A DNA stretch of 64,000 nt. Source: Candidatus Poseidoniaceae archaeon. GTDB lineage: Archaea > Thermoplasmatota > Poseidoniia > Poseidoniales > Poseidoniaceae. Position 1 is the stretch's first letter; each line of letters opens with the position of its first letter. The translations under genes and the position numbers were made by a program. Under the pieces are notes generated by a model. That model was not told the origin of the DNA, ran no database searches, and saw only the letters and a program-made list of their open reading frames with translations. Positions 1 to 64,000 of this stretch are shown piece by piece. The stretch is taken from NCBI GenBank assembly GCA_049616955.1, contig JBMZIJ010000005.1, positions 4,209 to 68,208 of the forward strand, written 5' to 3'.

Positions 1-1
1 A

Positions 2-382
2 CTCTACCTCGGTGCTCCTGTTAACATCGGTGGCCGCCAAGGTTACCTCTCATTCCTTGCTGCTGGCCGTGCTCGTATCGACTACAACCACCCAATGGCT
101 GGAAAGACGCTCAAGTACAACTTCAAGATCGTGAAGGTCGTTGAAGGAAAGGAAGAGAAGGTTGCTGCACTCCTTGAATCGAACACCGGTCACTCCGACT
201 TCGGTGTCACCTTCGATGGTGACGATTTGAACATCGTCATCCCACAAACCATGCTCTTCGATACCAATGCGGCCATGATGAAGTTCCGTCTTGTGACCGT
301 TCTTCGAGACGCTGTCGATTGCGGCAAGGTTTCCTTCATTGAAGAACACGAGCCTCGTGTCATCGCAGAAGAAGAAGAGTGA
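2..382 (+). CDS. FKBP-type peptidyl-prolyl cis-trans isomerase, 3' part (5' end upstream of window)
   Basis: The frame of ORF 95..382 stays open to the window edge. The translation ...GRARIDYNHPMAGKTLKYNFKIVKV matches the conserved last strand of FKBP/SlyD-type PPIases (D-x-NHP-[LM]-AGK-x-L-x-F). A ~75-aa C-terminal domain follows, as in long archaeal FKBPs. Confidence 0.7.
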   Translation, partial: LYLGAPVNIGGRQGYLSFLAAGRARIDYNHPMAGKTLKYNFKIVKVVEGKEEKVAALLESNTGHSDFGVTFDGDDLNIVIPQTMLFDTNAAMMKFRLVTVLRDAVDCGKVSFIEEHEPRVIAEEEE

Positions 383-436
383 ATATAGAGGGAAGAGATA
401 TTTCCCAGACCCTTCTCGTCTGTACGAGGGCGTAGT

Positions 437-1819
437 ATGGCAACCATTGAGTCCATTGATGAAGTTCTCGCAACGCATCAACCTGCGCTCCCTTCAACAC
501 GATTGTCAATGGTTGAACAAACGTTGACTCGTTTGCTTCTCTTGCTCATCATTGGTGTGATCCTTGGCTTGGTCTTGATGCCACAGGCTGTTTGGGATGA
601 TGGATTGCGTCCGATTATCTGGGAGCCGATTCAACAAGATGCAGGTGCACAAGGTGATGCGGGATATTCGTATCAAAACACAGCGATCTACACCTTTGGG
701 CTCCTTGCATCCGTCGTGGTCTTTCAGGCACTGTTTCGTACGCTTCAATTGCCTGCTGACGACAAGATGATGATCGCTCTCATCGCGTGGGTATGCCTCG
801 CACCCATCTTCCGTGTCCTCGAGGATGCTGATTTCTTCCCATCTTCAATCGACTGGCTCCTTATCTCTCCAATCATCCATCTCCATTTGGCCACATGGCT
901 CATTGGCATTGGATTCGTTTCCCATCTTGTTGGAAAGAAGTGGGATGATGTTGGAGGAGATCTTGGAGAGTTGAACATTCGCATGCGCATCGTACCCTTG
1001 CTCTGTCTTGCGCTTCTTTTCATGTGGGCAATCTTGTTCCGACCAGGATATGCTGAGCACGATATGGGCTTGATTTGGGTCATTATAGGCCTCGGTATCG
1101 GCTTTGCGAGCCTGATTTTCGCCTTCCATTCAACTCGCAATTGGCCGACCATTACCCGTGGTCTTCTCGCCTTTGCTGTAGGTGCATGTTTCGTAGGTTT
1201 GGGGCATTGGGCTCAACTTGCCGCAACGCCATGGCTTCAGGAATCAGGACGCCTACCAAATGATGTAGTCTTCTGGCCGGCATTGATCGTCCTTGGTATT
1301 CCAGGAATCATCTGTGCTGCGTTGTACCGAATCGGTAAAGATGATGCTCGCCAAATCAAACTGACTGGCTTTGAAGCAGGCGTCCTCCCTGAGGGCATCA
1401 CCATCAAGTCCTGGGAGGCGGAAGAGAAGGTTGTTGCCAACCATCCTATCGAGCAGCTCTCAAACAAAGCACTGCTTGCAAGCCCCTTGGTGCTCGCCAT
1501 GGTCTTTGGCCAATTGTGCGATGGGTTTGCGACAATGGTCGGTATCGATTATTTCGGATATTCGGAAAAGCATCCGCTGAGTGATGCTGTGATTCAATAC
1601 GGCGGTGGAATTTCCGATAGCCTTGGTTGGGACGTTGAAGGCGCATGGCTGTTTGCCATTGTCAAAGCACTCTTGGTCGGGACGATTACCTACATCTTTG
1701 TCGAAATGCGTGTCGAAAACCGGCAGAAGCATCTTCGATTGTTGATTGTCCTTGCCGTTCTCATTGTCGGTCTTGCACCAGGTATTCGTGACATTGGCCG
1801 ATTGATGCTTGGTGTCTAA
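437..1819 (+). CDS. polytopic integral membrane protein, C-terminal region DUF63-like
   Basis: 460-aa ORF with a GAGGG box about 6 nt upstream of the ATG and many hydrophobic helices. The C-terminal [27 protein letters not shown] resembles archaeal DUF63 membrane proteins; this family call is from memory and needs an HMM check. Confidence 0.6.
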
Positions 1820-1872
1820 AGCCACGATGCCTTGAAGGCTTGAACCGAAGTGGTCGGCACAGGTGGAAGCAG

Positions 1873-3483
1873 ATGGATCGACTACCGACTCGAGTGAACA
1901 AAGCCGATCCAGATTATTCTGCTCGCCGAGAACACAATCTTGCTCTGATTGAAACGTTGCGTGAACGGCTTGAAATCGTCCAACAAGGCGGTGGTGAGAA
2001 GTACGTCGACCGGCACCGAAGTCGCAACAAAATGCTTGCACGTGAACGTATTGATCGCATCATCGATCCTGGTACTGCCTTCCTCGAACTTTCTCCATTA
2101 GCAGCCTACGACCTCTACGATGGGCGTGCACATTCTGCAGGCATCGTCACTGGTATCGGCTGTGTTCACGGCCGTGAAGTCCTCTTCGTTGCAAACGATG
2201 CAACGGTCAAAGGCGGCTCCTATTATCCAATGACGGTCAAGAAACACATTCGAGCGCAAACCGTTGCTCATGAGAATCATCTTCCATGTGTCTATCTCGT
2301 TGATTCTGGTGGGGCGTTTTTGCCCATGCAGGACGAAGTGTTCCCAGACATTGGGCACTTTGGGCGCATCTTCCGCAATCAAGCACGTATGTCTGGTGAC
2401 GGTATACCTCAGGTTGCAGCCGTTCTTGGCTCGTGCACTGCAGGCGGAGCATACGTTCCTGCCATGAGCGATGAGTCGATCATTGTCAAAGGCAATGGAA
2501 CCATTTTCCTTGCAGGGCCACCTTTGGTCAAAGCAGCCACTGGCGAAGTGGTTACCGCTGAGGATTTGGGTGGAGCAGAGGTTCACACGGTTCAATCCGG
2601 TGTCGCCGATCACTTCGCTGAAGACGAACCAGAAGCGCTTCGCATGGTTCGAAACGTTCTCGAGAACATCGGTCCGAGAGAACTTGCACCAGCAGAGATG
2701 CAAGAACCTGAACCTCCAGCCCACGATGTTGAAGACCTTCTCGGGTTGATTCCAAGCGACAATCGAACGCCGATCGATGTTCGCGAAATCATTGCTCGTA
2801 TCGTTGATGGTTCACGTTTCCATGAATTCAAATCACGTTATGGGACAACCTTGGTCTGTGGTTTCGCTCACATTCACGGTCATAAAGTCGGAATCGTCGC
2901 CAACAACGGTATTCTGTTCTCAGAGTCTTCACTCAAAGGCGCTCACTTTGTTGAGTTGTGTGGCCAACGAGGGATTCCGCTGGTTTTCCTTCAGAACATC
3001 ACTGGTTTCATGGTCGGTCAAGCCTACGAGGCTGGTGGTATTGCTAAGGATGGTGCAAAGCTTGTTACGGCCGTCTCCTGTGTGAACGTACCCAAGTTCA
3101 CCGTTATTGTCGGCGGTTCACATGGTGCAGGAAACTACGGTATGTGCGGCCGAGCCTACGATCCTCGCTTCCTTTTCATGTGGCCAAACAGTCGTATCTC
3201 AGTTATGGGCGGTCCACAAGCAGCGGACGTTCTAAGCACGGTCAAGCAAGATCAGCGAGAACGAGAAGGCAAGCCCCCTATGGAAGATGAAGAGTTGGAC
3301 AACTTCCGTGCACCAATTCTTGAGAAGTACGAGGTAGAGGGATCACCGTACTATTCAACAGCACGACTCTGGGACGATGGCATCATCGATCCAAGGGATA
3401 CACGAGATGTTCTCGGACTTTGTCTCGCCGCTTCGAGGAACGCACCTCTACCAGATGGCAAGTACGGAATATTTAGGATGTAA
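1873..3483 (+). CDS. 3-methylcrotonyl-CoA carboxylase beta (carboxyltransferase) subunit
   Basis: Near-collinear motif match to MCCC2-type carboxyltransferases: [87 protein letters not shown] at 1873 has an AGGTGGA box 5 nt upstream; the track's TTG at 1840 is an alternative start. Confidence 0.9.
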
Positions 3484-3513
3484 ATTCCAATTGGAAATTT
3501 GAAAATGCAATTG
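3482..3513. promoter_or_regulatory. near-palindromic operator/promoter-like motif AAATTCCAATTGGAAATTT plus a second CAATTG 20 nt downstream
   Basis: Sits in the 41-nt gap between the MCC beta stop and the crotonase ATG. Two CAATTG hexamers start at 3488 and 3508. A 24/27-identical copy with the same 20-nt spacing occurs at 52496-52522. Confidence 0.4.
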
Positions 3514-3524
3514 AGGTTTTTGAT

Positions 3525-4385
3525 ATGAAAACGATGGAGAATCCACCGCAAACGTCCTTGATTCAACTCACCATTGACGGCAGTTGTGCTCGAATCGAGT
3601 TGGCTCGTGAGGACAAGTTCAATGCTCTCAATGTTGACATGATTACAGAATTGATTGAGGTCTTCGAATGGACGAAAGATCGCAGTGCGGGGTACCTTGA
3701 TGCATTGGAAGATGCCAATGGCCAACCCTACCTTCGAACGCTCGTTCTTTCCGGTCGTGGTAAGCACTTCTGCGCTGGAGCTGACATCAACATGATGCGA
3801 GATGCAGGAGCCAACACGCCTGAAGAAAACAGAAAGGACAGTGAACGTCTCGACCGTCTCTTCAACGGACTTTGGTCACACCCTTGCTTTACGATCGGTG
3901 CCATCCAAGGTGTTGCCCTCGGTGGAGGAGCAGGTCTTATCGCTTGTTTGGATTATGTCGTTGCAACGCAAAATGTTCGTATCGCCCTCTCTGAAGGCAA
4001 ACTTGGCATTCTTCCTGCCGTCATTGGGCCGTACGTGTATCGACGTGTAGGTTCTGCAAACTTCCGACGGTTGGCAATGCAAGCCAGTCGAGTTCAGGCT
4101 GATGAAGCCCTCAGAATTGGTTTCATTGAACGCATTGTTGAGAACGTTGAAGCATTTGATGGCGAAATTGAGACAATCGTTGCAGAAGTTCTCACCACAG
4201 GCCCAAGTGCTGCGACGTTGGCAAAGGAACTGACGCTCGGATTCGACCGATGGAGCGAAGATGATGAATCACTACGTCGATGGACGCTTGATTTCACCAG
4301 TCGAATGCGAGGATCGAGAGAAGGCCAAGAGGGTCTCTCTTCGTTCCTTGAAAAGCGACCTGCGAATTGGAAACCCGAAGAGTGA
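3525..4385 (+). CDS. enoyl-CoA hydratase/isomerase family protein, probable methylglutaconyl-CoA hydratase
   Basis: Crotonase signatures LSGRGKHFCAGADINMM and GGGAGLIACLDYVVAT...SEGKLGILPA. GAGGT box 7 nt upstream of the ATG. Sits between the MCC beta and biotin carboxylase genes. Confidence 0.85.
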   Translation: MKTMENPPQTSLIQLTIDGSCARIELAREDKFNALNVDMITELIEVFEWTKDRSAGYLDALEDANGQPYLRTLVLSGRGKHFCAGADINMMRDAGANTPEENRKDSERLDRLFNGLWSHPCFTIGAIQGVALGGGAGLIACLDYVVATQNVRIALSEGKLGILPAVIGPYVYRRVGSANFRRLAMQASRVQADEALRIGFIERIVENVEAFDGEIETIVAEVLTTGPSAATLAKELTLGFDRWSEDDESLRRWTLDFTSRMRGSREGQEGLSSFLEKRPANWKPEE

Positions 4386-4394
4386 GGTGACAGG

Positions 4395-5900
4395 ATGATT
4401 CAGCGTGTACTGGTTGCGAACCGTGGCGAAATCGCCTGTCGCATCCTTCGTGCATGTCGAGAAGCCGGCCTCTCAAGCGTCGCCATCTATGCTCAAAACG
4501 ACCAGGAAGGCATGTTTCGAGAACTTGCTGACGAATCGGTTCTTCTTGAAGGCGATTCGATCGCAGAGACCTACCTCAATGGTGCAGCCATCATTCAAGC
4601 GGCCAAAGACACCGGTGCTGATGCGATCCACCCTGGATTTGGATTCCTTTCAGAGCGTGCAGAATTCGCACAAGCCGTCATGGATGCAGGTTTGAGCTGG
4701 ATTGGACCTTCACCTCAAGCCATTGAACAGATGGGCGATAAGATGTCAGCACGTCAAATCATGAAGGCCGCTGGTGTCCCAGTCATTCCCGGTGTTGAAA
4801 TCGAAGAGGAGGATGAAGCACTCGCTATGGAAGCCATTCGAAATGCAGCGAAGGAAACGGGCTACCCGCTCCTGTTGAAAGCGACTGCGGGTGGTGGAGG
4901 CAAAGGGATGCGGGTTGTCAACGCTCCAGATGAATTGGAGAACGGAGCCCAATCTGCACGACGTGAAGCCCTAGCAGCCTTCGGAGATGGCCGCGTTTAC
5001 GTTGAGAAACTCCTGATGAAATCAAAGCACGTTGAAGTGCAAGTTCTCGCTGATACTCATGGACGTTGCATTCACCTAGGTGAGCGAGAATGCAGTGTTC
5101 AGCGACGTCATCAAAAGGTCTTCGAGGAAGCGCCATGTTCGACCATGACCACCTCGTTGCGTGAACGTATGGGTCAGGCTGCGGTCGCAGCGGCGAATGC
5201 GGTTGACTACGTTGGGGCAGGAACGGTCGAATTCCTTCTTGCAGAGGATGAATCCTTCTATTTCCTCGAGATGAATACACGTATTCAGGTCGAGCATCCG
5301 GTTACAGAAATGGTCACAGGTGTCGATTTGGTTCGAGAACAACTGCGTATTGCGAATGGAGAACCGATGTCCGTTGATCATCTCAACATTCGAGGTCATT
5401 CGATCGAAGTCCGTCTTTACGCCGAGGATGCGACAAACAACTTCCTGCCTGCCATTGGACCGCTTGCAGTCTTCCGTCCGCCTACAGGTCCAGGAATACG
5501 CCTTGATACGGGTGTGCGTGAAGGTGACGAGGTAACACCACATTACGACCCAATGTTGGCGAAACTGATCGTCTTTGCTCCAACACGTGAAGAAGCATTG
5601 CAACGCATGCGTCGTGCTTTGGATGAATTCGTTGTTCTTGGAACAACAACGAACATCGGATTCTTACGAGACCTTTGTGACGTACCAGAGGTTGTTTCAG
5701 GCGATACGTATACTTCGATGATTGACGATCTCTACCCGAATGGATATCAGTTTACACCACATGAAGACGATCTTGATGTTGCTCTCATGACTGCAGCTGT
5801 TGCTGAAACAACAGGCATGCATCGAGCAACAGTTGTATCTTCTCAAGGTTCAGCCGGCGTTGCAAGTCCGTTCCAAACGCTCAACAGGAGGTATCCCTGA
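4395..5900 (+). CDS. biotin carboxylase subunit of acyl-CoA (methylcrotonyl-CoA) carboxylase
   Basis: N-terminus MIQRVLVANRGEIACRILRACREAG. ATP-grasp motifs GYPLLLKATAGGGGKGMRVV, ECSVQRRHQKVFEEAP and EMNTRIQVEHPVTE. GAGGTGA box upstream. Confidence 0.9.
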   Translation: MIQRVLVANRGEIACRILRACREAGLSSVAIYAQNDQEGMFRELADESVLLEGDSIAETYLNGAAIIQAAKDTGADAIHPGFGFLSERAEFAQAVMDAGLSWIGPSPQAIEQMGDKMSARQIMKAAGVPVIPGVEIEEEDEALAMEAIRNAAKETGYPLLLKATAGGGGKGMRVVNAPDELENGAQSARREALAAFGDGRVYVEKLLMKSKHVEVQVLADTHGRCIHLGERECSVQRRHQKVFEEAPCSTMTTSLRERMGQAAVAAANAVDYVGAGTVEFLLAEDESFYFLEMNTRIQVEHPVTEMVTGVDLVREQLRIANGEPMSVDHLNIRGHSIEVRLYAEDATNNFLPAIGPLAVFRPPTGPGIRLDTGVREGDEVTPHYDPMLAKLIVFAPTREEALQRMRRALDEFVVLGTTTNIGFLRDLCDVPEVVSGDTYTSMIDDLYPNGYQFTPHEDDLDVALMTAAVAETTGMHRATVVSSQGSAGVASPFQTLNRRYP

Positions 5901-6367
5901 TGCAGCATGAATTCCGCTATGGTGGAGAGACGTACGATGTACTACTCGAGCGTACGCCGAAGATCTGGACGTTTGCGAACCATTGTGCACATCCTCGCGA
6001 AGATGGACGTATTCGCATCTATTTCGAAGACGGAACCAAGACATGGGCACATGTTGCCAAAGTTGGTGACGTTTGGTGGGTTCACCACTCGGGTCGAATC
6101 TTCACATTGGAACGCATCGAAGCAGGAGCAAGCAGCGATGAACATCAAGGAGGCTTGGTTGCACCAATGCCTGGCGTGGTTCTCGAAGTCCTCGTGACTG
6201 CAGGGCAATCCGTTGAAGCAGGCCAAACCCTGATGATTCTCGAAGCGATGAAAATGGAACATCGAATCGTTGCATCAGAAAGTGGTCTGGTCACATCGGT
6301 TCACTTCAATGCAGGCGACCGTGTTGAACAAGGAGCAAATCTCCTCGATGTGGAAGCAACTGAATGA
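5900..6367 (+). CDS. biotin carboxyl carrier (biotinyl domain) protein of the carboxylase
   Basis: Contains APMPGVVLEV...GQTLMILEAMKMEHRI, with the biotinyl-lysine AMKM motif. Its ATG overlaps the upstream TGA by 1 nt (TGATG). Confidence 0.85.
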   Translation: MQHEFRYGGETYDVLLERTPKIWTFANHCAHPREDGRIRIYFEDGTKTWAHVAKVGDVWWVHHSGRIFTLERIEAGASSDEHQGGLVAPMPGVVLEVLVTAGQSVEAGQTLMILEAMKMEHRIVASESGLVTSVHFNAGDRVEQGANLLDVEATE

Positions 6368-7228
6368 TTATCGCCAGCGACCATCTTCGATGATGGACTC
6401 ATCCTCAACTTCTCTAGCATAGACATACGTCCAAGCCCACACATGACCTTGTTCGGTTTCAACGCAGACAATGGTTCGATCAAACAACGAATCATGGCTA
6501 CCAAAACCAAGGAATCCTTCAATGGAATCCATACGCTCGAGGCACGCTTCTACACGATCCAATTCCATGAGTTGGCCATGAACCACCCCATCGCCCAATT
6601 TCATTCCAGGGTAGCCTCCAAGATGGTGAAGATGGCCTCGTACAGTTGCATCATGTTGGGAGAGGACATACGACTCGAGTTGATTGAAGCGCTTCTGGCC
6701 AGACATCAGGGTTCCATAGACAAAGAGATGATTGATGGTTGGGCTATCAAAGGCATGTTGCATAGCCATCTCAAGCCCTTTGACCGGTAATCCACGCTCT
6801 CGAAGCCCATTGTGAATCAATCCATGGTAGACCTCGGTTGGACGTTGAAAATCTGGTTTTATCCTTTCATCGCAAACAACGAACGTTATCGCTTCACGTA
6901 ATCGGCCATTGGAATCGATGACAAGCACGTCTTTTTCCTCGTAGTAGTTCGGAGCACCTTCTTTTGCGACGAGTGTTGACCAAGCATCAGGATCGACATC
7001 AAACAAAGCACCAGGCGTAGCGTGACAATCGTTGATTGGTACGACGTCCGCAGCTCCACCTTTACGCCCTCTGGAATGGTAGTGAAACTTGAGATGGTGG
7101 CCAACCAGCCAAGCACGCTCTCGTTCCTTCAGCCCATTTGGGTTCGCGTTGTTCTTCTCGCAATATTGAACCCAATCGTTCCAATCCAGATTCGATCCGT
7201 AACCAAAATACAGTCGATTTTGTGTCAT
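6368..7228 (-). CDS. tandem gamma-glutamylcyclotransferase-like (GGCT/AIG2-like) protein
   Basis: Two copies of the family's N-terminal signature: LYFGYGSNLDWNDW at residue 6 and LFVYGTLMSGQKRF at about residue 176. An AT-rich TTAATAAG box lies about 40 nt upstream of the ATG. Confidence 0.7.
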   Translation of the reverse strand: MTQNRLYFGYGSNLDWNDWVQYCEKNNANPNGLKERERAWLVGHHLKFHYHSRGRKGGAADVVPINDCHATPGALFDVDPDAWSTLVAKEGAPNYYEEKDVLVIDSNGRLREAITFVVCDERIKPDFQRPTEVYHGLIHNGLRERGLPVKGLEMAMQHAFDSPTINHLFVYGTLMSGQKRFNQLESYVLSQHDATVRGHLHHLGGYPGMKLGDGVVHGQLMELDRVEACLERMDSIEGFLGFGSHDSLFDRTIVCVETEQGHVWAWTYVYAREVEDESIIEDGRWR

Positions 7229-7273
7229 CTTGTCCCGCTCCTAAGAGCAGTACTTGTTTAGTACTTATTAACA

Positions 7274-8563
7274 CTACCATTGACAAGGTTCGAGAATCTC
7301 TTGGCCTTGCATATAGGATTGCAACACATCTGGAATACGAACACGACCATCCTCGAGTTGATTTTGCTCGATAATGGCTACGAGGGCACGTGATGTTGCT
7401 ACAGCGGTAGAATTGAGTGTGTGTACCATCGGTTGGTTTGGATGGCCAGGTGTGCCGTATCGAATCTCAAGACGGTTCGCTTGGTAATCCGTACAGTTGG
7501 AACACGATACGATTTCTTTGAATGCGTTCGCTCCAGGCAACCATGCTTCAAGATCGTACTTTCGCGCTGCTACTGTACCCATGTCGCCCGTGCAGATGTT
7601 GACCACTTCGTAATGCAAGCCGAGTGCATCCCAAAGATCAACACAATTCTGCAACAATTCTTCGTGCAGTTCCCAAGAGGTTTCAGGTGTTGCGATGATG
7701 ATTTGTTCGACCTTCGTGAATTGATGGACGCGCCAAATACCACGGTCGGATTGACCATGGGCACCAACCTCTCGGCGGAAGCATGAGGAAACGCCAACAA
7801 TCTTCAGTGGAAGAAGCTCCTCAGGAATGGTTTCTTGCATGTACATCGCAGTCAGTGGATGCTCAGATGTTGCAATCATGTAGTAACCATCTGGGTCGAT
7901 ACCATACATCACCGTCTCAAAGTCCGACAAATCCGTGACGCCTTCGTAGGCAGCACGGTTCATCATGACCGGTGGCTGCACGAAGGTGAAGCCACGTTGT
8001 TGAATGAAATCAACTGCATAGGATTGCAAGGCCATTTCGAGTCGTGCTAAATCACCTTTGAGGAAATAGAATCGGCTCCCAGTAATCTTTGCAGCACGTT
8101 CCAAATCGACCCACTTGTTTTCTTCGATCAACTCGTTGTGTGTTTTCGGTTCGAAGTCGAACGATGGTTTCTCACCGTGGAGAGAATGCTTGGTATTGCC
8201 CGATTCATCAGCACCAGAGGGAACATCTGGATGCAAAAGGTTTGGAATCGACATGCGAATTGAATCGCGTTCAGAAAGAAGAGCATCGGTCTTTGTCTCC
8301 ATCTCGGAGATTTGAGCACCTAGGTTGGCCACTTCGGAAAGAATTCGTTGCGCTTCTGCTTCATCACCTGATTTCTTCGCAGCACCTATTCCGCGTGCAG
8401 CTTCGTTCTTCTGACGTCGCAATTCATTGGTTTCACGTAACATCAGTTTCCATTCAGAATCAAGTGAAAGCACCTTGTCGATGTTGTCGTGAGGAATACC
8501 TCGACGATCGTGGTCGGCACGGATCTTGTCGACCTCTTCACGGAACACCTGCATATCCAACAT
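7274..8563 (-). CDS. serS: seryl-tRNA synthetase
   Basis: N-terminal coiled-coil arm, then class II motifs (FRREVGAHG..., GLHYEVVNICTGDMG, YDLEAWLPG). ATG at 8563 gives MLDMQVFREE and has GGTGAT 6 nt upstream; the track's TTG at 8569 is an alternative. Confidence 0.95.
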   Translation of the reverse strand: MLDMQVFREEVDKIRADHDRRGIPHDNIDKVLSLDSEWKLMLRETNELRRQKNEAARGIGAAKKSGDEAEAQRILSEVANLGAQISEMETKTDALLSERDSIRMSIPNLLHPDVPSGADESGNTKHSLHGEKPSFDFEPKTHNELIEENKWVDLERAAKITGSRFYFLKGDLARLEMALQSYAVDFIQQRGFTFVQPPVMMNRAAYEGVTDLSDFETVMYGIDPDGYYMIATSEHPLTAMYMQETIPEELLPLKIVGVSSCFRREVGAHGQSDRGIWRVHQFTKVEQIIIATPETSWELHEELLQNCVDLWDALGLHYEVVNICTGDMGTVAARKYDLEAWLPGANAFKEIVSCSNCTDYQANRLEIRYGTPGHPNQPMVHTLNSTAVATSRALVAIIEQNQLEDGRVRIPDVLQSYMQGQEILEPCQW

Positions 8564-8574
8564 TCTCAATCACC

Positions 8575-10731
8575 TCAGAAACTGATGTTAAACTGGAACA
8601 TCGCCATACCAATCGTCAACAAGCCACCGACGATGTAGCCAAGAATCGCACCACCGTTGAGCAATGGAAGGCCGGCTTGAGCCTGACCTCTGCCGACGTA
8701 ATACATGAGAATTGAGTATCCAATGAGGCTACCAACAAGGGTGGTCATGGCCATGATGAATCCATCGTCACCTCCAACGTACTGGAGTGTTGAGAGCACA
8801 AGCATACCGGGGAAGATGACATCGCCAAGACCCATCAACATCGCATCACTGCTCTTGGCAACGACACGCTCACGAGGAGCTTCCTGCACTGCATCACGTG
8901 GAGGTTGATCTGGTGTATCGTGGACTGTGGTTCGCTCAGTACGCATGGAATATTCGGAATCCTGAGGAGCAACCAAGAGGATAGGTAAATTGAGATTCAT
9001 CATCGTATCAGCAAGATCGAGCATGTGCTTCGATTTGTACACCGCCCAGGCATCGTATATCGCTGCTGCAACCATGAAGACCATGATCAATGTTGGAACG
9101 AATGAAACACCAAGCATGACGATGACACCACTTCCAACAAGAATCCCAACGGTGTTCACGACGTACCATTCACTGTGTACGTACAGGAGAATCATGAGCA
9201 GGAGGCTGAAGAGAAGACCGATGATGGTCGGGATGTCTTCCATCACAAGGCCTCCAACAAGGAACATGGATGCGTCAACGACGCCGCTGGAAGTGGTGTA
9301 GGTTCCATCGATAACAGTGGCATAGAAATGGATTGTTTCATCCTCAACATCTTGAGGCGTTTCACCAAAGGTGACTGCAACATTCTCGCCTTCAGGAACG
9401 TCGATGATCAATCGCTGAACCATCGACGACCCATAGAGAAGACGTGCATCATCTCCGGTTGTAATCAGAAGTTCCGTGTAGCCTGTCGCATCAATATCGG
9501 TGAATCGGACATCACGGATTTCCGAAGCGAACCCATTGATGCTGACTCCAGATTCTTTGTTCAGCGTATCAGGGCTGCTCGTTGATGCGGTTGGTTCAAA
9601 CGACCATGCATGGATGTCACCATCTGCAGTTCCGAGCACAATGAGTTGTTCTCCGCTTGTCGATTCATTCATCGGGACATCGGCAATGTTCGAGTATCCA
9701 ACATCAGCAGAGGTGAATCCCGCATCATTTGAAGCCTCGATGAGAATGTGTGCAGGCTCGTGGATGCCTCCTTCAGGGAAAGCCGCAGTTTGATTCAGTC
9801 GGACGACTCCAGCGTACTCTTCGCTTACAATCAACAGGCTATCATCACTCAGCAGTTCAGCCTCAACGAGAACATCAACCACTTTCATATCGGGAGGGAG
9901 TTGCCATGTTGCCTGTTTGACCGATAACTGGTTGGGTGAGTTTTCTCGGTTGATGTTGAACCGGTGAAGCATTTCTCCAGCGTCAACAATGTAGAGGGCA
10001 TCCTCTGTTTCTGTAGCAAGAATACATCCAGTTTCAACGAGGGGTCGCAGATCGCCTTGCGCATCGAAGTAGAAACATTCGTAGGTTGAAACGACCGAAC
10101 CGTCAGCAAGTGAGAGCGTATTGACAAACGCACCATTGTTGATGGTCACCCAATCTGGGCCAGGAACGACAATCAACTCAGAGAATTCGTAGGTAACGTT
10201 ACCATGAGGGATATCGGTTGTCCATACTGGATCCTCAAGACCCCATTGCATCAATCGGATGGTATTGATGAGTTCTCCACTTTGGTTTGATCGAATGGTA
10301 TCGAGGTACTGGTCCATGCCAATCTCGGTCAAATACGTGGCCTCTGCATCATCCGTTGATTCGTATTCAAACGGTGTGACGCTATCATCGACCATGAGTT
10401 GATGGGCAAGTGGAATGCTTGCGTAGAGCAATGCTATGAACAGAATCCCCATAATTCCGTACTTGATGACCCACTCTTTCTTGTATTTTGCAAGCATCAA
10501 AATCGCAGCAGTGAAGACGAAAATCATCAACAATTCAAGTCCAATGTATCGTAATTGAGAGGCTCCTGCTTCTCCGAAAGCTTGCAATCCTGCCTTGTCG
10601 TACCATGGACGGATGTACATGGCAAGGAAGATGGTGGCAACGAACATTCCCGCCATCCCAATCATCGATGGGAGTTGACGGCGAAAGTCTCCTGCAACGT
10701 CGCTCATACCACTTCCAGACACGAACCACAT
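8575..10731 (-). CDS. presenilin/signal-peptide-peptidase-type (A22, GxGD) intramembrane aspartyl protease with a large inserted ectodomain
   Basis: Motifs in order: AAIYDAWAVY (YD), MLMGLGDVIFPG (GxGD), and QAGLPLLNGGAILGY (PAL-type, very like archaeal PSH). Three N-terminal TM helices are followed by ~380 hydrophilic residues before TM4. Alternative ATG at 10707. Confidence 0.8.
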   Translation of the reverse strand: MWFVSGSGMSDVAGDFRRQLPSMIGMAGMFVATIFLAMYIRPWYDKAGLQAFGEAGASQLRYIGLELLMIFVFTAAILMLAKYKKEWVIKYGIMGILFIALLYASIPLAHQLMVDDSVTPFEYESTDDAEATYLTEIGMDQYLDTIRSNQSGELINTIRLMQWGLEDPVWTTDIPHGNVTYEFSELIVVPGPDWVTINNGAFVNTLSLADGSVVSTYECFYFDAQGDLRPLVETGCILATETEDALYIVDAGEMLHRFNINRENSPNQLSVKQATWQLPPDMKVVDVLVEAELLSDDSLLIVSEEYAGVVRLNQTAAFPEGGIHEPAHILIEASNDAGFTSADVGYSNIADVPMNESTSGEQLIVLGTADGDIHAWSFEPTASTSSPDTLNKESGVSINGFASEIRDVRFTDIDATGYTELLITTGDDARLLYGSSMVQRLIIDVPEGENVAVTFGETPQDVEDETIHFYATVIDGTYTTSSGVVDASMFLVGGLVMEDIPTIIGLLFSLLLMILLYVHSEWYVVNTVGILVGSGVIVMLGVSFVPTLIMVFMVAAAIYDAWAVYKSKHMLDLADTMMNLNLPILLVAPQDSEYSMRTERTTVHDTPDQPPRDAVQEAPRERVVAKSSDAMLMGLGDVIFPGMLVLSTLQYVGGDDGFIMAMTTLVGSLIGYSILMYYVGRGQAQAGLPLLNGGAILGYIVGGLLTIGMAMFQFNISF

Positions 10732-10811
10732 TTGAGCGCATCGATGGTTGCAGGGACAATCGTTGCATCGCTACACCTATGAGAACCAGCCGCAAGGACG
10801 GTTTGAGGTCG

Positions 10812-12092
10812 ATGACATCCAACGTACGTGAATGGCTTGCTGAAAGCAAGAAGCGTGGTATGGATCTTGGTCTTGAACGTGTTTTCCGAATCCATCAGAC
10901 ATTGATTCAATCCAAGGATAATGCAACCATCCTCCACGTTGCCGGTAGCAACGGTAAAGGAACACTTTGTGCAACACTTGCGAGCCATTTGCATCAACTT
11001 GGACAATCGAGTGTAATGTTCACATCTCCTCATTTGGTTCGTATCGAAGAACGTGTACGTCTCGATGGTCAACCGATTGCATCCGAACAGTTTGATGCCT
11101 TCCTTTCAATGATTCAGGAAGCAGAATCATTTTTGGATGAAGCATTGACTTTCTTTGAAATCACGTTTCTTGTTGCATGTCTTTGTGCAGAGAGAAACAA
11201 TGTTGACGTTTTCATTGTCGAAACAGGACTTGGTGGGCGTTTTGATGCAACACGAATTCTTCAAGCGGATGTGAGCATCTTGACCTCTCTTAGCCTCGAG
11301 CATCGGGATGTTCTCGGTGATACGCTGGCTCAAATTGCAGCTGAAAAGGCCGCTATTGCCCGTCCAGGGAAGCCGATGATCGTTCGCAATGTAGACGACG
11401 TAGAGGCACGTGCATCCATTGAACTCGAGGCAAAAAATGCCGGAAGAAGCGAACTCAATGAAACGCAGGCAGAAGCACCGATTCAATGGGTTACCATTCC
11501 TGAAACGGCATCCTTTGAACAGGAAGCGTTGTTGCTGGCAAAAGCAACGCTTGAAGCGATTGGCCTCGATGCTAACGGACTTGAGCAATCGTCACAACTG
11601 TTGAATTGGCCTGGCCGATTCCAAGAACTTCCAGCACCTTGGCGAGGTTCGATTCTCTTCGATGCTGCACACAATCCGAGTGGATTGTTGCGTATGCTTC
11701 CTCAACTGCGCCACCGTATCGAACAAGAAGACGCGTGGACGCTTGTGTTTGGATGTACACCGCAACATGATTTGGTTGAATTTGCACAACCACTACTCGA
11801 TCTGTGTAAGCAAAAACCGCCTGAATCGATCGTCCTTACAAAGCCACAGTTCGGACGATACGCTGGCGTTTCTCTACAAGCGCTGCGTGAACTCGATTGG
11901 CCTTCTTCGAGCACCATCTATGAGCGAGAGGATGCACAAAGAACGCTTTCCTGCTTGAGGGAGATCGAGCCGACGTTTACCGTTGCCATTGGATCGTTGT
12001 ATCTCATTGGTGAGTTGTACGAATCGTTTGACTATTGGGGTACGGAACACATGGAATTGTTCCCTGCAAAGACTCAAAGGGATGAAGCATAA
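10812..12092 (+). CDS. folC: folylpolyglutamate synthase/dihydrofolate synthase (Mur ligase family)
   Basis: P-loop ILHVAGSNGKGTLCATLA, then FTSPHLVRIEERV and IVETGLGGRFDATR. ATG at 10812 has a GAGGT box just upstream. The 5' part of the track ORF (10605-10811) overlaps the divergent protease gene and was trimmed. Confidence 0.85.
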   Translation: MTSNVREWLAESKKRGMDLGLERVFRIHQTLIQSKDNATILHVAGSNGKGTLCATLASHLHQLGQSSVMFTSPHLVRIEERVRLDGQPIASEQFDAFLSMIQEAESFLDEALTFFEITFLVACLCAERNNVDVFIVETGLGGRFDATRILQADVSILTSLSLEHRDVLGDTLAQIAAEKAAIARPGKPMIVRNVDDVEARASIELEAKNAGRSELNETQAEAPIQWVTIPETASFEQEALLLAKATLEAIGLDANGLEQSSQLLNWPGRFQELPAPWRGSILFDAAHNPSGLLRMLPQLRHRIEQEDAWTLVFGCTPQHDLVEFAQPLLDLCKQKPPESIVLTKPQFGRYAGVSLQALRELDWPSSSTIYEREDAQRTLSCLREIEPTFTVAIGSLYLIGELYESFDYWGTEHMELFPAKTQRDEA

Positions 12093-12555
12093 CCCCGAGT
12101 TGGTCAAGATGGGTTCAAAGTGGGATGTACGATTTCTTGAGTTGGCCAACCACATCAGTTCGTGGAGCAAAGACCCATCGACAAAAGTCGGATGCGTCGT
12201 TGTCGGTGAAGACCGAGAGATTCGTTCAACAGGCTTCAATGGATTTCCTCGAGGTATTGATGATTCCACAGATCGACTTGAGAACCGTGAAGAAAAGTAC
12301 CCACTTATTTGTCATGCTGAAGAAAATGCGATCATGCATGCTGCTCGTGTTGGCGTTTCCCTCAAGGATTGCACAGCCTATGTGACATGGCCACCATGCA
12401 CACGATGTGCTCGTTCGTTGATTCAAGCAGGAATCGTTGAGGTCGTTTATGCAGGAACAAACAACATTCCTGAACGTTGGATGGAGGATTTCACGCGTTC
12501 CACCAACATGATGAAAGAGGCTGGAATCAAACTCCGAAACGTTGAGTTCGAGTGA
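12082..12555 (+). CDS. dCMP deaminase (CMP/dCMP-type zinc deaminase)
   Basis: Zinc motifs HAEENAIMHAAR and PCTRCARSLIQAGI. ATG at 12082 overlaps the folC end by 11 nt; ATG at 12109 is an alternative. Confidence 0.85.
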   Translation: MKHNPELVKMGSKWDVRFLELANHISSWSKDPSTKVGCVVVGEDREIRSTGFNGFPRGIDDSTDRLENREEKYPLICHAEENAIMHAARVGVSLKDCTAYVTWPPCTRCARSLIQAGIVEVVYAGTNNIPERWMEDFTRSTNMMKEAGIKLRNVEFE

Positions 12556-15500
12556 CTACCCCCAGAATCGTCGGGTTCTCGCATACTCGATTTCAGCATG
12601 ATGAATCGATTGCAGTACGCCTTCAATGTCTTTGCTGTTGCCTTTTCGTAGGATACGTTGTGCTGTCGCCTCACCAACACCACGAGCCATGAGGCAAACG
12701 ATAGCATGGAATCCATGCGTTTTGATCAATGAGGCATTTCGAATCATTCGATTTCGGTCGCTTTCTTCCTCTGAAGCGACCCACTCCTCGAGCATTTTCT
12801 CAAGACCTTCGCGAGCACAGACCAACATTTGTCCCTGACAAGCGATGCATTCTCTTGGATTCTTTAATTGAGGATATCGCTCAACACGGAATCGTCGTAT
12901 TGCACGGCATTTAAGACAACACAAGACAGCACGTTCGTTCATCAAACGTAGCCGAAGTTGAGCACGAACGGCCTCGTTGTCCCAGTTTGGTAGCAACAAA
13001 TCCTTCTGGCTGCGGTCTGATAACCCGAGAGGACCAGGTGGTGTGACAATGACATCGAGGAGACCTGATTGAATGCCACGCAACACGTCCTTTGCACCTT
13101 CAATGTCCATACGTTCGTAGTAGAGCTTGTTGAGAACTTCCTCGAGCACAATGGTTCCTCGGTATTTTCGAACCAAGGCATTGAGATTGATTTTACGAGG
13201 ATCGACACCATGTTGGAGAATTCCGAACGTTTTCGCAACTTGAGCGAAACGCCATCGAACCTGTCGAGAATTTGGTAGCGTAACGGAGAGAAGTCCTTCG
13301 ATTCCATCTGCTGGAAGCTCATTCAGCCAATCGATCACCTGCTCTGGTTCAATGTCTGCTCCAGAAAGGTGGAGTCGTGTTGGTTCAACGAGCAAGCCAC
13401 CCCATCGTCCGGTCTGGGTCGATGCCATGGCGAGGAGCAAATGCCCAATCGTTTCGTTGATGAGTGTACCTTGACACATGTTGATGACAAGTGCTTCAGA
13501 GCGACGTTCAATCGTGATGGTCTGTTGATCTGGAAGAGCCTCCGTAGCGTCAATATGTCGTGTGATGGTATCAGCAAGCAATCCAATGGCTTCACCATCA
13601 AGCGGATACGCTGTTAAGGGAAGACCATCGTTAGCAAGCAAGCCAGCAACATCGAGTTGATCTGATTCTTTTGCTTCAATCAGACCAAAATCTTCGGCGA
13701 TCAATCGACGTAATCGACCGATGTTCCGAGCAACAATTGCGGGGACGGGTGGTAATTCACCAACCCACGTTGGTGCCTCTCCTTGCACTGAGACTGGGGC
13801 GACCAAGACTTCGCTTTGTTCGGGGTCTGCATCGACGATTGTCCAGGTGCGTCCAGCCATGACGAATTGCCTGATTTGCCCATTCTCTTCTTCTCCACTA
13901 CCGTTCAACTCGAGCACAAAGGCTTCGTCAACGTTTCCAATGGTTCGTCGTGTGACAACGTCTCGAACACGATAGGATTGCTTGTCTGGAATCATGGACA
14001 AATGATGCTCAACCCATCGACGCGTGCGTCCGGCAGATGCAAACCATCCATCCTTGAATTCTTGAGGAACAGGCATCTGCATGCCCTTGTATTCGACAGG
14101 AATGTCCTCTTCAGCAACATCGTATCGAGGCAACTCATCCGGCCAGGAATCAGCATCTGCAATGGCTTCCTTGGCGGCAAGGTAGAGATGTTTTGGCCAT
14201 CGATACCACGGCGTCTCGCTCGGTTTGAGCGAGTACTTGAGCAACCAACGGTCGGAAAGTACAGCAAGGACATTCTCAGTATCCTTTCGTGTCCAATCAT
14301 CGAACTGTTCGGTTTTGGAAAAGATTTCGTGCACGTCATCGATTCGTACCACTTTGAAACTGTGCGCCATAAGCATGATTTGATTCGCAGCAATACTGTA
14401 CGGACGATTCCTCCATTCAACATCTTCAATCGCACCAAGATGGGAACGATGCGCAACAACGGCTGATTCGGCAAGACCATCCGTTTCCCATGCCAAGAGA
14501 TGGCCGCGACCAATTCCTCCAATACGGTGGTCGGCTCGACCAACACGCTGCAACATTCGATCGACTGATCTTGGGCTCTCCAACTGGACAATTTTTCGAA
14601 TCGAACCAACATCGATGCCGAGTTCAAGGCTTGATGTACAAATCAGCCCCTGAAGTGAACCATTGCGTATGTTTTCTTCCATGTCTTGACGCGTTTCGGC
14701 AGCAAGGCTACCGTGATGTACTCCGATGGCGAGGTGAGGTGCCATTGTCTGCAGGCGTTGTGCAACAGTTTCTGCAGCATTTCGACTGTTCACGAAGACA
14801 AGACATGGTGGATCCTTCTCAACGATCTCACCGAGCAAACGGAATGTAGCATGTGCTCTTGGTGAAAGGCGCATCTCCATGGCTCCGACTTCATCTTCGG
14901 GCAAAGGAGGCGCTGTTTCGACAGTCAGGACGGTCGAACGTTCAGCAGGTGCGAGAATGGGCTGACAAGATGAATCAGAAATCCACGAAGCCACATGCTC
15001 AGGATTTCCAACCGTCGCTGAAAGCCCTACCTTTTGCAAGGTTCGCCCACAGAGTGCTTCCAATCGTTGCAATCCGAGACGCAATTGCCAACCACGTTCG
15101 CTTGCCGCCAAATCGTGAACCTCGTCAATGATTACCGCTTGAACAGATGAAAGCATGGCACGCAATCGATGGCCAGTGAACATGAGTTGGAACGTTTCTG
15201 GTGTTGTAACCAAAAGATGAGGTGGTCGACGAACCTGCTTGGAGCGCTCGTTTGTGGGTGTATCACCATGACGAAGAGCGAAGCGTAGGTCCAGTGCTTC
15301 ACTCAACTCAGCGAGCCTGCGATCAACGTCACGATTCAATGCACGCAAGGGTGTGATGTAGAGAATGGAAAGCGGTTTCCATGCTTCGACCTTACAACGA
15401 TGAAGAAGCGGTAAGACGGCTGCAAGCGTCTTTCCAGAACCTGTTGGGGCGATGAGCAAACGCTCGTTCCCATCCATCAATTCAGGAATCGCTTGTTCCT

Positions 15501-15579
15501 GCACAGGGGTTGGTTTCCAATCGCGTTCTGCAAGGAATTCTTGCAATTGAGGATGAAGCAGCGAAAAAACATCCGACAT
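12556..15579 (-). CDS. lhr: Lhr-type large ATP-dependent DEAD/DEAH-box helicase
   Basis: Motifs LIAPTGSGKTLAAVLP (I), VIIDEVHDL (II), LSATVGN (III), HHGSLAAETR and QRVGRADH (VI). Long Lhr-type C-terminal region with a Cys4 ribbon (CCLKC...CIAC). ATG at 15579 gives MSDVFSLLHP and has a GGGGTGGGGAGAG box upstream. Confidence 0.85.
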   Translation of the reverse strand: MSDVFSLLHPQLQEFLAERDWKPTPVQEQAIPELMDGNERLLIAPTGSGKTLAAVLPLLHRCKVEAWKPLSILYITPLRALNRDVDRRLAELSEALDLRFALRHGDTPTNERSKQVRRPPHLLVTTPETFQLMFTGHRLRAMLSSVQAVIIDEVHDLAASERGWQLRLGLQRLEALCGRTLQKVGLSATVGNPEHVASWISDSSCQPILAPAERSTVLTVETAPPLPEDEVGAMEMRLSPRAHATFRLLGEIVEKDPPCLVFVNSRNAAETVAQRLQTMAPHLAIGVHHGSLAAETRQDMEENIRNGSLQGLICTSSLELGIDVGSIRKIVQLESPRSVDRMLQRVGRADHRIGGIGRGHLLAWETDGLAESAVVAHRSHLGAIEDVEWRNRPYSIAANQIMLMAHSFKVVRIDDVHEIFSKTEQFDDWTRKDTENVLAVLSDRWLLKYSLKPSETPWYRWPKHLYLAAKEAIADADSWPDELPRYDVAEEDIPVEYKGMQMPVPQEFKDGWFASAGRTRRWVEHHLSMIPDKQSYRVRDVVTRRTIGNVDEAFVLELNGSGEEENGQIRQFVMAGRTWTIVDADPEQSEVLVAPVSVQGEAPTWVGELPPVPAIVARNIGRLRRLIAEDFGLIEAKESDQLDVAGLLANDGLPLTAYPLDGEAIGLLADTITRHIDATEALPDQQTITIERRSEALVINMCQGTLINETIGHLLLAMASTQTGRWGGLLVEPTRLHLSGADIEPEQVIDWLNELPADGIEGLLSVTLPNSRQVRWRFAQVAKTFGILQHGVDPRKINLNALVRKYRGTIVLEEVLNKLYYERMDIEGAKDVLRGIQSGLLDVIVTPPGPLGLSDRSQKDLLLPNWDNEAVRAQLRLRLMNERAVLCCLKCRAIRRFRVERYPQLKNPRECIACQGQMLVCAREGLEKMLEEWVASEEESDRNRMIRNASLIKTHGFHAIVCLMARGVGEATAQRILRKGNSKDIEGVLQSIHHAEIEYARTRRFWG

Positions 15580-15647
15580 ACTCTCCCCACCCCCGCGGAG
15601 GAATCTGTCTGCCCACCCTTCTTGAGGATTTGTCAATACGAAGAGAC

Positions 15648-18600
15648 TCAGTCATCGTCCTCGTCGAAGTCATCGTCTTCGTCGAAGTCGTCTTCGTCTT
15701 CGTCATCGTCCCAATCCATTTCTTCGTCTTCTGCGAAAGCACCATCGCCGAGATCAACGGCGGTTCGACTTGCAACGGTTGCAACAAGAACGAGAATGAG
15801 GATTGTGGACACTGCGAATATCCACGCGAGTGGATGCTCGCGAGGTGAGTCCAACCAGCCAAGGTACTGGCCGTAAGCGATGTTGATGTCGTGTTCGGCT
15901 GTGTTGTCGTTGTCGTTGACTTCGACCAAGACGTTACCATAATCCACTTCGACACGGACACGATCAACGTTCTCAACTTCCCAATTGACCGTGACAGGAA
16001 TGCTTTCTCCTGCTTCGATACCAACAATGGCCTTGACATCGAATGGATCTTCAGAATCACCGGCAAAGAATGCGACCTTGAATTGAGAGGTTGTTGGACC
16101 ACCGTTGTTGATGACGGTTGCCGTGATTTCAACATCGGTTCCAGGCGATACGTGGTCGTCGGATACCGTGATGGACTTCACACGCAATTCGGGTCCAACT
16201 GCACCGAGGCGAACCCATTGACGCTCAAAGTCGGTGTCATCAAAGGCCAATTCAGGGATTGGACTCGCTTCGGAATTGGAGACAACAGGGAACTGATTCC
16301 CAGCTGCATCCCAACCGGTCACGTAGAATCCGACAAAGTCACCAGCCTGTGGAACAATGCTTCCTCCTGCCGTAATGTCAACTTCACCCGTCCAATAGAC
16401 GGTTTGACCTTCTTGTTGCATACCGAGCAACGATGAACCAGCACCGATGGTGACGGTTCGGGTTTGGTCACGCATGACCCAATGAATCATTTGTTCCGAT
16501 CCTGTGAGATCAGCATCTTCAGAACCTTGGAATTCAACATAGATCGATGTCAAATCGTTGGATGGAGAGACATCAATCACGTTGAGAGGAGCCATTCGAC
16601 GAACCACGCGAGGTGCGGCATCATCAACAATCACACGAAGCGTTGTTGAGACAAGCGTCCCCGTCATGTCTTCACCACGGCCAGGAATGTTCGTAATGGA
16701 GATCAAACAGGTTCGTGTTGGAGATGATTGCAGGGACTTTGCAGAATCGAGTGGTACTTCGATGAGGTATTCTCCATCGTCGGTAAGAGAACCATCGCTC
16801 CACAATTTTTCGCCATCAAAGACTTCGACCAAAATTCCTACGTCTCGAGGTGCTGGGACGTTACTACCTTCGTAGACAACACGACCACTGAAAGCGAGTC
16901 GGTCGTCTTTACGAACACGGGTGCCATCTGCAACAGGGCCAGTTCTTGGTTCACTCACATCTTCAACAATGTAGTCGGTTGGTGAGAGTGTGAAATCGTT
17001 CTCAACACGGAAGGTATGCTCCAAGATGAGCAATTCCCTATCTTCGGAAGAACCACGTTCCTTGAACAAGAGTGCAAGGTCACCCATCTCTTCATCAGGC
17101 CAGTCCCATGCAAAGACGAAATTGTACGTGACAATGATCCATGGAAGACCAGATTCGTTCGTTGTTTCACGCATTGAACTGGTAGGTAGAAGATGGATGT
17201 AGTTGCTTTCACTCCAGAAGGTGTTGTTCAATCCAGAGTAGGAAATTCGTTGTGCGTCTCGACTTGGGTTAGGTCCTTCAAAGTCGAACACGAGGGAGAT
17301 GTGTTCGAAGTCGATCGCAGTGTTGGCATCGATGAATCCGACGGTGATCGACTGTTCGAGGCCTGCGAAGACGGGTTCGTCGTCGCTGTGACCGACCCAT
17401 TCCAATCCAGTGAAGATGGCTGCGGCATCCTTGCGTGTTTGGAAGGTTGCATCATCAAAGTTGAAACCAGGACCAGAATTGAGATTGTAGAGGACACCTT
17501 CATCGTCGTACTCTTTGTAAAAGACCGGATTTCCAGCTTGGTCTCCACCCGACCAATAATACGAAACTCGCCCCATGTTCGGGTTTCGAGAGTGGTCGAT
17601 GTTGGTCATGAACCACTTGCTCTTGCTTTCACTCATGTTGGTAACACGCTTGCTTGCATACTCATGGTCGTCAGCGATTCCATTGCGATTGAGATCGTGG
17701 TCGGCTTCAACCCAATACATGAGCGTCAATTCCATCGGAACTCCAATCTCATCGTGGACGAGGATTCGAACATCCTGTTGGTTGACACCTGCCTCATACG
17801 ATCCATCAGCAGGGAACACTGCACGACGCTCGGGCGGTGTTGCATCAACACGGAACGTGCGGCTCCAATCGGAATTCGGTGCCATGACGTGTGTTGGATT
17901 TCGCTCATTGTAGGTTTGAACTTCGTAATTCAGACCATCTGGAACATCGATGTTTGGTGTGACCACGCTAATGAAGAACGATCCATTGATGTTGGTTGTA
18001 TCTCGAGCGGTTGATTCGACCCAACCGTTGCGAGAAACACGTACGTCAAAAGCACTGTCGAGCGGAGCGTCATCGGAATCCATGAACCACATCGCCCCTT
18101 GGAAGTGGAGCGTTTCACCCGCAGCAACCCAAGCGTTGTCAGGGACATCATCTCGGACAAGGTCGCCACCGTTATCTCGCACCTTCAACCAGCCGAGGCC
18201 GAAGGTTTGGTTGACACGAAGCCCTTGTTCGCTTCGAAGGTCGAGTGGTGCAAAGCCAGCTGAACCGCTGTCATCCAAACATCCTGTACTGAATCGGACG
18301 TTGTTTTGGTCAGGGAAATCGCTGGTCACACGGAACAACCAGTGAATTTCGAGAATACTGTTGTTGAGAATGGAGTAGGAATTGCCGTCCATGACAACGT
18401 AACCATCAGGGTCGTTTGGTGATGGGAAGACGTCCCCATCTTGCCAGAACAACGTTGGATTGGAGGCAGCAGAACTCGTCAAAAGGGTCAATGTTGCTTC
18501 ACGAATCTTGGTTGCACTTTCGCCCACGATGTGGCGTGTAACAACTTCGTATGGTTCGGTACGCTCGTGGAGAATCTCACCTTCGGGAATCGTAATTTCG

Positions 18601-20759
18601 AGGTTGACCGTCTGAATCGTGTAGGTTACGCTAAACGAAGTTAGTGTGAGAATTCCACTGCTGTCCGATGTGAGGTCGATTGGGATGTCTACAAATCCGG
18701 AACCAGTATCAGGGATACGATCGTTGAATCCTTTGATGATGGCATGGGTCGGGCTATTGGCATTGATGGTTTTTGGACCAACCAGTGGGCCATTTTCTTT
18801 CCAGCCCACCGTTGGGGTCAATGGAGGGTTGAAATTCGCCGGGATTGGATATGGTGTGTGAATCTCAAACCCAGGGTTGTCAGGAGCATTGCTGTGGAGG
18901 GCGACTTGGATGTCATGCAAGACAGGCGTGTATGCTGAGTTGCTTGTCGAGAATGAAACGCGAAGACAAAGGTAACCGTAGCTGGGTGTTGTGAACGCCT
19001 TGGTAAGTCCAGATTGTCCGAAGGATGTCAAACCACTGCTGCACAGGCTCGATGTACTTCCACCCAATTGTACGGAAATGGAGGTGCTTGCTGGAATGGT
19101 TGCATTGTAGTGAACGGTTGCAGCAACGTACGATGGGAATGGATTGTTGTAGTTTGAACGTACGTAGAAATTGCCACTGCTGTAGTAGTTTGTTGTGTAT
19201 TGGATGGTCACTTGATCGAGAATTGGGGTAGCGGTAGAGGTTCCATTGAGCGTTGCTCGCCAGGTGATTTTGTTCCCGCTGCTGGCGAATGTCTTGGTTG
19301 AACCGACGCCAATCGACTTCCAAGTTACACCATCATCGTTGGAAACGTCGATGTCGATCGATGTTCCAGTTGGCATGTATCCAATCGCACTCTCCAACTT
19401 GATTTGGTCAACGGCTCGGCTTGCGGTTGTGGTTTGGCCATAGACTGTGGTCGAGGTTGATGTCGGCGTACGACTGTCGGTGACAACACCATCGCCCCAC
19501 ATGTGGATTTTTCGTGATACAGTGTTACAGTACGAAGTATGGTAGCAGGAGTAGTAGATCTTGCCTTCATCATCGGACTGAGTGATGCCATAATGTCCAC
19601 CGTTGGGCATTTCTTGCACGCCCATCTTGGTGAGACTGAAACCATTCATGCTGAAGTGATGATGACGGGAACCTTGGACGTTGTACTCATTGACAATGAC
19701 ACGCGGTAAGTCGACAACCAGTCCAGAGTTTGGATTCCCTGACGTTGAAGTGGTCTTGTAATTGTAATCGGAAGCAGAACCAATCGACCACGTCGAGTTG
19801 ATGGAACTCGGGTTAGTTGGATTGACTTCCATCAAGTATCGGTTGTAGGTTGGATAGGAGGACGAATCGTAGTAACTCACGTACAATTTTCCAGTATCGT
19901 CGTCAAAGTCAACGCCAGTGAGGTAGTTTGGGTACCCGTAGTTGGTGTACGAGGAACATTGCCACTGCGTCTTTGCTGCATTCAATGTCCACTTCGTGAG
20001 ATAGTAGTACTGGTAGGAGACTGTCCAAATGTTTCCGTTTGGATCCACTGCTGCATCGTACCAGTAACTCGAAACGGATGAAGTACAACCAGATGTGCTG
20101 AGGCTTGCCGTACCGAGCAGTGCTCCCGTTGTTGCATTGATGCGTTGTATGCTTGGAGCGGAGTACATCGAGGTACTCGAGTAACGTGTTGCATGAATTT
20201 CATGTTCTGAAACGGGGACGACGATTCCTCGATAGTTCCAACTTGCACTCGATGAAACCGAAAGGTCGGAGAATTGCTTTGTTACACTGTTGTAGCCTTG
20301 GTCGCCAAGAGCGACGAATTGTCCAGTCGTATTGATTGTGGCTGAATTTGTTGTTGACAAATCGTTGGTATTGCGGAACGTCACCATGTTGTTGGTGGGG
20401 TTGCCTCGAAGCGAAATCTCATCGTTGGCCGTTTCGAGATTGGTTCGAGAACCATACTGGAAGGAACCTGTTTGCGAGTTTGACCATGTGCCTGTTCCTG
20501 CACCACCGAAGTCTTTGTTGTCGGTTAGATTGCTCCACGTTGTCGTACTTGCTTCCCCGAGGAAGTTGAATTGAGCCGAGGTCACTTCAGCTCCGAACGG
20601 GAACGTGATCACACCAGCAGAGCCGTTTCCTTGCCCGTTGAAGGTGTGTGTGTACGAGGTTGATCCTCCTTTGAATTGGGTCTCCGTTGTGGCCGAAGAA
20701 GCGAGTGGCGCCATGACCGATAAAAAGAACAGAAGGACGAGGAAAACCGCTTTTCGCAT
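15648..20759 (-). CDS. giant secreted, C-terminally membrane-anchored surface protein (CARDB-like domain, poly-acidic cytoplasmic tail)
   Basis: Signal peptide MRKAVFLVLLFFLSVMAPLASSA from the ATG at 20759. About 1,650 aa, S/T/N/Y-rich, with many N-x-S/T sequons. CARDB-like segment VSPGTDVEITATVINNGGPTTSQFKVAFFAG...IPVTVNW. TM helix WIFAVSTILILVLVATVA. Tail ...EDEEMDWDDDEDEDDFDEDDDFDEDDD. Confidence 0.8.
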   Translation of the reverse strand: MRKAVFLVLLFFLSVMAPLASSATTETQFKGGSTSYTHTFNGQGNGSAGVITFPFGAEVTSAQFNFLGEASTTTWSNLTDNKDFGGAGTGTWSNSQTGSFQYGSRTNLETANDEISLRGNPTNNMVTFRNTNDLSTTNSATINTTGQFVALGDQGYNSVTKQFSDLSVSSSASWNYRGIVVPVSEHEIHATRYSSTSMYSAPSIQRINATTGALLGTASLSTSGCTSSVSSYWYDAAVDPNGNIWTVSYQYYYLTKWTLNAAKTQWQCSSYTNYGYPNYLTGVDFDDDTGKLYVSYYDSSSYPTYNRYLMEVNPTNPSSINSTWSIGSASDYNYKTTSTSGNPNSGLVVDLPRVIVNEYNVQGSRHHHFSMNGFSLTKMGVQEMPNGGHYGITQSDDEGKIYYSCYHTSYCNTVSRKIHMWGDGVVTDSRTPTSTSTTVYGQTTTASRAVDQIKLESAIGYMPTGTSIDIDVSNDDGVTWKSIGVGSTKTFASSGNKITWRATLNGTSTATPILDQVTIQYTTNYYSSGNFYVRSNYNNPFPSYVAATVHYNATIPASTSISVQLGGSTSSLCSSGLTSFGQSGLTKAFTTPSYGYLCLRVSFSTSNSAYTPVLHDIQVALHSNAPDNPGFEIHTPYPIPANFNPPLTPTVGWKENGPLVGPKTINANSPTHAIIKGFNDRIPDTGSGFVDIPIDLTSDSSGILTLTSFSVTYTIQTVNLEITIPEGEILHERTEPYEVVTRHIVGESATKIREATLTLLTSSAASNPTLFWQDGDVFPSPNDPDGYVVMDGNSYSILNNSILEIHWLFRVTSDFPDQNNVRFSTGCLDDSGSAGFAPLDLRSEQGLRVNQTFGLGWLKVRDNGGDLVRDDVPDNAWVAAGETLHFQGAMWFMDSDDAPLDSAFDVRVSRNGWVESTARDTTNINGSFFISVVTPNIDVPDGLNYEVQTYNERNPTHVMAPNSDWSRTFRVDATPPERRAVFPADGSYEAGVNQQDVRILVHDEIGVPMELTLMYWVEADHDLNRNGIADDHEYASKRVTNMSESKSKWFMTNIDHSRNPNMGRVSYYWSGGDQAGNPVFYKEYDDEGVLYNLNSGPGFNFDDATFQTRKDAAAIFTGLEWVGHSDDEPVFAGLEQSITVGFIDANTAIDFEHISLVFDFEGPNPSRDAQRISYSGLNNTFWSESNYIHLLPTSSMRETTNESGLPWIIVTYNFVFAWDWPDEEMGDLALLFKERGSSEDRELLILEHTFRVENDFTLSPTDYIVEDVSEPRTGPVADGTRVRKDDRLAFSGRVVYEGSNVPAPRDVGILVEVFDGEKLWSDGSLTDDGEYLIEVPLDSAKSLQSSPTRTCLISITNIPGRGEDMTGTLVSTTLRVIVDDAAPRVVRRMAPLNVIDVSPSNDLTSIYVEFQGSEDADLTGSEQMIHWVMRDQTRTVTIGAGSSLLGMQQEGQTVYWTGEVDITAGGSIVPQAGDFVGFYVTGWDAAGNQFPVVSNSEASPIPELAFDDTDFERQWVRLGAVGPELRVKSITVSDDHVSPGTDVEITATVINNGGPTTSQFKVAFFAGDSEDPFDVKAIVGIEAGESIPVTVNWEVENVDRVRVEVDYGNVLVEVNDNDNTAEHDINIAYGQYLGWLDSPREHPLAWIFAVSTILILVLVATVASRTAVDLGDGAFAEDEEMDWDDDEDEDDFDEDDDFDEDDD

Positions 20760-20885
20760 AGTGTACACACCCAGTGTCCACAACTATGTTCCCTAAGCAT
20801 ATCAACGCATCGGCTCGTGGTCACTACGCATTGTTCCGTAACCGTCATGAAGAACAGCGTTCATAGGTGCACCCGAGGGACGAAC

Positions 20886-21269
20886 ATGGCAGGTCTTTTT
20901 TCTCGCTGGTGGGCAGCTCAACATGGACGACAATACTCCATTCTTGCAACGCTCTTTGGTGCCTTCGTGGTGCTTTTCTTGGCAGCATTATCTCAACTGT
21001 TGTTTCTCCAAGAATCTGCAACGTGGGGCGAATACACTGGAGCAGCGATTGGCCTCCTCGTCTTTGCCGCTACCGGTCTTATCTTCGTCACACCTGAGTT
21101 CTTGGTCTTCAAAGGGCATGTGAGCACTCTTGACGAACTCTACGAGATTCGCAGTACGGCTGAATTGAAACGGCGACGCTCAGAAGGTGATCGTTCAGCC
21201 GCTGCGCTCGGAGCAGGTCACGAGGAGCGTTGGAATGCGTTCCTTCAAGAACGTGGCATGCGACGTTAA
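20886..21269 (+). CDS. small two-TM membrane protein, unknown function
   Basis: ATG at 20886 has GAGGGA 5 nt upstream. Two hydrophobic helices, then a charged C-terminal segment. Ends 15 nt upstream of the signal peptidase gene. Confidence 0.55.
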   Translation: MAGLFSRWWAAQHGRQYSILATLFGAFVVLFLAALSQLLFLQESATWGEYTGAAIGLLVFAATGLIFVTPEFLVFKGHVSTLDELYEIRSTAELKRRRSEGDRSAAALGAGHEERWNAFLQERGMRR

Positions 21270-21284
21270 AGCGGTGGCGATTCC

Positions 21285-22280
21285 TTGCAACCTTCCGACT
21301 CGACAAAACTCCTGTTCAGGGAGATTTTACTCGCTGGTGGAATGATTGTCGTCCTCATTGCAGCGTTGTATGCGCACACAGGATCGATGCCACCATTGGT
21401 CGTTGTTGAATCTTCGAGCATGGTTCATGACCCAGATGGAGAAGTAGGAAGCATCGATGCAGGCGATCTTGTTTTGGTTCACAAATCCTCATTCGAGAAT
21501 ATTGTAACCTTTGCTGAAGCTACCGATCCATCCAATCCGTACTATGGATACGAAGCGCATGGAATGGAAGGAGATGTCGTCATTTACCGGAAGAATGGGG
21601 AAGCGTCGACACCGATCATTCATCGAGCGATTCTGCGTGTCGTACCTCACGATGCCTATCCTGCGACCTCGACAGCAAATCCATGCCCAACTGGGGGAAC
21701 CTATGACGCTGAGTGGAGCATTGATGGAAGCGAAGGTGCTTGTGTTCAAACATGGGACGTTCCGGGAACAGATGTTGTCAATCAAAGCAACATTAGCATT
21801 CAATTCGATGGGATTGACGCTGGTTTCTACGATTGTGAACGCTTTGTCCATGCTGGTGTTGAAGCCCATTTGGTGGTCCACAACTGGGTTCCGAAACACT
21901 CAGGGCTGCTCACCCTTGGTGATGCAAACAAATGTTCTGTCGACCAAGGTGCTGATGCTGTCAACGGCTCCTCTGGTTTGCGTACACTTGATGGAGGCGT
22001 ATTGGGCCCAGTCCAAGAGAGCTGGCTTGTCGGTCGTGCAGGTGGTGAAATTCCATGGCTCGGAGCAGTCAAACTCATGGTCAGTGGTTCGGGACCTGGG
22101 CTGGACTACGTTCCCGGTTCATCACTGCTGTACCTTTTTGCCTGCATTGGAGGCATTCTCATCTTCCCAATGGTGGCAGACCCGTTGATTCGTCGCATCT
22201 TCTCAACATCTCCTGAAAACATTCAGGCTCAGCAAGAGAAGGCTCTGTTGGTTGCACTAGGTGTTGATGAAGAGGAATGA
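21285..22280 (+). CDS. signal peptidase I, archaeal/eukaryal Sec11 (S26B, Ser-His) type
   Basis: N-terminal TM. Ser box VVVESSSMVH, His box TPIIHRAIL, TLGDANKCSVDQ (GDN box), GRAGGEIPWLG, and a C-terminal TM. TTG start with a GGTGG box upstream. About 85 aa containing four Cys are inserted between the His and GDN boxes. Confidence 0.75.
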   Translation: MQPSDSTKLLFREILLAGGMIVVLIAALYAHTGSMPPLVVVESSSMVHDPDGEVGSIDAGDLVLVHKSSFENIVTFAEATDPSNPYYGYEAHGMEGDVVIYRKNGEASTPIIHRAILRVVPHDAYPATSTANPCPTGGTYDAEWSIDGSEGACVQTWDVPGTDVVNQSNISIQFDGIDAGFYDCERFVHAGVEAHLVVHNWVPKHSGLLTLGDANKCSVDQGADAVNGSSGLRTLDGGVLGPVQESWLVGRAGGEIPWLGAVKLMVSGSGPGLDYVPGSSLLYLFACIGGILIFPMVADPLIRRIFSTSPENIQAQQEKALLVALGVDEEE

Positions 22281-22877
22281 TTACTCCTCACTCTCAGCAA
22301 CGGCTCGATTTCGTGTGAGTTCTTGAGCAGCATTATCGAGACTTGTTTGCGTCATGGCGAGCAATTCTGTTGCATAATCGAGATTTGATTGTTCCAAATA
22401 TCGCTCAATGCTTGCTTTCGAGCGTCGAATGGTCGCCAATCGTTGTTCGGAGCTTTTTGGTCGAGTTTCTTCGCCTCGCTGAGCCATTAACCACTCTTCG
22501 AGAAGAGCTTGACCCCACTCAGGAGCTCGGAATCTCGCAGAGAGGATGATCTCTGCATGACGATGTCGAAACCGTACACGAGAGTCTCGAGTTCGATTGG
22601 CTTGAATGGAACCAGGGTTCCATTGATCGAATGGAATGTGGAGGTGATTATTGCAACGTAAATGCCCCGTTTCGTCAATTGTTGCATCAATAATCAGAGC
22701 ACCTCGTTGAAGGCGAATGAAGGCTTGGACGATGTCATCTTCAATCAACCATTCAGCGATTTGTACCGAAGATTGCCCCCATTTGTCGGTCGTCCATGAC
22801 TCAATGGCGGCACGATGCAACATGGCCTGACCTTCAACTCCCCATTCATGAACCTTCACATCCATGAGTTGGTGCAT
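22281..22877 (-). CDS. hypothetical soluble protein with helical C-terminal third
   Basis: 198-aa ORF with no competing long ORF. No recognisable motif. Its stop abuts the signal peptidase stop, and its ATG lies 3 nt from the TTG start of the divergent M50 protease gene. Confidence 0.5.
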   Translation of the reverse strand: MHQLMDVKVHEWGVEGQAMLHRAAIESWTTDKWGQSSVQIAEWLIEDDIVQAFIRLQRGALIIDATIDETGHLRCNNHLHIPFDQWNPGSIQANRTRDSRVRFRHRHAEIILSARFRAPEWGQALLEEWLMAQRGEETRPKSSEQRLATIRRSKASIERYLEQSNLDYATELLAMTQTSLDNAAQELTRNRAVAESEE

Positions 22878-22880
22878 TGA

Positions 22881-24368
22881 TTGATATGGAAGCGAGCGTT
22901 CACACCAATCATGGCAGCATCATGGGGCGCAGTCGATTTCGACTGGCGACTTATTCCACTTCTTATCTTCGCGTGGTATTTGCTGCTTAAGCGCTGGGAG
23001 CGAGATGGCGTTCTCGACCGATGGAATGCAACACGTGTCTTCGGATTCGTGTTGATGGTACGGACAAAAAAAGGGCTTGATCTTCTTGAGAAGGTAGCTA
23101 AACCACGTCGATTTTGGAGAATCTACGGAGAGATTTCACTCTGGGTCTGCACCTTTGCCATGCTCATGGTTGGCGTTGTCTTTCTGCTTGCTTTCGTAGG
23201 AGCCCTCCTTTCACCACCCGATGTACCTCCCCCGACTGCAAGCGAGTTGGTTGCAATCCCTGGTATCAATCCAATGATACCACTTTGGTGGGGATTGATC
23301 GGATTCGTTGTAGCATTAGTCATTCACGAGTTTGGCCATGGTTTGCTTGCTCGTGGCCATGGCATGCGAATACGTTCGTTTGGCTTGCTGCAACTTGGCC
23401 CACTACCGCTTGGTGCTTTTGCCGAGCCCGAAGGTGAAGAACTGTTCAAAGCACCACGTCGGGAACGGCAACGTATGTTTGCTGCAGGGCCAGCAACGAA
23501 TCTTTTTGCAGCATTTGTCCTGTTGTTGCTGATCGGTGGAATTGCAGGACAGTTCGCATCCGGTGACCAATCCATCCACGTCACGGGCATCGTCAAGAAT
23601 CAAGGAGCAGACCAAGCCGGTATGCAACCTTGGGATACGATTGAAACCATCAATGGCGAAGATGTCGTTGGATTGGAAGGATTTCGAGACATGATCGACC
23701 AGTACAGTGCAGGAGATTCGGTGCTCATCGGCGTACTCCACGAAGATGGAACAAGAGAAACGGTGAATGCAACCTTTTCGGACAAATACGTTTACTACCA
23801 GGATATCGGATTTTCTGAAGATCAATTAGAATCGTTTTCAATCGAACAAGGCGACCCGTTTTTGGGAGTTGAGGGTCTTGCAGAAAACACACAAGGCATC
23901 GATCGGCTCGCCGGGCCATTTTCTCCAAACACCGATTACACGGTTCCTCAACGCGTCTTGTTCGCTCCCTTCCACGTTGTAGCGACGATGTTCATCCCGT
24001 TCCAGTTGCAAGGTGTTGCCATGCATCCGAACGAAGAGGCCATGCTCGAAGCAGACGATTCTTGGTTTGCAGACTTGGTTGGTAAGGAGGGTCTCTTGCT
24101 CCTCGTCAATCTCATGTTTTGGATCATGTGGGTCAACGTACTTCTCGGTTTCACCAATTTGATACCAATGGTGCCGTTTGATGGTGGTCATATGTTCAAG
24201 GACATGGTGCATGCTGGATTATCACGAATACGTGCGCTTGGAAAGAAACTCAAATTGTGGAACTTCCATCCGTTATGGATTGATCAAATTTCAAGGAAGG
24301 CAAGTAATTATTCATCGCTTGGATTACTCTTTATGTTACTGTTTTTGATATTGATGCCTTACTTCTGA
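22881..24368 (+). CDS. site-2 protease family (M50) membrane metalloprotease with PDZ domain
   Basis: HEFGHGLLAR (HExxH) in a TM helix. PDZ-like GIVKNQGADQAGMQPWDTIETINGEDV. NLIPMVPFDGGHM (NxxPxxxxDG motif). TTG at 22881 has GGTG upstream; ATG at 22911 is an alternative. Confidence 0.85.
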   Translation: MIWKRAFTPIMAASWGAVDFDWRLIPLLIFAWYLLLKRWERDGVLDRWNATRVFGFVLMVRTKKGLDLLEKVAKPRRFWRIYGEISLWVCTFAMLMVGVVFLLAFVGALLSPPDVPPPTASELVAIPGINPMIPLWWGLIGFVVALVIHEFGHGLLARGHGMRIRSFGLLQLGPLPLGAFAEPEGEELFKAPRRERQRMFAAGPATNLFAAFVLLLLIGGIAGQFASGDQSIHVTGIVKNQGADQAGMQPWDTIETINGEDVVGLEGFRDMIDQYSAGDSVLIGVLHEDGTRETVNATFSDKYVYYQDIGFSEDQLESFSIEQGDPFLGVEGLAENTQGIDRLAGPFSPNTDYTVPQRVLFAPFHVVATMFIPFQLQGVAMHPNEEAMLEADDSWFADLVGKEGLLLLVNLMFWIMWVNVLLGFTNLIPMVPFDGGHMFKDMVHAGLSRIRALGKKLKLWNFHPLWIDQISRKASNYSSLGLLFMLLFLILMPYF

Positions 24369-25007
24369 TCAACGAATGATGGTTCTTCGTCGCTGAAGTT
24401 CATCGAGGATAGAGGCCTTGTGAGCGGACTCAACACTCACCTCTTCGTCAACAACACTTCGCTTCTGAATGTATTCGAGAGTTGGGGAGTGTTCGTTATG
24501 TTGACAAACGACGTGAATGAATTCATTCAGTGGCATTCCCTGCTCCCAGTCGATGAATGCACGGCCCTTTCGTGTTCGAGGTAGAGCAGGAATACGTCGG
24601 GCAAGAACGCGTAAACGCCCCTCAAGTGTGGAGGTCTCCACCCGGAAGATTCGCCAGGAGTCGCCTCGAGTTCCCTTCAACCGATGAGCGTACAAGGGCA
24701 TGAGTCCACAGCGTTCCCCTTCGTAGGCCAGAGCGTTGTACTGGTCTAAAGTTCGGCCGCTGAGATAGATCTTGGTTCCCTTGGTTGTCTTGACCTCGAT
24801 CGGAAATGAAATGTCGCCTCTCAAGGCGAGCAAATCTCCACTGCCCTCAATTCCTGAACCCGCTGCACGAACCACAAGAAACGGACGTTTGAGGACGAGT
24901 CGCATTTTCTCTTTTTCTTCAACCGAACACGAGCGTATAACGGCTTCAACACCTGCAGGAATCCCTGCGAGAACGTGGCGCAGTTCTCGCTCGTACTGGC
25001 TTGTCAT
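24369..25007 (-). CDS. Hjc-like archaeal Holliday-junction resolvase fold nuclease with insertion and C-terminal extension
   Basis: Hjc order of motifs: YERELRHVL ... FLVVRAAGSG ... GDLLAL ... PIEVKTTKG ... YLSGRTLDQYNAL ... WRIFRV. There is a ~25-aa insert after the first helix and ~85 extra C-terminal residues. Confidence 0.6.
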   Translation of the reverse strand: MTSQYERELRHVLAGIPAGVEAVIRSCSVEEKEKMRLVLKRPFLVVRAAGSGIEGSGDLLALRGDISFPIEVKTTKGTKIYLSGRTLDQYNALAYEGERCGLMPLYAHRLKGTRGDSWRIFRVETSTLEGRLRVLARRIPALPRTRKGRAFIDWEQGMPLNEFIHVVCQHNEHSPTLEYIQKRSVVDEEVSVESAHKASILDELQRRRTIIR

Positions 25008-25116
25008 AAAACCAGATTGTTGTCAGCCGCCTTTATTGACTTCGGTGATTTTGCGACAAACCATCACCGTTCAGGTGAACCTTACGCATTCCAATGAACT
25101 TCGTCTGTTCGTATCC

Positions 25117-25143
25117 TAAAACAGCGATGAGACATCATCTCAT
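25117..25143 (-). terminator. hairpin plus T-run overlapping the end of the YD-repeat lipoprotein gene
   Basis: On the minus strand, ATGAGA-TGATG-TCTCAT (6-bp stem) is followed by CGCTGTTTTAGG. It spans the stop codon at 25140-25142. Confidence 0.3.
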
Positions 25144-25982
25144 ACTGTTTCGGCATATCCCCATGTATGAGTGGTGCTGGAGCTAAAGTTGTCACCCCAA
25201 TAGCGCGTTTCATCGATTAAATCCCCTTTCTCATTGTAGGTGTACGTCGTTAGATCCCCATTATATGTTGACGAAACTAAAAGGCCATCAGCATACGTGT
25301 TGTTTGTGTATGTTGGGTTATACCAGTTTCCATTGTAGCCATAAGTGATGGTCACCTGAATCTGTTGGCCAGCATTATTGTACGTGTAGTTGGCGTACGT
25401 TGTCGAATTCCCATAACCGCTGCTCTTGATTTGTTCCAGCAGCCCATCGGAATTGTAGTATGATTCTACGGTAGCATATGCGGATTCTTCTAAGATTTCT
25501 CGACCTTCGGAATCATATGTATAGTTCCAATATTCTTCTCCATCTCCACCCTCGTAGTATGATTTTTGTTGCATCAAAAGACCGTTCTCATACGTGTTTT
25601 CCCAAAACTGAAGAAAGATATCTTCAAGGGTTCCAGTTGAATTATTCCAATCACCTGAACCACTTTCCGTTAATACTCGTTGACCTTCAGCGTTGTAAGT
25701 GAAATTGCTGTAACCACCGTATCCATCTCCACCCCACCGCAATGAGTAAATCAGATTGCATGAGGCGTCGTACGTCATGTTTGTCATCGTGTAGTGGTTG
25801 TTCCGCATCATTTCACTTTCATGCTCCATGGTGGTTATTGTTTGGAGGATAGCCCAACATCGTTCTGTACCATCTTCTGCGGTTTCGGTTCTTGATGTGG
25901 AATCATCACCTAGACATCCAGACAATGGTAAGAGAATGAACAAAAGTATCAAAAAAAACGTGGTCGAGTTTGTATTTCGCAT
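25140..25982 (-). CDS. small lipoprotein built from YD/RHS-type repeats
   Basis: MRNTNSTTFFLILLFILLPLSGC has a signal peptide and lipobox-like LSGC. Repeated Y-x-Y-[ND]-x-x-G motifs follow: FTYNAEGQRV, YTYDSEGREI, YTYNNAGQQI, YTYNEKGDLI. The upstream 187 codons of track ORF 25140..26543 are antisense to the next gene and were trimmed. Confidence 0.65.
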   Translation of the reverse strand: MRNTNSTTFFLILLFILLPLSGCLGDDSTSRTETAEDGTERCWAILQTITTMEHESEMMRNNHYTMTNMTYDASCNLIYSLRWGGDGYGGYSNFTYNAEGQRVLTESGSGDWNNSTGTLEDIFLQFWENTYENGLLMQQKSYYEGGDGEEYWNYTYDSEGREILEESAYATVESYYNSDGLLEQIKSSGYGNSTTYANYTYNNAGQQIQVTITYGYNGNWYNPTYTNNTYADGLLVSSTYNGDLTTYTYNEKGDLIDETRYWGDNFSSSTTHTWGYAETV

Positions 25983-26094
25983 GGTTATTTTCAACATTCT
26001 ATTGGACATAAAACATCCGTTCGAGAAGTCGTTTGAACTGGAAATCAACAATGGCTTCTGAAAATGGCCTCTGGATGAAGGTTCGAATGAAGCG

Positions 26095-26904
26095 TTGGGC
26101 ATAGATTTCAATCTTGAATTGAGACGGAGAATTATAGGGCAGCATGGCCTGGAGACGTTTGTGCAAAAAATCGTGGTTCGCACAGATGATTTCCAACTCG
26201 CGTACCGCATTATGCACATGCTCCGTTCACGAAACATCGATGTTGAACAACGTTCACTAAAACAACCATTGCCTTCAAAGGATTCGATTTGGATTGGAAC
26301 TGTCGATGAAATTGCAAGCAAATCATCTGAAGGTCGACCGATCGCTGCAGATCTTTCGTCGCTTGAAATGGCACTTGAAGCTGCAATTTTTGCACTCAAA
26401 GGTTCGCAAAGAACACACCGCTTTGTCCTCGGTGTTGATACTGGACCACGACCTGGTCTTGCTTGGTTTACAGACGGTGTACTGATCGATACCAAACAAA
26501 CCGAATCCGTGAAGGAGTGCATCGAAACAATTGATTTGCTCATTGAACATCACGAATTTCAACACCTCCTTATTCGAATGGGAAAGGGTTCACCGTCCCA
26601 TCGCAACCGATTGGCCAATGCTATGCTTGAACGTGGGTACGTTGTCGAACTGGTCGATGAACGAAAAACCTCCCGAGGTCTCAATCGAAACCAACACAGT
26701 GTTTCAGCCATCCGAATTGCGACGTTAGCGGGTGAACGAATATGGGAAGTGGTTGACTTGCAGCCAACCGAAGGTGAAGTGAAGGAGATTCAACGTCGAA
26801 GCCGAATAAAAAGTCAAGGACGTGTGACAATTTCATCCGCATTAGCACGAAAAGTTGCATTAGGTGAACTGACGTTGACTGAGGCCATTGAACAACTCAC
26901 TTGA
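26095..26904 (+). CDS. YqgF/RuvX-like (RNase H fold) nuclease domain protein with N- and C-terminal extensions
   Basis: FVLGVDTGPRPGLAWF matches the G-x-D-x-G-x-x-x-G-x-A first strand, and ...VVELVDERKTSRG matches the DER-x-T-[ST] end motif of YqgF/RuvX. TTG start at 26095; ATGs at 26212/26218 are alternatives. Confidence 0.5.
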   Translation: MGIDFNLELRRRIIGQHGLETFVQKIVVRTDDFQLAYRIMHMLRSRNIDVEQRSLKQPLPSKDSIWIGTVDEIASKSSEGRPIAADLSSLEMALEAAIFALKGSQRTHRFVLGVDTGPRPGLAWFTDGVLIDTKQTESVKECIETIDLLIEHHEFQHLLIRMGKGSPSHRNRLANAMLERGYVVELVDERKTSRGLNRNQHSVSAIRIATLAGERIWEVVDLQPTEGEVKEIQRRSRIKSQGRVTISSALARKVALGELTLTEAIEQLT

Positions 26905-27745
26905 TACGGACACGGTAGCGCTCTCGTCCGTTTGCATAGAGTACGATGGCTCCTGTCGATGAGACGGCGATGGCAACGCCTTCCGTTAATTGTGAAATCG
27001 CCCGTGCAGCAAGGTGTCGGCCACCTTCTCCTGATTTCGGCGTCAATCCGGATGGAACCTGGATGTAACGTCCTGCATCACTGGCAATACCTTCACGATT
27101 GAACAAAATCGCTCCATCCAACCAAGCGAATTCAGCAAGCGTCTCATGATTTTCCTTGTTTCGGACGTCGCGTTTCGCTTCACTATGCCCCTTGAACGGG
27201 TTGAGCACCATCGCTGTTGAATGTCCACGCATCTTCTGGATGTTGCCGATGGCGAAAAGCGCCCCGATGGCCGTCCCTTCTCGACCTCGAGTCCCAATAG
27301 CCCGTGAGAGCTCGAGCATTCGAATGAGAACATCCAACTCGATGGCCTGTTCTTCGGCAATGGCCGTGAGACGTTCTGCTCCAAGCATTTTGGTGTCGAC
27401 CATAATGACGCCATCGATGGGTTCAGCCAGGACGATAAGCAGTCGGCCTCCTTTTGCAATCCATCGCTCACCCATCCCTTGCAAGACAAGATCGTACAGT
27501 TCGTTGAGGATGGACAGACCCTTTGAAGAGAGCCCTTCTTCAAGGACTCGTGCATCGATGTTGATTTCTTCCAACGCATCACGGACACGACTCAAACTTG
27601 TCATGACCCGCATCGGCAGATTGGATGGTATGAGTTCAGCAATCGAACGAACTTTTCGACTGTCATTGGAGACCATGAGGATGGCGTCGAACGAGGTTGC
27701 AGATGATTGAAGGGCGACGCTCACCATGTGAGGAAGGTCGCTCAT
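26897..27745 (-). CDS. dacZ: DacZ-type diadenylate cyclase (c-di-AMP synthase)
   Basis: C-terminal DAC/DisA_N motifs: GREGTAIGALFAIG, WLDGAILFNREG (DGA), GGRHLAARAIS (RH-x-AA). The N-terminal ~130-aa regulatory domain matches archaeal DacZ. ATG at 27745 has GAGGT 8 nt upstream, overlapping the macro gene stop. Confidence 0.85.
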   Translation of the reverse strand: MSDLPHMVSVALQSSATSFDAILMVSNDSRKVRSIAELIPSNLPMRVMTSLSRVRDALEEINIDARVLEEGLSSKGLSILNELYDLVLQGMGERWIAKGGRLLIVLAEPIDGVIMVDTKMLGAERLTAIAEEQAIELDVLIRMLELSRAIGTRGREGTAIGALFAIGNIQKMRGHSTAMVLNPFKGHSEAKRDVRNKENHETLAEFAWLDGAILFNREGIASDAGRYIQVPSGLTPKSGEGGRHLAARAISQLTEGVAIAVSSTGAIVLYANGRERYRVRIK

Positions 27746-27755
27746 GGTATAGACC

Positions 27756-28403
27756 TCAGTCGTTTGTGGTGTCAATACCTGGTAGCAAGTCGTTGATTTC
27801 TCGGTACACAGTACGCATGTTGGAGATGAAATTTTTCTCCTTGACAACGATTGTGAACGTCTTGACGCCGGGGTCTTCTTCAGCATCGAGAATTCCAAGG
27901 AGCGTTTCCAAGGTGAGACGTGCACCTTCTCGATGTGGGTAGGCGAACACGCCCATGCTCAATGGTGGAGAGATGACGTTTTCCATCGTCCCAAGTTCCT
28001 TGAGGGTTGCAAAGAGGTTGCGATAGGTCTCTGGAAGCAAGTCTCGTCGATTTTCATCCTGATTGGGTCGACGGCAATCAGGGCCAACGACGTGAATGAT
28101 GTGTTTGAATCGATCACCAAGAGCGAATGGCTCGGTGACAACGTTATGGGTCACTGCACATGGAGGAGCGTTGATTTTTCTCATTTCAAGACAGATGTTT
28201 CGAGTTGCTTGGGTGAGCTCCTGTCCGGCTTTTTGATGAATCATGTTGTCAAGCCCTTCCCGGCCTGAAAGACGATTGTTTGCTGGAGTGATGAGGACAT
28301 CACCTGAGTGATTCCATACATCGCCTCCAACGACGCGGAGTGTGCCCCATTTACACGTTCGTGCCATGTACAACTCTGCCATCAATTGGTCAGAAGGGGC
28401 CAC
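27756..28403 (-). CDS. macro domain protein (ADP-ribose binding/hydrolase family)
   Basis: GDVLITPANNRLSGREGLDNMIHQKAG, HIIHVVGP and ISPPLSMGVFAYP match macro-domain motifs. GTG at 28403; ATGs at 28382 or 28367 fit better with the AT-rich box at 28410-28425. Confidence 0.8.
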   Translation of the reverse strand: MAPSDQLMAELYMARTCKWGTLRVVGGDVWNHSGDVLITPANNRLSGREGLDNMIHQKAGQELTQATRNICLEMRKINAPPCAVTHNVVTEPFALGDRFKHIIHVVGPDCRRPNQDENRRDLLPETYRNLFATLKELGTMENVISPPLSMGVFAYPHREGARLTLETLLGILDAEEDPGVKTFTIVVKEKNFISNMRTVYREINDLLPGIDTTND

Positions 28404-28509
28404 CCTTCATATTCTTTCAGTGTTTTTTTGATGAAATCCTTGATTTTTGATTAAAATTTCATACCCATTCAATCAATACTGCTAAACTGCAATTTGCTAT
28501 CGACGGCAC

Positions 28510-31500
28510 ATGGCAGGTCGAGGGACGAGTTTGTTTCTCGTCTCACTTATGCTGGCTTCATTGTTCACAGCCTTGCCACCGACTGCGATGAATGCAGAGC
28601 AACGAACCAATTTCGATGAGCATGAACACCTTTTCCAAGGCTTTACGACTGGTGAGAACTGGCTCAATTTGAACAATCAGACTGTCGCTGTTCCAAATGG
28701 CTTCAATGCTCTTGATGTGTACGACTACAGTGATGTTGGCGTTTTAATCAACAACAAATCCGAAGCCAGCAAAACCATCGGATGGGCCTTTGTTCAAGCC
28801 CGAAACATCAGTCATGAGCGTGTGTTCATTTTTGATCTGGAGGGGACACCAACCGCTGAAACCATCAATCGAAATCAATTCAATACGTACTTCGCACTAC
28901 CGTTTTTGGAAATGTTGAACAATCGGAGCAACGTTTCTGACATGAATTATCTTGTGACGAGTAAGGGTATGCCTCTTCGAGTTAACGGTGGTCAAGACAA
29001 AGCGTCCTTCGATCAAGAGTTTGCATTGCTCGGAGGTTCATACAACAGTACCATTGGCGGTAATTACTGGTCGACACATTCCTATGGACCATTATCGGGG
29101 GGAGACTTTGAATCCTTTTCCAGACAGAAGCATGGCTTCTATCTCGTGACAAGACTCACTGGCTACACAGTTGAAACTGCGCTCGAACTCATCGAGAAAG
29201 CCAACAACAGTTTGGGTGAAAGCGGAACCTACGTTCTCGATTTGGCAACAAATCGAAACGGATCAGGCTACAAGTTTTGGAACGACGATTTGTATACAGC
29301 GAATACAACGCTATCAGAATTGTACAATCAATCGGTGTTGTTCGATGAGGAGACAGGTTTCGTCACCAATGTGAGCAACGTGATGGGGTATGCATCGTGG
29401 GGCTCAAATGATGGAAACTGGGGAGCAAATTGGGGCCTCAATACCGGTTTTGAAACCGAAGACGCTTCGTGGTCAAGTGGTGTTCGGCATTGGAATGCTA
29501 CGATTCCAACGCTCTCATCAGGCGATTCCTTTGCTTGGCAGTATCAAACCTCAGTCAAAAATGCGGGGAGTGCATCGCTTGAGGCCACCATCTCAGCATC
29601 GTGCACCGATGAATCAAGCAACGGCACGCAGGGAATCTTTGCGGAATACTTCGATAATGAAGGAGTCAGTTTCAACACCGGGTCGATGCCTTCTTTGATC
29701 GATCGCGTACCTGAGCATACTCGTATTGAAGCCTCACTGCAATACAACGCCATGTATTCTGCTTATCCAGGACTCGATGACCGATTCAAGAACAATTGGG
29801 GTGCCCGATTCAGTGGCTTGATCAACATACCTGATTCGGGGAATTGGACGTTTTACCTCACAAGCGATGACGGGAGTGAGATGTGGCTTGACGGAACCAG
29901 TCTGGTTACCAATTATGGATCACACGGTATGCGAGAAATGTCAGGAACACGAAACATCAGTTCAGGCCTGCATGATTTCAAAATTGAATTCTTCCAAGGT
30001 GGAGGGCCACATGGATTGCATTTGAAATGGGAAGGGCCAAATCAATCGAAAGCAATGGTGCCAGCATCGGCCTTCCTGGTTTCGGATGGAACCCCGCCAT
30101 CACAATCAACACTGATTCATGCTTGGAATTTCGATGAGGGTATCGGCACCGAAACCAACGATTCCGCAGTCAACGGTTCAAGCATGACCTTGTACAACAT
30201 GAATTCAACCAACTGGCGTTCCTGCGCTGATGGGGGGTGCTTATGGTACGATGGTGTTGACGATTACGTCGAGGTTGATGTTGACGATTGGGTTGGGAAT
30301 TTCACGGTCAGTCAATGGGTTTGGGCGAATGCAACAACACTTCCAAATTATGCTTCAGTGCTCGCCGTCTCTGACAATGCAGGCTCAAACACGTCGTTTC
30401 AACACGCCGTATTCAGTGGAGAATGGCGGTTGCACAACAACCAAACACACACCTTTGGGGATGTTGAAGCACAACAGTGGATGCATCTTGTAACCGTCTT
30501 TGACAATGGGGCAGCACGGCAGTATCTCGATGGCGTACACGTTCGCACCACCTCTTTCCCGACAGGATCTTTGAACAACATTGACCTCTACAAGCTCGGT
30601 GTCAATCGTGCAGGTTCAACGTACTTTGAGGGCATGATCGACAAGGTCATGGTTTGGGAAAGTGCACTTTCGGATGATGAAATTACGATTCTGAGTCGAG
30701 ATATCTATCAGGATTGTCAAGCCTATTCAGGTTCGGGTGCATCCGGTGCATCGCTTGAACAGGTTGTATCCATCGATCCTGAACTCGAAGGTCATGCTTG
30801 GATTGTATCCCTCGCAGGGAAGCGCAATGGTGATGTTTACGGAAGTTACACGATGGTTGTCGAAGGTGTTGATGATCAAGGGAATGTGTTGTCAACAAAC
30901 ACCTCGGATTCAAAGACCTTTGAGAACAATTGGGGCAGTGCTGTCATGCGATTTCGGCCGCATGAAAATGTGACGACATTGCGAATCCAAGTGCCGCTCA
31001 GTGTAGTTGCGACGTCGACGAGTGGTTCTGTCTTCATCGATAGCCTTAGCCTTCGAGCTATCCGGCCTCATATGTCATGGATGAACGGTTCGATTGCAGA
31101 AACCGCCGTTTCGACAGGAGGACGTTCGTTTACACTTGGCACCAGTTATGGGCAGTCTCTTGTTGCGGATTTGTTGGAGGATGGCGTAAGTGGGGTCAAA
31201 GGCTACGTCTACGAACCGTATCTCACCGCAGTCGGTCAACCAAGTGTACTCTTCTCGATGTATGCACAAGGCTACAATTTTGCAGAGGCAAATGCAGCCG
31301 CCAACACCTACATTTCATGGATGGGCGTCGTCGTTGGAGATCCAAAAATGGCTCCGTATGTCAGTACGCTTCATGATGTCGAACTTCTCGATACGCGAAT
31401 ACTCAACAACTTCTCCGTCGGACAGACCGGACAGATTGAGATTGGCCTACAGAATATCGGGATGTCTGCGGGACAAGGTCAAATCGATGTTGTCAATTTG

Positions 31501-33789
31501 CAAGGGTCTGTGCTTATGTCTTCGGCAAATGTGAGTGTTGTTGCGGGCGATCAACCTGGTTCCCGTATGTCGGTTTCAATCCCAATTACGCCTACTGAAG
31601 CAGGATGGTTGGATGTACGTGTTCGATATGCCCATGACAATTCGAGCTCCTTTGAACGGAACACGTTGAACAATTTCATCATCATGCGAATATGGGTCAA
31701 TGATGTTCCAGTCATTGATTCGATTGGCTGCGATCAGGATGAGTATGCTCGTGGCGACTCGTTCCTTTGTACTGTCATAGCATCCGATGATGAGCGAGTT
31801 GAATCGGTCGAAATGGGCTGGAGTGTTCTCTGCTCAAACTGTTCAGCAACCAACACAACATGGAACCTGGGTAGCATGGGTTCCAACGACAACGGGACAA
31901 CGTGGGAAGCGATGATTACGCTTCCAATCAATGTTACAACAGGTCACTTGGCGCTCCATGTGACGGCTACGGATGGTCTTGCTATGCAATCCGTGCGCAT
32001 TGCTGAAAACGTTTCAACGATTGTTGACGCTCCCGCATCATGGTTTGGCCCACACATGTCGAATGCTGACCCAAGTTGGCTGGGCGTAACACAATTGCCT
32101 GCGACTTCACCAATGGGCATCCAACGTGGCGTTGAGCAAACGATGACTGGCTGCGTTCTTGATGTCGACCATAACAATGGGACTGAACAACCTCAATTCT
32201 TGGTTTCAAGAGGTGAATTGAGTGAATTGGTCTACATTGATATGGGCGATGCCAATCACCATTGTTACCAAGCATCGTTCATGGTTGAGAACGGTTCATC
32301 AGTTGGTCTCATTGACGTTGAAATGCGTAAAGGAGACGGGAGTCTGGTTGCTCAACGATCCATTCGTGTTGAGGATGTCGAACCACAAATCGAATTGTAT
32401 TTTGAAAACAATTCCAATGGCAGCATTGACCGTATTGTCGATAATGGTGATGAGTATCTACGCATTGTTGTCGCCGATGTTGATGATTTCAGCAATACCT
32501 ATCTGGCAGACATTGAGGTTGATTGGCCAGGATTCGGGCTTCAGGTGTTGTCTGCCGAAGGGACGGTAAACGATGGCGAAGTGAAGGTCAAACTCACACC
32601 ACCAGATGAACTCCTCGAAGCAGGGGAAATCAATGTCCTTGTTCATTTACAAGACTCTCGAGGTGTTGAATCCTCAAAGATGTCGACCATTCCATTGGTT
32701 CTCAATGCGCCAAGAATTGTTCAGATGGTGCCTTGCAATGAGGATGGTTCGATCAGTGAACTGATGTTTGGTCATCCTGCCGTACTTGGTGCGGTCATCG
32801 AGAGCGATAGGCCACTGGAAAACATTCAACTGTCCTTGCGCCAACTTGGCTGGTCGGTCAATGCACCTATGATTCAACAACCGATTTGGGTGCAATCCAA
32901 CGATGCTTGCCTTCAACAGACCGGGGATGACGTGTATTGGTTCAGACTTCAGTTGGACGGCTCCTTTGCTTCCGACCAAGGTTCCATCCAACTGATTGCA
33001 TCAACCATTGATGGTTATCCAGCTTCAATGCAGATACCAATGCTGTTCCGACATGCTCCGCCTATCATTGAAGGTTCGACACCACCTTCGGTTGAAGCAG
33101 GAAGCGACCTTTCTATTCAACTCTCGATTACAGATTTGGATGGATTGGGAGATGTCAGTTGTACGCTGAACGTTCTCGATGACAACAACAGTGCTGTTTG
33201 GGAGAAGGATTTCCGCCCTATCGAGTCACAGGATGCTGATGGATTCAACCAGATGCGTTGGCCTGTTCCTCGAAACTTGAACGAGTCGACCGACTACCTC
33301 CATGTCGATGTTCGATGCGAGGATTCTGATGGGGAAACAGGAACTTGGACTTCTGGTGAAAACATCTCAGTCGAACCATATGTTTGCCGAATCAATTGCA
33401 ACACCTCTACTGTGGATGAGGTTACAACTGCTGCTCAATCATCTTCCATGCCCTGGTTCATGATTGGGGGCGCCCTTGTCATCCTCTTGTTAACGACAGC
33501 TATCGTTGCTCGACGACGAGGAACAGAAGAGAAGTGGGCATCGGATGAATCACTCGATGATTTCGAGCAATTGACCTCGGATTCAATTGCACAAGCTGAA
33601 GCATCGCTGATGAGTATGGCAATAAGCGCTCCTCCAATCCCAGATGGATGGACTGAAGAGGCCTTTGTAGCGTGGTTGAAGGGTGACAAACCCGATGATT
33701 GGTCAGACGAACAATGGCAGACTCTTCGAGAGGAACATGCCTCTCGCCTCATATCTCCAGAAAATGGAACCGATGACATATTATTCTGA
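28510..33789 (+). CDS. giant secreted, C-terminally membrane-anchored surface protein with PA14 and LamG/concanavalin-like domains
   Basis: Signal peptide MAGRGTSLFLVSLMLASLFTALPPTAMNA. PA14 region at about nt 29632-30075 (GARFSGLINIPDSGNWTFYLTSDDGSEMWLDG...FKIEFFQGGG). LamG-like region at about 30112-30684 (CLWYDGVDDYVEVD...MHLVTVFDNGAARQYLDG). TM PWFMIGGALVILLLTTAIVA, then a ~95-aa cytoplasmic tail. Confidence 0.85.
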   Translation: MAGRGTSLFLVSLMLASLFTALPPTAMNAEQRTNFDEHEHLFQGFTTGENWLNLNNQTVAVPNGFNALDVYDYSDVGVLINNKSEASKTIGWAFVQARNISHERVFIFDLEGTPTAETINRNQFNTYFALPFLEMLNNRSNVSDMNYLVTSKGMPLRVNGGQDKASFDQEFALLGGSYNSTIGGNYWSTHSYGPLSGGDFESFSRQKHGFYLVTRLTGYTVETALELIEKANNSLGESGTYVLDLATNRNGSGYKFWNDDLYTANTTLSELYNQSVLFDEETGFVTNVSNVMGYASWGSNDGNWGANWGLNTGFETEDASWSSGVRHWNATIPTLSSGDSFAWQYQTSVKNAGSASLEATISASCTDESSNGTQGIFAEYFDNEGVSFNTGSMPSLIDRVPEHTRIEASLQYNAMYSAYPGLDDRFKNNWGARFSGLINIPDSGNWTFYLTSDDGSEMWLDGTSLVTNYGSHGMREMSGTRNISSGLHDFKIEFFQGGGPHGLHLKWEGPNQSKAMVPASAFLVSDGTPPSQSTLIHAWNFDEGIGTETNDSAVNGSSMTLYNMNSTNWRSCADGGCLWYDGVDDYVEVDVDDWVGNFTVSQWVWANATTLPNYASVLAVSDNAGSNTSFQHAVFSGEWRLHNNQTHTFGDVEAQQWMHLVTVFDNGAARQYLDGVHVRTTSFPTGSLNNIDLYKLGVNRAGSTYFEGMIDKVMVWESALSDDEITILSRDIYQDCQAYSGSGASGASLEQVVSIDPELEGHAWIVSLAGKRNGDVYGSYTMVVEGVDDQGNVLSTNTSDSKTFENNWGSAVMRFRPHENVTTLRIQVPLSVVATSTSGSVFIDSLSLRAIRPHMSWMNGSIAETAVSTGGRSFTLGTSYGQSLVADLLEDGVSGVKGYVYEPYLTAVGQPSVLFSMYAQGYNFAEANAAANTYISWMGVVVGDPKMAPYVSTLHDVELLDTRILNNFSVGQTGQIEIGLQNIGMSAGQGQIDVVNLQGSVLMSSANVSVVAGDQPGSRMSVSIPITPTEAGWLDVRVRYAHDNSSSFERNTLNNFIIMRIWVNDVPVIDSIGCDQDEYARGDSFLCTVIASDDERVESVEMGWSVLCSNCSATNTTWNLGSMGSNDNGTTWEAMITLPINVTTGHLALHVTATDGLAMQSVRIAENVSTIVDAPASWFGPHMSNADPSWLGVTQLPATSPMGIQRGVEQTMTGCVLDVDHNNGTEQPQFLVSRGELSELVYIDMGDANHHCYQASFMVENGSSVGLIDVEMRKGDGSLVAQRSIRVEDVEPQIELYFENNSNGSIDRIVDNGDEYLRIVVADVDDFSNTYLADIEVDWPGFGLQVLSAEGTVNDGEVKVKLTPPDELLEAGEINVLVHLQDSRGVESSKMSTIPLVLNAPRIVQMVPCNEDGSISELMFGHPAVLGAVIESDRPLENIQLSLRQLGWSVNAPMIQQPIWVQSNDACLQQTGDDVYWFRLQLDGSFASDQGSIQLIASTIDGYPASMQIPMLFRHAPPIIEGSTPPSVEAGSDLSIQLSITDLDGLGDVSCTLNVLDDNNSAVWEKDFRPIESQDADGFNQMRWPVPRNLNESTDYLHVDVRCEDSDGETGTWTSGENISVEPYVCRINCNTSTVDEVTTAAQSSSMPWFMIGGALVILLLTTAIVARRRGTEEKWASDESLDDFEQLTSDSIAQAEASLMSMAISAPPIPDGWTEEAFVAWLKGDKPDDWSDEQWQTLREEHASRLISPENGTDDILF

Positions 33790-34047
33790 ATGAACAAGGG
33801 GGGTTTGGTCGCCATGGCAGTCGGGTATGTTTTGTTGAACGTCGTTCCAGGCAAGGAACATGATGTGTACCTTTCTCTAAAGGATCTGGAAAGCGTTGCA
33901 GATGTTACGGTCTTGTTTGGTGACTATGATCTGATCGTCAAATTGGTCGCTGATGATTTGTCATCGATCGCAACAGCTGTTGTCGAATCCATTCGTCAAA
34001 TCCCAGGCATCCTCGATTCGAAGACGCTCGCAGGGGCAGAATTCTAG
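33790..34047 (+). CDS. stand-alone Lrp/AsnC-type ligand-binding (RAM) domain protein
   Basis: AVGYVLLNVVPGKEHDVYLSLKDLESVADVTVLFGDYDLIVKLVADDLSSIATAVVESIRQIPGILDSKTL follows the ~75-aa RAM-domain pattern. The ATG directly follows the giant gene's TGA; ATG at 33814 is an alternative. Confidence 0.7.
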   Translation: MNKGGLVAMAVGYVLLNVVPGKEHDVYLSLKDLESVADVTVLFGDYDLIVKLVADDLSSIATAVVESIRQIPGILDSKTLAGAEF

Positions 34048-34135
34048 TCTCGCAGTGCCCTTTTTGGCCGATTTTTGACTTCTGGAAAGGCTCACTGAGA
34101 AGCATATGTGGCGCAGTATAGCCTTTTTTCGGCGC

Positions 34136-34147
34136 AAATTATAATAA
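34136..34147 (+). promoter_or_regulatory. TATA-box-like element AAATTATAATAA upstream of the MC1 gene
   Basis: AT-rich box 36-47 nt upstream of the MC1 ATG. A GGAGGT box lies at 34170-34175, 7 nt before the ATG. Confidence 0.5.
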
Positions 34148-34182
34148 CTAGAAGTTGTGATTGAGTTTTGGAGGTAATCCAA

Positions 34183-34446
34183 ATGTCAGACAAGAAATAT
34201 TTCGTTCTCATGGAGAACGGTAAAGACACGAGCCAAGTATTTGCGAGCAAGCAACCACGAGGAGCAGCCCTCAAAGCTGCAACCCGTGGACACACGAACA
34301 TCCGCCTACGAGAGCGTGGCACCAAGCGTGTACACGTTTTCACAGGCTCAATCAGTATGGTTGACAAGCCTGCTGGCGGCCCTGCTTGGCTACCAGACAA
34401 GATCAAGAAGGCCAACGTCAAGAAGGTCGGAATTGAGCACCTCTGA
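34183..34446 (+). CDS. chromatin protein MC1 (non-histone chromosomal protein)
   Basis: KQPRGAALKAATRGHTNIRLRERGTKRVHVFTG...KPAGGPAWLPDKIKKANVKK is collinear with Methanosarcina MC1 (GKQPRQAALKAANRG...IRLRERGTKKVHVF...P.WMPEKI). Start chosen at the ATG after GGAGGT. Confidence 0.85.
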   Translation: MSDKKYFVLMENGKDTSQVFASKQPRGAALKAATRGHTNIRLRERGTKRVHVFTGSISMVDKPAGGPAWLPDKIKKANVKKVGIEHL

Positions 34447-34508
34447 GGTTCTCAATCTCTCTTGATTTTTGACTCGTTCGACGAGTGTTGCCACAAAAGT
34501 GGCTCTCC

Positions 34509-34545
34509 GCCCCATCAAGGATTCAGGTCCTTGGTGGGGCTTTTT
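34509..34545 (+). terminator. GC-rich hairpin followed by T5, between convergent MC1 and thioesterase genes
   Basis: GCCCCATCAAGGA-TTCAG-GTCCTTGGTGGGGC, with one mismatch in the ~13-bp stem, followed immediately by TTTTTCCTTTCTTTTTC. Confidence 0.6.
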
Positions 34546-34580
34546 CCTTTCTTTTTCTTCGTGAGTGGTTTCGTTTCCAT

Positions 34581-35018
34581 TCAATTTCCATTGAGTGAAG
34601 GCGGACGTGATGACCATATTGCCCACGTTCCTGTTGCTGTGGCTACAACTCGGTCCGCAACTCTCACTTCTCCTGCAAGGTGAGCGACGTGTTGACCTCT
34701 CCGAACAACTCTCCCTTCAGCAATTAACCGGTCACCAGGGCGTGCTGGAGAGAGGAAGCTTGTCGAGAGTTGGGTAGTTGCACACCATTCCTCGACTTTC
34801 AAGGATGCAACCAATGCACTGCCCAATGCAGAATCCAAAAGCACCATATGAATGCCTCCGTGTGCAACACCTCCTTTGTTGAGATGCGCTTCAGTCAGTG
34901 TGAGTTCCAGCCTTGATTGACCTGGTTTCCACAGCGTTCGTTCAATTCCAAGATCTGCCATGAATCCTGATGGGTCTGGTGGCGATGATAATGTCATATT
35001 GTTGTGGTGAAGAATCAA
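34581..35018 (-). CDS. PaaI/4HBT-type hotdog-fold thioesterase
   Basis: LNKGGVAHGGIHMVLLDSALGSA and ...GRVVRRGQHVAHLAGEV follow the PaaI-family pattern. Confidence 0.8.
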   Translation of the reverse strand: MILHHNNMTLSSPPDPSGFMADLGIERTLWKPGQSRLELTLTEAHLNKGGVAHGGIHMVLLDSALGSALVASLKVEEWCATTQLSTSFLSPARPGDRLIAEGRVVRRGQHVAHLAGEVRVADRVVATATGTWAIWSSRPPSLNGN

Positions 35019-35070
35019 CTCAATGAACCATACGTTTCAGGTTGAAATCTTCCTCAAAAAACTATGATTG

Positions 35071-35078
35071 ATATATTT
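35071..35078 (+). promoter_or_regulatory. TATA-like box ATATATTT about 24 nt upstream of the ATG at 35098 (leaderless-type promoter)
   Basis: This is the only AT-rich box in the 79-nt divergent gap. Its spacing to the ATG fits a leaderless archaeal transcript. Confidence 0.4.
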
Positions 35079-35097
35079 GAAGAGAATTCTATCACAT

Positions 35098-35331
35098 ATG
35101 AGTCGAGATTCTGGATCGAGAGAGTTCGTTACAGAGCCACAAGAATTACTTGAAGCACTCCGTAGGGCTCGTGCCCAATCCTATTGGCGCGAATCGAGTT
35201 CAACCTACCGTCAAAGCATCATCACTTGGATTGAGAAAACCAAGCGACGAGGCACCAAATTGAAGCGTATTGAATCGGTAGTTGACCATTGTGTACGTGG
35301 AGAACAGATTCCAAATCATCAGTCCTCTTGA
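35098..35331 (+). CDS. YdeI/OmpD-associated family-like small protein
   Basis: Pattern ...LLEALRRARAQSYWRESSSTYRQSIITWIEKTKRRGTKLKRIESVV resembles the C-terminal YdeI family signature (yi.WI..AK..eTR.kRI). Confidence 0.55.
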   Translation: MSRDSGSREFVTEPQELLEALRRARAQSYWRESSSTYRQSIITWIEKTKRRGTKLKRIESVVDHCVRGEQIPNHQSS

Positions 35332-35390
35332 CAGCATAAGGACACGTATTCTGTACAAAAATGAGCAATGAGGACTTCGATTCATGCAAA

Positions 35391-35990
35391 CTATTTCTTT
35401 TTGCTACGGTAGAGCATCACTGAAGGAATTACGAAAAGAAGTACTGTGATAATGATTCCAGTGGAGTCACTCAAACGGTCTGCAAATGTAACCTCAGTTC
35501 CATTTGAAACATAACTTGCAAGCGCCCAATCGTCGCCATCTGTTGGCTGATGATCGCCATCGACGACATTTCCAGCGATGGTGAAAAGCACTGCTTCTTC
35601 GCTTGTGGGTGCTATCCAGTCAACAATCCAGGATCTTTGGTTTGCCCCACTGTGTTCATGCGTTAGCTCTCCATTTTCAGTAATGTACGTCGAAGCATCT
35701 GTTGGCTCAAGCGTCCCTGCTGATGCCTTCAAATTGAATCCGCCTCGATGACCTTGTGCGGCTTCACTTGGTCCACCATCCAGTACTATGGTCAGCTGGT
35801 ATTTATCGCCGTGATCAAAGGTTTCAGGAATTCCTGTGATGGTGACGGATGTATCAACGCCTGGATTTTGACCATGGCAGGTACAACCTGTTTCAGAATA
35901 TCCGTCCATTCCATGGGAGGATGCATCAACGTGCATTCCTGAAAGCAAAAACAGTGGAAGTGCAATTGCCAGCAATACTCTCTGATTCAT
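35391..35990 (-). CDS. secreted, C-terminally TM-anchored protein with conserved C-x-C-H motif, unknown function
   Basis: Signal peptide MNQRVLLAIALPLFLLSGMHVDASS. GCTCHGQNPG is followed by a beta-rich domain. C-terminal TM IIITVLLFVIPSVMLY, then RSKKK. Confidence 0.6.
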   Translation of the reverse strand: MNQRVLLAIALPLFLLSGMHVDASSHGMDGYSETGCTCHGQNPGVDTSVTITGIPETFDHGDKYQLTIVLDGGPSEAAQGHRGGFNLKASAGTLEPTDASTYITENGELTHEHSGANQRSWIVDWIAPTSEEAVLFTIAGNVVDGDHQPTDGDDWALASYVSNGTEVTFADRLSDSTGIIITVLLFVIPSVMLYRSKKK

Positions 35991-36007
35991 CGCAAGGCCA
36001 CCTTGAA

Positions 36008-36535
36008 TTATTCTTCTTCCATGCCAATGGGTTTTGCTCTGTAAATGCCTACCAATAGAGCGATTTCAGATAATTTTGTTGTAATTCCAAGATAATCTTC
36101 AAGCACGTAATGTAGGTCATGATTTGCAACAAAGTATCCGATGAACATAGCGACCGTAACTCCGCTGAGACCGAGTTGGGTAAACTTCGATTTCTTTTGA
36201 TCCATTGAAACAATGATTGGAAGAAGCAAGAACCCTACTACGCCTATGCCTCCTATGAGTAAAAGGCGATCACTGAGACCGAGAAGAATGTGGACTACTC
36301 CAGTGAAGAGAGCAAGAGCAAAAATAGCAGGACTAAACACGTGCATCTTTGCAACAAAACTTTTCTTAGCCAAGACATATGCAAGAAGTGAAGTCGCTAA
36401 TGCAATCCCAAGGACATGATAATTTGCCAAGCCGGATGAAGCTTCATCACCATGTCCAGATGCTAAAGGCATAAAGGACACGAGTGTAGCGCAAATGAGA
36501 AGGATTTGCATTCGTTGTTGGACTAGCATGGTCAT
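36008..36535 (-). CDS. small polytopic membrane protein, unknown function
   Basis: Signal-like N-terminus ...LLICATLVSFMPLASGHGDE, then four hydrophobic helices. The AT-rich box AAATATTTTATTATTTGA abuts the first ATG (36559), so a leaderless start at 36535 or 36529 is more likely. Confidence 0.6.
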   Translation of the reverse strand: MTMLVQQRMQILLICATLVSFMPLASGHGDEASSGLANYHVLGIALATSLLAYVLAKKSFVAKMHVFSPAIFALALFTGVVHILLGLSDRLLLIGGIGVVGFLLLPIIVSMDQKKSKFTQLGLSGVTVAMFIGYFVANHDLHYVLEDYLGITTKLSEIALLVGIYRAKPIGMEEE

Positions 36536-36609
36536 GCCTCTGTGGACTATTTTATCCATTCAAATAATAAAATATTTGCTCGCTACTAGGCCGCATTGAA
36601 CAGCATGTT

Positions 36610-37380
36610 TCAGTAACGTACCTTTTGTCGTGTGATGGTTCTCCAAATGCGTTGGAGAGGATCATAGTATCGATCGACAACACGTTCTTTCAACTGGATG
36701 ATCGCATCATCAGTGATTTGAATTCCTGCAGGACAGACTTCCGTACAGCATCGTGTAATGTTGCAGTATTCAATACCGAATTCCTTCTTGATTTCAGGAA
36801 TGCGATCTTCCGTATCGAGTGGGTGCATTTCGTATTGTGCAAGACGTACAAGGTTTCGAGGCCCTGCAAAGCCATCAAACATCTCATGATCGCGTAGAAC
36901 GTGACATGTATTGACACAGAGGAAGCATTCAATGCACTCACGGAAGTGTTGCACACGGTCAGCTTCCATTTGGTTGAATTCCCAATCCATGGTTTCTGGA
37001 CCATTGATTGGAGCGATGCGTTGAGCAACATCGTAGTTCCATGAAACATCAGTGACGAGGTCTTTGATGTGTGGAAACGTCTTCATTGGACGAATTTCAA
37101 TTGGCTTACCCTCAGGTGTTTCTGCCACAACATCGCTCATTCGAGTCATACACATCAAGCGTGGACGACCATTGATTTCTGCTGAACAAGAACCACACTT
37201 ACCGGCCTTGCAGTTCCAACGAACGGCCATGTCTGGCTCTTGTTCGTGTTGGATACGATGCATACAATCGAGGACAACCATGCCTTCATCGAGTGTGATT
37301 TCGTATTCTTCGAGATTGGTTTCTCCATCTTCTCCACGAGCGACCTTGAACGTCTGCTTTCTTCCTTTCAATGACATCAC
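36610..37380 (-). CDS. sdhB: succinate dehydrogenase/fumarate reductase iron-sulfur subunit
   Basis: Three Fe-S cysteine clusters: CKAGKCGSCSAEINGRPRLMC, CIECFLCVNTCH and CTEVCPAGI. Start overlaps the sdhA stop by 4 nt. Confidence 0.95.
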   Translation of the reverse strand: MMSLKGRKQTFKVARGEDGETNLEEYEITLDEGMVVLDCMHRIQHEQEPDMAVRWNCKAGKCGSCSAEINGRPRLMCMTRMSDVVAETPEGKPIEIRPMKTFPHIKDLVTDVSWNYDVAQRIAPINGPETMDWEFNQMEADRVQHFRECIECFLCVNTCHVLRDHEMFDGFAGPRNLVRLAQYEMHPLDTEDRIPEIKKEFGIEYCNITRCCTEVCPAGIQITDDAIIQLKERVVDRYYDPLQRIWRTITRQKVRY

Positions 37381-39239
37381 TTGCCACCTCCTTGCTCTTT
37401 GGCACGCTCAGCAATCATGGCTTTGACTTCCTTAATTGCATCTTGGAGATCGTCTCGCATCTCTTCGACAGATTCCTGTCGAATCTTGATTTCGCCTTCT
37501 TCCATCCAGATGATGTTGAGTGTCTTGCCCCAGTATTCATCCTCAGGTGTTGGCATATCTTCACGAGTGTGGCCTCCACGACTTTCCTCTCGAGTGAGAG
37601 CTGCAAGTGCACAAGCATGGGAAACGTCAGCCATGTTGATGAGATCGAGGGCTTGGTGCCAACCCGAATTGTAGCGTCGGCTTGTACCAGGGAAGGATGC
37701 CATAGCACGTTCTTTGAACGCTGTAAGGTCATCCAATGCTTCTTCCAACTCGTTCTTGGTACGAATAATTCCAACCTTGTGTTGCATCATCTCACGCATT
37801 TCATCGTAAATCTTTCCAGGATTTTCTCCACCTTCTCGAGCAAGAGGTGCGATCATCTCCTCAATCGCCTTCATGACTTGGTCGTTATCGATGCTTGGTT
37901 GTGCAAGATCGGTGGCTCGCTTGGCAGCAAATTCACCAGCACGCTTTCCGAACGTAATCAAATCGGACAGTGAGTTTCCACCGAGTCGGTTCGCTCCGTG
38001 GAGTCCGGATGCAGCCTCACCACATGCGTAAAGACCAGGAACGGTTGTTTCTTGAGATTCAGCATCGACACGAATACCACCCATGATGTAGTGAGCAGTT
38101 GGACCAACTTCCATTGCATCCTTGGTGATATCAACACCAGCCAATTCCATGAATTGGTGATACATTGACGGGAGTTTCTTCTTGATGGCTTCCTCACCAC
38201 GATGTGAGATATCGAGGAACGCTCCACCGTGAGGCGATCCTCGTCCAGCTTCAACCTCAGCCTTGATGGCCTTGGCAACAACGTCACGGGTCAGCAATTC
38301 AGGGGGTCGTCGAACAGTTGCAAGTTTCCCGCTGACAACTTCCTCGACCCATTGGTCGGCTTCTTCAATCGTTTCCGCATGATCGCCCTGGAACATTTCT
38401 GGAACATAGTTGAACATGAATCGGTCTCCATCGCTGTTGGTCAATCGACCACCTTCTCCACGTACGCCTTCTGTGACGAGAATACCACGAACGGAAGGAG
38501 GCCAGACCATTCCAGTCGGATGGAATTGGACAAACTCCATGTCCCGAAGTTCAGCACCTGCCCAAAGAGCCAATGCGTGCCCATCTCCAGTGTATTCCCA
38601 TGATCCTGAACAAACGCTCCAGCATCGAGTGCTACCGCCTGTTGCCAGAACAACGGACTTTGCAGAGAAAGCGTGGAAGTCGCCATCGACACGGGTGTAA
38701 GCGACACAACCAGTGACGCGGTCACCTTCTTTCAAGAGGTGACGAACGGTGTACTCCATGAAGATGTCAATGCCTTCGTGGATGCCTCGCTCTTGGAGCG
38801 TACGAATGATTTCGAGTCCAGTAGCGTCACCGACGTGTGCAAGACGTGGGAAGGTGTGGCCACCAAAGTTGCGTTGATTGATCAAGAGTTTTGGCGTCCG
38901 GTCAAACACTGCACCCCATTGTTCGAGTTCTCGAACTCGGTCAGGGGCTTCCTTTGCATGGAATTCAGCCATGCGCCAGTCAGCAAGCCACTTGCTTCCT
39001 TTCATGGTATCGTGGAAGTGAACCTTCCAACTGTCACGAGGATCGGCATTCTGAAGAGCTGCAGCACAGCCACCTTCGGCCATGACCGTGTGTGCCTTTC
39101 CAAGGAGCGACTTGGTAATGATAGCGGTCTTGGCGCCACTTCGAGCAGCTTCGATAGCAGCACGGAGACCAGCACCACCAGCACCGATGACAACGACATC
39201 GTATTCGTGTTTGGTATATGTTTCACTCATCTTGTTCAC
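37377..39239 (-). CDS. sdhA: succinate dehydrogenase/fumarate reductase flavoprotein subunit
   Basis: FAD fold YDVVVIGAGGAGLRAAIEA. SLLGKAHTVMAEGG (covalent FAD His region), FVQFHPTG, and GLYACGEAA...HGANRLGGNSL. Confidence 0.95.
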   Translation of the reverse strand: MNKMSETYTKHEYDVVVIGAGGAGLRAAIEAARSGAKTAIITKSLLGKAHTVMAEGGCAAALQNADPRDSWKVHFHDTMKGSKWLADWRMAEFHAKEAPDRVRELEQWGAVFDRTPKLLINQRNFGGHTFPRLAHVGDATGLEIIRTLQERGIHEGIDIFMEYTVRHLLKEGDRVTGCVAYTRVDGDFHAFSAKSVVLATGGSTRCWSVCSGSWEYTGDGHALALWAGAELRDMEFVQFHPTGMVWPPSVRGILVTEGVRGEGGRLTNSDGDRFMFNYVPEMFQGDHAETIEEADQWVEEVVSGKLATVRRPPELLTRDVVAKAIKAEVEAGRGSPHGGAFLDISHRGEEAIKKKLPSMYHQFMELAGVDITKDAMEVGPTAHYIMGGIRVDAESQETTVPGLYACGEAASGLHGANRLGGNSLSDLITFGKRAGEFAAKRATDLAQPSIDNDQVMKAIEEMIAPLAREGGENPGKIYDEMREMMQHKVGIIRTKNELEEALDDLTAFKERAMASFPGTSRRYNSGWHQALDLINMADVSHACALAALTREESRGGHTREDMPTPEDEYWGKTLNIIWMEEGEIKIRQESVEEMRDDLQDAIKEVKAMIAERAKEQGGGK

Positions 39240-40045
39240 CCCACCAAAACAAAGGCCATGTCACTGATGTGCCCTTCTGCAACGGCGATGGTCCAAAGGT
39301 CGCCAAGGAAGACAAAGCCAAGGCTTGTCCAGAACCAGAATCCGTGTGAGCGATTGAACACACTGATTCGCTTGAAGAGACGACCACGGAAAGCAGAGAT
39401 TCCACTGACCCACCGGTCGAGGCTACCGCCAGCAAGGTGGCGAAGAGCGTGACAGGACGTCACATACATGGTGAGGAGGAATGCTTCAGTCGCCATGATG
39501 AAGGTACCAAACGAGAAGCCCCAGCCTGTATCAAAGTGCAAGGTGTGGGTTACATCCCACCACTTGATGACGATGATGATCATGGCCGCATAGAGGAAGT
39601 AGCGGTGAAGATTGTTGAAGATGAACAAGCGCTTTTCGCCACCGTAACCAATCTTCTTGTTGATGTCTGGCTCATCGACCCAGCAACCTGTCGGTGATTG
39701 GAAGAACGTCCGATAATAGACACGACGCATGTAGTAGCACGTTCCTCGGAATCCGAACGGAATCCAAAGCACTAGGATGGCTGCATTGACCCAACTTGGA
39801 TGATCCCATTCATTGAGTCCAAACAAACTCCACTCGAGGATGTTTGGAGAGAAAATTGGAGAGACGACCGTCGAACCTTCGAGTTGGTAGGAAATGCTTT
39901 CTGGGAACAAAATCAATCGCCATGCAGTGTAGATGAGCGCAGCGGTGAGAGCAAGCCCCATCCAGAAGGGTTGTGCCCACCAATTGTCGATTCGATCGGT
40001 ACGTCCCAGCCCGTTAATCACGGGGAGTTTGATGCCTTCTCCCAT
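39236..40045 (-). CDS. sdhC: succinate dehydrogenase membrane anchor, single five-helix cytochrome b-like subunit
   Basis: 269-aa protein with about 5 TM helices carrying His residues (HRYFLY, HTLHF, HALRHL, SHGFWFW). Its stop overlaps the sdhA start (ATGA). The call rests on position and topology, not on a recognised motif. Confidence 0.6.
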   Translation of the reverse strand: MGEGIKLPVINGLGRTDRIDNWWAQPFWMGLALTAALIYTAWRLILFPESISYQLEGSTVVSPIFSPNILEWSLFGLNEWDHPSWVNAAILVLWIPFGFRGTCYYMRRVYYRTFFQSPTGCWVDEPDINKKIGYGGEKRLFIFNNLHRYFLYAAMIIIVIKWWDVTHTLHFDTGWGFSFGTFIMATEAFLLTMYVTSCHALRHLAGGSLDRWVSGISAFRGRLFKRISVFNRSHGFWFWTSLGFVFLGDLWTIAVAEGHISDMAFVLVG

Positions 40046-40133
40046 AGGTTCACATCCGCCCCTACAGGGGGCTTATCCTAACCCAACAACTAGGGGTCTT
40101 TGAGGTTGGCCCTTCGACCCCTTGCAGCGTTTG

Positions 40134-40151
40134 AAAGAAAACAAAACGCGA
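40134..40151 (-). terminator. oligo-T tract (CGCGTTTTGTTTTCTTTC on minus strand) just downstream of the aldehyde dehydrogenase stop
   Basis: Archaeal-type T-rich termination signal 10-27 nt after the stop at 40161-40163. Confidence 0.45.
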
Positions 40152-40160
40152 TTTGAACGA

Positions 40161-41816
40161 TTAGACCAATTCGTCCCATCGAACTTCTGCTTCAACCATC
40201 TCGATTTCTTCAACATCCATCTGGGCGAGTTGGAGTTTTCCGGAGAGTTCATCGTTGACAGCATGCCAATAGGAATAGGCTTCAATGACCCAGATTCCAG
40301 ATTCTCGTGTTCCATTGCCACTTCCCTTAACGCCGCCGAACGGAAGATGCGCTTCCGCACCGGTTGTGGAGTTGTTGATTCCAGTCATTCCAGCCTTGAT
40401 CCCGGTTTTGAAGCGATACGCTTCGAGTCGATCGTTGGTGTAGATGGCTGAAGACAATCCATACGGGCTTGCATTCGCCAAGTGAAGAGCGTGATCGAAA
40501 TCATCAGCCTTGACCAAGGTGATTGCAGGGCCGAACATTTCCTCATGGAAGCAACGCATGTCTTCGGTAACGCCAGCATAAACGTGTGGCCACATGAAGA
40601 CACCATCTTCCGCAGTACCAACGAAACCAGACGGCTTGTTGTCGGATGTGATTCGACCTTCACCGTAGAGTTTGGTCGCTCCATCTTGTTCACAGATCTG
40701 AATGACTTCAAGGAAATCCTTTGCGTATTTTTCTGAGAGCATCGAACCGTACAGAACACCTTCATGCTCCAAGGAATCTCCGATACGTGTTGAATGAACC
40801 TTGTCCATCAATTTCGCAACGAATTCATCGTAGATGTCCTTGTGGATAATGAGGTTTCCAAGCGATGTGCAACGTTGTCCAGCGGTTCCGAAACCAGCCC
40901 AATAGGCTCCTTCAACTGCGTTTTCGATGTTTGCTGATGGCATGATGACCAGTGGATTCTTTCCACCAAGTTCAAGTGAGCAGGAGACGAGGTTTCGTCC
41001 ACAAACTTCTCCAATCATCTTTCCAACAGCGGTCGAACCAGTGAATGAAATCTTGTTGACGCGTCCTTCATCAACGGCGTTGATGAGGTGTTGACCGGCA
41101 CCACTTCCCTTTCCATGAACGAGGTTGATGACGCCATCAGGCAAACCAGCCTGGTGCATGATTCGAGCAAGCGCAAAAGAAAGCAGAGGGGAGTCTTGAG
41201 GCGACTTCCAAACGCACGTGTTTCCGCACATGATGGCTGGAATCATCTTCCAAAATGGAACAGCAGATGGGAAGTTGCAAGCGTTGATGATTCCACAAAC
41301 ACCGAGAGGTCGTCGGTACGTAAACAACTCCTTGTCAGGCAGTTCAGAATTGACGGTTTGACCATACAATCGTCGGCCTTCGGATTGGAAAAAGAGACAT
41401 GTATCAATCGCTTCTTGGATTTCTCCTCCACATTCTTTCAGCGTCTTACCAATTTCTCGAGCTTGCAAACGGACGAGATCGTCCTTGTGCTCCATCAACA
41501 AACGACCCATGTTGCCAATGATTTGGCCACGGGTTGGTGCCGGTGTTGCCGACCATGCAGGGAACGCAGCGTGAGCCGCATCCAATGCCGCATCAACATC
41601 TGCTTTTGTCGAAAGAGGAAATGCTCCAAGAACATCGCTCAAGTTTGCAGGATTCTTTGATTCAAACGTTGCACCATCGCTGGATTCAGCCAATTGGCCG
41701 TTGATGATATTGAATCCCTTTACGCTTGGGCGATTTTTTGGATTGCTGGCTTCAAGGAAGGTTAAACCTGCTTCGAGAACATGGGTCATAGTGCAATCGA
41801 GTTGAACTCCCTCCAT
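40161..41816 (-). CDS. NAD(P)-dependent aldehyde dehydrogenase family protein
   Basis: ALDH motifs FTGSTAVGKMIGE, LELGGKNP, GQRCTS (catalytic Cys) and EMFGPA. About 35 extra acidic C-terminal residues. Confidence 0.9.
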   Translation of the reverse strand: MEGVQLDCTMTHVLEAGLTFLEASNPKNRPSVKGFNIINGQLAESSDGATFESKNPANLSDVLGAFPLSTKADVDAALDAAHAAFPAWSATPAPTRGQIIGNMGRLLMEHKDDLVRLQAREIGKTLKECGGEIQEAIDTCLFFQSEGRRLYGQTVNSELPDKELFTYRRPLGVCGIINACNFPSAVPFWKMIPAIMCGNTCVWKSPQDSPLLSFALARIMHQAGLPDGVINLVHGKGSGAGQHLINAVDEGRVNKISFTGSTAVGKMIGEVCGRNLVSCSLELGGKNPLVIMPSANIENAVEGAYWAGFGTAGQRCTSLGNLIIHKDIYDEFVAKLMDKVHSTRIGDSLEHEGVLYGSMLSEKYAKDFLEVIQICEQDGATKLYGEGRITSDNKPSGFVGTAEDGVFMWPHVYAGVTEDMRCFHEEMFGPAITLVKADDFDHALHLANASPYGLSSAIYTNDRLEAYRFKTGIKAGMTGINNSTTGAEAHLPFGGVKGSGNGTRESGIWVIEAYSYWHAVNDELSGKLQLAQMDVEEIEMVEAEVRWDELV

Positions 41817-41898
41817 GAAGGCTACGATTCAATCGCAAGGAATTTCGACGGGATTTTCGTAACTCATGGTTTTAGTACTCTCGGGACTTGGAAGAGGT

Positions 41899-44124
41899 AT
41901 GTCCGGCGAAGATAATGAAGTATCCTTACGTGTAGCAAAAGCCATCCCTTCCGACGTAGGTCATGGTCGAGCCCGAATTTCTGGTGAACATGGCCTTGAC
42001 CTCAAACCAGGCGATATCGTCGAAATTAAGGGTGAGAAGCGTTCTACAGCGGCCATTTACTGGCGCAGCCGTCCTGAAGATTCCAAAATGGACATCGTTC
42101 GCATCGATGGTATCATTCGAAAGAACGCTGGTGTCAGTCTGGGTGATCGAGTTACCATTTCCAAGGCTGAGGCAAAAGAATGCACCAAGCTAACGCTTTC
42201 CCCAGTTATGGCCAACAAGCAGAAGGTCAAGTTCGGGCCAGGAATTGAAGGCTTTGCCCGACGTGGCCTTTCCAAGCGGCCTGTCATGGCCGGCGATCGA
42301 ATCTTCATTCCAGGAATGACATTGTTTGCTGAGGCACTACCATTTGCAGTTGTCCAAACCACGCCAAAAGGGATCGTCAAGGTCACAAGCGATACGGACA
42401 TCATCATCAAGGACGAAGCCATTGACGACGAAGATGTTGGTCAATCCGAAGGAATCACGTACGAGGATGTCGGAGGCATCGGCCAGCAATTGCAGAAAGT
42501 TCGAGAGATGATTGAGTTGCCACTCAAGCATCCAGAATTGTTCCGACGCCTCGGCATCGACCCTCCAAAAGGGGTTCTTCTACACGGGCCGCCAGGTACT
42601 GGGAAAACCATGATCGCAAAGGCAGTTGCCACCGAGGTCAACGCACATTTCAAGGCCATCAACGGCCCTGAAATTATCTCCAAGTACTACGGAGAGTCAG
42701 AAAAACAACTGCGTGAAATTTTCGACGAAGCAAGTGAAAAGGCACCTGCCATTATTTTCATTGACGAAATTGATTCCATTTGTCCAAAGCGTGAAGATGT
42801 CAGCGGCGAAGTTGAGCGCCGTGTTGTTGCTCAGATGTTGACACTTCTCGATGGTATGCAAGGAAGGGACAACGTTGTCGTTATCGGTGCAACCAACCGA
42901 CGTGACGCCCTCGACCCAGCACTCCGTCGTGGTGGACGGTTTGACCGAGAAATCGAGATCGGCGTTCCTGACCGTGAAGGACGAAAGGAAATCATGGAAG
43001 TTCACACCCGTCAAATGCCGATTGCAGATGACTTTGAGGTCAATTGGGTTCTTGACAACACCTACGGGTTCGTCGGTGCTGACCTTGCTGCACTCGTCCG
43101 AGAAGCAGCCATGAAGGCTCTTCGCCGATACTTGCCTGAAATTGACCTTGACGAGGAAACAATCCCTCCAGAGGTCTTGGAAAAGATGGAAGTGAGGATG
43201 GATGATTTCCGAGATGCAATCAAGGACATCGAGCCATCTGCTCTACGAGAAATCTATGTCGAAGTCCCAGAAATCGCTTGGGATGAAGTCGGCGGACTTG
43301 ACGAGGTCAAAGATCGTCTCAAAGAATCCGTTGAATGGCCACTCACCAAGCCTGAAATTTTCGAGCATTTCAACATCAAACCACCACGAGGTATCGTCCT
43401 GTTTGGGGCGCCTGGTACTGGAAAGACCTTGCTTGCAAAGGCGATTGCTAACGAAGCTCAAGCCAACTTCATTTCAATAAAGGGTCCTGAGATGATTTCC
43501 AAGTGGGTAGGCGAATCTGAGCGTGGTATACGTGAAATTTTCAAGAAGGCAAAGCAATCGTCTCCTTCAATCATTTTCCTCGACGAGTTCGAGTCCATCG
43601 CAAGCATGCGAAACGCATCAAACGGAGAAGGAAGTGACGTAGGAAATCGAGTTGTGAACCAACTTCTCGCAAGCATGGATGGTGTTGAATCGCTTGACGG
43701 TGTCATCGTTGTTGCTGCTACGAACCGTCCAGAAATGATTGACCCTGCACTGTTGCGAAGCGGTCGATTTGAGCGTGTTCTCCACGTACCTCCACCAGAT
43801 GCACCTGCCCGTGAAGCAATTTTCGAAATCCATTCAAGTGGTATGCCTCTCTCCAAGTTCTCTGTCAAGGATCTCCTCTCAAGCCTCGACGGATTCACCG
43901 GTGCCGATATTGAAGCAGTGTGCCGAGAAGCCGCTCTTATCGCTATGCGTGAAGACAAGAAGAAGGTCGCAAAGAAGCACTTCGACGAGGCCATTACACG
44001 CGTCCGACCGACGGTAACGCCTGAGATGCTCGAGTACTATCAGAAGATGGAAACACGATTGACATCAGGTCTGTCGAACATCAAGCGAACTCGCGATTAT
44101 GGTTTCGGCATGGAAACGATGTGA
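41899..44124 (+). CDS. cdc48: Cdc48/VAT-type AAA+ ATPase (two AAA domains)
   Basis: N-domain collinear with Thermoplasma VAT (LRVAKA...GDIVEIKG...IVRIDG). Two Walker A boxes GPPGTGKT and GAPGTGKT, with DEID/DEFE Walker B. Alternative ATG at 41866. Confidence 0.95.
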
Positions 44125-44177
44125 GCACGGAAACGGTCAAGTCCTTTCTGTGTTCACGGAGTGGTGAGGCGAATCGA

Positions 44178-44420
44178 ATGGCATCCAGTTTTGGACAGGA
44201 AATGCTTGGTCGTCTTGTTCAAGACAAGAAGGGAAAAGAACTCGGAAAGCTTACTGATTTGGTGATCGATGTATCGAATGGTGAAATCTCAGAACTTCTG
44301 ATTCGTTGTGCCGACAACATCGATGCCAGCCGCCTCCCATTTCCGTTGAAAGACGGTGCAGTCGCCATACCATCAACAGAAGTCGCTACATTTGGACACG
44401 TGATTCTGCTCAAAATCTGA
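44178..44420 (+). CDS. small PRC-barrel domain protein (CdpB-like)
   Basis: GRLVQDKKGKELGKLTDLVIDVSNGEISELLI fits the PRC-barrel pattern. GGTGAGG box upstream of the ATG at 44178. Size (80 aa) matches the stand-alone archaeal PRC-barrel proteins. Confidence 0.7.
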   Translation: MASSFGQEMLGRLVQDKKGKELGKLTDLVIDVSNGEISELLIRCADNIDASRLPFPLKDGAVAIPSTEVATFGHVILLKI

Positions 44421-44506
44421 TGAGCATTATTGCAACAGGGTTGGACAACCTTCTAAACCGAAGTGAAACCGTGTCTGTATGAACGGTGTACTAGGTAGGT
44501 GAGAGA

Positions 44507-46123
44507 TTGGCGGCCGAGCGGAGTAGAAATTTCAAGCGAATTGGGCTTCAATTTGCATTTTGGGCTGTTCTCAGTCTTCTCCTCCTCACCATCCTTCAGA
44601 ATTTTATCAACATCAGTCAGACCGATCAATTGTCCGCTTATGATGACGGTTGGGATGACATGTCTGCATTCCGAGAAGACATCAAGGCCATGGGTGTTGA
44701 AACCAAGTCACTGGTAAGTAGCCCTTTGCTCCTGGCAGATATTGAAGATCCTCGCAATACCACCTTCATCATCGCTGGAGTTGAACGAGATACACTCTCC
44801 TTCCCTCAATTTGATGAAGACGGATTTATCACCATTGCAACTGAGGATGGATACTCTCCATCAGAAGTCGACGCCATTGTTGAATTTGTCGGCAATGGAG
44901 GGACGGTCATCGTTCTCGAAGACTTTGGTTATGCTGGAAGCATTGGTGAAGCGTACGGAGTTCGGTATTCTGGATACCAACTGTACGATACAAATTACGT
45001 CGCGGAACTCGATTACAATTACATCTGGATGTGTGTTCAAGCAAGCCCTTGCGGTATGAACGGAACAGAACTTGATCCTGCGACCATTGAGGAACACGAG
45101 CGATGGTCTTCAGAAGTCGGAGAACATCCTTGTGCAGAACTTGATGGACAATCCATGACGTTGAACGAAGCTGGCGTTTGTTCTCACCATTGGGTCAAGA
45201 GTGCAGGCGACCTCGGTCGAATTGAATACAATGCAACCTACACCATGCTTCTCAACAACGTTACAGGACTTGAAATCGTACCAGGTGTACGTGGCGCACT
45301 CAAGGACGTTAACGTCCGAGCCATCACGAGCAATCAAGCAACAGTTGACGTCAACGGTGATGGCGAACTTTGGGTAAGCAATGAGCAAACAAGCGAAACA
45401 CCCGACCTGTGGGGTCAATTCAATCTCTCAATCGAAGCCTGCGCTTCGACCAACTGCGACCCAGATGAAGGTGGTCGAGTGTTCTTCATCGCTGATGGTA
45501 GTGCTTTGATCAATGCCATTTACGATTATGAAGGGTTCAACGCAGGTGAATATGGCAAGACAGACAAATTCATTCCAGCGAACGACAACCGAAAGTGGGC
45601 ACTCGACGTTATTGCTGAATCACTGATGAGTACAATCGAGGGCGAAGAGGGGCAACCTGCGGAAAACGCCATGGTCATTTTTGATGAAAGTCGACATCCA
45701 CAGAATGCACTTCTTGCAGATTCCTACAACACCGTGTACTTCCTCTTGGTCTACTTTACTGGCGAAGGATTGGCTATGTTAGCGCTCTTCGTGGTTCTCT
45801 TCATCACATTTGAAGCCGTTTTGCTCAAGAAGCGTGACCCAGAGCCATGGCGACATGTCTTCAGTATCATCTACTACGGGTTTGGTGATGCGAATCGATA
45901 CACGTACTATGCGAAAACGGAGAAGATACGGCAGGTCTTCTTGTCGAAAGTGCGTAATCAAAACGGTCTCACCGTTGAAGAATTCCATGCCATGTCGGCA
46001 AAGGAGTTGGTCGGACTCATCCAAGATCCAGTTCTAGCAAAGTTTGCCATTGAACCAGGAAAATATTCTCTTGAACAATCGGTTGCCTTGGTCAAACGAA
46101 TCAAGGCATGGGGGCGAAGGTGA
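44507..46123 (+). CDS. DUF4350-like membrane protein (N-terminal TM, extracytoplasmic domain, second TM, cytoplasmic tail)
   Basis: SAYDDGWDDMSAFREDIKAMGVET...FVGNGGTVIVLEDFGYAG matches the DUF4350 pattern seen in haloarchaeal MoxR/DUF58 clusters. TTG start with AGGTGAGAG 2 nt upstream. Confidence 0.65.
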   Translation: MAAERSRNFKRIGLQFAFWAVLSLLLLTILQNFINISQTDQLSAYDDGWDDMSAFREDIKAMGVETKSLVSSPLLLADIEDPRNTTFIIAGVERDTLSFPQFDEDGFITIATEDGYSPSEVDAIVEFVGNGGTVIVLEDFGYAGSIGEAYGVRYSGYQLYDTNYVAELDYNYIWMCVQASPCGMNGTELDPATIEEHERWSSEVGEHPCAELDGQSMTLNEAGVCSHHWVKSAGDLGRIEYNATYTMLLNNVTGLEIVPGVRGALKDVNVRAITSNQATVDVNGDGELWVSNEQTSETPDLWGQFNLSIEACASTNCDPDEGGRVFFIADGSALINAIYDYEGFNAGEYGKTDKFIPANDNRKWALDVIAESLMSTIEGEEGQPAENAMVIFDESRHPQNALLADSYNTVYFLLVYFTGEGLAMLALFVVLFITFEAVLLKKRDPEPWRHVFSIIYYGFGDANRYTYYAKTEKIRQVFLSKVRNQNGLTVEEFHAMSAKELVGLIQDPVLAKFAIEPGKYSLEQSVALVKRIKAWGRR

Positions 46124-47382
46124 AGGCTATGTGGACACGTAAAGCATCCTTCACCTTCACGGGAGGCATTGCCCTCATTCTCATTGGGATGATGATCACC
46201 AACAATCAAATGATGATTCTTGGATTAACGCTCATTACCTTCATCGTCGTGAACTCATGGGTTTCTGGCCATGGTGATATCGAAGTTCAACGTACACTGT
46301 CAGCAGATAACTTGTACAAGGGTGACGATTTGTACGTCGAATTGCTCGTGACCAATCGGTCGAATCGCAGAACTCAACTTTTGGATGTCTACGACAACAT
46401 CCCTCACGAAATGAAGCTGCGCAGTGGTTTGAACCAGATGCGTCTCAATCTCAGACCGGGCGAGAGCGCTCGAATCCGCTACGTCTTGCGTTGCCCATTG
46501 CGTGGACATTATTCGATTGGGCCAGTCTCTCTCCGAGTTCGCAACACGTTCAATCTCGGTGTCGAAGACATGTATGTTGACCATCATTCTGATATTGTTA
46601 TCTTCCCTCAAATCAAGGAGGTCGAGGAAGCATTCCTGCGATCACGTACCCCGAAAATGTACACAGGTGCAACAACACTTCGAACACCTGGTCAAGGTTC
46701 AGAATTTTATTCACTCCGAGAATATGTCCCAGGCGACCCATTCAAGAACATCAACTGGAAGGCATTTGCACGAACTGGAGATCTCATGGTCAACGAGAAG
46801 TGTCGAGACGCTGTTACAGACTTGTACATTCTTCTCGACTCAAGGGACGTTGCCCGAATTGGAACCGTTCTCAAGAACCCATTGGAAATGGGGACAGTCA
46901 GTGCTGCAAGCCTTGCTGCCTTCTTCCTAAAGCGAAGAGACAGTGTAGCCCTCGGAATCTATGGCGATGGACTTGCCTATCTCCCTCCAGATACTGGTGA
47001 CAAGCAGTATTTCAAAATCCTCAGTTCACTTGCTGGCGTAAAACCTGAAGGAAGCATGCCACTCCAAGCAGTAACCAACTCGCTGAGTGGGCGATTCAGT
47101 CGAGGCAGCCCCGTCTTCGTCATATCCTCCTGCGAAGGTGATGGAACAGTTCCTGCAGCCGTTCGTGACTTGGTCGGACGTGGGCATGAGGTAACCGTCC
47201 TTTCACCGTCGAGCATTGACTTTGAGCGCCTTGTTTCACGAATTCCAAGAATGTCCTATGAAGTACTCAAACTCGAACGACAGAATCGATTGACGACTCT
47301 CGCAGGTTCAGGAGCTCAAGTCATCGATTGGATGCCTGACATGGATTTGTCACAGGCCATTATGCAAGTGAGGGGATTTTAG
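46108..47382 (+). CDS. DUF58 family protein (vWA-like, MoxR-associated family)
   Basis: Hallmark GQGSEFYSLREYVPGDPFKNINWKAFARTGDLMVNE. Two N-terminal TM helices. Overlaps the upstream gene by 16 nt. Confidence 0.85.
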   Translation: MGAKVKAMWTRKASFTFTGGIALILIGMMITNNQMMILGLTLITFIVVNSWVSGHGDIEVQRTLSADNLYKGDDLYVELLVTNRSNRRTQLLDVYDNIPHEMKLRSGLNQMRLNLRPGESARIRYVLRCPLRGHYSIGPVSLRVRNTFNLGVEDMYVDHHSDIVIFPQIKEVEEAFLRSRTPKMYTGATTLRTPGQGSEFYSLREYVPGDPFKNINWKAFARTGDLMVNEKCRDAVTDLYILLDSRDVARIGTVLKNPLEMGTVSAASLAAFFLKRRDSVALGIYGDGLAYLPPDTGDKQYFKILSSLAGVKPEGSMPLQAVTNSLSGRFSRGSPVFVISSCEGDGTVPAAVRDLVGRGHEVTVLSPSSIDFERLVSRIPRMSYEVLKLERQNRLTTLAGSGAQVIDWMPDMDLSQAIMQVRGF

Positions 47383-48585
47383 ATGGCAGGTGAAGTCGAC
47401 CCACAGAGCGATGTATCCTTGATGGGAGGTCGTGCACGTACCCTCCATCTCAAAGCCTTGAGGAAACAATGGCAAATCATAACGCTGCAAGTTGTTTCGA
47501 CCATCGCCCTTGTATGGATGTATCTTGAAGTCGTCTCGACATATGTCGTGAACAGCATTGACCACACAATGCTCTTTGATTCATTGGAATCCCTCGTTGG
47601 CGAAGTACCAATTGGGGATTGGCTCATCGGTTCAGGACGTACAGGTCTTGCACGCTTCTACGTGCCAATCGTCCTTGGATTGGGTCTTGGAGGTTCAATG
47701 GCATTGATGGCGTTCCAATCGCCTCGTGTCCAGCAACGAATCAAACTCGGTTTCATTGTGACACTGATGGTTCTCCTCATTGGACGACTCGTATTGACTT
47801 GGATTCCTTCCATGCTCTTTTCCTGGGATCTCCGAGCACCAAGTGAGAGTGAATTGAAAACGCTGGAATGGCCACTCTTGATGATTCTCTCGTTGATCAT
47901 TCTCTTCATCTATCTCCTACCAGTCATCATGGGAACTCGAGGAATTTGGGGGCTTTCACGTCGCTCGATTGGATGGGCGATTGGGTTCACGCTCCTTTTC
48001 CTTGGTATTCATGCCATCTTGACCTTCCCATTGATCAAAACCCAACTTGGTGATTGGGGCTCAAATCTTATCTCTCTGGAATCTCAAGTGAGTGACCCAA
48101 CCGTTGGTATCTTCGGATTCGACCTTGTAACTCCTGAACAATTCTCTTTGATTTTGATCGCCGTTCTGATCATGGTCTTCCAAGAATCTGGTTTTGGTGT
48201 TATTCGGTACCTTGAGTACGCCTATCGTCTTCCCGAATCCTGTAAAAGAGACCCAGAATACGTACGACAAATGGACAACGTCTTGAACGGTCATCTGCGT
48301 CACACCGCTGGATTCCTTACGGTCACTGGGCTTGTCACTATGATTGCGCTCGGATTCCACAGCGTTTTGCTTGAAGTCGTTCGAACATCAACGGGAAGCC
48401 AGTGGGCTGCACAGGTTTCAGAATCGATCGAGCTTTCATTGACCTATGGCCTGGTTATCTCTGCACTCCTGTTTTTGAGTTTGGTCGCATTACTGCGTTT
48501 CTTTGTCCCATGGCAACGTGTTTGGGGTCTCATTGAATCCATGACCAACAAACAACCAGAGCCGGTGAAAGAAAAGGAATTCTGA
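47383..48585 (+). CDS. polytopic membrane protein, unknown function
   Basis: 400-aa ORF. Its ATG directly follows the DUF58 TAG stop. About 9-10 hydrophobic helices and no recognisable motif. Confidence 0.6.
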   Translation: MAGEVDPQSDVSLMGGRARTLHLKALRKQWQIITLQVVSTIALVWMYLEVVSTYVVNSIDHTMLFDSLESLVGEVPIGDWLIGSGRTGLARFYVPIVLGLGLGGSMALMAFQSPRVQQRIKLGFIVTLMVLLIGRLVLTWIPSMLFSWDLRAPSESELKTLEWPLLMILSLIILFIYLLPVIMGTRGIWGLSRRSIGWAIGFTLLFLGIHAILTFPLIKTQLGDWGSNLISLESQVSDPTVGIFGFDLVTPEQFSLILIAVLIMVFQESGFGVIRYLEYAYRLPESCKRDPEYVRQMDNVLNGHLRHTAGFLTVTGLVTMIALGFHSVLLEVVRTSTGSQWAAQVSESIELSLTYGLVISALLFLSLVALLRFFVPWQRVWGLIESMTNKQPEPVKEKEF

Positions 48586-48822
48586 TTACTTCCGTGCTCG
48601 CATCATTTGGATGAAACGCCCAATGATTTCGTTCAAAATAAGCATGCTTAACGCCAAACCAACCGTTGCAATCCATTGATACCAAACAACATCAATGGAA
48701 GACCAAAGAATTTGGTTAATGAAAATGAAACCAATGATGGAACCGATGAAGATTATCTTTTCAAGCATCACTGGATAAGACGAACCCTTTGACTCGTTAC
48801 GCAGCAGAAGTGTCTCAACCAT
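48586..48822 (-). CDS. 78-aa two-TM membrane protein, last gene of the Roadblock/coiled-coil operon
   Basis: ATG lies 9 nt after the stop of the 1,044-aa gene, with GGTGAG 4 nt upstream. Two hydrophobic helices and a basic C-terminus (MMRARK). Confidence 0.5.
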   Translation of the reverse strand: MVETLLLRNESKGSSYPVMLEKIIFIGSIIGFIFINQILWSSIDVVWYQWIATVGLALSMLILNEIIGRFIQMMRARK

Positions 48823-48831
48823 ATGCTCACC

Positions 48832-51800
48832 TCAGAAATCCAATTCTGAGAGTTGATCATGCAAGGCATCAAGCCGTGGATCACGTGTCGGTTCCTCGAC
48901 CTTGGGCGTTCGAAGTTGCCGTTCAGCATCAAGCCGAGCCAACTCAGCCTCAAGGTCAGCACGGTCTTCTTGAATCGGAATCTGTCGTTCTTCCTCAACA
49001 ATCGTTTCAGAAGGCTCAGCATCAACAGGAGCAGGCATTTCTACCCATTCATCGGACAATTCGATGACGGCAGGTTCGGAATCAAGCGAGACGCTTTCTT
49101 CGACAACCAGTGTTGGTTGGATGTTTTCCATCATATCGTCCATCACTGGCGTTCGTTGACCAACGGGGATTGCTGTGCGCTCAAATGGAAGGAAACCATC
49201 TCGTTGGAAATCCCACATGGCTCCACGTGGAACACCCTTGGTTAATCCGGATGCATCGATTTGTGTCAACAACTCTTCGAGAACTTGAGCTGTTTGTTCA
49301 AGTGCAATCGCTTCACCAGCATCACGCTGGTCTGCTTCAAGATAGATATCATCGAGAGCAACTCGAATCAATCGTCGAGTCTCTACAGCAACACTCGGTA
49401 ATGCTTCAGGACGCATGCAATTCATGCGCAATGCTTCAATTTCTTCAGGAGGTGCACCTAGGTTTCCAAGTTGATCGAGAACGTTTCGCATTCGACGAAG
49501 CATTGTAATTGAACGGTCGTAATCCTCGAGGATGCCTTCAAGATCGAGAATAAGATGACCTACAGTTTCACCAAGTTGATTCTCCAATCGCTGTTGAACA
49601 GACCATCGTGCTAGGCCTCGAACGGCACCAGCGGTTTGCGGGACTTGCCGTTCGAGAAGCGTCATGACCTCACTGCTCAGCAAGTGACGTGGTGTCGCAG
49701 CGATGTGATCGACAGTGGACTGAACAACTTGTAGAGCCCTCTCGACCGCCCGGTCAAGAAGAACAACGGAGTAGCCCAAGGTTCGAGCATGTTCAAGTCG
49801 GTCAAGGACAGGGCCAAGACCACGGAATGTTGCATCATCGTTGAGTAGGGCTTGAGCAAGTGGCTCCTCATTCAGTCGGGCTCGGAGTCGCTCAGCCTCT
49901 GCAATATCAGCAACAGCCTCCTCATGGGCGTCAGTTAACGCTTCAGCACGGGCAATCAATCCTGACAGTTCTGTTTCAGCATTGCCTCTGCGTGCTCCTA
50001 GGTTGCCAAGTTCGGTTAGCAATTCCTTTCGCTCACCCATGAGTTCACGCATTTCAGAATGAAGTTGCATGCGACGTGCTTCATCCTCAGCGAGGCGTTG
50101 TCGTTCTTCTTCTGCCCGACGACGACTGGCGAGTGTTTCTGCTTCAATTTGGTCTAAGCGTGCTTGAGCAGCACGAATCTTTTCTTCGGATGCATTGCTC
50201 TTTGATTGAGCACTGGCTTGCCGATCTCGAAGGGCAGTGACTTGTTCTTCAAGCGAACGTAGGCGCCGTTCTTCAAGTTCAATTTGCTCACGGATTGAAG
50301 CCAGTTGTTGAGCGTTTGATTCCAAGTCTGCTCGTGTGGTTGCTTCCTTGTTGGAAAGCGTCTCAAGTTCATCACGAAGCGCAGCACTGCTTTCCGTATC
50401 GCCCAAAGCCTTGGCCAATTCGGAGGCTCGTTCACTGAGTTGATGTTCAAGTTCACCAACGCGACGAAGTAAACGATCTGCACGCTCTTCTGCTTGTTCC
50501 ATTCGAGTCCTTGATTCAGAAACAGTGACTTGAACACGATTCAATTCATCGTTCTTCGATTGAATAGCTTCGTTTTGCTCACCGGTCGATTGTTGAATCG
50601 CATCAAGACGAACCAATGCTTCAGTACGTTCTTTCTCAGCCTCTTGAAGTTGACTTGTCAAACCTGCATTGGTACGCATGAGCGTATCTGCACGTCGTTC
50701 GGACTCCTCAAGGCGGCGACGTAATCCAGCATCAACACCGGCAAGAGGTGCTGAAGTTGGCAAGGATTGTGCGGCCTCTTGACCGCCAACGTGGATGCTC
50801 AATTTTGATCGAACGAGTCGAACATCATCGAGACCAATTTCAAAGCCATACATACTCATCAGCCGATGCATCATTGAATCTCGACGCTTCTCTGAGCGAG
50901 TACGTACGGTTGAAAGAGAATCAACGAATTGTTTGAGCGTGAATTCAGAAACATCGCCTGTCGATGATGAAACCATGGTGCCAGAGGCAAGTCGATGCAA
51001 TTTCAAGACACGCTTGCTTTCGGTCAATCCCATCATCGCATCTTCGAACGATTGGCCGCTTGCAGCCATGGCAACTGGAAGGCCATTGTTGAGTGCAAGC
51101 GATACTGCTTTCTCACTCACACCCGCCTTGAGGTGGCCTGTAACACGCTCTTCAAGGGCTGCAGAAAGCATGGACATCACCGCATCAGCACCTCCTTTTC
51201 CTTCTCGAAGAACGAAACCATCGGGAAGTGTAGCAGCGCCCTCGGCATAGGTTCCGATCTCACCATCAAGTTTCGCTGCAACATCGGTCAATAAGCGAGC
51301 ATGATTGGCATCGAGTTCTGTCCAGATTGCCAACACAATCGTGCTACTGGATGCGATGAGCAAAGATGCATCACCCATGTTAAGCGACGCATAGCCGTCG
51401 TTGCCACCGCCGAGTTTCGATTGCTGAACACTCATCGATTCGGAAAGCGTAGCAACGGTGGCTGACAATTCCTCAGCCTTCCCGGGTAGATCGCCCATGC
51501 TATCGATGAGGATGCCCTGGTCTGCAGCCAGGGCGCCTCGAACGTGCTCGTAATCCGAAAGCGCTTGCAGAACAGCGGAAATGTTCCGGGCGAAGAGACG
51601 GTCTGTCAGTGAATTGCTCGCACCTAGCCCCTGTGTATCTGCTTGGAACTCAAAAGCTTCTGGGAGAAGAGAGGCAAGTTCTGCAAATCCATGCAACGAA
51701 CAGGTTGAAGCGACGAGCCGATGTTGATTCTTTTCGGCCTCTTCGAGGGCTGCTCGTGCATCGGCTCCGCCAAGGAGTTTGGTTGCACTCGTACCTTCAC

Positions 51801-51966
51801 AGATCCATCCAACAATTCGTCCAGCACGAACCAAACGATGGCCGAACGGTGTCTTTCGTCGGCCAACCCACGTCGTGATGAACCCATGCTCGAAGGGTTG
51901 AATGGAGCCAGCAGCAACATTCACTTCATCATCAAATCGTTCAATATGTGGTAAGTCAAACATCAT
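48832..51966 (-). CDS. 1,044-aa cytoplasmic protein: N-terminal domains including a Roadblock/LC7-like segment, ~290-aa coiled coil, helical C-terminal domain, acidic tail
   Basis: The internal segment NISAVLQALSDYEHVRGALAADQGILIDSMGDLPGKAEELSATVATLSES...ASLLIASSSTIVLAIWTE fits the Roadblock pattern. A long E/R/L/A/Q-rich heptad region runs LRRRLEESERRADTL...LRARLNEE. No TM helix and no P-loop. Confidence 0.75.
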   Translation of the reverse strand: MMFDLPHIERFDDEVNVAAGSIQPFEHGFITTWVGRRKTPFGHRLVRAGRIVGWICEGTSATKLLGGADARAALEEAEKNQHRLVASTCSLHGFAELASLLPEAFEFQADTQGLGASNSLTDRLFARNISAVLQALSDYEHVRGALAADQGILIDSMGDLPGKAEELSATVATLSESMSVQQSKLGGGNDGYASLNMGDASLLIASSSTIVLAIWTELDANHARLLTDVAAKLDGEIGTYAEGAATLPDGFVLREGKGGADAVMSMLSAALEERVTGHLKAGVSEKAVSLALNNGLPVAMAASGQSFEDAMMGLTESKRVLKLHRLASGTMVSSSTGDVSEFTLKQFVDSLSTVRTRSEKRRDSMMHRLMSMYGFEIGLDDVRLVRSKLSIHVGGQEAAQSLPTSAPLAGVDAGLRRRLEESERRADTLMRTNAGLTSQLQEAEKERTEALVRLDAIQQSTGEQNEAIQSKNDELNRVQVTVSESRTRMEQAEERADRLLRRVGELEHQLSERASELAKALGDTESSAALRDELETLSNKEATTRADLESNAQQLASIREQIELEERRLRSLEEQVTALRDRQASAQSKSNASEEKIRAAQARLDQIEAETLASRRRAEEERQRLAEDEARRMQLHSEMRELMGERKELLTELGNLGARRGNAETELSGLIARAEALTDAHEEAVADIAEAERLRARLNEEPLAQALLNDDATFRGLGPVLDRLEHARTLGYSVVLLDRAVERALQVVQSTVDHIAATPRHLLSSEVMTLLERQVPQTAGAVRGLARWSVQQRLENQLGETVGHLILDLEGILEDYDRSITMLRRMRNVLDQLGNLGAPPEEIEALRMNCMRPEALPSVAVETRRLIRVALDDIYLEADQRDAGEAIALEQTAQVLEELLTQIDASGLTKGVPRGAMWDFQRDGFLPFERTAIPVGQRTPVMDDMMENIQPTLVVEESVSLDSEPAVIELSDEWVEMPAPVDAEPSETIVEEERQIPIQEDRADLEAELARLDAERQLRTPKVEEPTRDPRLDALHDQLSELDF

Positions 51967-52337
51967 ATCACCTTGGTTCGGTTAAAATTCCATTCTTGTC
52001 GCAAGCGTTCGAGCTCGTATCGCCACACGCCTTTTTTCCCATCTCTTCCAGAGAGATAGACAAACAAGTCGCTGTCGAATTGATCGATGAGGCTCAATCT
52101 CCGCCCCTCAATCCATACTTCAAACAATGACCCGAGGTTGAGTTGTTCAGCCAATAAGCAGCAATCTGCCCACTCAGTACGCTGTTCTTCTACAGTTTCC
52201 GGCCATTTTTTGGTCGATTGAACGACGGTTCCAAACTGATCCACCAGGCGAACGTGACTCACGCCATCAAGTCCGCAAAGTTCAGGAAACAACTTGTCCA
52301 GCATGTTAGCCCAAACCCTTTGACAGCAACGTGCCAT
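51963..52337 (-). CDS. Roadblock/LC7 (MglB-like) domain protein
   Basis: MLDKLFPELCGLDGVSHVRLVDQFGTVVQS...LLAEQLNLGSLFEVWIEGRRLSLIDQFDSDLFVYLSGRDGKKGVWRYEL follows the Robl_LC7 alpha-beta-alpha pattern. Its stop overlaps the downstream ATG (ATGA). Alternative ATG at 52304. Confidence 0.6.
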   Translation of the reverse strand: MARCCQRVWANMLDKLFPELCGLDGVSHVRLVDQFGTVVQSTKKWPETVEEQRTEWADCCLLAEQLNLGSLFEVWIEGRRLSLIDQFDSDLFVYLSGRDGKKGVWRYELERLRQEWNFNRTKVI

Positions 52338-52391
52338 TCAAGAACTTTGCCGAAACTCTTCCCCCGTAGGGGGATTTGTCAACAAAAATCA

Positions 52392-52410
52392 AAATTCCAA
52401 CTGCAATTTT
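52392..52410. promoter_or_regulatory. copy of the AAATTCCAA[C/T]TG[C/G]AA[T/A]TTT motif
   Basis: AAATTCCAACTGCAATTTT is 16/19 identical to 3482-3500. It lies in the 249-nt divergent gap between the Roadblock operon and the TtuA-like gene. Confidence 0.35.
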
Positions 52411-52495
52411 TCAAAACACTACCCGCGGAAGGGAATAACAAGCGCTATATCCGCGCATGAAAGCAATTCCATGTTGCAAAAAATTGTGTAAAAAA

Positions 52496-52522
52496 TCAAT
52501 TGGAAATTTAAAATTGCAATTG
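52496..52522. promoter_or_regulatory. CAATTG-N14-CAATTG motif copy (TCAATTGGAAATTTAAAATTGCAATTG)
   Basis: 24/27 identical to 3487-3513, with the same 20-nt hexamer-to-hexamer spacing. Followed by a T-rich TATA-like GTATTTTTTATTTCC about 50 nt upstream of the ATG at 52587. Confidence 0.4.
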
Positions 52523-52586
52523 TATTTTTTATTTCCAAGAAATCACCAATCGGAGGCGTTTAATGCAGGTGATGTGAGGATTCTTC

Positions 52587-53582
52587 ATGGCCGAGGCATC
52601 CCAGACTCCGTTCCAAGCGCCAGCTTGTGACGTCTGTGGAAAAGACGCCGTTGTTGAACAGGCTTACTCTGGCCGCATTCTGTGCGGTTATCATCTTGAG
52701 AAATCGATTCGAAAGAAAGTAGGCAAAGAGTTACGGAAACAACTGCATCTCGACAAGTCGAAACCAACAACGGTATTTGTGGCAATCTCGGGCGGAAAAG
52801 ACTCTGCAGTTCTGCTGACACTCCTCGTTGAATTGATTGGCATGCGTCGAGATGTTCGAATCGTTGCTGGATGTGTCGATGAAGGCATTGACGGTTATCG
52901 GCCACCTTCGATGCAGTGTGCGATCGATTTGTGTGAAACGCTCGGCGTAGAATTTATTTCGACAAGCTACGAAAACCTCGATTTTCATCAAATGGATGAA
53001 GTTGTAAAACGTTTACCAATCATTTCTGAATCAAATGAAGGTGTCTCGATGATGCCCTGCTCGTATTGTGGCGTATTTCGTCGTCAAGGCATCAATGCAT
53101 TGGCACGACAAGTTGGAGCGGATGTGGTTGCACTTGGGCATAATCTCGATGATATGGCTCAAACCGTTCTCATGAACATGACCAATGGTGATATCGACCG
53201 AACGTTACGACTTGCTCCTCATACCGATGCGCCGGTGGATGGCTTACCGCCGAGGATTGTACCATTGCGATGGATTCCTGAACAAGAAATTCATCTTCTT
53301 GCCATGCACAAAGAACTGCCTCTTCACCATGAGGAGTGTCCTTACGCACAAGGAGCGCTACGTTGGCGTTACAGAGATATCGTTGCTCAACTCGAGCAAG
53401 ACGTTCCTGGTACAAGGCATAGTTTGGTTCGTATGTCGGACAACATCAAGCACGTTGCCAGAGAGGGTACGCCTTCCATACATTCGCACCCTACAAAATG
53501 CGAACGCTGCGGTTCACCAACGTCGGGTGCAACATGCAAAGCATGCGATATGCGAGATCTTCTTGACGTTGACCTAGAGTAG
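52587..53582 (+). CDS. tRNA 2-thiolation PP-loop ATPase (TtuA/NcsA-Ctu1 family)
   Basis: N-terminal Cys pair CDVC...C..H, PP-loop AISGGKDSAVL, CSYCGVFRR, GHNLDDMAQTVLMN, and C-terminal CERCG...CKAC zinc ribbon. Confidence 0.85.
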   Translation: MAEASQTPFQAPACDVCGKDAVVEQAYSGRILCGYHLEKSIRKKVGKELRKQLHLDKSKPTTVFVAISGGKDSAVLLTLLVELIGMRRDVRIVAGCVDEGIDGYRPPSMQCAIDLCETLGVEFISTSYENLDFHQMDEVVKRLPIISESNEGVSMMPCSYCGVFRRQGINALARQVGADVVALGHNLDDMAQTVLMNMTNGDIDRTLRLAPHTDAPVDGLPPRIVPLRWIPEQEIHLLAMHKELPLHHEECPYAQGALRWRYRDIVAQLEQDVPGTRHSLVRMSDNIKHVAREGTPSIHSHPTKCERCGSPTSGATCKACDMRDLLDVDLE

Positions 53583-54050
53583 GTTGTGAATCAGTTCGTC
53601 CAGATCTTGTGGACGTTGACAGTAGTGACATCGAAGTGTAAGCGGATCCGTTTTGGTGACTTTCAATCGATGTGGAAGCGGTTCCCTCGAATTCTGCGTG
53701 ATGCAGTTTGAGAAGGTACAACGTACCACGTTTCGTACCTCTTCGCCAAGATTGACATTCAGTTTCTCTGCGACTGAATAGGCTCGGATGATGGCAATGC
53801 TTGATTCAGGAGCAACCAATGCCAAACGATCGAGTTCGGATTGTGTCAATTCACGGTCTTCGACTTTGATGATGTCTTTCGCACCCATCTTCTTCGATGG
53901 AACGTTCATGACCAATGATACAGGAACGGATGTATCACTCGATAGATTGAGCAATTCAAGCACTTTAAGCGCCTGTCCTGACGGAATGTGATCGATGACC
54001 GTTCCATTCTTGATTGCAGTAACTCGTCGCATGTTGTGTTCGTCAGCCAT
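53574..54050 (-). CDS. pyrI: aspartate carbamoyltransferase regulatory subunit
   Basis: VTAIKNGTVIDHIPSGQALKVLELL, plus a C-terminal Zn domain C..C...C..C. Its start overlaps the pyrB stop by 1 nt. Confidence 0.9.
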   Translation of the reverse strand: MADEHNMRRVTAIKNGTVIDHIPSGQALKVLELLNLSSDTSVPVSLVMNVPSKKMGAKDIIKVEDRELTQSELDRLALVAPESSIAIIRAYSVAEKLNVNLGEEVRNVVRCTFSNCITQNSREPLPHRLKVTKTDPLTLRCHYCQRPQDLDELIHNLL

Positions 54051-54994
54051 CAGGCATCACCTCCACTGATTTCAGCAGGAACTTCGATGTTCAACAGTCT
54101 GCAAAGCAAAGCCATTCGAGCAACAACGCCGTTGAAGGCCTGCTCAAAATAACGAGCATGACGTGTCGAATCCACACTGGGGTGGATTTCATCAACACGT
54201 GGTAATGGGTGCAGTATGACCATCTCTGATTTCGCATTGGCAAGGTCACGTGCATGCAATTTGTACGCACCAGCGACCTTGGCATACTCATCTTCATCAG
54301 CAAATCGTTCCTTTTGGATACGTGTCATGTAAACGACGTCTGCTTGGTTGATGTTCCCAAGCAGGTCTTCTGTTTCGGTCACATCAGCACCGTGTTCACG
54401 AAGATCTTCAACGATTTCAGCAGGCATTCGAAGGAGGTCAGGGGAGGCAAAAATCAGTCGGCAACCAAATCGAACCAAGGCATGTGAAAGGCTGTGAACG
54501 GTACGGCCGTAACGCAAGTCACCTGCAAGAATTACAGTAAGTCCTTCAAGCGTACCATGAGATTGTTGGATGGTGAACAGATCGAGCATGGTTTGTGTTG
54601 GGTGATGACCAGCTCCGTCGCCTCCGTTGAGAATGGGGACACGTGCAGCATCCTGAGCATAACGTGCAGCTCCTTGCCGAGGGTGGCGCATGGCGATAAT
54701 GTCAGTATAACCGTCGACCATTTGGATGGTATCGAACAACGTTTCTCCCTTGACAACAGAGGACGTTTTGACATCTCCGAGGTTGACAACATCGCCTCCA
54801 AGACGCTTCATCGCCGTCTCAAAGGACATTCGAGTACGTGTGCTTGGTTCAAAGAACAGGTTTCCGAGAATCTTGCCCTGCAACAATGGGAGATACATTT
54901 CACCTCGTGCGACGGGCAAAAGTCGTTCAGCATCAGCAAGAATGCTGTGTATGTCGTCGTTGGTCAAATCGTCCATCGTGATGAGTCCTTTCAT
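54050..54994 (-). CDS. pyrB: aspartate carbamoyltransferase catalytic subunit
   Basis: FFEPSTRTRMSFE, HPTQ, and HPLPRVDEI motifs. Confidence 0.95.
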   Translation of the reverse strand: MKGLITMDDLTNDDIHSILADAERLLPVARGEMYLPLLQGKILGNLFFEPSTRTRMSFETAMKRLGGDVVNLGDVKTSSVVKGETLFDTIQMVDGYTDIIAMRHPRQGAARYAQDAARVPILNGGDGAGHHPTQTMLDLFTIQQSHGTLEGLTVILAGDLRYGRTVHSLSHALVRFGCRLIFASPDLLRMPAEIVEDLREHGADVTETEDLLGNINQADVVYMTRIQKERFADEDEYAKVAGAYKLHARDLANAKSEMVILHPLPRVDEIHPSVDSTRHARYFEQAFNGVVARMALLCRLLNIEVPAEISGGDA

Positions 54995-55054
54995 AGGATG
55001 TCCCCTTCTTCACCAACCATCCAAGCACACCCTTGAACATTGTTGCCAAGCAGT

Positions 55055-56866
55055 ATGCAAACAGTCGGTGGTTTCTTCATCGAAACCATTCCTGCTACAA
55101 TCATGCTCTGGGGCGATGTCGATGAGGCGATTAAGGCTGAACGCTTGCTCCGCATCCAAAGAATCGAGCGATTGAGTACCATCTGTGCTTTGTTTTGCTT
55201 GAGTGGAGCCATCTGGTTGGCTTGGCCTGTCCTCAAAGACGCCTTCGTTGGCGATGCAAGTTTACTCACCGGCCTCGGTATGCCCGTTCTTGTTCTGTTA
55301 TGGGGTATTGTCATCCAAGATTTGATTTTGGACGATCCTCGTGCAAGAACACGTATTGGTGCAGCTTCGAGCGTCGTATGGCCTGTTTTGCTGATGTTTG
55401 CATTGCGCGCCTATTCAACGAACACAACCGATATTCTTGCTTCAGCACTCTTTGCTGGATTGGGTCTAGCGATGTATCAATCCTCAGCGAACACATTACG
55501 CGGTGGAATCGATGTGATGCGCTTCCGAGCCATGATGACCAGCATCGGGGCACTCACCGTTCTTGGTATGCTCGTTGGTGATCGTGCAGGTGAAACCTGG
55601 ATTGTCGAACCAGTCGATTGGGCACACCCTCTCTTGAGCGTGTTTGTTCTTGGCCATGTTGGCTATCTTTGGTTCATTGGAGACGATATGCGGGAAGAGC
55701 GGAAAGCGTTCCGTCAAGAATTGGATTCCATCGAGAATCGTCTGCTCGTTCTCCGCTCGGAAGGTGCAGCCGTTGACCAAGCCAGTAGCCTTGTCATGAC
55801 GGCCAAGGAGGAAGGACACATCGATCCAGTCTTTGGAATGCGACTTCTTCTCGAAGCAAGTGAAGACATTGAGCGTTCCCTCTCTCTTGCAACCGATGTC
55901 GATGTTGTACGCAGTGAAGCATTGCTCGTCATCCAGCATGCAGAAGAATTGGCTCCATTGGCCAAGCGACCTCGCAAATCCTACGAAATGGGTGAGCGGG
56001 AAGTCAACCTTGGATCCTTACGCGAAGCCGAGAGTTTGTTCCGACAAGCTAAGCGTAGAGCACAAGAGATTGTGACGTGGTGGGAGCAAGCAGAGGAAGC
56101 AATTCGAACGGCGGAAGAACTCCTCACCGGTCAATCTGGAGCCACCATTGACAATTTGCGACAAATTATTCGCGATGCGAAAAAGCAACTCGATCGTGAA
56201 GCACCAAAGAAAGCCTTTGAGTTGGCATGTGTGATTCCCATTCAATTCCAAGCCGATGGTGACGCCAAAGAACGTGCTGTTGAAGTTCTTGGTGATGCAG
56301 CAAAGGCGCTCAAGGCTGCTGATGGATTTGATACTTCAGACCTCGAACGCCGTCTTGACCAGGCTGAGTCCGCTCTAGAAGCAGGTGATACAGGTCAAGC
56401 CATTGGCCTAGCAGAAGGTGTCATCCGTGTCATACAAATCGAACGTGAAGCCATGGAGACCGTTCGTCGCGCTCTTCGACAACGCAAGAAGATCACTGAA
56501 CGATTCGAGGGTTTTGAAGATGAAGAAGCATGGTCAAATCGATTCAAACAAGTTCAATCCGCAGCCGATGAACGTCAATGGAGTCATGCTGCAACCTTGC
56601 TTGAGCGACTGACGATTGACCTTGATGCGCTTGGTAATGAGCAGAGTGAAGCCCAAACATTGCTTGACTTCGTTCGACAAGAATGGGCCGTGTTGAGAAA
56701 TCAATGCAATGCTTCCAGTATTCCCGTCACTGATGATGACATGAAGCAAACCGAGGCTGCCATCGCCCTTGCTGAAGAACGATTGAGTGGTGGCAAGGTT
56801 GAAGCCGCCCTGGAACAACTTGGGAAAGCTGATGCTTCAATGGAACGATTGCGAAGGCGGGTTTAA
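55055..56866 (+). CDS. membrane protein with about 6 N-terminal TM helices and ~390-aa helical, A/E/R-rich cytoplasmic region, unknown function
   Basis: ORF 55040..56866, with the first ATG at 55055. The hydrophobic N-terminal ~215 aa are followed by a long predicted-helical region. No recognisable motif. Confidence 0.65.
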   Translation: MQTVGGFFIETIPATIMLWGDVDEAIKAERLLRIQRIERLSTICALFCLSGAIWLAWPVLKDAFVGDASLLTGLGMPVLVLLWGIVIQDLILDDPRARTRIGAASSVVWPVLLMFALRAYSTNTTDILASALFAGLGLAMYQSSANTLRGGIDVMRFRAMMTSIGALTVLGMLVGDRAGETWIVEPVDWAHPLLSVFVLGHVGYLWFIGDDMREERKAFRQELDSIENRLLVLRSEGAAVDQASSLVMTAKEEGHIDPVFGMRLLLEASEDIERSLSLATDVDVVRSEALLVIQHAEELAPLAKRPRKSYEMGEREVNLGSLREAESLFRQAKRRAQEIVTWWEQAEEAIRTAEELLTGQSGATIDNLRQIIRDAKKQLDREAPKKAFELACVIPIQFQADGDAKERAVEVLGDAAKALKAADGFDTSDLERRLDQAESALEAGDTGQAIGLAEGVIRVIQIEREAMETVRRALRQRKKITERFEGFEDEEAWSNRFKQVQSAADERQWSHAATLLERLTIDLDALGNEQSEAQTLLDFVRQEWAVLRNQCNASSIPVTDDDMKQTEAAIALAEERLSGGKVEAALEQLGKADASMERLRRRV

Positions 56867-59425
56867 TCAAACCAATTGCCTTCGAATGAGATCGTCAATG
56901 TTGATGCCACTTGGAAGACCAAGGTCAACAGGCATACCCGCAATGGTGGTGATGATACCGTACAAGTGGAGATAAATTCCGTGTGGAGCCTGTTGTTCAC
57001 CGTTGTAAGGAATCTTCTTCCAAAGGTTTGATTTCATGTAGAATTTTGAAACGGATTGGTCTTTCGAATGAACAATCCATGCATTCGCCCGACCTGCATG
57101 CTTTCGTGCAGTCGTTGAACCGAGCCGAGGAGGAACAGTTACAGTATGGAGGACTGGCCAGTCACGCATCCAATCACCTGCTGAATCGATGAGCATCGTC
57201 ATCTTGGTTTGCTCAGTCGCCATTGCATCGAGAAGCCCCAATTCGTTGAGGATTCGAACCAAAGACCGCACGTGAGGATGGCGAGGTTCACTCACTCGCA
57301 ATTCGCGTGCTATGCGTACAGCAGTGTTTGGTCGGCCAGCATCGAGGTGCAACAATGCAACAACAACTCGTCCGTGACTCCATTTCGTTGTTGGCAAGTC
57401 TGCATGTTCTTCGTGTTTTTTCATGAACGATTCAAGCATTGAGAGCGCTTCTTCGCTTCGGTCATCCAACCGCATACGGGCACAATCACCCAACAACATC
57501 AGACGGTCTGCAGGCTTGTTTCGATAGGTTCTGTTCCCTCTCGGATTGCCCTCAGCCGTTCGAGTGAGCAGGTCGATGTTTCGCCGCATCAATGGATCGA
57601 TGCTCAAAACCGGTTGTGAGGCGCTTGGAATTTCACGTTTCGAATCGAGAACAGCAGCAAACCATTGCAATCGTGCAGCCTCGATATCGCTCTTATTCAG
57701 CAAGGCAAGTCGGGGTGCAGCCTCGGGCAGATCACGTTGACAAAGGCTTGCAGCAGCAAGGATAAGGCGAGCAACTTGTGCATCTCTTCCGGTCTGAAGT
57801 GCGAGCAAGGAAACCGCGTTCTCCTCAGCCTCTTCCCACCGATTTAAGCCAGCAAACAATTGCATCTTCGCTCCGGTTTGTCGAAGCAAATCCAAGCCCT
57901 GGGTTGATGATTCTGTTGGATTCAAAATTTCGTCGTAGTGCTCGATTGCTCGAGTCCACTTGTCCTTTGCAATGAGTTCTGTAAACGGACGTTGTTTGAG
58001 GTAAATCATGTCCTCCATCTGTGTTAACATTTGACGCTGCTCACTGATGCTTGCATCGAAGGTGATGTCATCGAGTTTTGAACCAACCTGAAGCGACGTT
58101 AACCAGATGAGAAGGAAACAAATTTGGCCACCAGAAGCCAGCATCCACGTCAACTCTTCCATTGCATCTTTCTCGACATACGTGCAAAGTGTACCTTCCC
58201 AATCACCGCAAGACGCTCCTTGTGGCAGGAAGCTAGAATCCCAGAATGTAATCATCGCAAGGGCAAGGAGAAGCATCGATTGTCCAGCAAATCCTGTGAA
58301 ACAGAAATTCAGAACTTTGGCCTGTTGGCTTCGCTCCGCTCGCAACAAACGGCTATCTGCGAGACGAATACCTCCACGTCCGGACACATCTTGAACGTCG
58401 AGGAAAAGGATTCGAGCAACTTCGTAAACGAACAGAAAACCGACCAAAGCAACGTTGAGAAGAAGGAACAACAGGATCGATGTGACCAATGGAACGCGTA
58501 AACCAGGGTCAGGAATGTTGGAAAACAACTCGATAAGGAAGAATCCAAGAATGCCACCTTCTTCCATAATGGTTGCTTGTTCACGGTATTCTGGTAGGTC
58601 GATAACTCGGTCAGAATGTGTGAACAATTCAGGTGCGACAATGATGGCAATCAATGAGAGTAAGGTGTTGATGGCAACAACGGGCATGGCTAAGGTGTTG
58701 AGATGGACAATTCGTGCAATCACTTGCTGTCGAGCATTTGGTGAATGATTGTGGAACGGTGAAGGATTACCTTGAGCGATTTGTGCTGAGGACTGACGTA
58801 GTGCTTGCCATGAGGTTCCCATGACGCGTCCATACGCAACAATCGATGGTGAGAAGGCGAGCAACAACGAACCGCTCAATCGATGCGTAAAGGAAACGCC
58901 CCATGATCCAAGAAGCGAATAAAACAAACCGACGCCAATGAACCAAAACATGGTGAGGGCAATGTACGCAGTGTTCCGTGCACCACTTGACTCTTGCAAT
59001 TTCGCTTTTCCATGACCAATCGGTTTGATGATTTGGGCGCCAAGCGATGAACCGGATGAGATTACTGCCGGCAGAATAATGAGAATCAAGGCTAAGGAAA
59101 TATTCGGTGCATGGAAACCATCACTCATATCCTGTGCGTAGATGATGTACTCAAAGAACAGCAACAAGGCTCCAGTCAATGCAAACAGGTAGGTTGCAAC
59201 ACCGAAGCGCATCCCGCGAGAGCGAAGTAAATCACGAGCTTCACCGAAGGATTCAGTCACTGTATGTACTTCATAACGCATTGGTCCGGTCTCAAATGCA
59301 ACCTGCAAACCGCGTAATTGTCGTGGGACGACAGTACGCCAAAACAGCAGTGCGATGATACCTGCTAAAATCAATGGAACGACGGCGATGGAGGCAAACC
59401 CCTCAACAATCACCGGCCCAGTCAT
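56867..59425 (-). CDS. 852-aa polytopic membrane protein with TPR-like helical C-terminal half, unknown function
   Basis: About 12 hydrophobic helices in the first ~450 aa, then ~400 aa of helical-repeat-like sequence. A TCCATAAAAGG box lies about 25 nt upstream of the ATG. No recognisable catalytic motif. Confidence 0.7.
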   Translation of the reverse strand: MTGPVIVEGFASIAVVPLILAGIIALLFWRTVVPRQLRGLQVAFETGPMRYEVHTVTESFGEARDLLRSRGMRFGVATYLFALTGALLLFFEYIIYAQDMSDGFHAPNISLALILIILPAVISSGSSLGAQIIKPIGHGKAKLQESSGARNTAYIALTMFWFIGVGLFYSLLGSWGVSFTHRLSGSLLLAFSPSIVAYGRVMGTSWQALRQSSAQIAQGNPSPFHNHSPNARQQVIARIVHLNTLAMPVVAINTLLSLIAIIVAPELFTHSDRVIDLPEYREQATIMEEGGILGFFLIELFSNIPDPGLRVPLVTSILLFLLLNVALVGFLFVYEVARILFLDVQDVSGRGGIRLADSRLLRAERSQQAKVLNFCFTGFAGQSMLLLALAMITFWDSSFLPQGASCGDWEGTLCTYVEKDAMEELTWMLASGGQICFLLIWLTSLQVGSKLDDITFDASISEQRQMLTQMEDMIYLKQRPFTELIAKDKWTRAIEHYDEILNPTESSTQGLDLLRQTGAKMQLFAGLNRWEEAEENAVSLLALQTGRDAQVARLILAAASLCQRDLPEAAPRLALLNKSDIEAARLQWFAAVLDSKREIPSASQPVLSIDPLMRRNIDLLTRTAEGNPRGNRTYRNKPADRLMLLGDCARMRLDDRSEEALSMLESFMKKHEEHADLPTTKWSHGRVVVALLHLDAGRPNTAVRIARELRVSEPRHPHVRSLVRILNELGLLDAMATEQTKMTMLIDSAGDWMRDWPVLHTVTVPPRLGSTTARKHAGRANAWIVHSKDQSVSKFYMKSNLWKKIPYNGEQQAPHGIYLHLYGIITTIAGMPVDLGLPSGINIDDLIRRQLV

Positions 59426-59481
59426 AGAAATCCCACACGTTGCTTCCTTTTATGGAATGCGAATCAATGGAATTGATGGGT

Positions 59482-61509
59482 CTAGTTTTCCTCACTCTTT
59501 GGAACAAGACAAGGCTCTGCCACTTTGTTGTCAATTTCCTGGTTGAGATCGTCAATAAATTGGTCAAGAGGGATGTCAGCGATTTGATCACCTGTTCTCG
59601 AGCGCAAGGACACACAATTGTTGTTCATCTCACCATCACCGAGGATCATCAGATAAGCAGGGCGCATCTTGCGGTGGGTTCGAATTTTCTTACCAATCGT
59701 GTCGTCTCCATCATCGATTTTGACCCGTACCCCACAATCCTTCAATTTCTGTGCGACCTTGGAAGCATATTCCTTGTGCTTTTCAGAAATCGTGAGAATG
59801 TGGACTTGCGTTGGTGACAACCAGGTTGGGAACTTACCGGCAAAATGCTCGATAAGTACGCCACAGAAACGTTCCATAGAACCAAATGGTGCCCGGTGAA
59901 TCATCACTGGGCGATGGTTTTCCCCATCGCTTCCCTTGTACCACAAATCGAATCGTTCAGGGAGATTGTAATCCACTTGTACAGTTCCAAGTTGCCACTC
60001 TCGACCGATGACGTCCTTGACAACGAAATCGATTTTTGGTCCATAAAAGGCAGCTTCGCCTTCTTCTTCGGACCAGTTGACACCAAGTTTGGCTGCGGCA
60101 GAGCGACATGCTTCCTCTGCTCGATCCCATCGGTCGGATTCGCCAACATATTTGTCGCTGTTCGGGTCACGTAAGCCAACTCGGACGCGATAGTCATGCA
60201 TGCCTAAGACGTCGAAAATGGTCTGAACAAGTTCGATGCACCCCATGACTTCGTTAGCGATTTGGTCTTCTGTTACGAAGAGGTGAGCATCGTCTTGGGT
60301 GAATCCACGAACACGAGTCATTCCCGAGATTTCACCGGATTGCTCCCATCGATAGACGGTTCCAAATTCAGCGAGACGTAGTGGAAGATCACGATAGGAA
60401 CGAGCTTGTGAGGCGTAAATCTTGACGTGGTGAGGGCAGTTCATCGGTTTGAGCATGTAACCTTCGATGTCACCTGTACTCATCAGATTGGACAATTCGG
60501 AACATGAACAGCCTTCATCAGCAAGTTTCTTCATCAAATCTCGCTCAACAAGTGGCGGATACTGACTGTCCTGGTAGTATGGGAAATGCCCAGACGCACG
60601 ATACAAGTCTAGTTTCCCAATATGTGGAGTGAAGACTTGATCGTAGCCCTGTCGGCGAAGATGATGCGAGATGAAATCTTGTAATTGTTGTCGAACAATG
60701 GCTCCACGAGGTGTCCAGAGAATGAGGCCTTGGCCAACTTCTTCGTCAACATGGAACAGTTGCAAATCCTTGCCCAGTTTTCGATGGTCGCGAAGTTTCG
60801 CCTGTTCCATTCGATGCAGTGTTTCCTTCAACGCTTCTTTGGTCGGTTCAACAATACCATAGATTCGAACAAGTTGTTCACGGGATTGATCGCCTCGCCA
60901 GTATGCAGACGATACCGACGTGAGACGACTAAACATCAATTTCGCCGTGCTCGGAACGTGTGGACCCAAGCAAAGGTCGTACCATTCACCTTGCTTGTAA
61001 ATCGTCGAACCATCACCATCTTCCAACTTATCATCAATGATTTCAATCTTGTATGGATTGGATGTGAAGTGTTCTCGTAACTCTTGGTCGTCCAGTTCTA
61101 CGCGTTCAACCTTAAGGTTACGTCGGGCGATTTCATGCATCTTTTTCTCGATGGGTTTCAAATCACCTTCACCGATGGGCTCCATCGCAAAATCGTAGTA
61201 GAAGCCACGGTCGATGGCTGGGCCGATGGTTGGTTTTGCATCAGGATAGAGTTCCATAACCGCTTGTGCAAGCAAGTGTGCAGCACTGTGACGTAGAATG
61301 TGAATGCCTTCATCGCTTTCAGCGAGAATCCCTTCAATGCTGCAATCGTTGGTCAAGGGTGTGGATAGATCTCGTTCAACATCGTTGATGCGAGCAGCAA
61401 GGCATCCATGCTTCTTCCCAAGAGCATCAAGAACGACTTCACCAGCGGTGACACCTGCTGCATATTCGTTGACAGTTCCATCAGGAAGGGTAACGTTGAC
61501 CATCGACAT
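59482..61509 (-). CDS. thrS: threonyl-tRNA synthetase (TGS + editing + class II core + anticodon-binding domains)
   Basis: TGS start MSMVNVTLPDGTV, editing-domain HSAAHLLAQAV, and class II motifs FRWEQSGE.SGMTRVRGFTQDDAH and GPKIDF. Start set at the ATG at 61509; the upstream part of the track ORF overlaps the preceding gene. Confidence 0.95.
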   Translation of the reverse strand: MSMVNVTLPDGTVNEYAAGVTAGEVVLDALGKKHGCLAARINDVERDLSTPLTNDCSIEGILAESDEGIHILRHSAAHLLAQAVMELYPDAKPTIGPAIDRGFYYDFAMEPIGEGDLKPIEKKMHEIARRNLKVERVELDDQELREHFTSNPYKIEIIDDKLEDGDGSTIYKQGEWYDLCLGPHVPSTAKLMFSRLTSVSSAYWRGDQSREQLVRIYGIVEPTKEALKETLHRMEQAKLRDHRKLGKDLQLFHVDEEVGQGLILWTPRGAIVRQQLQDFISHHLRRQGYDQVFTPHIGKLDLYRASGHFPYYQDSQYPPLVERDLMKKLADEGCSCSELSNLMSTGDIEGYMLKPMNCPHHVKIYASQARSYRDLPLRLAEFGTVYRWEQSGEISGMTRVRGFTQDDAHLFVTEDQIANEVMGCIELVQTIFDVLGMHDYRVRVGLRDPNSDKYVGESDRWDRAEEACRSAAAKLGVNWSEEEGEAAFYGPKIDFVVKDVIGREWQLGTVQVDYNLPERFDLWYKGSDGENHRPVMIHRAPFGSMERFCGVLIEHFAGKFPTWLSPTQVHILTISEKHKEYASKVAQKLKDCGVRVKIDDGDDTIGKKIRTHRKMRPAYLMILGDGEMNNNCVSLRSRTGDQIADIPLDQFIDDLNQEIDNKVAEPCLVPKSEEN

Positions 61510-61565
61510 GCGCACGCCTCTTGACTTGCCCTCGACTGTCCTCTTCATCAATGCGACGCTTGAAA

Positions 61566-61862
61566 TCACCATTCAACGATGATGTCATCATCTAAACTCT
61601 GACTCGGCTTGTCAAGAATCACCTGCTTCTTTTCGTCCTTTTCAGGCTCCTTTTCTTGAGTGGAAATAATGAACGATTCAGGCGTCTGTACCTCTCCAAG
61701 TTTGAATCCAAATTGAGGCTTTACTTCCTCATTCTGCGACGGTTCTGCTGTCGGTTCTTCGACGATTTCTTGGGATGAAGCCTCTCCCTTTCCCATTTCT
61801 TTCATGCTCTTTTCCATAATTTCATCGAGAGCGATTTCATCAGGTTCGGAACGTTTGACCAT
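61566..61862 (-). CDS. 98-aa highly acidic, low-complexity (probably disordered) protein
   Basis: ORF upstream of thrS on the same strand. E/K/P/Q/S-rich and ends ...SLDDDIIVEW. No fold-like pattern, so coding status is uncertain. Confidence 0.45.
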   Translation of the reverse strand: MVKRSEPDEIALDEIMEKSMKEMGKGEASSQEIVEEPTAEPSQNEEVKPQFGFKLGEVQTPESFIISTQEKEPEKDEKKQVILDKPSQSLDDDIIVEW

Positions 61863-61958
61863 GAAACTCCATCATCAGAAACCCCATCAAAACATCGGTC
61901 AAATGATTCGATATGGGCAAGAGCAATGATTGAAAACAAACAGAACGGAGGTTGGTCT

Positions 61959-63095
61959 ATGCGAATCGGCGTCGTTGTCAATCCTGATGCCGGTCTGGGT
62001 GGACGATTAGGATTCAAAGGAAGCGATGGGCGTGCGAAAGAAGCACGTGAAGCAGGCGCAGTCGATCGTTCCGGTCCACGCATGCAACAATGCATTTCGA
62101 AATTTCTTGACCTACAACAATCGAGTTTGAACCGGATGGGCGTCAACCCTACGTTCGTTGCTTGGACGGGTCGAATGGGCGGAGATTGGCTTGATGGCGT
62201 CGACTATGAACAACGACAACCTTCGCCTTCAGAATCCACGGCGGACGATACGGCTGCGCTTGTTTTGGATTTGGTTACAGCGAACGTGGATGCCATTCTC
62301 TACGCAGGTGGTGATGGAACAACTCGAGACATTGTGAATGCGCTCGAAGGTCATGAAACACCGTTGATCGGCGTTCCTGCTGGTGTCAAAATGCACTCAG
62401 GCTGTTTTGCGACCACGCCCAATGCGGCTGCAGAGGTTCTTCTCGCATTTCTCCAAGGTGATTTGATGGTTGCCATCACCGAAGTGATGGATTTGGATGA
62501 GGAGATCTACCAACGTGGCGAGTGGAAAGTTCGGATGTATGGTGAAGCATGGACTCCGTCCAGCCCACGCTTCATGCAAGGGGCAAAGGAACAAGTTGAA
62601 CGAGCAAGTGAAGCCGAGACCATTGAAGGACTTGCAAACCATATTGGAAACCTCATCGAAGATGACCCCGAATTGATGGTCATCTGGGGTAGTGGCGGAA
62701 CCTTACGAAGGATGGGCGAACATCTCAATGTCGAATTAACACTCTTGGGAATTGACATCCAACACAAAGGAACGGTCTATGCCGATTTGAATGAGGCAGC
62801 ACTGCTTGAACATCTTACAACCTACGATGGACCACGATTGCTCCTTCTTTCACCAATGGGTGGGCAAGGCTTCCTGATTGGACGAGGCAACCTCCAACTT
62901 TCTCCCGATGTCCTCCGTGCCATCGGTTTGGATTCCATTCTTGGTGTTGCAACACCTTCGAAGTTGTTGGGACTTTCAAGCGTACGAATCGATACGGGAG
63001 ATGTCACTTTGGACGAGGAATTCCAACAACGGCGATTCGTGAAATTGCTCCAAGGTTATCGGACAACTCGTGTGATTCGAGTGTTGGAAGCTTAA
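61959..63095 (+). CDS. ATP-NAD kinase family protein (COG3199-like)
   Basis: [24 protein letters not shown] and [11 protein letters not shown] match the NAD kinase/DAGK-like fold family. GGAGGT 7 nt upstream of the ATG at 61959. Confidence 0.75.
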
Positions 63096-64000
63096 GGCAA
63101 TGCTTGGCCACTTGAGGCGAGAAGCAAACCAAGGAATGGTGGGCTTGGACGACCAGGTCGAGACTTGAATTCTGGGTGATACTGAACACCAACATAGTAT
63201 GGATGTCCGTCAAGTTCGAAGATTTCACAACGCTGCCCACTGTCGTCCTTTCCAACGAATTTCAGACCAGCTGCTTCGATTTGATCAACGAGATCAGGAT
63301 TGATTTCGTAGCGATGTCGGTGACGTTCGTGAACTGCGTCATGACCTCCATAGAGCCGCTTTGTGACGCAGTCATCAACCTGGAAAATGGTTGGCCGGGA
63401 ACCAAGGCGCATCGTTCCACCAAGATGCGTCTTTGAAATTTCTGGCATGAAGATGACTGCAGGGTTGGCAGCATCGGCATCGAATTCGGTGGATGTCGCA
63501 TTTTTGATGCCGAGTACATTTCGGCAAAATTCGATGGTTGCGACCTGTAATCCAAGACAAATACCGAGGTAGGGTACGTTGTTTTCCCGGGCATATTGTG
63601 CTGCAAGAATCTTTCCTTCGATACCTCGGTCGCCAAAGCCACCTGGAACCAGAATGCCGTTTGCATGACGAAGCAAATCCCAAGCCTCGTTGTTGTTTGA
63701 ATCCTCGAGATCACTTGCTTCGATCCAATCGATGTTGAGTTTACGCTCAACAGCAAGGGCGGCATGCTGCAAGGACTTGATGACGGAGAGATAGGCATCG
63801 GAGAGGTCGGTGTACTTACCTACCATGGCAATACTGACTTCTTCTGTGAGTTCATCGAGACGATGAGCCATGGCTCGCCATTCATCGAGGAGACCTGTTT
63901 TGTCACAATCGATCTCAAGGATGTTGCAGAACCCTTGTTCTTCAAGCATTAAGGGGACATGGTAGATGTTCGGAACATCATGTGTGGAAAACACAGCCTC
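63092..64000 (-). CDS. pyrG: CTP synthase, C-terminal part incl. glutamine amidotransferase domain (5' end beyond window)
   Basis: [11 protein letters not shown] (catalytic Cys), [16 protein letters not shown]. The frame remains open to the window edge. Confidence 0.9.

Follow-up and report, generated by a model that had tools for sequence, protein, structure and literature searches.

Introduction

Scaffold proteins of the FrzS and AglZ type have an alpha/beta regulatory domain at the N terminus and, after it, a long coiled coil; the head is a pseudo-receiver domain, and these proteins act in polarity controlled by small GTPases. Ragulator (LAMTOR) combines the membrane-anchored LAMTOR1 with the Roadblock heterodimers LAMTOR2/3 and 4/5. 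In the polarity module of Myxococcus xanthus, an MglC dimer lies between MglB dimers (PMC7949163), and a RomR/MglC/MglB complex has been described (PMC10329633). CvnB belongs to the actinobacterial conservons, units of four genes that also supply a histidine kinase, CvnC and the GTPase CvnD (PMC4316618).

Here we describe a three-gene operon of the Poseidoniales, which are abundant marine archaea, found in a 64-kb stretch of DNA (the window). It encodes a small Roadblock/LC7 protein, a giant multidomain protein and a two-TM hairpin protein (Table 1). As a Roadblock system it is an undescribed multidomain variant, specific to its lineage. The preliminary description of this DNA was aware of no system with this architecture. 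We likewise found none in the literature or among database names: no paper linking Poseidoniales to Roadblock proteins was found, and no source names the family.

Results

Three coupled genes behind a conserved upstream element

The three minus-strand genes are a real, translationally coupled unit, held together by the ATGA overlap and conserved GGTGA boxes. Its tight layout was as first described: the ORFs, the overlap and the 9-nt spacer are all present, and we found no terminator-like site inside the unit on the minus strand. The GGTGAG box reported earlier, which is Shine-Dalgarno-like, does sit within the spacer GGTGAGCAT ahead of the 78-aa gene, and GGTGA recurs across related loci. The giant's ATGTTT is preceded by GGTGAT, GTGAGTGAT or TAGGTGA, which are conserved in related loci. 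Of about 70 related loci, nearly all have GGTGA boxes directly behind the giant stop and ahead of the giant start, and most keep a TGA-GGTGA...ATG arrangement from the giant stop to the 78-aa start. The GGTGAT box and the ATGA overlap together indicate translational coupling of the small gene and the giant. In relatives, the conserved giant start is the second ATG (MF-x-LP, in the ATGTTT context), which would give 1043 aa.

Table 1. Features of the three-gene unit and its upstream region (window positions)
Feature	Position	Strand	Remarks
Small Roadblock/LC7 protein gene	51963..52337	-	ORF of 124 aa, ATG at 52337
Giant multidomain protein gene	48832..51966	-	ORF of 1044 aa
Two-TM hairpin protein gene	48586..48822	-	ORF of 78 aa
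ATGA start/stop overlap, small gene/giant	51963-51966	-	4 nt
Spacer GGTGAGCAT, giant stop to 78-aa start	48823..48831	-	9 nt
GGTGAT box	51967..51972	-	Within 3' end of small gene, abutting giant ATG
D1, beta-rich alpha/beta domain, aa 27-100	51667..51888	-	AF2 pLDDT 85-92
D2, Roadblock/LC7 domain, aa 129-234	51265..51582	-	AF2 a-bb-a-bbb-a, Foldseek, PDB profile
D3, alpha/beta domain b-a-bbb-a-b, aa 251-353	50908..51216	-	AF2 pLDDT 85-95
Coiled-coil rod, aa 408-701	49864..50745	-	294 residues without proline, heptad periodicity
C-terminal conserved domain, aa about 702-940	49147..49863	-	Most conserved part of giant
Variable acidic tail, aa 941-1044	48835..49146	-	Ends in conserved amphipathic peptide
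Fixed-length upstream element	52302..52403	-	Conserved across related loci
CAGTTGG	52403-52397	-	Start of upstream element; A/T-rich block follows
Hairpin CCCCC-TAC-GGGGG	52373-52361	-	Clade-specific, within upstream element
Conserved 31-nt box	52352-52322	-	Followed by TTGGGC, then ATG at 52304
Inverted repeat GCGCGGA-N20-TCCGCGG	52423..52456	-	Upstream of conserved element

The true start of the small gene is likely M12 (ATG 52304-52302; product of 113 aa), because the 11 extra N-terminal codons fall in a nucleotide-conserved non-coding block. The small-protein family forms 17 clusters at at least 60% identity, mostly called as 113 aa. The spacer upstream of the unit measures 249 nt (282 nt to M12) and is not the longest intergenic region of the window, as had been stated: gaps at 35018-35391 (372 nt) and 26543-26897 (353 nt) are longer. 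Those two gaps hold only short dubious ORFs. The conserved upstream element is probably a promoter plus 5' leader. In about 70 species-level loci the distance from CAGTTGG to the ATG is 99-100 nt. The conserved box occurs once in the window; a search of the element against Rfam gave no match, and RNAalifold gave no shared fold. Further upstream, the arms of the inverted repeat are conserved across window-type and L034-type loci, while its loop or centre varies.

Two Roadblock modules in neighboring genes

Residues 129-234 of the giant are a Roadblock/LC7 module, nearly coinciding with the segment (128-235) proposed earlier. AF2 gave D2 a canonical Roadblock fold (pLDDT about 85-90). Its best 50 Foldseek matches in PDB were all Roadblock, MglB or LAMTOR proteins (E 1e-5, probability 1.0), with target TM up to 0.74 and both Asgard Roadblock and MglB among them. 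Against PDB, the D2 profile matched CvnB5 (3leq) over residues 133-223 (E 1.5e-4), and Pfam Robl_LC7 matched 4 of 12 giant orthologues (best E 6e-4).

The suggestion that the flanks of this module resemble PATAN/DUF4388 is without statistical support, there being no DUF4388 match at E<=10 for either flank in 15 orthologues. AF2 elements of D1 are E27-34, E42-47, E50-57, E63-66, H67-77, E82-88 and H91-100, and no Pfam family at E<=10 recurred for it among the 15 orthologues. D3 had no other recurrent Pfam match in that set and no PDB sequence match, and D1 and D3 have no detectable similarity to each other.

Judged by its orthologues, the small protein is a Roadblock/LC7 module as well. The window's own 124-aa protein, to which the preliminary description had given this identity, has no Pfam match, but 11 of 17 diverse syntenic orthologues match Robl_LC7 (best E 2.2e-7). 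Its AF2 model, of low confidence (pLDDT 56), has the element order a-bb-a-bbb-a, and of the 50 Foldseek matches listed, 47 were Roadblock or LAMTOR proteins, all of the top 17 among them (E about 1e-2). A profile-profile alignment with the giant's Roadblock domain kept register but fell short of significance (E 0.022, probability 2%). Sequence change is far faster in the small and two-TM proteins than in their neighbors: identity is about 30% where DUF58 stands at 92%.

The rod, the C-terminal domain and the tail of the giant

An exhaustive phmmer search of 1.84 billion proteins recovered 105 representatives of the giant. Ten full-length relatives (plus one 737-aa partial) are 31-55% identical and align end to end. 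The expected stretch of about 290 heptad-rich residues is present at residues 408-701, where 40-56% of residues are charged. Does the giant belong with the SMC/Rad50/MukB-like proteins of chromosomes or DNA repair, or with JetC/LmuB-type defence proteins? It does match NCBIfam SMC_prok_B (E 5.6e-14), Rad50 (1.8e-9) and PADLOC JetC (3.5e-5), and one JGI fragment is labelled 'SbcCD ATPase subunit'. However, all of these matches pair only residues 415-700 with the models' coiled-coil arms and score about 10-fold under the curated cut-offs (50.9 versus 567 bits). The giant has no Walker A motif and no match to a head, hinge or zinc hook, and at its two ends lie a Roadblock module and an unrelated, putatively helical domain. 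We regard such membership as effectively refuted. In sequence and profile searches the giant joined no SMC-like or other defined family.

The C-terminal domain has 68% mean column identity (alignment A4). Its profile matched only FliS in PDB (E 0.04), and against 5.8 billion proteins it retrieved only fragments of the family, nearly all named 'hypothetical'; the other names were two automatic JGI labels, SbcCD ATPase subunit and MerR regulator. Thus, neither profile search found a known relative of this domain. The tail is acidic, as predicted, with a net charge of -14 across residues 951-1000. It ends in the motif [RQK]-L-[SA]-x-[LIV]-[DE]-[FLM]-COOH (...LHDQLSELDF in the window), which is kept in the relatives that reach the C terminus (10 of 11 aligned) and in about 65 loci.

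The two-TM protein and the conservation of the locus

The 78-aa protein has the two hydrophobic segments foreseen for it, at about 17-42 and 45-68. Conserved motifs lie N-terminally (R-x-E-x-x-G-[KR]-x-Y-P) and C-terminally (E-x-x-G-R-x-x-Q). The C terminus of the hairpin is basic, which suggests that both ends are cytoplasmic.

The genomes of 291 GTDB species encode a relative of the giant, and every named match is from Poseidoniales or a related Thermoplasmatota MAG. Co-occurrence of the three genes holds across Poseidoniales, with the small-giant-two-TM order kept in about 55-65 loci whose giants are 50-97% identical, but the trio is broken in three deep lineages. L092 has the giant and the two-TM gene and lacks the small Roadblock gene; L090 has the giant with neither gene adjacent; in L086, a gene for an FG-GAP type I membrane protein is inserted between giant and two-TM gene. 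Since the small gene is missing beside the giant in L092 and L090, its product is not an obligatory partner everywhere. In about 55 loci, and also in the deep lineages L088, L091, L092 and L086 (HMM E 1e-19 to 2.5e-7), a homologue of the two-TM protein is encoded on the downstream side of the giant; such homologues are kept beside giants as low as 31-40% identical. In deep lineages, the two-TM gene is a more faithful companion of the giant than is the small Roadblock gene. The L086 insert, itself a membrane protein, keeps to the membrane theme.

Gene order alone is weak evidence of a functional link, because the whole 20-kb neighborhood is syntenic across the order, with the order from ThrRS to CDC48 kept in Poseidoniales. 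The three genes might then be adjacent through synteny and have unrelated functions, and the absences in L092 and L090 fit that idea. We consider it improbable: the start/stop overlap, the 9-nt spacer and the GGTGA boxes persist across dozens of species, no internal terminator was found, the two-TM gene stays downstream of the giant despite the L086 insertion, and two Roadblock modules in neighboring genes are unlikely to be unrelated. Nothing in our analysis tied the unit to the giant surface proteins encoded elsewhere in the window.

The missing GTPase

Neither the small protein nor the giant has a P-loop, as first reported: a Walker A search was negative for both, and in the whole window it found only a 1026-aa ORF and CDC48. 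The unit was also said to lack any GTPase. Indeed, no P-loop small GTPase is encoded in the 64-kb window or any fetched flank of related loci, but this absence is unremarkable in itself because 328 of the 749 prokaryotic MglB homologues surveyed by Wuichet are orphans (PMC4316618).

Could the two proteins be such an orphan MglB-type pair, regulating a small Ras-like GTPase encoded elsewhere? The Roadblock modules would then act as GAP or GAP/co-GAP, as MglB does with MglC or RomY, and the giant as a polar landmark or rod comparable to FrzS, AglZ or RomR, in polarity, archaellum placement or division-site choice. Consistent with this, the Roadblock fold is nearest to Asgard Roadblock, MglB and CvnB, MglB is partnered by a scaffold and by another Roadblock protein (PMC7949163, PMC10329633), and JGI automatically named one family member 'predicted regulator of Ras-like GTPase activity'. 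However, the nearby loci supply no GTPase, archaeal MglA (Group 4) was nearly confined to methanogens in the Wuichet survey (PMC4316618), and the GAP function of MglB leaves no signature of catalytic residues to look for in a sequence. We think this possible, if somewhat unlikely. It overlaps with the scaffold proposed below and differs in making GTPase control the core function.

A purely structural filament, cytoskeletal or envelope-organizing in the manner of crescentin or golgins, would need no NTPase, its Roadblock domains serving as dimerization knobs. The long rod with conserved globular ends, the membrane partner within the operon, the lack of a nearby GTPase and the presence of eukaryotic pure adaptors (dynein LC7, LAMTOR) among the Foldseek matches are compatible with it. 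Against it, nothing points to higher-order assembly, a rod of about 290 residues is short for a filament former, and the strongly conserved C-terminal domain, lying outside the rod, speaks for specific binding rather than bulk structure. We judge such a filament distinctly unlikely.

Discussion

We tentatively favor a scaffold: a co-translated three-gene operon of Poseidoniales that may build a membrane-associated coiled-coil assembly with a Roadblock platform at one end. The giant would dimerize via its rod, and its Roadblock domains might pair or stack with the small Roadblock protein, by analogy with LAMTOR2/3 or MglB/MglC. The 78-aa hairpin, whose conserved N-terminal peptide is predicted to lie in the cytoplasm, could use that peptide to keep the assembly on the cytoplasmic side of the membrane. 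The platform may recruit or regulate an NTPase whose gene lies elsewhere, a small GTPase being the likeliest candidate, or it may simply be an adaptor; cargo or a partner would be bound by the conserved C-terminal domain together with the terminal peptide. We counted in favor of the scaffold the end-to-end alignment of the giant in ten full-length relatives, with the C-terminal domain most conserved, and against it the fast evolution of the small and two-TM proteins and the non-significant small-versus-D2 profile alignment.

Among known systems, the arms of SMC, Rad50 and JetC resemble the giant in composition and heptads over residues 415-700, whereas the giant lacks their ATPase heads, hinge and hook. 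FrzS and AglZ have the same general plan, a long coiled-coil rod that bears a globular regulatory head; the likeness is one of layout only, with no homology detected. The giant's head is a Roadblock domain, and only its own family has the conserved C-terminal domain and the membrane partner. CvnB is the best PDB sequence-profile match to D2, but the histidine kinase, CvnC and CvnD of the conservons are all absent from the archaeal unit.

Ragulator offers an analogy only, that of a Roadblock platform held at the membrane by a separate small anchor, and LAMTOR chains rank with the top structural and sequence matches to the Roadblock modules. Instead of a lipidated wrap-around protein, the anchor here would be a two-TM hairpin; the archaeal unit has no known Rag-type GTPase partner, and Ragulator has neither a coiled-coil rod nor a C-terminal domain like the giant's. 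The M. xanthus MglB/MglC/RomR module likewise encodes two divergent Roadblock/LC7 modules together; D2 resembles MglB (Foldseek TM 0.63-0.72), and there a scaffold protein carries hetero-complexes built of stacked Roadblock dimers (PMC7949163, PMC10329633). Unlike that module, the archaeal unit has no MglA-type GTPase gene nearby and belongs to a lineage-specific family; it embeds one Roadblock module in a 1,044-aa coiled-coil protein and includes a two-TM protein in the operon.

Three genes are encoded as one translationally coupled unit

The genes for the small Roadblock protein, the giant and a 78-aa two-transmembrane (2-TM) protein follow one another on the minus strand. The TGA of the small gene and the ATG of the giant overlap by four bases, ATGA, with GGTGAT immediately before, and the sequence between the giant's TGA and the ATG of the 78-aa gene is GGTGAGCAT. 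Both junctions recur in about 70 related loci: a GGTGA-type box precedes a conserved giant start, ATGTTT, and the arrangement stop-GGTGA-(3-6 nt)-ATG follows the giant. The conserved ATGTTT start suggests that the true first codon of the giant is its second ATG, which would make it a protein of 1043 aa. No terminator-like hairpin was found within the unit on the minus strand. We conclude that all three products are encoded in one translationally coupled unit; a preliminary description of this DNA had called the genes a tight unit. The same description called the spacer upstream of the unit the longest in the window. This was incorrect: the spacer measures 249 nt (282 nt to M12, the 12th codon of the small ORF), and gaps of 372 nt (35018-35391) and 353 nt (26543-26897) exceed it.

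At the opposite end of the unit, the stops of the 78-aa gene and of a plus-strand gene for a 400-aa membrane protein abut at 48585/48586 with zero bases between them, leaving no room for terminators. The same junction occurs in related loci, for example at 13719/13720 of locus L001.

Coordinates of the operon, its upstream elements and other features of the window
Feature	Position	Strand	Length	Source
Small Roadblock ORF	51963-52337	minus	124 aa	ORF map
Giant ORF	48832-51966	minus	1044 aa	ORF map
78-aa ORF	48586-48822	minus		ORF map
Terminal peptide of giant	48835-48880			
Conserved upstream element	within 52302-52456	minus		
Inverted repeat	52456-52423			
GC hairpin	52373-52361			
Near-invariant box	52352-52322		~31 nt	
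CAATTG palindromes	52497-52528	minus		
PRC-barrel counterpart ORF	44121-44420	plus	99 aa	
DUF58 gene	46108-47382	plus		
Gene without Pfam family	55040-56866	plus	608 aa	
Gene without Pfam family	56867-59425	minus	852 aa	

The 78-aa protein has hydrophobic segments at about residues 17-42 and 45-68 with a four-residue turn between them. Given these two segments and its basic C-terminus, both ends should face the cytoplasm. The gene is real and conserved, with homologues downstream of the giant in about 55 loci that carry an N-terminal R-x-E-x-x-G-[KR]-x-Y-P motif and a C-terminal E-x-x-G-R-x-x-Q motif. The protein had no meaningful match in Pfam and none in PADLOC, and its sole NCBIfam match, to Cas3 (E 0.021), was judged to be due to chance.

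The giant contains a Roadblock/LC7 domain

An exhaustive phmmer search of 1.84 billion representative proteins with the giant returned 105 proteins, every one a family member or a fragment of one, and no database source holds a name for this family. Ten full-length relatives (1020-1089 aa) align end to end at 31-55% identity. The window giant matched nothing in Pfam at E<=1, and scans with NCBIfam and PADLOC gave coiled-coil noise only.

An AlphaFold2 (AF2) model of residues 1-425 (pLDDT 80.6, pTM 0.67) predicts three packed domains: a beta-rich D1 (27-100), D2 (129-234) and D3 (251-353). Roadblock/LC7 domains (PF03259), as in MglB, LAMTOR and dynein LC7, span about 100-120 residues in the order alpha-beta-beta-alpha-beta-beta-beta(-alpha), and form homo- or heterodimers via helix alpha2 and the edge of the beta sheet. 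D2 is predicted to have exactly this topology (H129-137 E142-149 E152-158 H164-185 E192-197 E200-207 E210-217 H222-234), with pLDDT mostly 79-91 and a single dip to 64 near residues 181-190. When the giant model was compared with the PDB by Foldseek, the top 50 matches were all Roadblock, MglB or LAMTOR structures (E 1e-5, probability 1.0, target TM up to 0.74-0.79). The family profile retrieved the Roadblock protein CvnB5 (3leq) from the PDB at E 1.5e-4 over residues 133-223, followed by LAMTOR4 and Asgard Roadblock proteins. Pfam Robl_LC7 matched 4 of 12 giant orthologues (best E 6e-4), and the automatic JGI name of one family member agrees with the Roadblock call. Hence it is established that residues 129-234 belong to the Roadblock/LC7 superfamily, matching the internal Roadblock segment first placed at 128-235.

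The segments flanking this domain had been described as PATAN/DUF4388-like. D3 is predicted to run beta-alpha-beta-beta-beta-alpha-beta and then into a long helix, and DUF4388 has the same element order; this is a resemblance only. Roadblock-domain matches filled the Foldseek list for the giant model, from which D1 and D3 are not readable. DUF4388 (PF14332) was absent at E<=10 from 15 orthologues of D1 and 15 of D3, and was absent among the 25 families listed for full-length giant-family proteins. D3 had no sequence match in the PDB. These searches lend no support to the DUF4388-like assignment of the flanks. An internal duplication relating D1 to D3 was rejected, as similarity between them was not detectable.

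Syntenic orthologues identify the small protein as a Roadblock protein

The window's small protein itself had no match in direct scans of Pfam, NCBIfam and PADLOC. Its close family is narrow, with 17 clusters at at least 60% identity, all from marine metagenomes or "Euryarchaeota" metagenome-assembled genomes (MAGs). The AF2 model, built on a shallow alignment, reached a pLDDT of 56 and has the Roadblock element order; 47 of the 50 Foldseek matches listed for this low-confidence model, the 17 best among them, were Roadblock or LAMTOR structures (E about 1e-2, TM about 0.3). A PDB profile search with the narrow alignment gave zero matches.

From loci less closely related to the window, we gathered the gene that immediately precedes the giant and aligned 17 diverse orthologues. 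Pfam Robl_LC7 matched 11 of these 17 (best E 2.2e-7), and the window protein aligned with the syntenic orthologues over its full length at 19-32% identity. A PDB profile search after these divergent sequences had been added was weak (Thorarchaeota Roadblock, E 0.098), and hhalign placed the small protein in register with the giant's Roadblock domain, but not significantly. Since the window protein occupies the same syntenic slot as the orthologues that match Robl_LC7 and aligns with them over its full length, we accept it through them as a predicted Roadblock/LC7 protein, in keeping with the original reading. Membership of the superfamily is thus established for both the small protein and the giant. 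Family HMMs detected no further Roadblock paralogues within the window.

The remainder of the giant: a predicted rod and a conserved C-terminal domain

Residues 408-701 are free of proline, 40-56% charged and periodic in heptads, which bears out the long heptad-rich coiled coil reported initially. Might the giant be SMC-like? Residues 415-700 do match models of SMC, Rad50 and JetC, at arm positions only and with 50.9 bits against a cut-off of 567, and the giant has no Walker A motif. With the arms alone matching and the Walker A of the ATPase head missing, membership of the SMC, Rad50 or MukB-JetC families was rejected, and we give an SMC-like giant almost no credence. Residues 408-701 are, on sequence grounds, a predicted coiled-coil rod and not an SMC protein. 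We also consider a purely structural role unlikely.

The most conserved part of the giant is the C-terminal domain (residues ~702-940), with a mean column identity of 68%. When the PDB was searched with a profile of this domain, the sole match was FliS, at E 0.04. Among 5.8 billion proteins, a profile search found 131 family fragments only; those with names were "hypothetical," except for two that JGI had labeled automatically, as SbcCD ATPase subunit and as MerR regulator. Neither this search nor phmmer against the 1.84 billion representatives revealed any resemblance beyond the domain's own family. From its composition, we would guess that the domain is helical.

The tail that follows is acidic and variable, yet its last residues form an amphipathic peptide that is conserved, [RQK]-L-[SA]-x-[LIV]-[DE]-[FLM]-COOH. 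In the window and in orthologues (LESRLSNIEF, LEARLGDIDI), this peptide has the leucine spacing of the ESCRT-III MIM1 helix, L-x-x-[RQDE]-L-x-x-[LI]. A MIM1-like reading was set aside: the spacing L-x-x-x-L-x-x-L fits, and the end is acidic and hydrophobic, not basic. Some 35 residues before this peptide there is another conserved helix, R-x-x-LE-x-ELA-x-LD.

The trio is typical of Poseidoniales but not universal

When GTDB species were scanned, each represented by one genome, giant relatives were found in 291 genomes. The best 80 of the 291 were Poseidoniales, Poseidoniaceae, Poseidonia or generic Thermoplasmatota/"Euryarchaeota" MAGs, bar one contig binned in a Rhodobiaceae MAG. Relatives include one in the original MG-II assembly, CM001443.1. 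Where the contig was long enough, related loci kept the order small gene, giant, 2-TM gene, with variation in deep lineages (see table of divergent loci).

Trio genes in loci of deep lineages
Locus	Giant identity	Small Roadblock gene	2-TM gene
L091	38%	present	present
L092	40%	no ORF upstream of giant	present
L088	34%	not assessable; contig begins at giant	present
L086/87	31%	present	present, after inserted FG-GAP type-I membrane protein
L090	33%	absent	absent

The trio is therefore typical, not universal, and these deep lineages show that the 2-TM gene accompanies the giant more consistently than its small Roadblock neighbor. In L086 (13221-14859) and L087, the most divergent lineage, a gene for a 448-aa FG-GAP repeat type-I membrane protein stands between the giant and the 2-TM homologue (14578-14859), which gene callers had missed.

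The whole region keeps its order: ThrRS, two unnamed genes, PyrB, PyrI, TtuA and the trio, then the 400-aa membrane protein, DUF58, DUF4350, PRC barrel and CDC48. Gene order alone hence proves little about the trio, whose members could be adjacent by mere synteny; set beside their translational coupling, we regard this as improbable. The small protein and the 2-TM protein evolve fast (~30% identity), compared with 55% for the giant, 65% for TtuA and 92% for DUF58.

Several neighbors deserve mention in their own right. The DUF58 protein is unusually conserved, at 91-94% identity among Poseidonia-type loci; in the same loci, TtuA is ~65%, the 400-aa membrane protein ~72% and the giant ~55% identical. 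DUF4350, DUF58 and the membrane protein form an operon whose genes overlap or abut, without a MoxR ATPase gene between them. Downstream of CDC48, four genes from the trio and on the opposite strand, an ORF (~80 aa as called in related loci) is the counterpart of the PRC-barrel gene annotated there in those loci. According to a recent survey, the division machinery of euryarchaea includes PRC-barrel proteins alongside FtsZ and SepF (PMC11188069). The 608-aa and 852-aa genes, the latter for a multi-pass membrane protein, are large, conserved and hold their position beside PyrB in all related loci.

A conserved noncoding element precedes the operon

The spacer ahead of the small gene carries a conserved element whose length is fixed. 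CAGTTGG stands 99-100 nt before the ATG equivalent to M12 in about 70 species-level loci. After it come an A/T-rich block, a GC hairpin that differs between clades (CCCCC-TAC-GGGGG in the window, CCCCC-TTTA-GGGGG in a sister clade and other sequences elsewhere), a near-invariant box that occurs once in the window, and TTGAGC or TTGGGC. An inverted repeat, GCGCGGA-N20-TCCGCGG, is also present. The element is more conserved than the small protein it precedes. The 124-aa ORF has eleven "extra" codons, and because these fall within this nucleotide-conserved stretch, the small gene most likely starts at M12 and encodes 113 aa.

A structured RNA was rejected, as RNAalifold found no consensus fold among 26 sequences of the element and Rfam gave no match. 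The most plausible reading of the element is a promoter or operator with a conserved 5' leader. Farther upstream, in the stretch that separates TtuA from the small gene, TTTTAAAT is flanked by two CAATTG palindromes 14 nt apart. Both palindromes are conserved in window-type loci and may be divergent promoter/operator elements common to TtuA and the operon.

No GTPase is encoded near the trio

The only ORFs with a Walker A motif in the 64-kb window are a 1026-aa ORF and CDC48, and no GTPase Pfam family is annotated in the flanks of the related loci examined. The unit thus has no GTPase nearby in either setting, as first claimed. Membership of an MglA/MglB-type module was rejected, since no cognate small Ras-like GTPase lies within a few genes. 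We know of no sequence signature for MglB-type GAP function, and our literature searches on Poseidoniales in combination with Roadblock, MglB or GTPase turned up no relevant paper.

How unusual is this arrangement? In the survey of Wuichet and Sogaard-Andersen, 328 of 749 MglB homologues had no MglA within four genes, and as of 2014 not one such orphan had been characterized (PMC4316618). The missing neighbor fits the earlier claim, yet with so many orphans it is less striking than it sounds. The core function could instead be control of a small GTPase encoded at a distance, a possibility closely related to the scaffold we favor and one that we consider somewhat doubtful.

A candidate membrane-attached scaffold

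We tentatively propose that the trio forms a membrane-attached coiled-coil scaffold with a Roadblock platform. Two assemblies serve as analogies for it: the LAMTOR heterodimers that sit on membrane-anchored LAMTOR1, and MglC, whose dimer is held between MglB dimers on RomR. The giant would dimerize through its rod, and its Roadblock domains would pair or stack with the small Roadblock protein. The cytoplasmic peptide of the 2-TM hairpin would tether the assembly to the membrane, and the platform and C-terminal domain would bind an NTPase and/or cargo encoded elsewhere. A bolder version, which we think unlikely, is that Poseidoniales possess a GTPase-independent, membrane-anchored Roadblock/coiled-coil machine with no described counterpart. 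Functionally, it would be an archaeal relative of platforms of the Ragulator type, with a rod fused to it, and its unique conserved C-terminal domain and terminal peptide would position an apparatus of the cell surface, of division or of motility.

Poseidoniales (Marine Group II) rank with the most abundant archaea of the plankton, yet what is known of their cell biology comes from genomes alone; to our knowledge, none has been cultured. An order-wide operon in which two Roadblock modules are combined with a long rod and a membrane hairpin is a testable candidate for how they organize membrane, poles or division site. The trio would also allow study of the orphan half of prokaryotic Roadblock/MglB proteins, and each of its products is small or modular enough to be expressed in another host and to have its complexes predicted. 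Interest is limited in that the function is inferred and Roadblock proteins without a neighboring GTPase are common.

As working analogies, MglB/MglC/RomR and Ragulator come closest. The trio is Ragulator-like in combining two Roadblock modules with a 2-TM protein from the same operon, whose binding as an anchor we infer. The layout of FrzS and AglZ is reminiscent of that of the giant. The regulatory Roadblock module is familiar; the architecture as a whole is undescribed. In this lineage-restricted family, a Roadblock domain set between two domains without a named family is joined to a rod and a unique C-terminal domain, and a 2-TM protein serves as the dedicated partner.
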